A stretch of 33,927 nt of DNA from Trueperaceae bacterium (lineage in GTDB: Bacteria > Deinococcota > Deinococci > Deinococcales > Trueperaceae), in NCBI GenBank assembly GCA_035703635.1, contig DASSXV010000042.1, positions 1 through 33,927 of the forward strand, in the 5' to 3' direction. Position numbers and translations under genes: made by a program. Positions 1 to 33,927 of this stretch are shown here, one piece after another (position 1 is the stretch's first letter; every line of letters begins with the position of its first letter). Below the pieces are notes generated by a model that was not told the origin of the DNA, did not search any database, and worked only from the letters and a program-made list of their open reading frames with translations.

Positions 1-105
1 CACCATGCGTTTGGCCTTGTTCTGCCCGATGATGTGGCGGTCGAGTTCCGTGACTATCTCTACTGGCGTCAGGTCAGTCAGGCGCCTGGTCAGTTCGTCG
101 CTCAC
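1..105 (-). CDS. hslU: ATP-dependent protease ATPase subunit HslU, N-terminal part (runs off window start)
   Basis: Manual translation from GTG at 105: MSDELTRRLTDLTPVEIVTELDRHIIGQNKAKRMV, matching the HslU N-terminus (TPxEIVxELDRHIIGQxxAKR). Start overlaps the hslV stop (GTGA). Not in the ORF track. Confidence 0.93.
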   Translation of the reverse strand, partial: MSDELTRRLTDLTPVEIVTELDRHIIGQNKAKRMV

Positions 106-683
106 GCAGGTTCCTCGCTCTCGTCGGCGCCAGGCTCGTCATCTGGGCCGCCTACCGTAAGCACGGTGGCGTTTCCGCTCGTGTAGATGTCTATCTCGGC
201 TGCTATCCCGATGGCGGCGCGCGCGATCTCCTCCGCGCTGAGCTGTGTGTGCCGCAGGAGCGCCAAGGCTGCTGCTTGGGCATACGGCCCACCGGAGCCG
301 ACGGCGGCGACGGGGTCATCCGGTGCTATGACGTCACCCATGCCGGAGAGGGTGAGGATCTGGTCCGCATCTGCGACGATCAGCAGCGCCTCGAGGTTGC
401 GTAAGGCGCGGTCCGTGCGCCACTCCTTGACCGTCTCTACGGCCGCCCTAAGCAAGTTGCCGCGGTATTGGTCGAGGTAGCCCTCGTATTTCTCGATGAG
501 GGTGAAGGCGTCGCTGACCGTGCCTGCGAAACCGGCGAGGATGTCGCCGTCCGCTAGCGCCCTAACCTTCACGGCGCCACGTTTGACGATGGTCTCGCCC
601 AAGGTCACTTGCCCGTCGCCCGCGATGGCGGTGATGCCGTCCTTGTTGACTGCGACGATGGTTGTGCCGTGCATGCGCTCCAT
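102..683 (-). CDS. hslV: ATP-dependent protease peptidase subunit HslV
   Basis: MHG|TTIVAV...AGDGQVTLG...AGFAG...WRTDRALRNLEA...GSGGPYA...DIYT, an Ntn-hydrolase with N-terminal Thr. Start placed at ATG 683, 6 nt after TACGCT; ATG 674 is also possible. Confidence 0.95.
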   Translation of the reverse strand: MERMHGTTIVAVNKDGITAIAGDGQVTLGETIVKRGAVKVRALADGDILAGFAGTVSDAFTLIEKYEGYLDQYRGNLLRAAVETVKEWRTDRALRNLEALLIVADADQILTLSGMGDVIAPDDPVAAVGSGGPYAQAAALALLRHTQLSAEEIARAAIGIAAEIDIYTSGNATVLTVGGPDDEPGADESEEPA

Positions 684-689
684 CAGGGC

Positions 690-695
690 AGCGTA
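690..695 (-). promoter_or_regulatory. -10 element (TACGCT) of probable leaderless hslVU transcript
   Basis: TANNNT hexamer 6 nt upstream of ATG 683, no Shine-Dalgarno. Confidence 0.55.
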
Positions 696-771
696 GCACC
701 CGCGTTCGAGCGAACATGAGCCCATGCGTGACGGGCACCGGCCCCCGGCACCACACCTCGCCCTCGGGCGA

Positions 772-777
772 TACCAT
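772..777 (+). promoter_or_regulatory. -10 element (TACCAT) of probable leaderless tdk transcript
   Basis: TANNNT hexamer 6 nt upstream of ATG 784, no Shine-Dalgarno. Confidence 0.55.
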
Positions 778-783
778 AGGCCC

Positions 784-1413
784 ATGTTGTTGGGTCACGG
801 TTTCTCCGGGGGTTGGATTGAGGTCATCGCGGGTCCCATGTTCTCCGGTAAGAGCGAGGAGCTCATCCGGCGCGTTACGCGCGCGGTGATCGCCAAGCAG
901 AAGGTGCAGGTCTTCAAGCACGCCATAGATGATCGGTACGCCAAGTTGGCCGTTGCATCGCATGCCGGTCGGACGCTCGAGGCAGAGCTGGTGGCAAGCG
1001 CCGATGAGTTGCTTGCGCGCCTCAGCCTAGAGACGCAGGTGGTGGCCGTTGACGAGGCGCAGTTCCTCGACGCCGAAGTCGTGGCCGTAGTCGAACGGTT
1101 GGCTGACTCCGGCAGGCGCGTGATCGTGGCCGGCCTGGACATGGACTTCAGGGGCGAGCCGTTCGGCGCCATGCCACAACTCATCGCCCGGGCGGAGGTC
1201 GTCGAGAAGCTAACGGCCATCTGCCGTTGCGGGCAGGCGGCCACGCGCACGCAGCGCCTCATTCATGGCCGGCCAGCGCACTACGACGACCCAACCGTCT
1301 TGGTTGGCGCCGCCGAGAGTTACGAGCCGCGCTGCCGCTCATGCCACGTGGTGTTGAGGGGTCTACGCGAGGCGCCACTGTTCTTGGAGCAGGTGGCCGA
1401 GGTGCGTGGTTGA
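784..1413 (+). CDS. tdk: Thymidine kinase (type II)
   Basis: [12 protein letters not shown]-loop, [19 protein letters not shown], lasso/Zn motifs CxC and YEPRCRSC. Confidence 0.96.
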
Positions 1414-4028
1414 CGGAAGCTGAGCAGCTGAGCGGCGTGCGGCCACTCGAGGCGCAGCTGTGGGGGGAAGTGCGCTTTTCACACGCAGGCGTGGCCGTCG
1501 AGCCGCCTTCTCACAAGGCCGCCGCCTTGCTTGCTTACCTCGTCGTTGCGCCAGCCGCCGTTCGGCGCGAGGAGCTCGCCGCCCTGTTGTGGAGCCCTGA
1601 TCGACTAGCGAACGTGCGTCAGGCGCTTTACACGCTGAGGTCGTTGCCTGGCGCGGATGAGTGGTTGGATGACGGCGTGAAACGCGTTAGCGTGCGCGCC
1701 GTTTCGGACGTCGGCCGATTGCGGGAGGCGGACGGGAACGACCTGGCCGCGCTCGTCGACGGGCTTGGCGGGACCGAACTGCTGGCAGGCTTCGGGGCGC
1801 GGCTCCCGAGCGAGTACCTCGAGTGGCTGACCCGTGAGCGTGCGAGCAGCGCCGACCTGGTGCGAAGTGCGTTAGCTGAACGCGCCGCCCAGCTCGAGGG
1901 TCAAGGGGAGGCGAAGCGGGCGCTCGAACTCACGGTGCGGGCTCAGGCTCTTGACCCGTACGACGAGGAGCTGCAGCGCTCCGCCATGCGCCTGGCCTAC
2001 GTCTCCGGCGCAGCTGACGTGGCGCTCGCGAGCTTCGCCGCGTTCACGGAGCGCCTGGCGGTCGACCTTGGTGCGGAGCCGAGCAGCGAGACGGCTGAGT
2101 TGGCGCGCCGCATCGAACGCCGTGAACCGCTCGGCCTGCGGGCGGCGCTGGCGGCCCTCAGCGACCTTGACCGCCGCACCTTGCAGGCATTGGCCCTGGC
2201 GCGCGGCGCGTTACGCGTGGACGGCCTCGCTAGCGTGCTGGAGCGGCCAGCATTCGAGTTGGTCGCCGACCTCGCCCGCTTGGCGGAGCGCGGGCTAATA
2301 GATGAGCACCTAGGGCTGAGTCCTGAGCAGCGCGCTGCCATCCTCCCTGGGCTCCCTGCGCCACTGAGGCGCCTCCTTAGCGAACGCATCGTGGCGGTGC
2401 TACGCAACGACGTAACCGCCGACCAGGGCGCATTAGCGCGCCACCTCCTGGCTGCTGGTGAGCGAGCAGAGGCAGCGAGCCGTGCGCTTGCAGGCGCTAG
2501 GGCAGAAGTGGAGCGTTCGCACGTCGAGGCCGCGGACGAACTCGCGTACCTCACGCTGTGGGCGGCGCCCTCAGAACCGACGCTGCGGCTCGAGGCCGTC
2601 CTGTTGCTCGAGCGCAACGCGGCCAGCCGCATGAACCTCGATGCTCAAGCTGACTTCCTCGATGAGGCAGAGCGGCTGGCGTGGGAGTTGCAGAGCGACG
2701 CCGCGCTCGCCGAGTGCAACGTCAGGCGCACCCGCTTCCTGCTCGCCCGCGGCCGCGTCGGCGAGGCGCTCGAGGAGGCACTCAAGGCGTTGGAGACGGC
2801 GCTGCGTATCACGGATGACAGCCTGGTCGCGCGCGCAAGGAACGCGGTCGGGGCGGCACACTTCTACGCAGGCGACCTTGACGGCGCGGCCGCCTCCTTC
2901 GCAGCCAGCCTTGCTGGCGCTGACGACGTCGAGCGCTACCGTGCGCACAACAACCTCGGCAGCATCAACGCCATGCGCGGGAGGCTAGACGAGTCGTACC
3001 ACCACTTCGACGAGGCCCTGACGCTGGCAAGGCGCCACTCGCAACACCTCGACGTAAGCGCGACCCTCAACAATCTCGCCGCCAGCGCCGAGCGCTTCGG
3101 CGATTACGCGCGGGCGGAGCGCCACTTCAAGGAGGGCATCACCGTCGCGCGGCGCGCCAATGCGCTTAGGCGCGAGGCGGAGATGCTCATCAACCTGGCC
3201 GTCGTCTACGGCCGCCAAGGTCAGCTTGGGCCCGCGTGGAACACCACGGCGGAGGTTGAGGTCCTGGCGCACGAGCTGGCCGATCGGCGCCTGAGCATGC
3301 GCGTGTCCGAGCAACGCAGCGAGATCAAGCGCCTCTGCGGCGACCTGCCCGGCGCGGTCGACGCCCTGAACGCCGCACTAGACCTCGCGACCTCGTTGGG
3401 TGACGAACGCAAGCGCCTCGCGCTCAGGGCGCAACTATTGGCGGCCGAGGCGCGCCTCGACCCGCGTGTGGTCCCACGACTTGAGCTGGCGATCCTAGAT
3501 CTGGAAGCCGCCCGACTCACCGACGTGGCGCCGTGGCTGAGGCTCGAGCTGGCGCTGTGCACCAGCGATGTCGCGGTCGCGCAGGCGCAACTGGCCGTGG
3601 TCGACGAGGGGCAGCTCAAGAGCGCGCACCAGCGCCTAGTGCGCGAGGTCGTCTGCATGCGCCTCGCACTGCTCCTTGGGGCCGATGCAGCCGTCAAGCG
3701 CGCGGGGTTAGAGGCGCGCGAACGACTCGCGCACGCTGGCCTCATTCGCGCCAGCCACGCTCACACCACCGGAGCGCCCCAAGTTGAGCGTGCCGAGGTG
3801 ATGATCGTCGAAGGCCCGAAGGCCCGCTATCTCGCTTGGCTACTCGAGCCGGACGCCCCACCGAGCTGGCCGCCCCCGCCTCCGCCGCCAGCCGTAGTGG
3901 CTGAGCTGCGGGAACAGGGAGCCGGCCTCCCTCGCGCCATGGCAGCCTCGCTGCTCGAACTACCTGCCGCCTGGCTGGACCCTCAGGGATGGCTCGGGCA
4001 TGGGTCCGGCTCTTTGACACCTCGTTGA
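1410..4028 (+). CDS. SARP/BTAD-type transcriptional regulator with C-terminal TPR array
   Basis: N-terminal wHTH-like segment ([29 protein letters not shown]), BTAD motifs ([31 protein letters not shown]), TPR repeats (NNLGSIN, NNLAAS, INLAVVY). TTG start at 1410 overlaps the tdk stop; exact start uncertain. Confidence 0.85.
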
Positions 4029-4046
4029 CACCAGACCAACTAGTCT
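4014..4046 (+). promoter_or_regulatory. Direct-repeat promoter copy 1: TTGACA-N5-TTGACA-N10-TAGTCT
   Basis: TTGACACC at 4014 and 4025 (11-bp period), then TAGTCT at 4041-4046, upstream of the 4145-12847 gene block. Confidence 0.65.
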
Positions 4047-4144
4047 TCTCACAACCGCAATGGGGGCCCAGCCGCAACGCGGCCGGGCCGCGCAGTGAGT
4101 AGGGGCGGCAATGCCACCGGCAGTAGCGAGGCGAGAGGTGCAGC

Positions 4145-4342
4145 GTGACCGACAGCAGTCATAGGTTCTTACTCAAGGTCTGGCGTGAACCGGGAGCGCA
4201 GCCGAACTGGCACGCGACCCTGCGCGACGTCAGCGATGGTTCGGTCCACGAGTTCAGAGCGACAGAGGCCCTACTCGATTACTTGGTGACCCTAGACGAC
4301 GTCGGGGCCACGGACGAGCACATCGAAGAGGAGAGGCGATGA
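4145..4342 (+). CDS. Small hypothetical protein (FLLKVWRE...WHATL...F...EALLDYL)
   Basis: 65 aa, GAGAGG SD before GTG, stop overlaps the next ATG (ATGA). Resembles small proteins I recall next to BTAD regulators. Confidence 0.7.
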   Translation: MTDSSHRFLLKVWREPGAQPNWHATLRDVSDGSVHEFRATEALLDYLVTLDDVGATDEHIEEERR

Positions 4343-4959
4343 AGAAGAAGTTCGCGTTCGGATGCTTGATCGTTGCCATAGCCGTCCTCGTGGTGGGCGG
4401 CGGCGCCGCCTACGTCTACGTCATCAGGCCGTTGACCAACACCGTCAAGGCCGGCATGGAGCTCCCTAAGCTCGCCGAACTCGACCGCCAGGTGAGCAAC
4501 AAGCGCGCCTTCTCCGCCCCAGAAGGGGGCTTGCTGCAGGCAAGCGACGTTGAGCGTTACCTGCGGGTGACAGGCAGCGTCATGACCGGCCTCGAGGGCA
4601 AGGCGAGCGAGTTGGAGAAGAAGTACGCCCAACTCAAGGACGGCAACCCAGGTATCCGCCAGGTCATCAACGCCTACGCAGACATCATCCAACTAGTCGT
4701 GGCGGCCAAGGAGATGCAAGTGAAGGCCCTCAACGACGCGAACTTCTCTCTCGATGAGTACGCCTGGGTGCGCGGCGCAGTCCTGCAGGCCACTGGCCAC
4801 ACGCCCGCGCTCGTCAACCTCTCGGCGCTAGCGGCTGGCGAGGTGGAGGAGAGCACGGCGGCCAGCACTACCGGCGTGCCCGAAGCGAACGTGACCTTGG
4901 TAGCGCCTTACGCTGAGCGCGTCGGCGAGTACCTGCCGCTAGCGCTGTTCGGGCTATGA
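4339..4959 (+). CDS. Membrane-anchored hypothetical protein
   Basis: GAGAGG SD; basic N-terminus followed by one hydrophobic helix (FGCLIVAIAVLVVGGGAAYVYVI), helical remainder; overlaps both neighbours by 4 nt. Confidence 0.8.
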   Translation: MKKKFAFGCLIVAIAVLVVGGGAAYVYVIRPLTNTVKAGMELPKLAELDRQVSNKRAFSAPEGGLLQASDVERYLRVTGSVMTGLEGKASELEKKYAQLKDGNPGIRQVINAYADIIQLVVAAKEMQVKALNDANFSLDEYAWVRGAVLQATGHTPALVNLSALAAGEVEESTAASTTGVPEANVTLVAPYAERVGEYLPLALFGL

Positions 4960-7352
4960 GGCGCAGCTCAGGCCTGCGCTCCGTCCTCGTGGCGGGCGCC
5001 AGGCACCTGCTCACGTGCGTGCTTGCCATCGCCATTTCACTACCGCTGGCACCGAGTGCCGTGGCGCAGGGAGCACTGACCAGCGAGGCGGCCAAAGAAC
5101 TCGCGCGCCAGCGGAACATGCTCGAGGTGGCGTTAGCTGGCGTCGACCGCAGCAGGCTCGACCTAGACGACCAGCGCCTGGACGCCGCGTTCATGGACGC
5201 ACAGGAACTCGAGGAGCTGCTGGCCACCGATTACCGCTTCGAGCTCTACCGCGGCCTCCTGCGGGGCGCAGAAGCCACGTTCATCTCTCGCGCAGGCAAC
5301 GCGCTCGACCTCTCCTTCTTGTTGGCGACGCTCCTTGAGGACGCCGGTTACGACGCCCGCATCGCCCTCGGTTCCCTGACGGAGGCAGATGGCGAGCGGT
5401 TGTTGGAGCGCGTGCTCGAGCCTGTCGTAGTCCGTGACGGTTCGTCCCCCGACCAGGTCAGCGCACTAGCGCGGGCTGCCGACGTGAGCTTGGACGAGTT
5501 GGAGAAGTACGGTCGCGCACTGGCTGCAGTGGAACTCGAGGAGACGGCACCTTACCTCGAGGCAGAAGCGGCCAGCGCCGCGCTGCTGGACGCGTTGGCT
5601 GCGGCCGGCGTTGCCCTCGTCGCGGACGATCACGCCGCGCTCCTCGCAGAAGCCATGGAGTATGCCTGGGTGGAGTACCGCTTGGGAGACGCGGCCTGGG
5701 AAGCCGTTCACCCGGCGTTCGGCGCCCTGCCAGCGCCGGACGTCGTGGCAGACGACCACATCGAGTCAGCCGTACCAGAGGGGCTCCAGCACCGCCTGCG
5801 GGTGGAGGTTGGCATCGAACGCAAGCGCGGGAACGAGTTCTTCGAGGAGCAGATCATGACGCCGTGGGAGCGGCCCGTCGCGAACATGTTCGGCATCAAC
5901 CTCGCGGTGACCAACTCGCCACTCGATCAGCCGGCGGACGCCACGCTCGAGGACCTGGGCACGACCTTGAGGGAAACCGCCTTCTTCGTCCCGCTCCTCA
6001 ACGGAGTGCTCGCGCCAGGGGCGCTAGCCTTCGACACCATGGGCAACCTGCTCTCGCCTGCGGACGCGGCCAGCGCAATGGCTGGCGTGTTCCAGACGGC
6101 AGCGAGCAAGATGGGCCAGGCGACCGGACTCCTTGGCGCCCTCGGCACCGACGCCCCGGCAGACATGGAGCCGTTCGCGTTGACTGCCCAGTTCGTCGAC
6201 GTCATACACGTGGCGCCGGGTGGTGCCGAGAACCGGCAACGCCGCTACGTCTTCGACCGCCGTGGAGGCGCAGCGCGCGTGCAAGGCGGTGCGGAGTTGC
6301 TCGACGAGAGCGTATTGCTGAACGGCATACTGAGCAGCATGGAGTTCATGGTGACGGGGGCGTCGTTGCCGACCGAGTACCTCGTTGACGACTCGGTGCA
6401 GCAGGGCCTGCGCTACTTGGACGCCATCGAGAGGCTGGCACGGAACCCGGACCTCGGTCTGATCGACGGCGTCGGCGGCCTGCAAGGCCGCGACCAGCTC
6501 TTGCTGATGGCGCTCTTCGAGGGGGTCGCGCCCGTAGCGGGCGGCGCCGGTTACCGCGCGGCGCCGACGGTCGTCTCGATCAGGCAGGCGCTATCGATCG
6601 GCGAGTCGGTTGGCGGCGAGTTGGGCGTCGACATCTTGCATAGCAGCCGGCGTTTCCTCACGACGGGCCCGTCAGGGGTCGTCAGCGACGCTAACCGCGC
6701 CGTTCTGGCTGGCGCGTGGGACACGATGGTCGAGCGCCTGTACGTCGAGCGTTTCGCTCAAGGGGTCGACAGCGCCTTCTCTAGCTTCGCGGACGGCTCG
6801 GGGCCGCTGACGGTGCTGACCGATGTGGCTGAACTACGAGGGTCTGGTGCTCCGGATGCGGCATTGCCAGCCTTGCAACGCGACCTCGCCGCAGGCAACG
6901 TGGTCGTGTACGCTAGCGACCACGCTGCTAGCGGCACGGCCTTCAGTTGGTGGCGCGTCGATCCCGCTACGGGGACAACGCTCGGGATAGGTAGCCGCGG
7001 CCACGGGAACGCTGCGGTCGAGTACCTCGTCCCTTGGCAGATCAGCCTTACCGTCGCAGGGGTCCTGGCCGTTCCAGGTGCGATGATCTGTGCTAGCCAA
7101 AGCGGCGACGCCCTGATCATCTGTCTGTGCGACATGGTTACTGGGGTGGTCATCTTCGGGAGCATCGGCATCGGCCTAGGCGCGGCGCTGGCTGGTGCCT
7201 CCGCCGCCGTGCAAGTTGGCGTGTCGGTCGGGATGTTCATAGGTTCGGACATCGGCCTAGGCTCCGCGATGCTCACGCCCCTTGGCGGCCCGTGCACGTG
7301 GGCGGACCGACTGATGAGCTTCCAGCCACGGACTACGTGCATTCTAGGGTGA
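4956..7352 (+). CDS. Secreted transglutaminase-fold protein (catalytic triad apparently lost) with hydrophobic C-terminal tail
   Basis: Sec-type signal (...LPLAPSAVA|QG); YRGLLRGAEATF..GNALDLSFLLATLLEDAGYDAR, YAWVEY and WEAVHP resemble the TGase-like core; Gly/Ala-rich hydrophobic last ~110 aa. Confidence 0.7.
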   Translation: MRRSSGLRSVLVAGARHLLTCVLAIAISLPLAPSAVAQGALTSEAAKELARQRNMLEVALAGVDRSRLDLDDQRLDAAFMDAQELEELLATDYRFELYRGLLRGAEATFISRAGNALDLSFLLATLLEDAGYDARIALGSLTEADGERLLERVLEPVVVRDGSSPDQVSALARAADVSLDELEKYGRALAAVELEETAPYLEAEAASAALLDALAAAGVALVADDHAALLAEAMEYAWVEYRLGDAAWEAVHPAFGALPAPDVVADDHIESAVPEGLQHRLRVEVGIERKRGNEFFEEQIMTPWERPVANMFGINLAVTNSPLDQPADATLEDLGTTLRETAFFVPLLNGVLAPGALAFDTMGNLLSPADAASAMAGVFQTAASKMGQATGLLGALGTDAPADMEPFALTAQFVDVIHVAPGGAENRQRRYVFDRRGGAARVQGGAELLDESVLLNGILSSMEFMVTGASLPTEYLVDDSVQQGLRYLDAIERLARNPDLGLIDGVGGLQGRDQLLLMALFEGVAPVAGGAGYRAAPTVVSIRQALSIGESVGGELGVDILHSSRRFLTTGPSGVVSDANRAVLAGAWDTMVERLYVERFAQGVDSAFSSFADGSGPLTVLTDVAELRGSGAPDAALPALQRDLAAGNVVVYASDHAASGTAFSWWRVDPATGTTLGIGSRGHGNAAVEYLVPWQISLTVAGVLAVPGAMICASQSGDALIICLCDMVTGVVIFGSIGIGLGAALAGASAAVQVGVSVGMFIGSDIGLGSAMLTPLGGPCTWADRLMSFQPRTTCILG

Positions 7353-7399
7353 GTCGCAGCAGTATCGGCGCCGTCAGCTAGCGGCGCGAGGAGGAGTAG

Positions 7400-10300
7400 A
7401 TGAGCGTCAGTCGACCGGCTCGTATAGAGCGCTCGCCCTGGGGGCGAACCTCGCGCAAGCGCATGGCCATGCTTGGGGTGCTCTTCAGCCTGTGCGCCGC
7501 GATCACGGGCAGCGCGCTGGCGCAGCAGTGCACGTATGAATCGGAGCCGAACGACACGCCGGCCACCGCGACGAGGTTGACGGGCGCAGGGCCGAACATG
7601 ATCGCGCCAGCTAGTTACAACGAGGTTGGCGCACTCTGCCTCACAGGCACGGTAGGTAGTAGCGACCAAGACGCGTTCAGGTGGGACGTAACCGCTGAGG
7701 ACGCTAGGCACCGCTGGACGCTCGCCGTTGAGGGGCCGCGCAACAGCGTTACTACGGTCGAGCTGTTCAGGGTGACTTTCGCAGATAACGGCGTGGACGT
7801 CACGCAGGTCGAGAAGTACCCTAGCGTGACCACGCAGAACGGCAGCGCGGCCAAGTCGCGCGAGTTCCTCATCCAGCCGGGCAGCTACTACCTCGGCGTG
7901 GCGACGAGCGGGTCTGCCGGGGAGTTCGTCGCCAACCTAGCGCCGGTAACTACGTTGCGCTACGGCGCAGACGATGCCCGCTACGACGAGGGGGGCCCCC
8001 GGAAGTACGTGGGGGCGTTCGGGTGGTTCGGGCCGGTGGTCGAAGAGTTGGCGGTTAGCGTCAGCATCGACGAGGAGGCCGCAAGGCGCGTGTGGGGCCT
8101 TGAACTGTGGGCAGCGTACGGCTCCACACCGAAGCTGGAACTGGAAGGCCCAGCTGGCGTTGTCAGTCAGGGTGCTGTAGACGCTAGCGGCCGCGTGCGC
8201 TTCACCGGCCTCGGGTTGCCGGTAGGCGATTACACGGTCAAGGTGGTTGGTGACAGCGGCATGGTGCGCTTGCGCCTTGAGTCGCAAGGAGTGCGCGGCG
8301 ACGGGATCGCTGTAGAGCCGAACGACGACTGGGCGCGGGCGACCGTCTTCCCTCTCGGCAGTGAGATGCGCGCCACCTTACAGAACCGCGATTACTACCG
8401 CACCGAAGTGACAGCGGCCGACGCTGGCTACTACGACCTGACCTTCGAGTCGGCTGCTGACCTCACCTACTCGCTTAATGACGACGCCGGTGGAGCGCTC
8501 ATGTACTCGCGCCCAGGCGTGACCCACGCCAGCCTGTACTTGCGCGCAGGCAGCTATCAGCTGCTGGTAGAGGGGACTAACGGCGTCAGCTACAACATGG
8601 CGCTACGGCCAGGCACCGCCTTAGCGGGTGGAGACGTGGAGCCGAACGATTACCCCAGGTCAGCCAGCCCGCTGCCGGAGAACGGTCAGGTCCGCGGCAG
8701 GTTCGTTGGCCCGGAAGCGGACGTTTACTCCGTTCAGGTGGTAGGCGCGGCGCAGCGCTACCGCATTCAGTTGGTTGGCGCCAACATCTCGAGCCTGACC
8801 GAGTTGGCCGTGTCGGGAGGGAGGCTGGCGCAGGCACGCGGTTCAGGGCGGCTGCGCCTCGACGACCTCGTGCTCATGCCTGGCCTGCACTACTTCGAGG
8901 TGCGCGGCAGTGCTGGCGAGTACGCCCTCAGGGCCATCTCGTTGGGTGACGCAGAAGTCGGCGCAGTCGTGGCGGCGCCAGCCAGCGACGCAGTCCTCAC
9001 GCCAGCTGCGGCAGGCACGCCGGATGACGGGGCGGCGGCGGCGGTGGAGGCGCTTGAGGCCGCCGTGCTCGAGCCCGGCCCACCCCCGCCTGCAGGCACA
9101 CTAGAGTTGGAGCCGAACGATGACCCCAGTCGGGCGATGCGTGTCGTACCTGGTCACGTTTACGTAGGTCGCCTGACGGGCGACAGCGACGACTACTACC
9201 GTTTCTTCCTGGCCGATGACCAGTACGTGATCATCGAGGTCGTAGCGCCTAGCGGCAGCCCGCCCATCGACGTGAACCTGGCGGGTAGCGGCTGGGCGGA
9301 GTTCCCGCCCGACGCGGGGGAGGCCACCACCCGCATCGAACGCCTCTTCCTCGCTGGTGATCACACCTTCTACCTCAACGCACCGAAGCTCGAGACAGAC
9401 GGCTACTACCAGCTGAGGATGACCTTGGCTGGCAGCCTCATGCCGCCAGTAGACGCAGAGCCGAACGATAGCCGCGCCACGGCAGCTACGCTGCCAGCCG
9501 AGCTGCGCTGGCAGGGCAACGTCGGTGAGTACAGCGACGACGACTACTACCGCCTACCAGTCTTCGAGCAAGCGACGGCCATCGAGGTGACGTTGAGCGG
9601 GGCCAGCAGCCGGCTGCGGGTCGAACTGCGCACTGAGGCGGCCAACATCGCCCTCGCCGAATCCGGCGACGCCCAGAGCGGCACCCCGTGGCGCGGCACG
9701 CTGCCCGCCGGAGAGCAGGTCTTCCTGCGCTTATCCGGCAAGTCGCCCTACAGCGCCGAGGTGAGTTTCGGCGCGACACCGGACCCGGCCCAGTTGTTGC
9801 CGCCCCGGGACTCTAGCTCGCTGGCGTTAACGCTCACTTCCCCGACAGACGCCCTAGCCGCCTTCTGGCACGAGGGTCAGGCACTGACCATGACGGCGCA
9901 CATCGAGAACCGCAGTAGTGAACCGCAGCAGCTGCAGCTGGAGGCAGCGAGTAGCCACGCCAGCGTGCGGTTCGATTTCGAGCCGCAACTGACGCTGGCT
10001 GCGGGCGAGAGCCGCGCTGTCCCGGTCGAGGTACTCGTGCCAAGCGACATGCGTGACGACCTGCCCCTACGCGTCGAAGTCGTCGCGGCTACTGCTAGCG
10101 GCGCCAACGTGGCGGCGGTCGAGGCGACGTTCGCCTGCGAAGCGGCGCCAGCCTCAGCGTTCGCCTACTGGCCCCTGCCCCCCAGCCTGCTCGGCAAGTT
10201 CGACGTGCTAGGCACTGGCTTCGGTGCCGCGATTCACGGTGAGTCGAGCTACGTGCGGCGCGACCTAGCGCTCATCGACGGGCGCGTGGGCCCGGCTTCC

Positions 10301-12847
10301 GGCGGCTACCTCGGCCTGGAGCATTCGCCTACTTACCGTCTCGCGGGAGACGCCCCCGTCACCCTCATCGGCAGCACTCTCGACCCGCGCTCGGACGCTA
10401 ACCGCGCCGACTTCGTCAAGGTTTTCCGCATCGAGACGTCACTTGACGGGCACACCTTCACCGTTGCCTACCAAGGTGTTCTGAAGGCCGCAGGCGCTGA
10501 ACAGGCTTTCGTGTTCGACCAACCTGTCAAAGCGCGCTACGCACGGCTGGTGTCCGTCAGTACCCAAGGCGCCACGAACAACGCCTACCTAGGTGAGTGG
10601 AAGCTCATCGCGGCAGAAGGCGACCTGTTCGGCGAGCTCGACCTCGCCGACGCCCGGAACGGCGGCCACGTCGCGTGGAGCGAACCGTACCTGGCCAGCT
10701 CCGGCCGTGGCATGCTCACCCCTGACGACGGGCAAGGCACCAAGCTGGACCTGCGTGAGATCGGAGCCTTCACGTTCGTCGTCGGCTTCCACGACAACCG
10801 TGCCGCCCAGTTCACGCGCATCGAGTGGCAAGAGGAGGCAGCGGCGCAGAGCGAACCCCAAACCATGTTCGCTAGCGTCACGGTCGAGGTGAGCCAAACA
10901 GGCGGTGCCGGCCCGTGGGCGCCGCTCGCCGACTGGCAACTTCAACGGGGTGCCACCGGTCTGGCGACCTTGCAGTTCGACGCTCCGGTGTGGGCGCGCT
11001 ACTTGCGCTTCACGAGCGCTCCCGTGGAGGGTGCGGACGGCAAACTTGGACGCTACTATTACGCCCCGGACGTCGTGCGAGTGATCGAGCGCGCCACGAA
11101 CGACGAGTACCGCTCAGCGCTCGCCGAGTGGGGTGCCAGCTCGCGGGCAGCTGTCTACGAGTACCTCAACCCGCCGACCCTGGCGCAGAACGTCGCAGAC
11201 GCCGGCAACGACAGCCGCGCGAACGCTTCGCCGGCACCGGTCGGCGCGCAACTGACGGGCACTGTGCAGGTAGCCAGCGACGAGGATTGGTACCAGTTGA
11301 CCATCCCAGGTGGGCAGAACTACCTTGAGCTCACCCTCGGTGGCGATCCGGCCATCGCTTACCGCTACGAACTCGTTAGCGCCGACGGCCTGCCGCTAGG
11401 CTTCGATGAGCGCCACGACGGGGACGACGTCGTTCTCTCCCTCTACGCGGAGCCAGGCGACTACTACCTCCACCTGTGGGAGCCCAAGCGCACCGTGGTC
11501 TTCAGTTGGGACACGAGCGGCTCCGTGAGCCAGTACCAGGCCATCACTTACAACTCGTTGGCGAGTTTCGCCACCGGTCTTGACGGGGAGCGCGAGGCCG
11601 CTCAGCTACTTGCCTTCGACGACCCGACTCCTAAGTGGTTGTTGCCCTTGTGGTCGACCGACCCGCAACGTGTGCAACGCGCCATCGTGGAGTTCGACCG
11701 CCACGCGGACTCTAGCTCGTCTGAAACGGCGCTCCTGACCGCCACCATGGCGTTGGCCGCTCGCGATGGCACCCGTGCCATCTTGCTCATGACCGACGCA
11801 GAGTCGACCAGTAGCCAGTTCACGCCCGCCCTGTGGCGCGCGTTCGAGGAGGTGCGGCCGCGCGTCTTCACCTTCGAGATCGCCTCCGGCGGCAACGATT
11901 ACGCCCAAGACCTAATGCAGGACTGGGCTGGCGTCAACGCCGGGGCGTACGCCCTCGCGGCCGGGGTAGGCGACTTCGACGCTGGCTTCTCGCGCGCGTC
12001 GTGCCTCCTGCGGCGCCCGAAGCAGTACACGCTCGCGCTTGACGTCCGTAGCCAGCCCCTCCCAGGGCCGGGCAGCCTCGCGGTGCGCGCGGCGCCCGGC
12101 GCTGCGCAGGCAGCTGTCGAGGTCATCTTCGACGCGAGCGGCTCGATGGGTCGCGAGTTGCCGAGTGGCGAGCAGCGGTTAACGGCCGCCAAGCGCGCGC
12201 TGACCGCGCTCGTCAGCGAGGTACTGCCAGAAGGCACCCCGTTCGCGCTGCGCGCGTTCGGGCACATCACCCCAACATCGTGCGAGTCGCGCCTCGACGT
12301 GCCGTTGGCGCCACTCGATCGCGCCAAGGCGCAGGCGGCCGTCGACGCGATTCAACCTAAGCTCTTGTCCCAGACGCCTCTCGCGGACTCGTTGCTTGCC
12401 GTTGGCAGCGACCTGTCCAAGGCCGGCGGCGCGCGCACGGTCATCCTGATAACTGACGGGGCGGAGTCGTGCGGCGGCGATCCGGCGGCGGCCGTGCGGG
12501 AGGCACGCAAGCAGGGGAGCCTGGACCTTGCCATCGTGTCGCTCGGGCTCGAGCCGCAAGCGTTGGCCGTGTTCGAGAAGCTCGCCGCCGACGTGGGCGC
12601 CAGCTACGTCGACGTTGGTTCGTACGAGGCGCTCGCCGAGGCGGTCGCGGAGGCGCTCAACCCGGCATACGAGGTGTATGACGCGACCAGTGGCGAGCTC
12701 GTGGCCCGCGGGCGCGTTGGCGGGGAAGCCATCGATCTGGAGATGGGGGTCTACAACGTGCGCGTCCTCGTGGCGCCGGTTGAGGAGTTCAGGGAAGTAC
12801 GCGTTCCGGGCGAGAAAGCCGTGACGCTGACGCTAAGCGGTCATTGA
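7400..12847 (+). CDS. Giant secreted multidomain protein: PPC-like EPND repeats, Ig-like domain, two discoidin-like domains, two VWA domains
   Basis: GAGGAG SD; signal peptide (GSALA|QQ); EPND motifs at 7544, 8315, 8639, 9110, 9458 and GND at 11204; FVFDQPVKARYARL and FDAPVWARYLRF; MIDAS motifs DTSGS (11510) and DASGS (12131) with LMTDA and LITDG. Confidence 0.85.
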   Translation: MSVSRPARIERSPWGRTSRKRMAMLGVLFSLCAAITGSALAQQCTYESEPNDTPATATRLTGAGPNMIAPASYNEVGALCLTGTVGSSDQDAFRWDVTAEDARHRWTLAVEGPRNSVTTVELFRVTFADNGVDVTQVEKYPSVTTQNGSAAKSREFLIQPGSYYLGVATSGSAGEFVANLAPVTTLRYGADDARYDEGGPRKYVGAFGWFGPVVEELAVSVSIDEEAARRVWGLELWAAYGSTPKLELEGPAGVVSQGAVDASGRVRFTGLGLPVGDYTVKVVGDSGMVRLRLESQGVRGDGIAVEPNDDWARATVFPLGSEMRATLQNRDYYRTEVTAADAGYYDLTFESAADLTYSLNDDAGGALMYSRPGVTHASLYLRAGSYQLLVEGTNGVSYNMALRPGTALAGGDVEPNDYPRSASPLPENGQVRGRFVGPEADVYSVQVVGAAQRYRIQLVGANISSLTELAVSGGRLAQARGSGRLRLDDLVLMPGLHYFEVRGSAGEYALRAISLGDAEVGAVVAAPASDAVLTPAAAGTPDDGAAAAVEALEAAVLEPGPPPPAGTLELEPNDDPSRAMRVVPGHVYVGRLTGDSDDYYRFFLADDQYVIIEVVAPSGSPPIDVNLAGSGWAEFPPDAGEATTRIERLFLAGDHTFYLNAPKLETDGYYQLRMTLAGSLMPPVDAEPNDSRATAATLPAELRWQGNVGEYSDDDYYRLPVFEQATAIEVTLSGASSRLRVELRTEAANIALAESGDAQSGTPWRGTLPAGEQVFLRLSGKSPYSAEVSFGATPDPAQLLPPRDSSSLALTLTSPTDALAAFWHEGQALTMTAHIENRSSEPQQLQLEAASSHASVRFDFEPQLTLAAGESRAVPVEVLVPSDMRDDLPLRVEVVAATASGANVAAVEATFACEAAPASAFAYWPLPPSLLGKFDVLGTGFGAAIHGESSYVRRDLALIDGRVGPASGGYLGLEHSPTYRLAGDAPVTLIGSTLDPRSDANRADFVKVFRIETSLDGHTFTVAYQGVLKAAGAEQAFVFDQPVKARYARLVSVSTQGATNNAYLGEWKLIAAEGDLFGELDLADARNGGHVAWSEPYLASSGRGMLTPDDGQGTKLDLREIGAFTFVVGFHDNRAAQFTRIEWQEEAAAQSEPQTMFASVTVEVSQTGGAGPWAPLADWQLQRGATGLATLQFDAPVWARYLRFTSAPVEGADGKLGRYYYAPDVVRVIERATNDEYRSALAEWGASSRAAVYEYLNPPTLAQNVADAGNDSRANASPAPVGAQLTGTVQVASDEDWYQLTIPGGQNYLELTLGGDPAIAYRYELVSADGLPLGFDERHDGDDVVLSLYAEPGDYYLHLWEPKRTVVFSWDTSGSVSQYQAITYNSLASFATGLDGEREAAQLLAFDDPTPKWLLPLWSTDPQRVQRAIVEFDRHADSSSSETALLTATMALAARDGTRAILLMTDAESTSSQFTPALWRAFEEVRPRVFTFEIASGGNDYAQDLMQDWAGVNAGAYALAAGVGDFDAGFSRASCLLRRPKQYTLALDVRSQPLPGPGSLAVRAAPGAAQAAVEVIFDASGSMGRELPSGEQRLTAAKRALTALVSEVLPEGTPFALRAFGHITPTSCESRLDVPLAPLDRAKAQAAVDAIQPKLLSQTPLADSLLAVGSDLSKAGGARTVILITDGAESCGGDPAAAVREARKQGSLDLAIVSLGLEPQALAVFEKLAADVGASYVDVGSYEALAEAVAEALNPAYEVYDATSGELVARGRVGGEAIDLEMGVYNVRVLVAPVEEFREVRVPGEKAVTLTLSGH

Positions 12848-12876
12848 CGGGGCGTTGACGCCGCTCCGTCTATTCT
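12844..12876 (+). promoter_or_regulatory. Direct-repeat promoter copy 2: TTGACG-N5-TTGACG-N10-TATTCT
   Basis: TTGACG at 12844 and 12855 (11-bp period), TATTCT at 12871-12876; same geometry as copy 1. Confidence 0.65.
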
Positions 12877-12924
12877 GCCGCCAACCTGAACCGTTCCAAC
12901 GCGGAACCTAGAGAGGACTGGAGT

Positions 12925-13950
12925 ATGCCCAAGATCTACCTCGGCGAGGCCATTCGGCTCGTCATGCAGACCCTGCCGATCGTGTGGGTGAGGCTCGGCA
13001 GCTACCTCGTGCTCGGCCTGGGGCTCGGCGTCTACGCCGGAGTCTGCTTCGGGCTCGGGTGGTTGTTCGCCAAGCTGTGGGCGCCCCTCGGGTTCATCAT
13101 CTTCCTTGCCGCGTTCGGCGGGGCGTTCTGGATCGTCAACCTGGCGGGCCGCTACTGGTTCCACTTGCTGAGGGCCGCGCATACGGCGGTGTTGACTGAG
13201 TTCATCACCACTGGCAAGGGGCCAGCTACGGGCCAACTCGAGTACGGCAAACAACAGGTCCTGAGCCGCTTTTCGGACACCTCCATCTTGTTCGGCGTCG
13301 GCCTGCTGGTGGACGGCATCGTGAAGTTCGTGGTGCGTACATTCACGCGCATCGCCTCGATCCTGCCGCTGCCAGGCGTCGACTCCCTCGGCAAGTTCCT
13401 CGAGCGCGTTGCCACCATGAGCACGACCTACGTGGATGAAGCCATCCTGTCGCGCGCTTACGCCCAGCGCGAGCAGAACGTGTGGGCAGTGGCCAAGGAC
13501 GGCGTCGTGCTTTACGCCCAGGCCTGGAAGCCCATCTTGGCCAACGCGGTGGTGCTGGCGCTCCTAAGCTACGCGGAGTTCGTCATCTTCTTGATCATCC
13601 TTGGGCTGCCTGCGCTCGCCATCGGCGCCGCGCTGCCGAGCCTCGGACCCGCGCTAGGCATCGGCGTGGTCATCGGCGCCTGGATGCTCAAGCTGGCGTT
13701 GGCCGACGCGATCTCGCTGGCTGCGACCCTCCTCGCCTTCCACCGCTCGACGGCTGGCATGACGCCGAACGCCGAGTGGGTCGCCAAGCTGGACGGCGCT
13801 AGCGACAAGTTCAGGGAGCTCGGCCGCAAAGCGGCAGCGTACGTTGCCCCGCAGGCGGCGCCCGCGGCGGCGGGCGCGACGGGGGCGGGCGCCATGGAAC
13901 CAGTCGCGTTGCCAGGCGCAGTTGGCGAGGAGCCGTTAGGGACGGCCTAA
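12925..13950 (+). CDS. Polytopic membrane protein of unknown function
   Basis: GAGGA/GGAG SD; about 5-6 hydrophobic segments; conserved-looking TYVDEAILS motif; low-complexity Ala/Gly/Pro tail. Confidence 0.82.
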   Translation: MPKIYLGEAIRLVMQTLPIVWVRLGSYLVLGLGLGVYAGVCFGLGWLFAKLWAPLGFIIFLAAFGGAFWIVNLAGRYWFHLLRAAHTAVLTEFITTGKGPATGQLEYGKQQVLSRFSDTSILFGVGLLVDGIVKFVVRTFTRIASILPLPGVDSLGKFLERVATMSTTYVDEAILSRAYAQREQNVWAVAKDGVVLYAQAWKPILANAVVLALLSYAEFVIFLIILGLPALAIGAALPSLGPALGIGVVIGAWMLKLALADAISLAATLLAFHRSTAGMTPNAEWVAKLDGASDKFRELGRKAAAYVAPQAAPAAAGATGAGAMEPVALPGAVGEEPLGTA

Positions 13951-14039
13951 CGCGCAGTTCGCTTGCGCGCCTCGACTGGCAGAGGGGTAGGCTGGGGCCG
14001 CGGCTCTTCGCCGCATATCTTCGAGCTGAGGAGAGCCGC

Positions 14040-15215
14040 ATGCCTACCATCGCAGAACAGGCCAAGGCGCTGCACGAACGCACCGTGGCGGTCCGCCGCG
14101 ACCTTCACCGTCACCCGGAGGTCGCTTTCGAGGAGCACCGCACGATGGCGGTCATCGTCGCGCGTCTCCGTGAGTTGGGGCTGGAGCCCCGCGAGGGCGT
14201 TGGCGGCACTGGAGTCGTGGCCGTGTTCGACACGGGGAGGCCCGGCCCCACGGTGTTGGCGCGCGCCGACATGGACGCGCTGCCAGTCGCCGAGGAGAAG
14301 TCGGTCGCATACCGCTCTACGGTGCGGGGGAAGATGCACGCCTGCGGTCACGACGGGCACGTTGCCGTGCTCCTCAGCGTCGCGGAGATCATTGTCGCGC
14401 GCGCGGCGCAACTCGCTGGCCGCGTCGCGTTCGTGTTCCAACCCGCTGAGGAGATCGTTAGGGGCGCGCAGGCCATGCTCGCCGACGGGGCCCTTGACGG
14501 CATTGCCGTCGACCAGGTGATCGGCCTGCACCTCTCTAGCAACGACCCGCTCGGCACCGTGGCGGTGCGTGAGGGGCCAGCGATGGCCGCCACCGACTCG
14601 TTCAAGCTGGTGGTCAAGGGCCGCGGGGGCCACGCCGCTTACCCGCACGCCTGCATAGACCCGATCGTTGCCAGCTCGCAGCTCGTCATGGGGCTCCAGA
14701 CGCTGGTGAGTAGGGAGACCGACCCCGTCGACCAGTCGGTCATTAGCATCACGAGCTTTCATGGCGGCACCGCTTACAACATCATCCCGGAAGAGGTTGA
14801 GCTGAAGGGCACGCTCCGCACCTTCGATGCCGACACGCGGGCAAGGTTGCGGACGCGCATCTTGGAGGTTGCGGAAGGCACGGCCAAGGTCATGCGCTGC
14901 ACGCTGCAGTCTGAGTGGTTCGAGGGCACTCCGGCGGTCGTCAACGATGCATATTCCGTCGCACGGTTCCGAGAAGTGGCGGCGCGCGTCGTCGGCGAGG
15001 ATGGCGTAACGCTACAGGCGCCGATCATGGGTGGCGACGACATGGCGTTGTGGTTGGCTCAGGCGCGCGGCTGCTACTTCTTCGTCGGTACCAACTCGGG
15101 CCCAGACACCGCGTGGGCGCACCACCACTCACGCTTTGACATCGATGAACGCGGCCTCGAGATCGCAGTCAACCTGTTGGCCTCCGGCGTGTCCGACCTG
15201 ATGAGCGGCGACTGA
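14040..15215 (+). CDS. M20D-family amidohydrolase (metallopeptidase)
   Basis: RRDLHRHPEVAFEE, RADMDALP, MHACGHDGH, FQPAEE, GRGGHAA, HHHSRFDIDE; GAGGAG SD. Confidence 0.93.
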   Translation: MPTIAEQAKALHERTVAVRRDLHRHPEVAFEEHRTMAVIVARLRELGLEPREGVGGTGVVAVFDTGRPGPTVLARADMDALPVAEEKSVAYRSTVRGKMHACGHDGHVAVLLSVAEIIVARAAQLAGRVAFVFQPAEEIVRGAQAMLADGALDGIAVDQVIGLHLSSNDPLGTVAVREGPAMAATDSFKLVVKGRGGHAAYPHACIDPIVASSQLVMGLQTLVSRETDPVDQSVISITSFHGGTAYNIIPEEVELKGTLRTFDADTRARLRTRILEVAEGTAKVMRCTLQSEWFEGTPAVVNDAYSVARFREVAARVVGEDGVTLQAPIMGGDDMALWLAQARGCYFFVGTNSGPDTAWAHHHSRFDIDERGLEIAVNLLASGVSDLMSGD

Positions 15216-15235
15216 CGACCGGCCGCAGAAGGACG

Positions 15236-15270
15236 AAAAGGGGGCGCCTCGGCAGACGAGGCGCCCCCTT
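15236..15270 (-). terminator. Intrinsic terminator between convergent genes (possibly bidirectional)
   Basis: 14-bp perfect stem AAGGGGGCGCCTCG / CGAGGCGCCCCCTT, 5-nt loop, T-run on the minus strand. Confidence 0.85.
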
Positions 15271-15284
15271 GCTTGTGCGGAGGG

Positions 15285-15920
15285 TTAGAACTTGGCGCGT
15301 AGAGCCGCCACGACCTGGCTGACGGCGGTGTTCGCTGCCTCTGCGAACAGCGGCCCGACGGTCGGGTCGTTGTACGCCACGGTGCCTGCGAGGGGCACGT
15401 TGTTGACGTTGATGTTGGGGCTGCTTGCTTCGCCGGAGCCCTTCATGGAAACGACGACCACGCCAGTGATGATGTCGGTGGCGCGCACGTCAACCTCGAT
15501 CTGGGCCTTGGTTTGGCCGAGCGTCACGCCGAAGAGGCTGCCGCCAGGGCGCGCCACTGTGGCGCGGGTGACGGTGCCAGTCACGACGTAGCCAGCGCCT
15601 GCCGCCTTGGCGAGGTCGACTGGGTCGAGCGACTCCAGGCCCTGCTTCTCCATGATGGTGAGGAGCTCGCTGCGCTCGACGACCACGTAGCAGCCTGACT
15701 CCTTGAGCAAGGTGATGAGGCGCGCGGTGGCGGCGTCTTCGACGCCAACGACACTAACGCCGCCTTGGCTCGAGGTGTTCTGGAAGTCGACGACGGCGAC
15801 GGTCGGGATGGGGTCCGACACGCAGGCCGTGGGTCCGGCCGCGACCTCGGTCGTTGGCGCACAGGCGCCGAGGGCCACTAGTGTCGTCAGGAGCAGGGCT
15901 AGTAGTGGTCTACGCTGCAT
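15285..15920 (-). CDS. CsgG/HfaB-family lipoprotein
   Basis: Lipobox LGA|C; VAVVDF.N, VVVERSEL..IMEKQ, GAGYVVTGTVT, VDVRATDIITG.VV, typical of the CsgG/TolB-N-like fold; GAGGAG SD. Confidence 0.82.
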   Translation of the reverse strand: MQRRPLLALLLTTLVALGACAPTTEVAAGPTACVSDPIPTVAVVDFQNTSSQGGVSVVGVEDAATARLITLLKESGCYVVVERSELLTIMEKQGLESLDPVDLAKAAGAGYVVTGTVTRATVARPGGSLFGVTLGQTKAQIEVDVRATDIITGVVVVSMKGSGEASSPNINVNNVPLAGTVAYNDPTVGPLFAEAANTAVSQVVAALRAKF

Positions 15921-15982
15921 ACTTTGGTTCTCCTCTTCGCGACGGAGTTCGCCGCCAAAACCCTGGATTGAACAACTCAGAC

Positions 15983-16014
15983 AGGCTAGCAGAACGACGT
16001 CAAAGCGCCATCAA
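15983..16014 (-). promoter_or_regulatory. Direct-repeat promoter copy 3: TTGATG-N5-TTGACG-N9-TAGCCT
   Basis: Minus strand TTGATG (16014-16009) and TTGACG (16003-15998), 11-bp period, then TAGCCT (15988-15983), upstream of the CsgG-like gene. Confidence 0.55.
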
Positions 16015-16058
16015 TTCCAGAAGCGCCGCGGAACCACTTGCGTGCACGCTACCCAGCT

Positions 16059-17372
16059 TCAGGGCGTCAGGCGCTGGGCGTCTCGTGGGAAAGCGCGGGC
16101 GAAGCGGATGTTGTGTATGCCCAATAGCAACGCCGTCAGCCGCTCCGCGCCGATCGCGAAGCCGCCATGCGGAGGCATGCCGTGCTTGAAGACCTCGATG
16201 TAGTCAGCGAACGCCGCCTCGTCCATGTTGCGCTTGCGCAACTCCTGCACGAGCACCTCAGGCCGGTGAACGCGCTGTCCTCCAGAGGTGATCTCGACCC
16301 CGCGGAAGATGAGGTCGAGGCCTCGCGTCAGGCCGTTGTCGAGCGGGTACGTATAGAACGGGCGCGCCGCCTGCGGGTAGTTCGTGACGAACACGAAGTC
16401 GGAGCCGTGCTCCTCCTTGGCCCAGCGGCCGATCAAGCGCTCGGCTTCCGGGTCGAGGTCCTTACCGCCCGAGGTGTGGCCGTAGCGTTCACTGACGAGT
16501 TCACGCGCGGCCAGCAGCGGTATGCGCGGGAACTTCACCGTGCGGTCCGGCATCTCTGCGCCCAACGTCGCCAATTCTGGGGCGCAGCGCTCCTCCACGC
16601 CCGCCAGCATGGACTTGAGGAGAGCCTCCTCCAAGTCCATCACTTCATCCTCGTTGGAGATGAAGCCGAACTCGACGTCGAGGGACAGGTACTCGGAGAG
16701 GTGACGGTGGGTGTGGCTCTTCTCGGCGCGGTAGACGGGCGCCGTCTCGTACACGCGCTCGAACACGCCGACCATGATCTGCTTGTAGAGCTGCGGTGAT
16801 TGTGCGAGGTAGGCGCGGCGGCCGTAGTAGTCGACCTCGAAGAGGTTAGCGCCCCCCTCGGCCCCTGCCGAAACGAGCTTGGGCGTGAAGATCTCGGTGA
16901 AGTCATGCGCGTCGAGGTACGCACGGAAGCCTCGCACTAGCTCGGCCTCGACCTTGAGTACGGCGCGGGTCTTGGGGCTGCGTACCGTCACGTGGCGGTA
17001 GGCAAGCAGCGTCTCAGGGTTGGCGGTCCATTCTTCCTTGGCCAACTCGACTGGTGGCGCCTGCGTCGCCTCGCTGATGACCTCGAGGGCGGAGCCCTGC
17101 ACCTCGAAGCCGCCTGGCGCCTTCTTGTGCGCCACTACCTTGCCGGCAACGCGGACGCTGCTCTCATGTAGCGGCAGGGCCGTGTCTTCGAAGACGACTT
17201 GCGCCACGCCGCTGCGGTCGCGGAGGAGCAAGAAACCGATGCCGCCGAGGTCGCGGCGGTTGAGAACCCAGCCCTGCAGCGTTACCTCTGCGCCGACGTG
17301 GTTGCCTAGGTCGCTTACCAGTACGCGCGCGGCTGGCTCTGACTCGTGCCCGCCCCCTGTGTTGCTCGCCAT
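16059..17372 (-). CDS. aspS: Archaeal-type non-discriminating aspartate--tRNA(Asp/Asn) ligase
   Basis: 437 aa with no GAD insert; RDLGG, KAPGG (Pro typical of ND enzymes), GAEGGANLF, YLAQSPQLYKQ, EITSGGQR, GMPPHGGFAIGAERL; GGAGG SD. Confidence 0.93.
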   Translation of the reverse strand: MASNTGGGHESEPAARVLVSDLGNHVGAEVTLQGWVLNRRDLGGIGFLLLRDRSGVAQVVFEDTALPLHESSVRVAGKVVAHKKAPGGFEVQGSALEVISEATQAPPVELAKEEWTANPETLLAYRHVTVRSPKTRAVLKVEAELVRGFRAYLDAHDFTEIFTPKLVSAGAEGGANLFEVDYYGRRAYLAQSPQLYKQIMVGVFERVYETAPVYRAEKSHTHRHLSEYLSLDVEFGFISNEDEVMDLEEALLKSMLAGVEERCAPELATLGAEMPDRTVKFPRIPLLAARELVSERYGHTSGGKDLDPEAERLIGRWAKEEHGSDFVFVTNYPQAARPFYTYPLDNGLTRGLDLIFRGVEITSGGQRVHRPEVLVQELRKRNMDEAAFADYIEVFKHGMPPHGGFAIGAERLTALLLGIHNIRFARAFPRDAQRLTP

Positions 17373-17404
17373 GGCCGTGCCTCCAGTTACCCGTTCAACA
17401 ATCG

Positions 17405-17440
17405 CGAAAGCCCCCGAGGAAGTGTGGTCCTCGGGGGCTT
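17405..17440 (-). terminator. Attenuator (3:4) hairpin in the aspS leader
   Basis: 13-bp perfect stem AAGCCCCCGAGGA / TCCTCGGGGGCTT, 7-nt loop, short U-tract, between the leader ORF and aspS. Confidence 0.75.
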
Positions 17441-17461
17441 CGATGACTATGAAGTACAGCG

Positions 17462-17518
17462 CTACGCCCCGAGCAGCCTCGAAGTGAGATTATCGTCTCG
17501 GCGGGAGTGCGTAGCCAT
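17462..17518 (-). CDS. Putative aspS leader peptide MATHSRRDDNLTSRLLGA (18 aa)
   Basis: ATG 7 nt after a -10 box; GAC GAT AAT at codons 8-10; its 3' end is complementary to the terminator 5' arm. Confidence 0.72.
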   Translation of the reverse strand: MATHSRRDDNLTSRLLGA

Positions 17519-17525
17519 GGGCGGA

Positions 17526-17554
17526 AGTGTAACAACTGCCGTACTGAGCGTCAA
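17526..17554 (-). promoter_or_regulatory. Sigma70-type promoter of the aspS leader
   Basis: TTGACG-17 bp-TACACT with an extended -10 TGn. Confidence 0.8.
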
Positions 17555-17594
17555 CTTCGACTAGCCGTTCGGGTGCGCGGCGGCTCATTCAGCG

Positions 17595-18017
17595 TCAGCG
17601 CTCCTCGATCAGCCCCTCCGTGGCGGCCAGGATGCGCGCGAGGTGCTCCCTGTCTTTCGGGCGGTTGAGCCGCTTCTTGAACGTGACCACCGCGGCGAGG
17701 GTTACGCATGGAACGCCAGCTACTAGTTCGGCGTGCTCGATGAGTTCATCGCCGTCGGCGCCTAACCAACCGTCGAAGAGCTCAACGTCGTCGTCGACCT
17801 CCACGACTTGGTCGATGTCGCCCTGCACGAGCCTGGCGGCGCCATGCTCCACTAGCTCGAGCGCGCGGTTCCACGCGGCGCGGCGGCAGACGATGTCCAG
17901 GTCGCCTGCCTCCTCCAGGATGCCGCGCAGCACGAGCGAGGCGGTCGAGTGTACGGCGTAGTCGCCTGCCGGGAGCTGAAGCTCTGCGAGTCTCTCCTGG
18001 ATCTGGGTAGCGTTCAC
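17595..18017 (-). CDS. Small nucleotidyltransferase-fold hypothetical protein
   Basis: YAVHSTASLVLRGI...GDLDI, later VELF, and C-terminal KKRLNRPKD. GTG start at 18017, 5 nt after TAAACT. The track's longer N-terminus overlaps the ankyrin gene. Confidence 0.65.
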   Translation of the reverse strand: MNATQIQERLAELQLPAGDYAVHSTASLVLRGILEEAGDLDIVCRRAAWNRALELVEHGAARLVQGDIDQVVEVDDDVELFDGWLGADGDELIEHAELVAGVPCVTLAAVVTFKKRLNRPKDREHLARILAATEGLIEER

Positions 18018-18056
18018 GAGTGAGTTTACGCCGCTCGCTAGCATTACGATGCGCGT

Positions 18057-18434
18057 GTGAAGCAGTTGTCTAGTGACCAGACCGAGGCCGTCATCGCCAT
18101 GGCGCTGGAGTTCGCTCGCCAGGGTGAGACCGCGCAGCTCATGGAGCTCGTGGCGCACGGCTTGCCGATCGACGTGGTCGACACCGAGGGGAACACGCCA
18201 CTGATGCTGGCGGCGTACCGCGGCCAACTGGATACGGTGAAGGCGCTGCTCGCCAGAGGCGCCGACGTCGACTTGTGCAACGCTCGCGGTCAATCGCCGC
18301 TAGCAGGGGCCATCTTCAAGGGCGAGGACGAGATCGCGAAGGCGTTGCTTGCCGCTGGCGCCGACCCGGACGCTGGCACGCCGAGCGCCCGCGCAACGGC
18401 GGAACTTTTCGGCCGCAGCGCTCTCATGGAGTGA
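18057..18434 (+). CDS. Ankyrin-repeat protein (catalase-associated type)
   Basis: GNTPLMLAAYRG...LLARGADVD, GQSPLAGAIFKG...LLAAGADPD; GTG 6 nt after TACGAT (leaderless). Confidence 0.9.
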   Translation: MKQLSSDQTEAVIAMALEFARQGETAQLMELVAHGLPIDVVDTEGNTPLMLAAYRGQLDTVKALLARGADVDLCNARGQSPLAGAIFKGEDEIAKALLAAGADPDAGTPSARATAELFGRSALME

Positions 18435-18435
18435 G

Positions 18436-18470
18436 AAAACGGCCAGGACGCCGAACTGCGCCCTGGCCGT
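18436..18470 (-). terminator. Terminator hairpin between the convergent ankyrin and catalase genes
   Basis: ACGGCCAGG / CCTGGCCGT stem with a further CGC/GCG extension; T-run on the minus strand. Confidence 0.7.
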
Positions 18471-18493
18471 GACCAGGCTTCGGCTAGTTACGA

Positions 18494-19957
18494 CTAGCCC
18501 TCGTGCAGCGCCTTGATGGCCTGGCGCACGCCAGCGCCGTAGGCCGGGTCGGCCTGGGTGCAGTGGCCGATGTGGCGTTCGATGGTGGCGGCGGACGCGC
18601 CCTTGATGGCGCGCGCCGTGTTGTCGAACAACGCCTGCTGCTGCTCAGCGTTCATGAGCCTGAACAGGTCGCCCGGCTGCTCGTAGTAGTTGCTGTCGTC
18701 CGCGCGGTAGTCGTGGCGGCCGGCGGTGCCAGACAGCGCCAAGGCCGGCTCTGCGTACTGCGGCTGGGCCTCCCAGTTGCCGTAACTGTTGGGGGTGTAA
18801 CCGGCGGTCGCACCGTGATTGCCGTCGACGCGCATCTGGCCGTCACGGTGGTAGGTGTTCGGGTGCGCGACCCCGCGCGGCTGGTTCACCGGAATCTGGT
18901 GGTGGTTGACGCCTACGCGGTAACGCGCGGCGTCACCGTACGAGAAGAGGCGCCCTTGCAGCATGCGATCAGGCGATACGCCGATACCAGGCACGAGGTT
19001 GGCTGGGGTGAAGGCGGCCTGCTCGACGTCGGCGAAGTAGTTCTCCGGATTGCGGTTCAGTTCGAACTCGCCAACCTCGATGAGGGGGTAGTCCTTCTTC
19101 GACCACACCTTCGTTACGTCGAACGGGTGGAAGCGGTAGTTGGCCGCCTCGGCCTCTGGCATTACCTGGATGTAGAACGTCCACTTGGGGAAGTCGCCGC
19201 GGTCGATGGCCTCGAGCAAGTCACGCTGCGACGACTCGCGGTCGTGCGCTACGAGCGCGGCCGCCTCGGCGTCCGTCAAGTTCTTGATGCCCTGCTGGGT
19301 GCGGAAGTGGAACTTCACCCAGAAGCGTTCACCGGCCGCGTTCCAGAAGGAGTAGGTGTGCGAACCGAAGCCGTGCATGTGGCGGTAACCGTCAGGGATG
19401 CCGCGGTCGGACATGAGCACCGTCACCTGGTGCAGCGCCTCCGGGAGGTTCGTCCAGAAGTCCCAGTTGTTCTCTGCCGAGCGCATGTTGGTTCGTGGGT
19501 CGCGCTTCACGGCGCGGTTCAGGTCGGGGAAGTGGTGAGGATCTCGGTGGAAGAACACGGGGGTGTTGTTGCCGACCACGTCCCAGTTGCCTTCTTCGGT
19601 GAAGAAGCGCAGTGCGAAACCGCGGATGTCCCGCTCGGCGTCCGCCGCGCCGCGTTCACCCGCGACGGTGGAGAAGCGCGCGAACATCTCCGTTTGCTTG
19701 CCGACCTGCGAGAAGACGGCCGCACGCGAGTACTTTGTGATGTCGTGGGTGACGGTGAACTTGCCCCAGGCGCCAGAACCCTTGGCGTGCATGCGGCGCT
19801 CTGGGATGACCTCGCGGCTGAAGTGCGCCAGCTTCTCGAGGAACCAGGCGTCCTGCAGGAGGATCGGGCCGCGCGGCCCGGCGGTGATGGCGTTGTCGTT
19901 GTCTGCGATGGGCGCGCCAGCGGCAGTCGTCAGTGGCTTCTTGGCATCGTCGTTGAT
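18494..19957 (-). CDS. katA: Monofunctional small-subunit heme catalase, apparent ATC start
   Basis: [15 protein letters not shown] (distal His), [25 protein letters not shown] (proximal Tyr). AAGGAG SD lies 7 nt before an in-frame ATC at 19957. Confidence 0.93.
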
Positions 19958-20102
19958 GGGGTGTCTCCTTTTCTCACGTTGCGCATGTTCGGCTTGCGGT
20001 AGGTGCGCGCCCGGCCAGTGGCTGGCTGCCCGAGCTAGTACTCCCAGTATGCCATCGGTTGCGTGAGAGCCGTGTTCCGGGCGCTGGCGCTCGGCGCCGC
20101 CG

Positions 20103-21095
20103 TTAGGTGGGTCGTTCGAGGAAGCGCTGCAGCGCGCGCATGGCGGCAAGCGCCCGCGGGAAGCCTACGAACATGGCGCTGTGGATGATGACCTCGCGCA
20201 CCTGGCGCTCGCTAGCGCCCGACCGCATTGCGCCACGGAAGTGCGTGGGGAGTTCGTTGACGCCGTCCGCCGCGGTAAGGAGGGCGACTGCTATGAGCTC
20301 GCGCGTGGCTAGGTCGAGGCCAGCTCTGGCGAAGACTTCGCCGTAGGCGACGCGCTCGACCAGTTCGCCGAGATCGGTGTCGGCCGCCGCCAACGCCGCG
20401 CTGATGCGGTCAGCTTGCGAACCCCAGATGGCCTCACGGGGGTCGCCTGCATGGTGCTCGACGAGGAAAGCGACGACGCCGGAGTGCACCGTAAGTTGCA
20501 CTTTGCTGCCGTTGGCGGCGTTGGATAGGCCCAAACCGCTGCCCAGGGGTAGTGGCGCGTCGCTAAGCGGGAACTGCACCCCCTGCGTCGTCACGCGGCA
20601 GCCTGGCTCGAGCGCGAGGAGGCTGACCGTCGTGCCTGGCGCCAACTCGCGCTCGAGAACCGCGGCGGGAGTAGCGACGTGTGCCTCGTGGTTCCCCGCG
20701 AACAGCGCTACTTCGCGCCCCTCCACCGCTAGGCGACCAGCGATGAGCAACGCGCCGAAGCTCTGGTCGAGGCGGCTTCCGAACGCACCGACTACGGTCG
20801 CGCGTGTAGCGCCCCGCGTCCACGCGGCCGCGAGAGCGAGCTCGAGGTCAAGCTCGTCCTTCGCCTGTGGGTGGCGCTCGACGGGCACCTGTTCGTAGCG
20901 TTCGAGGTCGCGGGCCTCGACGCTGTCTAGATCGCCGACGATCAGGTCAGGGGTGACGCCCAGGATGCGAGCGTGCGCCAACCCGCCATCTGCTGCGATG
21001 ACCAGGTCCTGTGCGGCCAGCAGCAGCGGCCAGAGTTGCGGTGCTGGCAGGGTGCCGCCAGCGAGTACAAGTGCCGTGCGTTGCGCGGGTGTCAT
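20103..21095 (-). CDS. thiN: Thiamine pyrophosphokinase fused to a C-terminal carboxymuconolactone-decarboxylase (CMD/AhpD-like) domain
   Basis: [35 protein letters not shown]; then [21 protein letters not shown]...H..GA...G...EVIIH...FVGFP. ATG overlaps the upstream stop. Confidence 0.85.
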
Positions 21096-22096
21096 GCGTC
21101 GCTCCCTATGCTGCGCCACGCCTCCGGCGGTACGTGTAGGCCGAAGCTCGCGCCCGGCGCCGGGTGTTCTGGCAGCTCGCGGTCGAAGCCGCGCCAGATC
21201 ACGTTCACCCCCCAAGCCTCTGCGGCCAGCGTAAGGCGCCAGGCTAGCCCCTCGCGCGCAGCGGTCGCCACGCGCACGTCAGTGTTGCCCGTTCCAGTCA
21301 CCCCTAAGCGCGTCAGGTCGGCGCGGAGCAGCAGCGCGCCGTCGACTGCGGGCAGTGGCGCGCCGTTCGGCGCGGTTTCGTACACGTTGTCGTGCCCCAG
21401 GAAGCGGGCCGCCCAGGGTCCGGCTGGTCGGGCGAGCAGCTCCTCGCTCGTTCCCACCTGCACTATGCGGCCCTGGCGCATGAGCGCAACGTTGTCTGCA
21501 ACGGTGAAAGCTTCGCCCTGGTCATGCGTGACGTAGATGGCGCCAGCGGGCAAGCCACTCAGGATCCCGCGCAGCTCGAGCTTCAGGCTCTCACGCAATC
21601 TAGAGTCGAGGTTCGAGAGCGGCTCGTCGAGGAGGAGGAGCCGCGGTTCGGGCGCCAATGCCCGCGCTAACGCCACCCGCTGTTGTTGCCCGCCGCTTAG
21701 TTCATTGACCTTGCGGCGCTCCAGGCCAGCGAGCCCTACGAGCGCAAGGAGCTCCTTGACCCGCGCTGCGCGCAGCGGTGCTGGCACCCGCGCTTCGACC
21801 AACCCGAACGCTGCGTTGGCGCCAACGTCTAGGTGGGGGAAGAGCGCGTAGTCCTGGAAGACCATCCCGAAACCGCGACGCGCGGTCGGCGTGCGGGTCA
21901 AGTCCTCGTCGCCGATGGCAACGCCGCCCGCATCAGGGGCTTCAAGGCCGGCAACCAAGCGCAGCAAGGTGCTCTTGCCGCAACCGCTCGGCCCGAGCAG
22001 CGCCAGCGTCGTGCTGGCAGCAAGCTCGAGCGTTACGTGGTCGACGGCGGTCACCGCCCCGTAGCGCTTCGTCAGCTCGGTGAGGCGCAGGTTCAC
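21092..22096 (-). CDS. ABC transporter ATP-binding subunit (thiamine/Fe3+/polyamine type)
   Basis: GPSGCGKS, FQDYALFPH, LSGGQQQR, LLLDEP, YVTHD; adjacent to thiN. Confidence 0.92.
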   Translation of the reverse strand: MNLRLTELTKRYGAVTAVDHVTLELAASTTLALLGPSGCGKSTLLRLVAGLEAPDAGGVAIGDEDLTRTPTARRGFGMVFQDYALFPHLDVGANAAFGLVEARVPAPLRAARVKELLALVGLAGLERRKVNELSGGQQQRVALARALAPEPRLLLLDEPLSNLDSRLRESLKLELRGILSGLPAGAIYVTHDQGEAFTVADNVALMRQGRIVQVGTSEELLARPAGPWAARFLGHDNVYETAPNGAPLPAVDGALLLRADLTRLGVTGTGNTDVRVATAAREGLAWRLTLAAEAWGVNVIWRGFDRELPEHPAPGASFGLHVPPEAWRSIGSDA

Positions 22097-22165
22097 GGCG
22101 CTGCTGTGGCGGTGCGAATGGCGGCTGGCATGGTCTTGGGCATCATACCGGCGCGAGCTGACCGC

Positions 22166-23761
22166 TCAGAACTCGCTGCGGCCGCGGCGTTGCAGTACCA
22201 GCATTACGGCAGCAGTGAGGCCCATCAGCACCACGCCAAGCGCTAGGGCCTCCCCGTAATTGGTCGCGCCTGGCCTGCCTAGGCGATCGAAGATGGCGAC
22301 GGGCAAGGTGGCGAACTCCGGCCTGACGAGGAGCAGCGTGGCGCCGAACTCGCCCATGGAGACGGCGAACGCGAAGGCCGCAGCGGTGAGGAACGCCGGC
22401 CGCAGGAGCGGGAGCTCGACGCGCAAGAGCACACGGAGGGGTCCCGCTCCCAAGGTGCTGGCCGCGGCAGCCAAGGCAGGTGGTTGGGCGCGGTACGCGG
22501 GGAGCAGCGTGCGCGTCACGAAGGGGAACGCTAGCAGGGCGTGTGCGAGAGGTACGCCCCAAACGGAACCGACCAGGGCAGGGTAGGCGAGTAAGTAACC
22601 GAAGGCGAGGGTGATCGGACTGGTAGCCAGCGGCAGGAGACTGGCCTGGTCGAGCCAACGCCAACCGCCGCGCGCGATCGCGTAGGCGAAGAGGAAGCCG
22701 ACGAAGAGCGCCAACGCCGCACTGCTGAAAGCGAAGCCGAGCGAGTTGCGCAACGCTTGCCACAAGTCGGTGAACCCAACCGTGTGCGCCGGGGTGAGGA
22801 GCCCGAGGTAGTTGCGCGCCGTCGGCCACGGTGAGCCTGGGCTGGCGAACGACTGGACGCTCAGGGCGAGCAGAGGCGCGAGCACCAAGGCGCTCGTCAC
22901 TAGGAGCGTGCCGCCGAGCAACACGTGCGCGGTGCCGCGCGGTGCGCGCGTGGCGTCGCCCGGTGCCACGCTCACTGCCAGCCGTTCCTGCAACCGCGTG
23001 TAGATGAAGCCAACCGCCACCATGAGGATGAGTTGCACGAGGGCGAGCGCGGCGGCGGCGTCCAACTCGAGAAGCCGGGCAGTCAAACGGTAGATCTCGA
23101 CCTCGAGGGTGGCGAACTTGGCGGCAGGCGCGAGGATGAGGATGACCCCGAAGCTCGTGAAGCAGAAGAGGAAGACGAGCAGGGCCGAGGCCAGGGTGGC
23201 GGGCAGCGCAAGGGGGAGGGTGACGCGCCACAGCGTGCGCCACGGGGATGCTCCTAGGGTGGAAGCCGCCTCCTCGAGGCGCGGCGCCGCGCCTTCGAGG
23301 AAGCCGCCGACGACGCGCGCCACGACCGCGAAGTTGTAGAACACGTGCGCCAACAGCACGAGGATCAGGGTGTTGCGCAGGTCGGCGCCGAGCACCCCGC
23401 GCGGACCGACCAGTGCCAGGAACCCGATGCCAGCCACCACGGTTGGCATGACGAACGGCACGGAGAATGCCGCGGTGAGAGCGCGTTTGCCGCGGAAGCG
23501 GTAGCGGGCCAGGAGCAACGCGGTTGGCAGGCCCAGCGCCACCGTCAACAACGTAGATAGGAGCGACTGGCCTAGGGTGAATGCTAGGCGGCCGAGGTAG
23601 TAGGGGTCGGTCAAGGCCGCTAGGAACCCCTCGCCGAACGGTACTCCCGCAGTTGGGGCGAGGCTGCGAGCGAATATGACGACGATGGGTACGACAAGGA
23701 ACGCGGAGAGGAAGAGGGTGGCTAGGGCGCCAGCCAGGTGGGTGACGGGGCTGCGCCGCAT
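22166..23761 (-). CDS. ABC transporter permease with two TM modules (ThiP/FbpB type), probably thiamine
   Basis: PFVMPTVVAGIGF, LAHVFYN, EEAASTLGA, FCFTSFG, SMGEFGAT; ATG 7 nt after TATGCT. Confidence 0.88.
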   Translation of the reverse strand: MRRSPVTHLAGALATLFLSAFLVVPIVVIFARSLAPTAGVPFGEGFLAALTDPYYLGRLAFTLGQSLLSTLLTVALGLPTALLLARYRFRGKRALTAAFSVPFVMPTVVAGIGFLALVGPRGVLGADLRNTLILVLLAHVFYNFAVVARVVGGFLEGAAPRLEEAASTLGASPWRTLWRVTLPLALPATLASALLVFLFCFTSFGVILILAPAAKFATLEVEIYRLTARLLELDAAAALALVQLILMVAVGFIYTRLQERLAVSVAPGDATRAPRGTAHVLLGGTLLVTSALVLAPLLALSVQSFASPGSPWPTARNYLGLLTPAHTVGFTDLWQALRNSLGFAFSSAALALFVGFLFAYAIARGGWRWLDQASLLPLATSPITLAFGYLLAYPALVGSVWGVPLAHALLAFPFVTRTLLPAYRAQPPALAAAASTLGAGPLRVLLRVELPLLRPAFLTAAAFAFAVSMGEFGATLLLVRPEFATLPVAIFDRLGRPGATNYGEALALGVVLMGLTAAVMLVLQRRGRSEF

Positions 23762-23835
23762 GCTGCAAAGCATAGGCCAACGGTTGCGCTGCCTGCTGGC
23801 TGGGAGGGAGGCCAGCGGTCCACGGTGGCCTCGTG

Positions 23836-26800
23836 TTACTTTGGGTGCACCACGCGCACTTCCCCTAGCGCCGCAAGGACTATGAGCCCCGTGCTGGCGC
23901 CGGTCAGGCGCAGGTAGGCGCGCACTTGGTCCTCGTAATGGGTCAGGGTCTCTGGCCTTGGTGCGCGGTCCGACTTCCAGTCGATGACGACTTCCGGCTT
24001 GCCACTGTCGTCGACGGCTATGGCGTCGGCTACGCCGCCCCACACGACCTCGTTACCCGTCACTGGGTCCGTTTCCACGCCGGACACCGCCATCTCCGCC
24101 ACGAGCCTGCTGGCCAGTGCGCTGACTTCTGGCGCGTGCCATGCGCGTTCCGCCATCGCGGCGACCTCGTTGGGGTCGATGATCAGGTCGCCAACGTCAA
24201 GGGCCGCAAGTAGCTCGGCGGCGCGGTTGGTCAGTGCGTCGAGGTCGACCGCTGCGGAAGCGTTGATGATTTCTTCGAGGAGTTTGTGAAGCAGGATGCC
24301 GCGCGCCGTGCCGACGGATAGGCCAGGTTGGGGGAGGGCCTCGTCTTCGTTCGCGTTTAGCCCGGCGAGAACGAGCGCGCCAAGTGGGGGCGTGTACGCA
24401 GGTTCAACGGCGGGGTCGAGTCCACTGGCGGCGCCGTCATCCTGGCGACTCGGTGCGCGCCTCTCGACCGTGCGGGCGGCTCGTGCTACCGAAGCCGTCT
24501 GCTCGGCGAACTCCTCCGGTGACTGCGCGCGGTCCTCGCCAGCTTGCGCCCGGTGGGTGCCAGTTGCCGTAATGGTGAACGAGTGCCAGTTCGTCTCGTC
24601 CTGCCAAGGGGTGAGGTTGCACCAGGCGTCTGCGCCACTATCGAAGTCGAAGCTCGGCACCACTAGCAGGTCGCGCGCCCGCGTTGCCGTTACGTACCAC
24701 AGGCGCATGCGTTCAGCGTGCTGGTCGGCCTTCTCGAGTTCGAGTAGTTCGCCAGCATCCTGGCCGGCCTGACCGAGAAGGCTCATCACGGGGCGGTTGC
24801 CGTGGCGACTGAACCACGGGCTCCTCGGTCCGTCGTTGCCCGCCATCGAGCTGACGGGGATCACGACGCGCCACTCGAGCCCTTTGGCCGAGTGCATGGT
24901 GGTGATGGAGATGGCGTCCTCAGCAGCGTCGATGCGGCCCTCGAGTTCGGCTTCCCCGGCTTGCCAAGCAGCCCAGACGTCATCGGCGTAGGCGCGCAGG
25001 CCACGCAATGAGTACGCCTTTGCGCCCTGCAAGAAGCGCCCTAGGTTGGCGAGCGCGCGGTCGGAACGGCCAGGGTGGCGGTCGACGAGCACCGGCCTTA
25101 GCTCGAGCACCTCGGTGGCGAGCGCTAACAGGGCGAACGGCGCCATGTCGTAGCGCGCTGCGCTTATGGGCGCGAGCCGGCCTAGGACCTCAGCTACTCG
25201 CGCCACTGGCACGATGGTCGGGTCGACCGCGAGGGTAAGGCGCGCGTCACCGGTCCGTTGCTCGAGCGCGTGAGCTACGTCGAGTAGCTCCTCGTCCGTA
25301 ACGCCGATCATGGGCCCGCGCAAGAAGGCGCCAAGCGCGAGCGTGTTGTGTGGGTCAGCTAGCGCCGCAGTCAACGCGACGAGGTCCTGGACTTCCTGGC
25401 GCCGATAGAAGCCCTTGCCTGCTTGGCTCGCGACGCCGAGGCCTAGCGCTTCCAGCTCCCGTTCGTAATGCTCGAGCCCCGTGTAACCCGGCGCAAGCAG
25501 GGCGATATCACCTGGACTGACCGGTCCATCTAGCAGGCCGCTTGTGCCGGCGACGAGCTCGCAGCATAGCGCCGCAACAGCAACTGCCTCGGCCCGGCGC
25601 TTGTCGTCGATGGCGATCGCTGGATCTGGCTTGCGCGTGGCGGCAACTGGCGCTCCGTCTGCCGCCACGGGTGCTTCGAGCGCCCCCGGAGTGTCTGCTC
25701 GCGTTACGACTTGCAGTCTCACGAGCGCTGGCCCGGCCAGTGGCAGGCGGCGGGCGTCGAGGTCCGAGTAGCCGGCTTGGCCGGGGGCGGTCAACGGGCC
25801 GGCGAAAGTCTGGTTGGCGTTCGCCAGTATGTCTGGCACCGAGCGGAAGTTGTTGCTCAACCGCAGCGTCAAGGAACCGTCGTCGTGCGTGAGCCCAGCG
25901 CGCAGGGAGTTGTAGGTGCCTGAGTCTGCGCCTCTGAAGCGGTAGATGGACTGGTTGGGGTCGCCAACCACGAAGCGCGCCCCGGGACGGGCCGGCCAGG
26001 CGCGCCATTCGCTCGCCTGCCCCACGGTGGGCGCCACGCCGGTAAGGCGCCACACGATCTCGGCCTGCACGGGGTCCGTGTCCTGGAACTCGTCGACGAG
26101 CACGTATAGGTAGCGTTGCGCCAGTTCGACCCTTACTTGCTCGTTGTCCCGCAGTAGGCGGGCGGCGTTGGCAATGAGGTCGTCGAAGTCCAAACCCGCC
26201 CGCTGCCGTTTGGCCTCCGCGTAATCGGTCACTACCTCGTCTAGTGCCTCCATCAGCACGCCGAGCAAGTGGTCGGAGGCCATGGCCGCGAGCGCGGTAA
26301 TGGCCTCGTCCAGGAGTAGATAGGCGTTGGCCACCACCTCGTAACTAGCGGTCGCGTCAGCTGCCGAGGCGCCGGTTGACCGCACCGCGCTCACCCACAC
26401 CCCCTTGGCCTTCAGTTTCCTGACGCCACCGGTAGTAGTGAACAGAGGTCCTGGCTCGTGCTCCACCGCGGCGATGGCGAGGTGGGTCGCGCTTGGCAAC
26501 GCACGCAGGCTCTCGGCGTAGTCGCTGACCTCCGCGGAGAGCTCGGTGAGCTTTTCTGGTGCGCTGCTCTCCGCCTCGACCAAGGCGCAGAACGTATCCG
26601 CGGCCGCGAGTACGGCGGAAGCGGCCGGTTCAAGCGCGCTAGGCGGCAGGTGCATGCCTGGGTGCGCCCGCATGAGCTGGGCCAGTTCCTTGATGCCCTT
26701 CAACCCGGGAGCTGCTGGATGCGTGAGGAGCAGTGCCAGTGGGTCGTCGGCATCAGGCCCGGCATCAGGAGCGGCCTCGGAGCCGAGGCGGCTGCGCAAC

Positions 26801-27285
26801 CAGGCATCGAAGACGTCGTCGAAGAGGAGATCGGCCGCGCCTGCGTCGATGACGGTGGCGCCAGGGTCGACGCCTGCTTCGACGGGGTAGGGGAGCGTCA
26901 ACTCGCGGGCGAAGCCGTGGATGGTCGTGCTCGTCAGCTCATCGAGGGTGGTCAAGGCGCTGGCGAGCCGTTCTCGTTGTGCGCTGGTTGGCGCTCCATC
27001 GCCGAACGCGGGCTGTAGGGGCGTTGGCACCTCGCCCAATGCGAGTTGCGCGACGTACTCACGCACCCGCGCCGCGAGCTCGGCCGCCGCGAGTTCCGTG
27101 AAGGTGATCGCGGCGATGCTGCTTGGCGCCACGCCCTCGGCGAGGAGCAGCGCAACGCGTCCGGCAAGGATGGCGGTCTTGCCAGAACCAGCTCCGGCCT
27201 CCACCAGCAGCCCGTGAGCCGTGTCGGTGAGTGCCGTGCGGCGCGCGGCGGCGTCCGACAGCGGCGTTGTCAGCCAGCCGCTCAC
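23836..27285 (-). CDS. AddA/RecB-like UvrD-type helicase with C-terminal PD-(D/E)XK nuclease
   Basis: EAGAGSGKT, ITFTELAA, TIHGF, LVDEFQDTD, VGDPNQSIYRFRGAD, NFRS, TMHSAKGLE, YVTATRARD, then RGILLHK..GVADAI..VIDWKS. Confidence 0.9.
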   Translation of the reverse strand: MSGWLTTPLSDAAARRTALTDTAHGLLVEAGAGSGKTAILAGRVALLLAEGVAPSSIAAITFTELAAAELAARVREYVAQLALGEVPTPLQPAFGDGAPTSAQRERLASALTTLDELTSTTIHGFARELTLPYPVEAGVDPGATVIDAGAADLLFDDVFDAWLRSRLGSEAAPDAGPDADDPLALLLTHPAAPGLKGIKELAQLMRAHPGMHLPPSALEPAASAVLAAADTFCALVEAESSAPEKLTELSAEVSDYAESLRALPSATHLAIAAVEHEPGPLFTTTGGVRKLKAKGVWVSAVRSTGASAADATASYEVVANAYLLLDEAITALAAMASDHLLGVLMEALDEVVTDYAEAKRQRAGLDFDDLIANAARLLRDNEQVRVELAQRYLYVLVDEFQDTDPVQAEIVWRLTGVAPTVGQASEWRAWPARPGARFVVGDPNQSIYRFRGADSGTYNSLRAGLTHDDGSLTLRLSNNFRSVPDILANANQTFAGPLTAPGQAGYSDLDARRLPLAGPALVRLQVVTRADTPGALEAPVAADGAPVAATRKPDPAIAIDDKRRAEAVAVAALCCELVAGTSGLLDGPVSPGDIALLAPGYTGLEHYERELEALGLGVASQAGKGFYRRQEVQDLVALTAALADPHNTLALGAFLRGPMIGVTDEELLDVAHALEQRTGDARLTLAVDPTIVPVARVAEVLGRLAPISAARYDMAPFALLALATEVLELRPVLVDRHPGRSDRALANLGRFLQGAKAYSLRGLRAYADDVWAAWQAGEAELEGRIDAAEDAISITTMHSAKGLEWRVVIPVSSMAGNDGPRSPWFSRHGNRPVMSLLGQAGQDAGELLELEKADQHAERMRLWYVTATRARDLLVVPSFDFDSGADAWCNLTPWQDETNWHSFTITATGTHRAQAGEDRAQSPEEFAEQTASVARAARTVERRAPSRQDDGAASGLDPAVEPAYTPPLGALVLAGLNANEDEALPQPGLSVGTARGILLHKLLEEIINASAAVDLDALTNRAAELLAALDVGDLIIDPNEVAAMAERAWHAPEVSALASRLVAEMAVSGVETDPVTGNEVVWGGVADAIAVDDSGKPEVVIDWKSDRAPRPETLTHYEDQVRAYLRLTGASTGLIVLAALGEVRVVHPK

Positions 27286-29924
27286 GCCTCACGCCCCAAC
27301 ACGACGTCGAGCGGACCGCGCACGCTCTCGATGGCCTCGGCCTTCGTCTCCAGGTAGTTGCCCACGCCGTACGCCGGGTAGGCGATGCGGGTGGCGGCGA
27401 ACGGCGACTTGAGGCCAGGGCCCGCTATGACCTTGCCTTGCAGGAGATTGGCGACTGCGAGAGTGGCCGACTCGGTGAGGGTGAGGATCGACGCGTCAGG
27501 GTCAGCGAGTGAGCGCGTGACTTCATGCCGTGGGTGTACGAGGATCGCCTCTACCGCCCACTCCTCGCCGAGCAATTGGCGCACTGCGACGGTGTAGAGC
27601 GTGCGCTGCAACTCCTCGCCGCCCTCGAGCCCTCCAGCTTCCTTTGGCGGCTTGCCTGACTTGAAGTCGAACACCCGCACGCGCATGCCATCGCGATCGA
27701 GTTCGAGGCGGTCGATGACGCCCCGGACCCGCAAGTCGGTGCCGGGGAGAACGACTGCGGCGTTCTGGCTCCACGGCAGAGCGGCACGCTCATCGTCGTT
27801 GTCTGCCCAGGTCGTGTACCCGAAGCGCACCTCAGCGTAGCTCTCCTGCCAGGCGGCTGGGCCGTCGTCGAAGGTCAGTGACCAGTGCGCCCACGCCTCG
27901 ACTGCCCGCAAAGTAGCGCGCCAGAGGACGGCGGGTGGCACGGGGTGCTCGGTCTCCCACCTGGCCGCCACCTCGCGGCACGCCTGCGCAACGGCGGCGG
28001 CAACGCCCAGCGTGCCGTGAGCCCCCGCGGCCAAGAGCCTGGCCGTTAGCTCGAGCACCTCGTGGAGCAAGGTGCCGAGCGCCGCCGGATCGAGCGCCAG
28101 GAGGTCCCCCTGGGGCTCGGGGCGGTGCCAACCAAGCGCGTACTGGGCGACGAAGGCGTGGGGGTCGAGGAGCAGCGTCTTGAGCGAGGTGGCAGAGTGC
28201 GTGCGGCCAAGCGCGCCAACCACGGCTGGGTGGTGTGGTCGCACGACGCCGTCGTGAGGTGTGAGGTTGGGTGAGTAGTGCGAGGCGTACGCGCTGCGCG
28301 CCATGGCGATCCGCGGGTCGCTGCGTAGCTCGGACGGGCGGAAGGCGCGGCGGTCGGCTTCGCTGAGGGCGTGGATGGCGCCGGCAACGGGGGCGCTGCT
28401 TGCCTGCCGGTTGTGCAGTTCGGCCAGGAGAGGACTAGGCGCCTGCGCGCGGCCGTCTGCTCCACGCCGCGGCCACGACGCCACTACCTTCTCGCGCGTA
28501 CCTGCTACTAGGGTGGAGAAGGTCTCGGCATCTACCTGCGCAACGCCCTTCTCACGTAACGCCGTCCCCGGCCGTAGCCGCTGAGGCAAGAGGGCGTCCT
28601 CGTCCGACCCGCGGCGTGGCCAAGATCTGGACGCTAGTCCAAGAAGGCGTGTCAACGGCCGCGGCCAAGACACCAAGGTGGCCGCCGGACCCCACAACAC
28701 CGCGGTAGCCGGGTCGACGCCGTCCGAGACGCGCAGATCCTGCAGGGACTGCTCGAGGACGCTGACCGGGCCGTCTGCCAGCGCCTGGCGCCAGAGCGCT
28801 GCCGCGCTGCCGCTCAGCCACCGCCCGGCCTTGCCGGCGGCGGCAAGGCCGGGCGTTACGTCCGCCACGAGGCGCTCGACGATCAACGCCTGCTCTGGTT
28901 CGCGGGCGGCTAGCTGCTCGAGGGCGCGCCGCCACTGCGGCACGTTAACTAGGTAGGCGTCCGGCTCGAGCTCATCTGCCCACGTCTCTGGGATGATCGC
29001 TAGTGGGCCAACGTTAGCGGCGCGCGCAGCGCTCAGCATGCGCTTGACGCGCTGCTGCGATGGGCCCCTCACGAGCATGTCGGCGAGGGCGGCCGTTACC
29101 TGACCGCATGCCGTATTCATGGCAGGCAACCCGTGGGCAGCGTGCAGCTTTATGCCAGCGTTCTCGGCCTGCGTGAGGACGGCATCGTCGTATGTGGCAA
29201 CGGCAACGGCGGCCATGGCCAGCTCCTCTGGCCGGCGCCCGGCGCTGAGTTGCGCGTGGACCCAGCGCAAGGCCTCAAGTGCCTCGTGGTCCGGATCTGC
29301 GCAACTGAGCACGCTGACGCTTGGCGTTTCCGGCCTTGCCGCCGACCACTTGATGCCTGGCGGCAGCCACGTTGGGGCGCTCTGCGAAGTGCCGAGCCAA
29401 GTGACTTCGACGTGCCCGGCGACGTCGGCTAGCAAGCCGCGGTAGAGCGGCGGTACGTCGGAAATCCGGTCCAGCTTGACCGGGCCAGTCAGCGTTGCCA
29501 CCAGGTGCGCTCGTTGGCGTGCCAAGCCGACGATCTGGTTCGGGAGCAGCGCGCCTGCGCCCAAAGCCGTTGCCACGTGGCGCTCCAACGCCGCCAGCTC
29601 AGCCCACCTGCCGCCCTTGCCTGCATGGTCGGCGAGGACGATGTTGGCGTGCCACGCCGCGACTAGGGTGCGCGCAGCCGCGCTAGCGAACCCAGGCATG
29701 GCGGCCAGGTCCCGCAAGCTCCCCAGTTCGGCCACGGGCGGCTCTTGGAGCGCCGAGCGCACCTCGGCCGCGCTAGCTGGCCGCAGGAACCCGCCAGCCA
29801 ACCGCGCAGCCAAGCCAGCAACGGTGGTTACCTCGTGCCCGATGCTTCTCTTGGCTGCAAGCTCGTCGCGCACGCGGCGCTCGCCAAGGCGGCCTGAGAC
29901 TATGTGTGTTGCGCGGCCGAGCAC
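27282..29924 (-). CDS. AddB-like protein with C-terminal PD-(D/E)XK nuclease
   Basis: GTG at 29924 after GAGGAGG; HSATSL, GTLLHEVLE, AEVRFG, RGVIDRLE, VFDFKSG, QRTLY; stop overlaps the AddA-like start (GTGA). Confidence 0.85.
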   Translation of the reverse strand: MLGRATHIVSGRLGERRVRDELAAKRSIGHEVTTVAGLAARLAGGFLRPASAAEVRSALQEPPVAELGSLRDLAAMPGFASAAARTLVAAWHANIVLADHAGKGGRWAELAALERHVATALGAGALLPNQIVGLARQRAHLVATLTGPVKLDRISDVPPLYRGLLADVAGHVEVTWLGTSQSAPTWLPPGIKWSAARPETPSVSVLSCADPDHEALEALRWVHAQLSAGRRPEELAMAAVAVATYDDAVLTQAENAGIKLHAAHGLPAMNTACGQVTAALADMLVRGPSQQRVKRMLSAARAANVGPLAIIPETWADELEPDAYLVNVPQWRRALEQLAAREPEQALIVERLVADVTPGLAAAGKAGRWLSGSAAALWRQALADGPVSVLEQSLQDLRVSDGVDPATAVLWGPAATLVSWPRPLTRLLGLASRSWPRRGSDEDALLPQRLRPGTALREKGVAQVDAETFSTLVAGTREKVVASWPRRGADGRAQAPSPLLAELHNRQASSAPVAGAIHALSEADRRAFRPSELRSDPRIAMARSAYASHYSPNLTPHDGVVRPHHPAVVGALGRTHSATSLKTLLLDPHAFVAQYALGWHRPEPQGDLLALDPAALGTLLHEVLELTARLLAAGAHGTLGVAAAVAQACREVAARWETEHPVPPAVLWRATLRAVEAWAHWSLTFDDGPAAWQESYAEVRFGYTTWADNDDERAALPWSQNAAVVLPGTDLRVRGVIDRLELDRDGMRVRVFDFKSGKPPKEAGGLEGGEELQRTLYTVAVRQLLGEEWAVEAILVHPRHEVTRSLADPDASILTLTESATLAVANLLQGKVIAGPGLKSPFAATRIAYPAYGVGNYLETKAEAIESVRGPLDVVLGREA

Positions 29925-30030
29925 TCGTGACCTCCTCGGTAATGGTTCTGCGAGGATAGCCCTAACCTGCGACAGGTAGCGCCGCACCGTGCGCCGGAGA
30001 CGAGCTAGTCGTGCCGCATACGTTGACCAC

Positions 30031-30059
30031 TTGACAAAAGACCGCGCCACCGCTAAAGT
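30031..30059 (+). promoter_or_regulatory. Sigma70-type promoter of the ABC exporter leader
   Basis: TTGACA-17 bp-TAAAGT. Confidence 0.8.
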
Positions 30060-30069
30060 CCCTGACGAT

Positions 30070-30165
30070 ATGGCAGGCGTTCTCAACCACGTCTTTGCGC
30101 GGCGGCGCCACAGCACCGGTGCCAAGCCGCTCATGGGAGAGGACTGCCTGTTCGCCGCTAAGTAA
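30070..30165 (+). CDS. Putative leader peptide MAGVLNHVFARRRHSTGAKPLMGEDCLFAAK (31 aa)
   Basis: ATG 10 nt after the -10 box; contains a segment complementary to the downstream terminator arm. Confidence 0.58.
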   Translation: MAGVLNHVFARRRHSTGAKPLMGEDCLFAAK

Positions 30166-30185
30166 CTACTAACGTTTTGCGCAGC

Positions 30186-30228
30186 GACCGTGGGCGGCCC
30201 CCCAGAAGGAGGCTCCCACGGTCTTTTT
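30186..30228 (+). terminator. Intrinsic terminator (attenuator) in the 5' leader of the ABC exporter
   Basis: GACCGTGGG / CCCACGGTC stem followed by TTTTT, located between promoter and first CDS. Confidence 0.82.
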
Positions 30229-30318
30229 CATGCCGTGTGGGTCAGCTACCAGCCCAGTTGAAAGCAGATGGCAAGACACTCGACACCAGAGCACCGCTCT
30301 GCGGAACAAGAGGCGAGC

Positions 30319-32142
30319 ATGACCTCAAGCACGGCACCGTCCGAACGAAGAACGACAAGAGGTGCGTTCGGCCTTTCGACCATATTGCTGCGTTACCTGG
30401 CACCACAGCGCGGCTGGGCGCTCGGCATGGCGCTGCTACTACTTGTCGCGACGGGCTTGCAGCTCCTCGTGCCCCAGCTGTTGCGGCGCTTCATCGATGG
30501 CGCGCTCGGCGCAGCGCCCGGTGCGGAACTCACGCGCATTGCCCTCACGTTCCTGGTAGTTGCGCTGCTAACCCAACTCCTGAATGCCGTCGCGACTTAC
30601 GTTGCGGCAGCGGTCGGCTGGACGGCAACGAACCTCCTGCGCGAGGACCTCGCCGCTCACACCCTCGACCTAGACATGGGATTCCATAACGCCCGCACTT
30701 CCGGGGAGATGATCGAGCGCCTCGACGGCGACGTCACGTCGCTCTCGAACTTCCTCTCCGTATTCTCCGTCCGCGTGTTCGGCGGCGCCCTGCTGCTCGT
30801 TGGCATCCTGGTCGCACTGTGGTTCGAGAACCGCCTGATGGGCGCGGTACTGACGGGCGTCGTGCTCCTCGAAGTCGTCGTGCTCTCACGGACGCGCCGC
30901 GCAGGCGTGCCTGCAACTCACCTCGAGCGCGAGGCGAACGCCAAGCTCTTCGGCTTCATCGAAGAGCGGCTGCACGGACTGGATGACCTGCGCGGCAATG
31001 GGGCGGGCGCCTACACGATGCACCGCTTCGGTGGGGTCATGCGCAACGTCTATCACGACACGCGCCGCGCTTGGATGCTCCGCAGCGTCGTGTGGCTATC
31101 GAGTTACGGGCTGATGTTGGTCGGCACGGCGCTAACCATCGGCACGTCCATCTACCTCGTCAGCCAGGGCGCCTTGTCGGTAGGCGCCGCTTACATGGTG
31201 TTCCAGTACCTTCTCATGCTTCAGAACCCCATCGAGCAGATCACTCAGCAACTGCAGGAACTGCAGAAGGCGGGGGCGGGCGTGCAGCGCGTAGGCGAGC
31301 TAATGAGCCTCACCCCGGCATTGCCGCGCGGTGGTAGCGAGCGTCTTCCTGCCGGGGCCTTGAGCGTGGAGTTCGACGCCGTCAGCTTCCACTACCCTGA
31401 CGTCGGCCCTGACCAACTCACCCTCGAGAACGTGACCTTCAGACTGGCACCCGGCACGCGCTTAGGCCTTCTCGGCCGCACCGGTTCGGGCAAGACCACC
31501 CTCACGCGTTTGCTGTTCAGGTTGTACGACCCGACTTCCGGGAGGGTGAGGCTCGGCGGAATGGACGCCTCCGCCGCTGACCTGCAAGGGTTGCGCTCAA
31601 GCGTCGGCCTCGTCTCGCAGGAAGTGCAGCTCTTTCGCGGGAGCTTGAGGCACAACCTGTCGTTCTTCGACGACAGCGTTGGCGACGACCGCATCCTGGC
31701 GGTGCTCGACGAACTCGACATGCGCGAGTGGCTGGAGCGCCAAGAGCACGGCCTTGACACCGAGATCGACTCAGGTGGCCGCAACCTCTCCGCTGGCGAG
31801 GCGCAACTCATCGCGTTCGCGCGGGTGTTCCTCGCGGACCCCGGCCTGATCGTCCTCGACGAACCATCTTCCCGCCTCGACCCGGCGACCGAGAGGCGCC
31901 TCGAGGCCGCCATGGAGCGCCTCCTGGCTGGGCGCACGGCCATCGTCATCGCCCACCGACTCGAGACCGTCGAGCGCGTAGACGAGATCCTCGTCATGGA
32001 GGGCGGCCGCGTCGTCGAGCATGGCCGCCGCGACCGGCTAGCACACGACCAACACTCGCGTTACGCCCGCTTGCGGCGCGCGGCGTTGAGCCTCGACCTA
32101 AACGCGGCCGCCAACAAGCACGCGTTGGAGGAACTCGCATGA
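30319..32142 (+). CDS. ABC exporter subunit 1 (TMD + NBD)
   Basis: TM domain, GRTGSGKT, LSAGEAQL (non-canonical signature), LIVLDE, IAHRL. Alternative start at 30268. Confidence 0.92.
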   Translation: MTSSTAPSERRTTRGAFGLSTILLRYLAPQRGWALGMALLLLVATGLQLLVPQLLRRFIDGALGAAPGAELTRIALTFLVVALLTQLLNAVATYVAAAVGWTATNLLREDLAAHTLDLDMGFHNARTSGEMIERLDGDVTSLSNFLSVFSVRVFGGALLLVGILVALWFENRLMGAVLTGVVLLEVVVLSRTRRAGVPATHLEREANAKLFGFIEERLHGLDDLRGNGAGAYTMHRFGGVMRNVYHDTRRAWMLRSVVWLSSYGLMLVGTALTIGTSIYLVSQGALSVGAAYMVFQYLLMLQNPIEQITQQLQELQKAGAGVQRVGELMSLTPALPRGGSERLPAGALSVEFDAVSFHYPDVGPDQLTLENVTFRLAPGTRLGLLGRTGSGKTTLTRLLFRLYDPTSGRVRLGGMDASAADLQGLRSSVGLVSQEVQLFRGSLRHNLSFFDDSVGDDRILAVLDELDMREWLERQEHGLDTEIDSGGRNLSAGEAQLIAFARVFLADPGLIVLDEPSSRLDPATERRLEAAMERLLAGRTAIVIAHRLETVERVDEILVMEGGRVVEHGRRDRLAHDQHSRYARLRRAALSLDLNAAANKHALEELA

Positions 32143-33927
32143 CCTACTCCGCTAACCCGCTTCGGCTGATGCTGGCCTTAGGCCGTCAACGCCGCTGGTA
32201 CTTCGTCATGACGAGCGTTCTGTGGGCGGTCATCCATAGCATGCCCGTACTGTTCGGGTTGGCGATGCGCGGCCTCTTCGACGCGCTAGCTGGTCCGCAG
32301 GCGGCCGGCCCTAACGCCTGGACTTACCTGGCACTCGGCCTCAGCGTTGACGCCGTGCGGCTCGTCGTGATGATCGGCGGCATCTACACCTGGGCGACGT
32401 GGTGGCTCGAGCTGACCCTGCACGTGCGCCGCTCGCTCCTCAGTTACCTACTCGAGGCGAGCGGTTCGCGGCGCCTACCAGACTCACCTAGTGAGGCGGT
32501 AACGCGCTTCCGCGACGACGCCAACGACATCGGCGAGTACTTCGAGCACTGGTGCGACTTCTGGGGCTTCGCTGCCTACGGAGTCGCCGCACTCGGCACC
32601 ATGCTGCTCATCAACCCGCTCATGACGTTGCTAGCGTGCGTGCCGCTCGCGCTCACCATCGTCCTCACCGGCCTCCTGCGCCCGCACATCCGCAATGCCC
32701 GGCGCCGTAGTCGCGAGGCAACCAGCCGCGTGACCGACTTCCTCGGTGAGACGTTCGGCAGCGTGCAGGCCGTCAAGGCGTCCGGGCGGGAACCGTTCGT
32801 GCTGCGGCACTACGTAGCCCTGAACACGGTGAGGAAGCGGACGGCCTTGACCGACACGCTGCTGACGGAGCTCTTCAGGAGCGTGACGGACAACATGGTG
32901 AACATCGCCACCGGGATCATCCTCCTGCTCGGAGCGACAGCCCTCGAGGACGGTTCATTCACCGTTGGCGACTTCGCGCTGTTCGTCACGTTCCTGCCGC
33001 GCCTTACGAGCGTCATGTCGTTCATGGGCTTGATGGTCGTGCAGCACAAGCGCACGGGCGTGGCGTTCGAGCGCCTCGGGCGCCTGCTCGTCGACGCGCC
33101 GGTAGCTGCCGTCGTCACCCCCCGCGAATACGACCTCGAGAACGCTCAAACGCCGTTCGTGCACGCGGACAAGGAAGTACAGCCGTTCGAGCGCCTAGAC
33201 GTGGCTGGCCTGACTGCCCACCACCCTGGTGGCGTTGCCGGAGTTGCCGACGTGAGCTTCTCTGTCGAGCGAGGCGAGTTCGTGGTCGTGACTGGCCGCA
33301 TCGGTTCTGGCAAGACGACTCTCCTGCGCGCCGTGCTCGGACTACTGCCGGTCGAGGCAGGGACGGTCTCGTGGAACGGCGTCGTCGTCGAGGACCCAGC
33401 GTCGTTCTTCACCCCTCCACGCAGCGCGTACACCTCGCAGGTCCCGCGACTCTTCTCGGACACGCTGCGGGAGAACGTCCTGCTCGGCTCAGGGCTTAGT
33501 GACGCCGACGTGGCCGCTGCTCTCGAGCTAGCAGTGTTGGGCGACGACCTGGCGGGCATGCGCGACGGGCTCGACACCGAGGTTGGCACCCGCGGCGTGA
33601 AGCTCTCAGGCGGCCAGGTGCAGCGCGCGGCGGCAGCACGCATGCTGCTGCGGCGGGCACAGCTCCTCGTGTTCGACGACATCTCGAGCGCCCTAGACGT
33701 CGAGACGGAGAGGCGCCTGTGGGACGGACTCTTCACAGCAGGTGAGACGACCTGCCTCGTCGTGTCGCATCGCCGCGCCGCGTTGGAGCGCGCCGACCGC
33801 GTGATCCTTCTAGAGGGCGGCCGCGTGGCGGCGCAGGGAACCCTCGCGGAGGTACTCGCCAGCTCGCCCGAGTTGGCGGCACTCCTCAGCGGTGAGCGCT
33901 CACCTGACGCTGGCAGGGCCGCGGCCC
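32139..33927 (+). CDS. ABC exporter subunit 2 (TMD + NBD), runs off window end
   Basis: Manual translation from ATG 32139 (GGAGG SD, ATGA overlap): MTYSANPLRLML..., GRIGSGKT, LSGGQVQR, LLVFDD, VSHR; no stop seen before 33927, which explains its absence from the track. Confidence 0.92.
   Translation, partial: MTYSANPLRLMLALGRQRRWYFVMTSVLWAVIHSMPVLFGLAMRGLFDALAGPQAAGPNAWTYLALGLSVDAVRLVVMIGGIYTWATWWLELTLHVRRSLLSYLLEASGSRRLPDSPSEAVTRFRDDANDIGEYFEHWCDFWGFAAYGVAALGTMLLINPLMTLLACVPLALTIVLTGLLRPHIRNARRRSREATSRVTDFLGETFGSVQAVKASGREPFVLRHYVALNTVRKRTALTDTLLTELFRSVTDNMVNIATGIILLLGATALEDGSFTVGDFALFVTFLPRLTSVMSFMGLMVVQHKRTGVAFERLGRLLVDAPVAAVVTPREYDLENAQTPFVHADKEVQPFERLDVAGLTAHHPGGVAGVADVSFSVERGEFVVVTGRIGSGKTTLLRAVLGLLPVEAGTVSWNGVVVEDPASFFTPPRSAYTSQVPRLFSDTLRENVLLGSGLSDADVAAALELAVLGDDLAGMRDGLDTEVGTRGVKLSGGQVQRAAAARMLLRRAQLLVFDDISSALDVETERRLWDGLFTAGETTCLVVSHRRAALERADRVILLEGGRVAAQGTLAEVLASSPELAALLSGERSPDAGRAAA

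Follow-up and report, generated by a model that had tools for sequence, protein, structure and literature searches.

Do the genes at 1410..16014 of the window, a stretch of 33,927 nt from a Trueperaceae bacterium, form one envelope apparatus induced by a SARP-type activator, and what would such an apparatus do? An earlier note, made from the letters alone, had proposed a co-induced system for adhesion, matrix building or contact-dependent antagonism. When coordinates were rechecked, the ORFs were found where that note had placed them (Table 1), the ATGA overlaps were confirmed at 4339 and 4956, and the 1815-aa ORF lay close behind TG798, as described, with a gap of 47 nt. Its statement that signals or transmembrane segments occur everywhere except in o65 agreed with a hydrophobic-segment scan, which found none in o65, one N-terminal segment in m206, an N-terminal signal and three tail segments in TG798, an N-terminal signal in the giant, five segments in m341 and a lipoprotein signal in the CsgG-like protein. 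Pfam matches at the locus were BTAD and TPR, Transglut_core (weak, E 0.036), VWA, F5/8, PPC and CsgG (E 6e-19). The range also holds an M20 amidohydrolase gene, on which the earlier note was silent. The hairpin at 15238..15270 is absent from the consensus scan list. Most of the locus is matched by RNA contigs from four of 22 listed runs (two studies), and two contigs span the TG-giant gap; DNA carry-over is possible for these contigs, and their depth cannot rank genes.

Table 1. Features of the locus, with positions in the window
Feature	Position	Strand	Description
REG	1410..4028	+	SARP-type activator; TTG start overlaps thymidine kinase stop
Box P1	4014..4046	+	TTGACA-N5-TTGACA-N10-TAGTCT; second repeat contains REG stop codon
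o65	4145..4342	+	Small predicted cytoplasmic protein, 65-aa ORF
m206	4339..4959	+	Membrane protein with N-terminal anchor, conserved C-terminal ...FGL; accessory
TG798	4956..7352	+	Exported transglutaminase-fold protein; exchangeable core partner
TG798 junction and tail	6948..7349	+	Junction aa 665-690; tail aa 685-798
GIANT	7400..12847	+	Exported 1815-aa protein; constant core partner
Box P2	12844..12876	+	TTGACG-N5-TTGACG-N10-TATTCT
m341	12925..13950	+	Multi-pass membrane protein; co-regulated, separable
M20 amidohydrolase	14040..15215	+	Pfam match; probably syntenic bystander
GC-rich hairpin	15238..15270	.	Between convergent M20 and CsgG-like genes; likely terminator (fold)
CsgG/HfaB-family lipoprotein	15285..15920	-	Pfam CsgG; co-regulated
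Box P3	15983..16014	-	TTGATG-N5-TTGACG-N9-TAGCCT

A predicted SARP-type regulon

REG begins, as SARPs do, with an OmpR-type DNA-binding domain followed by BTAD, and continues with a helical linker and TPRs. Pfam placed BTAD at 137-235, above cut-off, and TPRs at 435-681, and gave no match to Trans_reg_C, to any P-loop family or to an NTPase/NOD domain. A profile of 15 REG orthologues matched AfsR 24-279 (E 1e-11) and EmbR 7-335; the alignment starts at position 4-7 of the profile, and the match to AfsR ends at about 247-279.

The pattern TTGAY-N6-TTGAC-N10/11-TAnnnT had three matches in the whole 2.9-Mb genome, all of them in the locus, at 4014(+), 12844(+) and 16014(-), and no match in each of five shuffled genomes. 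This upheld the claim that the same direct-repeat promoter precedes the genes at 4145 and 12925 and the CsgG-like gene. A weight matrix trained on relatives only also ranked the three locus boxes first (34.3, 32.0 and 30.7), the next score in the genome being 24.8 and the best in three shuffles 20.9. Two further BTAD genes are present in the genome, with no strict box near them. Across 111 Trueperaceae, 184 matches were found in 62 genomes, compared with 17 for the reversed pattern, and the box occurred in 33 of 34 relatives encoding a full-length regulator as scored at our chosen cut-off (E<=1e-40). A first gene was called behind 51 boxes: o65, CsgG, m341, TG or the giant in 37 cases, other exported proteins or lipoproteins in 12, and in the remaining 2 an ORF called in the wrong frame before TG or the giant. 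Boxes were also found before giants that stand alone (L020, L029) and TGs that stand alone (L067, L083), and in one genome (G211) m341 and m206 stand under a box with no TG found there. The box thus travels with the genes across rearrangements.

Passages of PMC10936776 describe SARP sites as two direct repeats with an 11-bp period that overlap the -35 element, the 3' repeat lying about 8 bp from the -10 element. The locus boxes have this AfsR/SARP-type geometry, with 11-bp-period direct repeats and about 8 bp to a predicted -10 element. None of the three promoters was found by a sigma-70 consensus scan, which is the expected outcome for activator-dependent promoters. Presence in 33 of 34 relatives, SARP geometry and travel through rearrangements together make the regulon real by comparative evidence, and we predict that the activator encoded beside them recognises the three boxes. 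The comparison thus lends strong support to the proposed co-regulation by a SARP-type activator, with boxes that in this genome are confined to the locus, are AfsR-like and are kept with the genes in relatives. Among 48 giant-bearing genomes, 17 were without the full-length regulator and 9 without a box, so that this regulation is lineage-specific.

A constant giant and an exchangeable partner

TG and giant occurred together in 45 of 94 Trueperaceae genomes, TG alone in 2, the giant alone in none and neither in 47, although these genomes are related and not independent, so that association statistics overstate the link. The pair was also found in Alpha- and Gammaproteobacteria, with adjacent genes in Indioceanicola, and among 79 metagenomic TG loci, a good many of them truncated at contig ends, 41 had the giant. 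The expected co-occurrence of homologues is therefore seen, and extends outside Deinococcota. The giant followed TG within 400 nt in 25 of 42 loci, and no recurrent small family was seen downstream of TG among the clusters shown. A single giant match was found in 40 of 48 genomes, while 29 of 51 genomes had at least two TG matches, some of them split pieces, with three candidates scored per genome.

Where the giants of two loci were at least 60% identical (32 pairs), the TGs were less than 38% identical in 24 pairs (for example, giant/TG identities of 84/32 and 82/35). TG is thus swapped as a whole gene beside near-constant giants, and co-divergence of the two, although expected, was weak (distance correlation rho 0.25). 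Part of this exchange could be hidden paralogy and rearrangement. The obligate core predicted from these genomes is the giant plus TG798, which has no catalytic Cys. The two are likely partners at the locus and may touch; modelling TG798 (aa 39-798) together with VWA1 and Mg, which covers one of about 13 domains, gave no answer (score 0.01) and carries no weight either way. The idea of one co-induced apparatus accordingly stands as to co-regulation and fails as to a single fixed apparatus, because only TG798 and the giant are obligate.

The giant is constant in length (about 1780-1820 aa in Gammaproteobacteria). It consists of five EPND-headed repeats and one similar motif (PPC-type), an Ig domain, two discoidin (F5/8) domains, VWA1 (DTSGS), a beta linker, VWA2 (DASGS) and a C-terminal beta domain, and the hydrophobic-segment scan saw no C-terminal anchor. 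Both VWA domains keep DxSGS and TD and belong to the MIDAS type. The fold search, with a model of residues 806-1815, was filled by VWA matches, the best Z values being 21.5 (VWA2) and 19.2 (VWA1).

Accessory genes

The CsgG-like gene and m206 were scored within loci. In the Trueperaceae loci shown, o65 directly follows the BTAD gene and the box, and it is likely a regulatory partner; it had no Pfam family above noise. m206 is often paired with m341, and its ESM Atlas neighbours, from Deinococcota and Acidobacteriota, are without names. m341 belongs to a widespread family without a name, for which DUF6159 was no more than a sub-0.9 lead. Twenty genomes have m341 but no giant, and 20 of the 48 giant-bearing genomes have no m341; judged from these genomes, m341 is co-regulated but separable. 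The M20 gene is missing from six loci (L024, L025, L030, L032, L129 and L130). Of the 79 metagenomic TG loci, 4 have it, each with Trueperaceae gene context. It is probably a bystander kept by synteny, although transcription from P2 may run into it.

Body, junction and tail of the TG family

Residues 25-270 of the TG798 model matched PeiW, TglA and LapG (Z 10.2-10.5, rmsd 3.2-3.5, 117-126 aligned), and the nearest folds overall were the cell-wall isopeptidases PeiW/PeiP, TglA and LapG (Z 9.3-10.5). By this model TG798 has a papain-like transglutaminase core fold. The search was informative mainly on this domain, and the remainder of TG is not thereby a new fold. At the triad positions, assigned from the family motifs, the catalytic C/H/D are replaced by A116/Y236/H252; in 148 sequences these were A116 (A 73%, S 22%), Y236 (99%) and H252 (97%). 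An active transglutaminase or peptidase was rejected on the missing Cys-His-Asp triad. The family has 2404 clusters at 50% identity (E<=0.001), and no Pfam or NCBIfam name was obtained past the weak transglutaminase match. A PDB sequence search with the TG profile gave nothing below E 0.7 and hence no solved relative by sequence, a plasmid tblastn search gave no match, and a cluster look-up of 10 TG relatives gave no names.

The body leads through the junction motif WWRVDPxTGxTLG..GxG-xxxxEY (aa 665-690) into a variable, Gly-rich hydrophobic hairpin with conserved C712, C723 and C780. In 175 TGs, G673, G682 and G684 were conserved at 99-100%, E689 at 84%, C712 at 98%, C723 at 99% and G734/G738 at 73/84%. 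The median number of Cys was 4 in the tail versus 1 in the core. Neither the Cys loop (213 K+R vs 245 D+E) nor the stretch after helix 2 (14 vs 35 in 710 residues) has a K/R excess. In 124 pairs with cores at least 50% identical, tail identity tracked core identity (lowest 0.22-0.25 at core 0.50-0.57), and tail swapping in the style of polymorphic toxins was therefore rejected. A lipobox was found by pattern in 11 of 172 TGs, about 7 of them convincing, and the tail is retained in these; complementarity of lipobox and tail was rejected, hydrophobicity being no different (p 0.64). Nine fused homologues (2451-3551 aa) have the TG core, hairpin and DP followed by an Ig/PKD/FG-GAP stalk, and one ends in MYXO-CTERM and one in RTX repeats. 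As core and hairpin lead into a stalk with a surface-sorting end, the TG head would sit at the far end.

Possible function and competing explanations

From the tail and the whole-gene swapping we infer contact-dependent membrane engagement. The reading we prefer, tentatively and as somewhat short of an even chance, is that the giant acts as a scaffold which, on contact, presents TG as an exchangeable subunit able to insert into membranes. The Asn-rich TPRs of REG would sense a peptide or protein, and the activator would turn on the envelope genes through the three TTGAC boxes, two SARP domains on two repeats recruiting RNA polymerase as AfsR does and o65 tuning the response. Both core proteins would be exported through Sec. 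By binding at the EPND motifs, Ca2+ may turn the giant into a rigid arm of constant length, whose discoidin domains and two MIDAS sites could bind glycan and protein ligands on the target surface. The giant would hold TG, with the dead active site as a peptide-binding groove, and the disulfide-stapled tail would stay packed on the TG body until contact, then swing out at GxG, cleaved or not, and insert. Different TG alleles would give different specificity, and the CsgG-like ring and m341/m206 may be optional export or anchoring helpers. Counted against this scaffold are the lack of tail swapping and of a dedicated small gene after TG, and the tail itself, which is modelled with less confidence than any other part (pLDDT 35-70). 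The cysteines would likewise all lie outside if helices 2 and 3 formed a re-entrant hairpin in the membrane of the producing cell. A wider version, which we consider unlikely, is a cross-phylum contact-delivery system with one constant giant lectin/VWA scaffold for many exchangeable TG carriers, each releasing a disulfide-stapled, membrane-inserting hairpin into another cell to kill, tether or recognise it, and, in Trueperaceae, a peptide-sensing, NTPase-less SARP switch.

The tail could instead sit in the producer's membrane as the adhesin's own anchor, the dead groove gripping the giant or the cell wall in aggregation or biofilm, which is on the unlikely side. Its best 19-mer has a median of 1.2 (unweighted Hessa sum), against -2 to 1.4 for the three best helices of m341, tails are inherited vertically, the giant lacks an anchor, the nearest folds are those named above, and passages of PMC3482391 propose inactive transglutaminases as anchors. 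In 13 of 172 TGs, moreover, a membrane-grade helix 1 precedes a K/R-rich polar domain, as in an ordinary inner-membrane anchor that follows the positive-inside rule, which also counts against the scaffold. An anchor, however, needs neither whole-gene exchange nor several paralogues, the tail is kept where a lipobox or MYXO-CTERM is already present, helix 1 is generally a poor membrane helix (median 3.6), and four of the nine fused hairpins peak at a hydropathy of only 1.3-1.4. A conserved carrier with an invariant junction, a variable hydrophobic tail, multi-copy exchangeable genes and SARP control would also suit antagonism, with TG798 cut at GxG, the freed Cys-stapled hairpin as pore-forming cargo helped by the giant, and m341 or the producer's own lipids protecting. 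This is distinctly improbable, as tails are not swapped, RHS repeats and known toxin domains are missing, and no immunity-like gene was seen next to TG in the loci viewed, m341 itself being absent from 20 of the 48 giant-bearing genomes. That the modules are separable, that other box genes encode varied lipoproteins and that the site N115/D118/Y236/H252 was called invariant, its replaced triad positions 97-100% conserved, would fit a loose periplasmic repair or matrix set in which the pair acts on the own wall, perhaps by altered chemistry at that site. We give this little credence, because the Cys position holds no nucleophile (A 73%, S 22%), and an extracellular place is indicated by the EPND/PPC, discoidin and VWA domains and by the fused Ig-stalk forms, with their surface-sorting ends. 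Hardly credible is a Flp-like pilin (G/xxxxEY plus hydrophobic helix) building a filament tipped by the VWA giant. Of 148 tails, 109 have E at +5 and 99 have Y/F at +6, and several tails start ATAVEY or ATATEY, but the site lies about 650 residues behind the Sec signal, which is the wrong membrane side for prepilin peptidase. The tail had no pilin family match, and H takes the place of G before xAxxEY in five of the nine fused homologues; in a sixth, H stands before GSGVTEF. A type IV/Flp pilin was rejected on the internal motif and the H at -1 in these six.

If the scaffold reading is true, bacteria would have a new kind of contact machine, in which the scaffold stays constant while its membrane-active partner is exchanged. 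On a plainer reading, the locus gives a testable box and regulon outside Actinobacteria for an NTPase-less SARP, and a single switch to induce the system.

Comparison with known systems

In the Lap adhesion system, LapG, an active 200-aa protease, acts with the giant adhesin LapA. The locus resembles it in a transglutaminase-like fold (LapG Z 10.2, rmsd 3.3 over 126 residues) next to a giant VWA protein predicted to bind Ca. Unlike LapG, TG798 is without the Cys and continues for about 500 residues more, and unlike LapA, the giant has a Sec signal, a fixed length and no RTX/T1SS end. The Lap system was rejected on the missing Cys and the absence of LapD, T1SS and RTX-type adhesin families from the locus. 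Bat/MoxR-VWA operons likewise encode exported VWA proteins close to TPR and membrane genes, and BatB gave a fold match; our locus, in contrast, has no MoxR AAA+ or DUF58 gene, its TPR protein is a transcription factor, and the domain architecture is different. The CsgG-like gene product agrees with CsgG/HfaB in its PF03783 match above cut-off and in being a lipoprotein with a GGxxFG hairpin, and this part of the earlier note stands, but its first beta-hairpin falls short of that of E. coli CsgG by about 4 residues. Curlin (PF07012) and CsgF (PF10614) were not found in its own 97.7%-complete genome, E. coli controls being positive, so that the curli set fell away and curli secretion was rejected.

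REG and its boxes resemble AfsR/EmbR and the afs box in the full-length DNA-binding and BTAD module, the direct-repeat geometry and the C-terminal TPRs. They differ in that the NOD/STAND NTPase found between BTAD and TPR in large SARPs of the AfsR type is absent from REG, the box is TTGACR, the host belongs to Deinococcota and the targets are envelope proteins instead of antibiotic genes. Inactive transglutaminases at the N-terminus of polymorphic toxins are described in passages of PMC3482391, and TG798 shares with these toxins a signal peptide, a triad-less transglutaminase fold and a variable C-terminus. It lacks their RHS repeats, a recognised toxin domain and tail swapping, and has an obligate giant VWA partner; no immunity gene or orphan tail cassette was seen in the loci and gene clusters viewed. 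A literature search found no description of the system; passages of PMC3482391, PMC10936776 and PMC8195603 do not describe it, and the alignments of PMC3482391 might include the TG family. While the parts are of known domain types and the proposed mechanism is conditional, what appears new at the level of sequence is the pairing, the exchange pattern and the tail.

Organization of the locus and its box

The locus lies on contig C64; the genome measures 2.9 Mb and is 97.7% complete. Thymidine kinase flanks the locus on one side and aspartyl-tRNA synthetase on the other, and its G+C content equals that of its flanks. The ORFs, overlaps and hydrophobic segments claimed in the earlier note all agreed with our analysis of the sequence, and the common direct-repeat promoter it had proposed was recovered as the box TTGAY-N6-TTGAC-N10/11-TAnnnT, of which the genome holds three matches, all in the locus, while five shuffles gave none.

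Features of the locus, other ORFs of the window and related sites elsewhere in the same genome
Feature	Position	Strand	Remark
Regulator (SARP-type)	1410-4028		
Box P1	4014	+	contains stop codon of regulator
o65	4145-4342		accessory
m206	4339-4959		accessory
TG (transglutaminase-fold protein, TG798)	4956-7352		
Giant (1815 aa)	7400-12847		
Box	12844	+	
m341	12925-13950		accessory
CsgG-like gene	15285-15920	-	accessory
Box	16014	-	
Catalase	18494-20149		ordinary
Thiamine pyrophosphokinase fused to CMD-family domain	20103-21215	-	adjoins ABC transporter
UvrD-helicase/PD-(D/E)XK pair	23836-30134	-	1149 + 950 aa; ordinary, presumably AddAB-like
Distant TG paralogue	C26:81229-83847		872-aa ORF, alone, different tail
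Fourth-ranked matrix site	C33:37488		score 24.8; before exported protein of about 325 aa
Box-like site	C66:30285		score 20.8, inside shuffle range; before lipoprotein-like ORF

TTGAC-N6-TTGAC alone was not enriched (6 genome matches vs 2-7 in shuffles), and thus the signal is the repeat plus the -10 element, the bare repeat being insufficient. A weight matrix built on 36 sites from relatives ranked the three sites of the locus top of the genome, with shuffles reaching 20.9; none of its top-scoring sites lay at the distant TG paralogue.

Among 111 Trueperaceae genomes, the box gave 184 matches in 62 genomes, compared to 17 matches for the reversed pattern. With one genome, G264, left out, it was present in 33 of 34 genomes carrying a full-length regulator orthologue (E<=1e-40, a cut-off of our own choice) and in 29 genomes without one. 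Several sites in the latter lie near other BTAD genes, and the box is therefore probably common to a clade of regulators. Rearranged loci are the best test of the link between box and genes. In 30 loci picked around these genes, a first gene was called for 51 boxes; 37 of them were upstream of o65, the CsgG-like gene, m341, TG or giant, 12 preceded other exported proteins, and 2 had wrong-frame calls; lone giants and lone TGs have their own box even in unrelated surroundings. One fully rearranged locus (L030) has five boxes, with back-to-back pairs between divergent genes at 5963/6017 and 12556/12762. Boxes before other lipoproteins or exported proteins were seen in L124, L125, L116, L118, L120 and L131; some of these lie next to a different BTAD gene that is accompanied by an o65-like gene.

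From these patterns, the regulator is predicted to act on the box. Its profile, made from 15 orthologues, matched AfsR and EmbR along the entire SARP module, the remaining matches being TPR proteins. Invariant Asn residues (N515, N554, N555, N595, N611) occur in its TPRs, as in peptide-binding TPRs.

Distribution of the core pair and accessories

TG was found in 50 of 102 family genomes and in none of 198 other Deinococcota; for the giant the counts were 23 of 36 in the family and 0 of 24 elsewhere in the order. The earlier note had asked for a check on whether homologues co-occur, and for this pair they do: of 94 genomes scored, 45 had both, 2 had TG only, none had the giant only and 47 had neither, although kinship inflates such statistics. 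The pair also occurs outside Deinococcota, as neighbours on an Indioceanicola plasmid, and giants of about 1780-1820 aa come from Gammaproteobacteria, e.g. Thioalkalivibrio. Among 79 TG loci from metagenomes, many of them short and some nearly duplicating each other, the giant was present in 41, o65 in 13, m206 in 11, the regulator in 10, and m341 and the CsgG-like gene in 7 each. One locus (L087) joins m341, m206, giant and TG with neither regulator nor box; another (L109), presumably gammaproteobacterial by its gene order, joins TG, giant and the CsgG-like gene. In G211, m341-m206 stands under a box and no TG match was found. m341 and giant occurred together in 28 genomes, m341 without giant in 20, giant without m341 in 20, and neither in 42. 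Since the core is found with varying accessory subsets, the accessories repeatedly accompany it without being required. The proposal of one co-induced envelope apparatus is partly supported: the box stands before these genes and is kept through rearrangement, but the accessories are not fixed parts, m341 being separable from the giant.

Unnamed TG neighbours also recur: a 656-666-aa lipoprotein family (L064, L065, L080, L082, L089, L090), and two families of exported proteins, one about 200 aa long (L087, L103, L106, L110) and the other about 190 aa long and preceded by the box (L025, L045, L058, L091).

Giant and TG

The giant has a signal peptide, five EPND-headed repeats with a sixth similar motif, an Ig, two discoidin and two VWA domains, and a C-terminal beta domain; no anchor is visible in its sequence. 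Its length is near-fixed, and 40 of 48 genomes gave a single match. Conservation is highest in the VWA half, where both domains keep DxSGS and TD intact. Residues 806-1815 have a confident predicted fold (pLDDT 88), for which a fold search returned generic VWA domains.

TG798 was matched by 2404 clusters, of which the best 150 were inspected. Its structure model is confident in the core and poor in the tail, and the N-terminal domain is predicted to adopt a transglutaminase fold (matches to PeiW, TglA and LapG, Z about 10), with A/S, Y and H at the triad positions and N115 and D118 invariant. The core ends in WWRVDPxTGxTLG..GxG-xxxxEY. The tail (median 96 residues) follows as a helix, a C-loop-C, a Gly-rich helix with GxxxG, a third helix often with Asp, and a final Cys. 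Seven TG matches (G001:C16, G002:C39, G004:C3, G012:C12, G014:C91, G230:C108, G289:C4) were flagged for one internal stop, probably the profile overrunning a short tail.

Because the distance correlation between TG and giant was 0.25 across 42 loci with both, and in 24 of 32 pairs of giants at least 60% identical the TGs were less than 38% identical, TG appears to be exchanged as a whole gene. Tail swapping between TGs was rejected, as tails travel with their core by inheritance. Two or more TG matches, some of them split, occurred in 29 of 51 genomes, and in two genomes (G015, G016) TG is missing from the locus, so that distant paralogues are all that remain.

In nine longer homologues (P0273-P0281, 2451-3551 aa), TG core and junction are followed by a hairpin of 75-110 residues, by a DP motif, which reads DPP in 7 of 9, and lastly by Ig/PKD/FG-GAP/discoidin stalks. 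MYXO-CTERM closes one of these proteins and RTX repeats another. The Asp-Pro bond may serve as a processing site. Since the stalks had no match to the giant profile, these proteins are analogues and not the same pair fused.

Possible mechanism

Overall, the pattern fits a giant that serves as constant scaffold and a TG that serves as exchangeable cargo. We tentatively favour a reading in which the TG tail would insert into a contacted membrane, with the giant as scaffold, because the tail has cysteines, marginal hydrophobicity and no positive-inside bias, and is kept in forms that carry another anchor. Three observations count against it: in 13 of 172 cases the tail resembles an ordinary anchor, a re-entrant hairpin in the producer's own membrane would also account for the cysteines, and neither an immunity gene nor a tail swap was seen. 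TG could therefore instead be held in the producer's membrane and anchor an adhesin, which we rate only somewhat less likely, while a toxin is improbable. In the insertion that we favour, contact of TG with the giant and expression of both would be presumed, and TG may or may not be cleaved.

Comparison with known systems

We found no description of the system in the literature, where subscription journals were thinly covered, and consider it undescribed; its regulatory and comparative basis is solid, its mechanism inferred by us. The locus differs from the Lap system, curli and pilin systems, and TG and its locus from classical polymorphic toxins, in the features compared. The regulator resembles AfsR in its predicted regulation and in SARP sequence features but lacks the NOD; large SARPs carry an NTPase, whereas a domain search of the window proteins found none in the regulator. 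SARP sites are described as direct repeats of 11-bp period with the 3' repeat 8 bp from the -10 element (PMC10936776), the same geometry of repeats and -10 spacing as in the box. New here are the box regulon, the analysis of TG tails and the apparent whole-gene exchange of TG.

Follow-up and report, generated by a model that had tools for sequence, protein, structure and literature searches.

The 33,927-nt stretch of Trueperaceae DNA analysed here (contig DASSXV010000042.1; hereafter the window) carries three copies of a promoter-like element near a gene for a large BTAD-domain regulator, which raises the question of which protein reads these elements and to what effect. Re-reading of the sequence returned the three motif strings, spacers and strands exactly as the original prediction had given them. 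Box 1 (4014..4046, + strand) consists of TTGACA at 4014-4019 and TTGACA at 4025-4030, 11 bp apart, followed after a 10-nt spacer by TAGTCT at 4041-4046. Box 2 (12844..12876, +) has two copies of TTGACG, a 10-nt spacer and TATTCT, and Box 3 (15983..16014, -) combines TTGATG and TTGACG with a 9-nt spacer and TAGCCT. The -10 boxes lie 98 nt (Box 1), 48 nt (Box 2) and 62 nt (Box 3) before correctly oriented gene starts, in line with the 50-100 nt first estimated. The view that the boxes are not plain sigma-70 -35 elements was also borne out, as their spacers are 9-10 and 20-21 nt and a consensus scan of positions 1000-17500 for -35/-10 promoters with 16-18 nt between the hexamers returned 0 sites. 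Near the boxes the target strands yielded no terminator-like site, and the 5' leader at 4053-4150 folds no better than its shuffles (z 0.47). Assembled RNA contigs from 4 of 21 runs include pieces covering parts of the operons; such contigs cannot show starts, strand or level.

In the whole 2.9-Mb genome the pattern of the original prediction, ending in TAnnCT or TAnnnT, matches three times, and all three matches are inside the window. The same repeat set at 24 other periods (6-30) and followed by TAnnnT gave 0 matches in the genome, and six Markov-4 simulated genomes gave 0 as well. Because this pattern was fitted after the fact to the three copies, the real test lies in other genomes. Among the congeners we counted 55 matches in 17 of 17 genomes versus 1 for a reversed-pattern control, so that the genome scan proposed earlier as a check places the motif far above the controls (0-1 matches in control patterns or genomes). 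The sixth base of each half-site, left free in the pattern, was G or A in every one of the 110 half-sites counted by hand in the congeners. The consensus is TTGACG-N5-TTGACG-N9/10-TAnnnT; the three copies of the proposed TTGAYN pattern are thus present, but the true half-site is TTGACG(A), of which TTGATG in Box 3 is a one-base variant. When loci were fetched by protein similarity alone, TAnnnT lay 9 or 10 nt after 25 of 27 perfect repeats, many of these being orthologous positions. Each of the three boxes also recurs elsewhere: Box 1 in the same place in orthologous loci, Box 2 as similar copies in congeners G003, G008 and G010 and before a homologous target gene in another genus (locus L182), and Box 3 before the same CsgG-like gene in L047-L049, L048 having a perfect TTGACG pair.

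With a matrix trained on 39 sites of other genomes, 7 sites were found in this genome and 0 in its reversal. The three boxes of the window rank first (scores 34.4, 31.4 and 26.2 for Boxes 1, 2 and 3), followed by four weaker sites. Three of the latter have one mismatch and precede proteins with signal-like N-termini: one without family at C33:37489 (+), one with a Chlamydia PMP-like repeat at C66:30284 (-) and a DUF3352 protein at C31:41151 (+). The fourth, a strong-scoring site at C40:1476 (-; locus L003), lies across from the 5' end of rplS, on the other strand, and points against that gene; no fitting gene was found within 300 nt. At the C33 site an ATG occurs 6 nt past the -10 box, a distance that resembles the leaderless Deinococcus mRNAs described in excerpts of PMC4007540. 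One congener (G016, L061:4847-4889) has extra upstream repeats in the box region, apparently a short duplication. Some loose-pattern matches of family f5 (L030, L032 and L033) were set aside and treated as ordinary promoters: their second halves read TTGACC and they stand before an inverted repeat that resembles CIRCE.

The regulator gene (1410..4028, +) encodes a SARP-type protein of about 872 aa with an OmpR-type winged helix, a BTAD, a helical linker and TPRs. Its start is probably the TTG at 1410, which overlaps the thymidine kinase stop; the frame is open from 1227. The BTAD scored 41.4 bits against a cut-off of 22.1 in a Pfam search of the genome, and hmmscan of the whole protein listed TPRs only, without the BTAD. 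The C-terminal repeats match TPR_12 (E 2e-14) and TPR_MalT (E 1e-12), and in the alignment about 200 residues separate the BTAD from the TPR region. A predicted model of the first 236 residues (pLDDT 96) matches AfsR (8k60/8hvr) and EmbR (2fez) with E 6e-10 to 5e-9 and nothing else at E<0.001, and a profile of 63 such SARP domains matches AfsR across 230 positions (E 3e-27). The protein thus has the N-terminal OmpR-type winged helix followed by a BTAD that defines SARPs, and its putative target promoters have direct repeats one helical turn apart that end near -10. As to AfsR-type SARP-NOD-TPR proteins, it shares the C-terminal TPRs but not the central P-loop NB-ARC/NOD domain: a pattern search found no Walker A motif ([GA]xxxxGK[ST]), and Pfam gave no NB-ARC or AAA match at E 0.01. 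From the absence of both we conclude that the regulator is, judged by its sequence, a SARP-TPR protein without AfsR's nucleotide-binding motif, that is, a SARP but not an AfsR-type NOD protein. Control would then come via the TPR region or a partner. Compared with the other aligned clades, the regulator has an HTH loop shortened by four residues. The gene follows that of thymidine kinase (724-1413) and is divergent from an HslV-like proteasome-subunit gene (102-785); this order is kept in one congener clade, and in another clade the regulator has a different setting.

We then asked how closely box and regulator go together across genomes. The regulator has matches in 16 of 17 congeners, and for each of the 13 full-length orthologues, which share at least 42% identity, the box stands just after the gene (within about 100 nt), in one case with a mismatch. 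Among the remaining matches one is truncated where its contig stops, and two (G002 and G006) are distant, at 36-37%, with no box at the gene end; G001, whose assembly is 86% complete, has 4 boxes and no regulator match. Across 60 genomes sampled from the family, one unpublished genome of the original 61 being left out, two or more boxes occur in 19 of 22 genomes with a regulator match versus 3 of 38 without one, counts that are inflated by kin, and 2 of the 22 have none. Ahead of the regulator gene itself the matrix scan found no box, so that no autoregulation is seen.

Since the loci carry different hexamers, the identity of the reader can be tested by covariation. Helices with RQ go with TTGACG or GTCACG, RRVLS with CGAATG, RV with TCAATG-like boxes and SQ with GTCA or ATCA. 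We used 48 SARP-box pairs, a subset of the adjacent pairs chosen for a readable helix and a repeat of at least 5/6; several adjacent SARP loci have no clear repeat. Over these pairs box distance tracks recognition helix 3 (partial r 0.27, permutation p 0.002, with kin not independent), compared with a partial r of 0.06 for the rest of the winged helix. For the analysis of single positions the base register was set after seeing the data, 6 of the 48 pairs that did not fit were dropped and the rest collapsed to 28 distinct helices. The top of 78 residue-base cells, with no correction for phylogeny, pairs the position of AfsR residue 88 with base 3 (z 4.8; next 2.6). Where this residue is Q, base 3 is G or C in 27 of 32 half-sites, and where it is V or R, base 3 is A in 14 of 14. 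The regulator of the window has Q at the 88-equivalent and its box has G at base 3. In the solved structure AfsR T88 contacts the base-3-equivalent base pair (PMC10936776, excerpts), so the residue-to-base rule agrees with a solved contact. That the recognition helix determines the box, as in SARPs, is thus indicated by covariation alone, among kin that are not independent. The SARP fold and profile, the box at the 3' ends of the orthologues, the co-occurrence and the helix-box covariation all favour the original assignment of the box to the adjacent BTAD regulator.

We therefore consider it very probable, as far as sequence analysis can tell, that all three motifs are promoters dependent on an activator and that their reader is the SARP-TPR protein of gene 1410-4028. 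By the model of AfsR, the TTGACG repeats, phased at 11 bp, would carry two adjacent SARP protomers between about -38 and -22, the sigma factor would sit on these protomers in place of a -35 box, and transcription would start 6-7 nt after TAnnnT; the start of Box 1 is then inferred to be near 4053. The SARP activation geometry claimed at the outset agrees with the afs box as excerpts of PMC10936776 describe it, two 11-bp repeats from -40 to -19 of which the upstream one overlaps a poor -35 element, TTCAGC, at -38 to -33, with T-38 and T-27 essential, T88 and R92 of AfsR making base contacts and sigma region 4 sitting on the SARP dimer. With TAnnnT set at -12 to -7, the TTGACG hexamers of a copy with a 9-nt spacer fall at -38 to -33 and at -27 to -22. 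The 9-nt copies therefore share the register of AfsR and the 10-nt copies are shifted by one, whereas AfsR has one fixed spacing register. The AfsR/afsS pair of Streptomyces coelicolor (8HVR, 8K60) likewise combines a SARP domain with C-terminal TPRs, 11-bp-phased repeats that overlap the -35 zone 20 nt from the -10 box, in a shared TTnA register (as far as the excerpts go), and a target promoter beside the regulator gene that drives a small gene. Unlike AfsR, the present system has a Deinococcota host, the hexamer TTGACG (the afs box consensus being CGTT(T/C)ATCGNN in excerpts of PMC10972967), no Walker A motif and the shorter HTH loop. By this analogy the activation mechanism is a known one, that of AfsR at afsS, including the small gene under the adjacent box.

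The first gene after Box 1 encodes a protein of 65 aa (4145..4342, +) whose stop overlaps the next start. It was overlooked earlier, its ORF being below the 90-aa limit of the ORF list used. Between this gene and its counterpart in L009, 19 of 32 base differences fall at third positions. The protein belongs to an unnamed family with the consensus YLLRLWR..WRASL..G..F..L..L..FL, which a profile search extended to 2,537 clusters at 50% identity and, within Deinococcota, to 136 matches in 67 of 201 genomes. No family was found in Pfam (120 members searched) or NCBIfam (11 members), a sequence search of solved structures gave no match, and a profile comparison of the small family with the SARP domain found nothing. 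The predicted fold is three strands then a helix (pLDDT 82); the best hit of a fold search (COMMD, Z 4.6, rmsd 4.2 over 56 residues) was tied with unrelated chains, and the best Foldseek E was 0.06, so that no structural match rose above background; the candidate folds compared were COMM- and dsRBD-like. In the protein Atlas only unnamed clusters came up, below 0.9, with neighbours that name Chloroflexota and Pseudomonadota. Predicting the SARP domain and the small protein as a complex gave a score of 0.00, which was counted neither way. A plasmid query with the small protein returned two Deinococcus records only, neither of them D. deserti.

In 80 metagenome loci chosen by one conserved strand (74 distinct), a SARP gene lies within 800 nt upstream in 48 of the 55 loci with at least 500 nt upstream, all divergent, as counted with a SARP profile built partly from 26 of those loci. 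An independent Pfam check, taking the best five families, found a BTAD in at least 31 of 59 upstream ORFs and an OmpR winged helix in 3 more. Upstream of the small gene an 11-bp repeat is followed by TAnnnT at 9 nt in 32 of 68 loci and at 10 nt in 32 of 68, versus 0.6-0.8 in shuffles, and repeat periods other than 11 bp are near zero. The ORFs downstream of the small gene mostly start with signal-like sequences, by eye. For Deinococcota, 60 loci were hand-picked from the 136 matches, high scores being favoured and some known box loci included; a SARP gene is present within 1 kb upstream in 22 of them and anywhere in the locus in 27. Many other Deinococcota small genes lie within exported-protein operons, so that the SARP link looks looser than in the metagenomes. 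Such paralogues stand directly after exported-protein genes (L077, L078, L080, L082, L085, L086, L091, L093 and many of L187-L235), frequently lacking a nearby box or SARP and numbering up to six per genome. In seven loci (L196, L198, L206, L211, L223, L231 and L232) the small gene is flanked by the same pair of conserved genes, and four of these loci have a GTAACG/ATAACG/TAACGG-type box and contain no SARP gene. Some members of the family (P0009, P0012, P0013, P0020, P0038 and P0041) carry two domains in tandem, which hints that the small protein works as a dimer.

The 65-aa gene sits directly downstream of the regulator and under its box, as afsS does. AfsS was identified by internal repeats (bioRxiv 10.64898/2026.09.02.748808, excerpts), whereas the alignments of the small protein have none by eye and its model is a compact three-strand-helix fold; AfsS was compared by description only. 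By analogy, the most likely role of the small protein is that of a regulatory accessory or output factor, placed as AfsS is but differing in fold.

Direct repeats of 11 bp beside a -10 box are also the geometry of OmpR/PhoB-type response regulators, and another winged-helix protein, either one of these or another SARP, might be the main reader of the boxes. At least one box is present in 10 of the 38 genomes that lack a match to this regulator, and the genome studied here has at least five other SARP-domain genes. The recognition helices of the latter differ, however, and two of their loci that we inspected (C77 and C70) have no such promoter box nearby, whereas the box is fixed at the 3' end of this regulator gene and follows its helix; we regard a different main reader as distinctly unlikely. 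In Streptomyces PhoP binds the afs box and shares it with AfsR (PMC10972967, excerpts), so a second reader is possible. The C77 locus (L006) encodes a large regulator with a C-terminal SARP module, and the C70 locus (L007) a receiver-BTAD protein resembling D. deserti Deide_19260, which is a receiver-SARP protein and the only SARP among the matches listed in the excerpted supplementary listing of that species. The small protein itself could be the sequence-specific reader, alone or with the SARP, given that its gene follows a repeat and -10 box in about half of the loci and that some Deinococcota loci have a box and no SARP gene nearby. Against this, the box does not vary with the sequence of the small protein (partial r -0.15 over the 48 pairs), the same SYLLRLWRE strand occurs with at least six different hexamers, and no small gene follows Box 2 or Box 3, which leaves this role highly improbable.

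It is also conceivable that the SARP protein binds but represses, the first TTGACA/G acting as a long-spacer -35 element blocked by the bound dimer, as the repeats are near the sigma-70 -35 consensus and differ in this from the poor TTCAGC of AfsR. We think this very unlikely: the 20-21 and 9-10 nt spacers and the empty consensus scan do not suit sigma-70, other members use CGAATG, GTCACG or TCAATG, unlike a -35 box, in the same geometry, and AfsR activates from this position (PMC10936776, excerpts). A last alternative would take the motif as chance or a by-product of TGA stops at gene ends. The overlap between Box 1 and the stop codon, pointed out in the original prediction, is real, the TGA (4026-4028) of ORF 1227-4028 lying in repeat 2; repeat 1 of Box 2 contains the stop of ORF 7400-12847, which had not been reported, and many orthologous loci have such overlaps. 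Over 20 orthologous loci, however, the regulator stop lies in repeat 1 at 11, in repeat 2 at 3 and 11-91 nt upstream at 6, which makes the overlap incidental; congener G008 has an identical repeat pair although the stop is 22 nt upstream, and in Box 3 and at six orthologous loci both repeats are intact and free of any stop. Together with control counts of 0-1, this conservation rules out a chance or stop-codon origin, to which we give a negligible probability.

After the 65-aa gene, Box 1 is followed by genes for a 206-aa protein with a hydrophobic N-terminal anchor or signal and no family match (4339..4959, +), a 798-aa signal-bearing protein (4956..7352, +) and an 1815-aa secreted-type protein with PPC-like, F5/8 type C and vWA domains (7400..12847, +). 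The 798-aa protein has no Pfam match and is a candidate transglutaminase-like protein by its language-model neighbours in the Atlas (score 0.97, Transglut_core on 15-28% of members), which is a lead only; the place where we would expect the transglutaminase catalytic cysteine seems to hold another residue. Box 2 precedes a gene for a 341-aa membrane-type protein without family match (12925..13950, +), and Box 3 a gene for a CsgG-family lipoprotein of 211 aa (15285..15920, -; Pfam CsgG E 6e-19) with a lipobox-like LGAC. By a crude rule, 29 of 34 genes after boxes encode a hydrophobic N-terminus or lipobox, compared with 33% of 1,236 ORFs of this genome; for 6 further boxes the same rule gave no ORF. 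These data suggest a regulon of three local and three or four distant promoters, mostly before exported or membrane proteins, and such targets in turn suggest a cell-surface or matrix programme, unlike the antibiotic genes of the AfsR system. Elsewhere in the window, 20103-21215 encodes a thiamin pyrophosphokinase fused to a carboxymuconolactone decarboxylase-family domain, and a UvrD-helicase/PD-(D/E)XK gene and a second PD-(D/E)XK gene lie in tandem at 23836-30134 (-), an AddAB-like pair.

Among other known systems, EmbR of Mycobacterium tuberculosis (2FEZ, 2FF4) has the same SARP fold over the whole domain as the predicted model (TM about 0.7), but ends in an FHA domain where the present regulator ends in TPRs. 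Promoters of PafBC, a WYL-domain protein, have the consensus hexamer-N10-TAnnnT. The likeness to PafBC lies in an activator just upstream of a bare TAnnnT that displaces sigma region 4; unlike the PafBC site, the present one consists of a direct repeat and adjoins a SARP gene. Sigma adaptation by PafBC is named in the excerpts of PMC10936776. According to excerpts of PMC4007540, 94% of start sites in D. deserti are preceded by a -10-like motif and a -35 element common to them was not found, a pattern that fits a bare TAnnnT needing an activator.

The observation is thus real and well supported. A 2024 review gives SARPs as exclusive to actinobacteria in the part excerpted (PMC10972967), and a search of the open-licence PMC and bioRxiv literature found no mention of the motif or of the small-protein family. 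The boxes and their regulator amount to a compact, testable predicted SARP regulon of a Deinococcota genome, whose box is defined, whose regulator lacks an ATPase motif and whose targets look like surface proteins. They also open a first way into an unannotated small-protein family of more than 2,500 clusters; this partner family and the residue-base rule most deserve to be followed up. More tentatively, and with somewhat less than even confidence, we propose that the 65-aa protein marks undescribed and widespread non-actinobacterial SARP modules made of a regulator, a helix-coded box, a dedicated accessory and exported proteins, in which the small protein would be a working part of the switch, as co-activator, feedback inhibitor or downstream regulator, and the pairing of residue 88 with base 3 would predict the boxes of thousands of regulators.

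Follow-up and report, generated by a model that had tools for sequence, protein, structure and literature searches.

A putative leader-peptide attenuator reading Asp and Asn codons before the archaeal-type aspartyl-tRNA synthetase gene of Deinococcales

The tRNA-dependent route to asparagine takes its substrate from a non-discriminating aspartyl-tRNA synthetase (AspRS). A leader peptide reading both Asp and Asn codons would tie the level of such an enzyme to the charging of both its products, and would be the simplest sensor to place on a leaderless mRNA. Is the short open reading frame that precedes the AspRS gene (aspS) of a Trueperaceae bacterium a sensor of this kind? We addressed this question in a contig of 33,927 nucleotides, referred to as the window, for which an earlier sequence-only reading had proposed an attenuation logic like that of the trp, his and pheST leaders. 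From sequence comparison and modelled folds we consider it probable that the aspS leader is a ribosome-mediated (trp-type) transcription attenuator of an archaeal-type, non-discriminating AspRS gene. Translation of the leader, termination at its hairpin and a response to tRNA charging are the steps of this model that we infer.

The aspS gene and its leader

The aspS gene (16059..17372, minus strand) encodes a protein of 437 aa that family models identify as an archaeal-type aspartate--tRNA(Asn) ligase. The product scores 542.3 bits against NF003483 (cut-off 353) and 378.7 bits against TIGR00458 (cut-off 368.4), and Pfam places tRNA-synt_2 and an OB fold within it. Judged from the family models alone, both of them matched above cut-off, the window AspRS would be of the non-discriminating type, as the sequence-only reading had assumed. 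Its nearest named relatives are found in Trueperaceae MAGs (72-77% identity), followed by Deinococcus species (61-62%). On the same strand, a 232-aa ORF without a family match lies upstream of the leader, and a CsgG-like gene lies downstream of aspS. Elsewhere in the window (18494-20149, minus strand) is a catalase-family gene (HPII model, residues 65-469, 427 bits, below the model cut-off).

The host genome has a G+C content of 66% and also carries a bacterial-type AspRS, an AsnRS and gatB. As it contains three asnB-like genes, the tRNA route may not be its sole source of asparagine; asnA was not found in the host genome, at an assembly completeness of 97.65%. There are two full-length and near-equal matches to gatB (474 and 481 bits, at G000:C47:3580-4983 and G000:C48:158-1561), which may be a duplication or reflect strain heterogeneity of the assembly. 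At asnS (L001 3140-3166, G000:C72), the sequence TGTTACACT is followed 7 nt later by the gene's own ATG, and hence the asnS mRNA is probably leaderless and without an attenuator. The extended -10 string at asnS is identical to that of the aspS leader promoter.

The promoter, start codon and leader ORF described in the sequence-only reading were all found on the minus strand. The promoter is of the sigma-70 type, with a -35 hexamer TTGACG (17549..17554), a 17-nt spacer and a -10 hexamer TACACT (17526..17531) that is preceded by TG, making it an extended -10. It is the sole promoter-like site between 16000 and 19000 (one found in 3 kb compared to 0.3 +/- 0.5 expected from shuffles), and its TTGAC is kept in relatives. 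The leader ORF (17462..17518, minus strand) begins with an ATG at 17518, 7 nt past the -10, and comprises 18 codons, MATHSRRDDNLTSRLLGA, ending in a TAG at 17464-17462. With its ATG only 7 nt after the -10, the leader mRNA is probably leaderless. The distance from -10 to ATG is 6-9 nt in all 29 loci caught by the search pattern, namely 28 relatives and the window locus. A genome search revealed no second copy, so that the aspS leader is single-copy in its host.

The control codons GAC GAT AAT (Asp-Asp-Asn) lie at 17489..17497 on the minus strand. As the sequence-only reading had cautioned, the window leader has only three of them. Behind them, the last codons of the ORF contain region 2, CTCGGGG (17467..17473, minus strand; leader nt 46-52), the letters of which are also the core of the 3' arm of the hairpin that follows. 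This hairpin begins 20 bases past the leader stop and is rich in G+C. Its 5' arm is region 3, GAAGCCCCCGAGGA (17428..17441, minus strand), and its 3' arm is region 4, TCCTCGGGGGCTTT (17407..17420, minus strand), both assigned from fold and covariation. The hairpin, previously described as one of 13 bp, contains 13 Watson-Crick pairs and one G-U pair (17441-17407), has a 7-nt loop and folds with -27.2 kcal/mol in RNAfold. The 149-nt leader as a whole folds with -65.4 kcal/mol (z = -4.2), and none of 200 shuffles did as well.

The complementary segments on which the attenuation proposal had been built are likewise present. GCTACGC (leader nt 4-10) can pair with GCGTAGC (nt 52-58), CCGAG (nt 18-22) with CTCGG (nt 46-50), and CTCGGGG (17473-17467) with the CCCCGAG of the hairpin 5' arm. 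A candidate region 1, CTTCGAG (17478..17484, minus strand), is a local partner of region 2 in the MFE structure of the leader, and it is a weak one.

Following the hairpin is a T-poor tail (17399..17406, minus strand). Of the 8-nt intervals that begin 0-2 nt behind the final G-run of the 3' arm, the best holds 3 T. The letters of the tail, CGCGATTG, lead on to the Shine-Dalgarno sequence GGAGG of aspS (17380..17384, minus strand) and then to the aspS ATG. The short U-tract had also been given as a caveat, and with only 3 T in 8 the canonical terminator rule does not call this hairpin.

Distribution across Deinococcales and Asp/Asn codon content

We compared the best 30 loci from an orthologue search of 40 related genomes together with nine named Deinococcales, giving 39 loci, three of them duplicates. 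A promoter, short ORF and hairpin precede the orthologous aspS in 38 of the 39. The ORF in each of these starts a few bases downstream of a TTGAC-type promoter, and a G+C-rich hairpin lies between it and the gene. The loci provide 35 distinct leaders from five families. Leaders of different families are too short and too divergent to align; all five have the position, the gene and the architecture in common. Furthermore, the leader accompanies aspS despite a differing upstream gene, as can be seen from the 232-aa gene, which only 16 of the 38 other loci possess. One locus from the same genus (L013, about 2066-2150, minus strand) is without a leader, and aspS there abuts an upstream gene of the 232-aa type, which suggests that the attenuator has been lost.

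The sequence-only reading had advised a search of related aspS upstream regions for conserved Asp and Asn codons, and this enrichment was borne out. Asp and Asn together make up 119 of 564 leader residues (21.1%), in comparison to 7.8% in the long ORFs of the host genome. Adjacent Asp/Asn residues occur in 28 of 35 leaders and in only 3 of 70 translations of the other two frames. Asn is present in 34 of the 35 leaders and Asp in 32; three leaders contain Asn without Asp and one (L015) contains Asp without Asn. Typical Trueperaceae peptides read ..TDDNSDTRHLGA; Deinococcus peptides include MFAAHNNVNDDPC (L035) and ..VNVNDDPR, and families with small genomes have MRGLLNNDR, MLRADDNL and MGPLIGNNAG. 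The leaders L028, L034, L015 and L011 are poor in Asp and Asn. Between families the amino acids are kept while the codons vary (AAT/AAC, GAT/GAC). Leader P-values overstate independence, as the genomes are kin, and on this comparison of sequences the weight is placed on the pattern across families instead.

Within the Trueperaceae, 23 leaders could be aligned. The N-terminal half of the peptide is unconserved. One codon, the third of the control codons in the window, is AAT in 19 leaders and GAT in four, so that columns A29 and T30 are invariant and the codon reads NAT in 23 of 23. As far as this alignment goes, an Asp codon and an Asn codon can stand in for each other at this one place. Among all leader Asn codons AAT accounts for 37 of 52, compared to 4.5% genome-wide. 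A close relative of the window locus (L010, 1355-1474), with a 95% identical AspRS, reads GAC GTT AAT (D-V-N), a single change having taken away the middle Asp codon.

These data bear on which amino acid the leader would sense. One reading, which on these sequences we hold to be evenly balanced between right and wrong, is that the leader is a bivalent sensor for the two tRNA substrates of one enzyme and represents the ancestral aspS2 control of the whole order Deinococcales. If so, codons ending in U, which are rare in a genome of 66% G+C, would sharpen the response. Alternatively, the leader might essentially be an asparagine sensor, with the enzyme regulated for its role in making Asn-tRNA(Asn) and the Asp codons incidental or tolerated, GAY being one transition away from AAY. 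The near-universal presence of Asn and the three leaders that have it without Asp would fit such a sensor. So would several short Thermaceae-type leaders (L030), where a stall on the Asn codons would leave region 2 free and a stall on the later Asp codon would cover it, and the T-box leaders of Chloroflexota homologues (see below), all of which show, read by eye, an AAC near the expected place of the specifier. Asp, however, is found in 32 of 35 leaders and usually beside Asn, and it makes up two of the three control codons in the window. Moreover, the invariant NAT codon is GAT in four of 23 Trueperaceae leaders, so that Asp can occupy the key position, and L015 does with Asp and no Asn. We therefore regard a pure asparagine sensor as unlikely.

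A leader of this kind had been listed before. The sequence-only reading knew of no described leader-peptide attenuator for this type of aspS, and here it must be corrected. Start sites of Deinococcus deserti were mapped by de Groot et al. 2014 (Genome Biol Evol, PMC4007540), whose Table S9 lists Deide_10019, MFAALANNNDNDPH, as a putative leader peptide of the gene for "Aspartyl-tRNA synthetase, non-discriminating". The start site listed for it is the A of the leader ATG (PMC4007540). As described there, Deide_10019 resembles the window leader in belonging to the same type of gene (a 429-aa AspRS, annotated as non-discriminating) in the same order of bacteria; it is a short N/D-rich peptide with predicted transcription attenuation, adjoining an archaeal-type non-discriminating AspRS gene. 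The Deinococcus-type leader L035 links this form to the Trueperaceae form. Compared with the Deide_10019 peptide as listed, the Trueperaceae leader is from another family, is longer (18 codons), has only three control codons and a weaker U-tract, and carries its stop codon inside region 2, not before it.

The account of Deide_10019 in these tables consists of the peptide and its start site; a structure model, a comparison across families and a functional test are not part of that account (PMC4007540). A full-text literature search, which leaves subscription journals mostly uncovered, gave no other report of such a leader. The window leader is hence a family-level addition to a leader already annotated in Deinococcus, neither a new kind of element nor the first for this gene. 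What is new is the comparison of five families, to which a one-line supplementary annotation in one Deinococcus species is now extended, along with the structure model, the invariant NAT codon with its Asp/Asn interchange, the preference for U-ending codons and the contrast with T-box leaders. This is of use for annotation and for the choice of an experimental system, and is not a new principle.

Terminator, antiterminator and a model for attenuation

The sequence-only reading had also asked for covarying stems, and the outcome differs between the three helices. In the Trueperaceae alignment the terminator helix is paired in 82.8% of cells and six of its 14 pairs change on both sides. Its covariation score was reached by none of 500 shuffles, controls with the helix slid along the alignment gave 36-58% pairing, and RNAalifold recovered the core of the same helix unaided. 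The pairing of region 2 with region 3 is kept in 95.7% of cells, compared to 33-71% when slid. Only one of its pairs changes on both sides, and its score was reached by 46 of 500 shuffles. As the antiterminator hardly varies, the evidence for it is one of conservation rather than covariation: the 2:3 pairing is conserved, not covarying. In one relative (L019) regions 2, 3 and 4 share one change (CTTCGGG / CCCGAAG / CTTCGGGG).

Outside the alignment, the best partner of the hairpin 5' arm lies at or next to the leader stop codon in 31 of 35 leaders, and this partner beats at least 95% of mononucleotide shuffles in 20 of 35. Since runs of G and C pair easily in these genomes, we give preference to position and conservation over the per-sequence shuffle test. 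Automatic picking of the hairpin was poor for L036, L037 and L047, and these were read by eye.

The pairing of region 1 with region 2, which a complete classical model requires in order to occupy region 2 on an untranslated leader, fared less well. The local helix CTTCGAG:CTCGGGG is 69.6% paired across relatives, which is not above shuffles. For helices between the 5' end and the stop, analogous to the GCTACGC:GCGTAGC of the window, shuffled partners matched the helix length in 8-100% of trials over all 35 sequences. Apparent covariation of region 1:2 picked out by eye (GACGC:GCGTC, CGCGGC:GCCGCG and GAATG:CGTTC) was dropped, as shuffles do as well.

The spacing between control codons and region 2 fits a stalled ribosome. 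The Asp/Asn run ends 7-15 nt ahead of region 2, and 12-14 nt ahead in 17 of 23 Trueperaceae leaders, a spacing that is roughly how far a ribosome extends past its A site. We simulated folding with the ribosome in two positions. With nt 1-43 masked, as in a stall on AAT, the free RNA is predicted to form a long antiterminator (-24.7 kcal/mol), and with the ribosome at the stop codon it is predicted to form the terminator (-30.5 kcal/mol). Representatives of other families behave alike. In the full-length MFE structure (-50.9), the leader ORF is self-closed by GCTACGC:GCGTAGC with the terminator alongside.

Much of the proposed attenuation logic thus holds: the layout in 38 of 39 loci, the in-frame Asp and Asn codons, the covariation of the terminator, the 2:3 pairing and the simulated folds all speak for it. 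Its region 1:2 hairpin did not rise above shuffles, and covariation gave no support to the local 1:2 helix.

In the model that we favour, transcription would begin at the A of the leader ATG or beside it, and the 18-codon leader would be translated by a ribosome while the RNA is still emerging. With Asp-tRNA(Asp) and Asn-tRNA(Asn) plentiful, the ribosome would reach the TAG and cover region 2, the end of which is 2 nt short of the stop; region 3 would then pair with region 4 and transcription would halt before aspS. With either charged tRNA scarce, the ribosome would stall on GAC-GAT-AAT with its 3' edge about 13 nt further on, not quite at region 2. The free region 2 would pair with region 3 once this has been made, no terminator would form and aspS would be transcribed. 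More AspRS would then yield more Asp-tRNA(Asp) and Asp-tRNA(Asn), the latter being turned into Asn-tRNA(Asn) by GatCAB. Three features of the structure model offer positions that can be tested: the NAT codon that never varies, the placing of region 2 at the stop codon, and the change shared by regions 2, 3 and 4 of L019.

A second alternative concerns termination in the window. The hairpin might be an inefficient terminator here, with the leader acting in some other way. It could be a small RNA or peptide in its own right, it could affect RNA stability, or its -10-like GATAAT could pause RNA polymerase or start a second transcript. The short U-tract of the window would agree with this. A tail rich in T (at least 5 T in 8 just after the stem) is lacking in ten of 35 leaders, and the window's clade fails with 3 T. 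In addition, GACGATAAT is conserved at the level of nucleotides, third positions included, its GATAAT resembles a -10 hexamer, and the bias towards AAT among leader Asn codons points the same way. In D. deserti, furthermore, the table of start sites gives the AspRS gene a second start at -93, which lies about 40 nt downstream of the first one, within the last part of the leader ORF (PMC4007540).

Set against these points are the tails of the relatives. A T-rich tail by this rule is present in 25 of 35 leaders, and in AT-rich relatives it takes the form of a long, canonical T-run. Leaders of other families (L030, L037) use AAC and GAC and have no -10-like string, so that there the amino acid is conserved and not the hexamer. 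The Asp/Asn enrichment is restricted to the frame of the ORF, which argues for translation, and the N-terminal half of the peptide is unconserved. Taken together, we consider this alternative improbable and retain transcription attenuation as the preferred reading.

The published D. deserti data provide a further comparison. In the untreated NI library, Table S2 counts 117 sense reads for the leader (45 nt) and 118 for the gene (1290 nt; PMC4007540). By our own arithmetic from these listed counts the leader has about 28 times more reads per base than the gene, an excess to which the 5' bias of the library could contribute. As far as the listed counts go, the excess is consistent with frequent early termination. 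As a side point, if the D. deserti leader codons at this place are GAT AAT, a -10-like hexamer would lie at the right distance for the -93 start.

Public sequencing runs holding the stretch number 20, with five of them recorded as RNA, and we examined four of these RNA runs (X15, X17, X18 and X19). All four are assembled contigs, a form of data from which starts, ends and levels are not readable. X15 covers every bin and may contain DNA, and one exact contig of X17 spans 17433-17647, across the promoter.

A different arrangement was seen in one small-genome genus (L036, 1406-1491; L037, 2801-2866, minus strand). The T-run is absent and the hairpin runs into AAGGAGG, the ribosome-binding site of aspS. 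Translation may be the controlled step in these two leaders, or their termination may do without a U-tract.

Relation to known attenuators, T-box leaders and other sites

The aspS leader resembles the trpL, hisL, pheL, thrL and pheM (pheST) leaders in having a short ORF with relevant codons, a terminator and antiterminator that overlap, and the position of the ribosome as the sensor. With pheST it shares a tRNA synthetase gene as its target, and with the thr and ilv leaders the reading of two amino acids. In contrast to the enterobacterial leaders, which are led by a Shine-Dalgarno sequence, the aspS leader has a leaderless start. It also differs from them in having only three control codons, in lacking a demonstrable 1:2 pause hairpin and in that its two sensed amino acids correspond to two tRNA substrates of a single enzyme.

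A third alternative is a switch in the RNA that works independently of translation by binding tRNA or protein, as a T-box does or a thrS-like operator to which the synthetase binds. Homologues of aspS in Chloroflexota give this idea some footing, as they carry T-box leaders and tRNA-sensing control thus exists for this type of gene. At the window locus, however, an Rfam search of 16900-18000 at E-values up to 10 returned no T-box, the best E-values being 0.55-0.77 with none of the matches relevant. A T-box would not fit into so short a leader, and none can be recognised in its sequence. The conserved features are, moreover, an ATG at the start of the transcript, an open frame and Asp/Asn codons in that frame only. 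A T-box (RF00230) was accordingly rejected for the window, which shows neither a covariance-model match nor a T-box sequence, and we rate any such switch as very improbable there compared with the ribosome-mediated attenuator.

Outside the Deinococcales, Rfam at the gathering score gave no T-box in 20 loci. With a laxer search of eight of those 20 loci a T-box was found in four Chloroflexota homologues (E 4e-5 to 7e-17, below the gathering score), namely L053 (867-1033), L055 (842-1107), L056 (831-1160) and L060 (813-1100). The AAC that we read by eye in the Chloroflexota leaders would mean T-boxes with an Asn specifier. These T-box leaders (RF00230) share with the aspS leader the type of gene, the dependence on tRNA charging and the choice between terminator and antiterminator; they differ in that uncharged tRNA is sensed by RNA-RNA contact, with no translation. 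If our reading of the aspS leader is true, two unrelated sensors of tRNA charge, a leader peptide and a T-box, would have converged on one synthetase.

Six Actinomycetota homologues (L054, L057, L058, L059, L062 and L065) contain, about 100 nt before position 1201, the string GGTGGCAC(C/A)GCGA, which we take to be typical of T-box leaders. None of these six loci reached the gathering score, and with E allowed up to 0.1 Rfam still matched no T-box in L058, L059 and L062.

Upstream ORFs that are rich in Asp and Asn and have RERT or WERA as their last residues were also noticed before the aspS genes of a Ktedonobacterales MAG (L078, about 1010-1070), a Chloroflexi MAG (L094, about 960-1025) and a Haliangiales MAG (L096, about 825-870). 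The peptides read MDGDDDNTAIGDADRRERT, ..GDANRWERA and MSNIDGDDPRERT. The ORFs of L078 and L094 lie downstream of a T-box-like terminator, and these two loci may represent a T-box and a leader peptide in tandem.

Finally, we scanned the host genome (2.9 Mb) for short ORFs (5-40 codons) that have their ATG 6-8 nt past a promoter and a strong hairpin behind them. In its strict form the scan returned four sites, lying before aspS, ilvB-ilvN, pheS and leuS. The leader before ilvB-ilvN is MTVSRVGATISWGLITSSWVRAG (G000:C41:29999, plus strand; L124, about 100-277), that before pheS is MRSPLASQPFTR (G000:C29:45546, plus strand; L125) and that before leuS is MNEAPARKAATERLATRPDAPPR (G000:C74:48717, minus strand; L126). 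Control codons are less obvious in these three. The Trueperaceae genome would hence use the same style of control before ilvBN, pheS and leuS, and the three sites parallel entries in the published list of D. deserti leader peptides.
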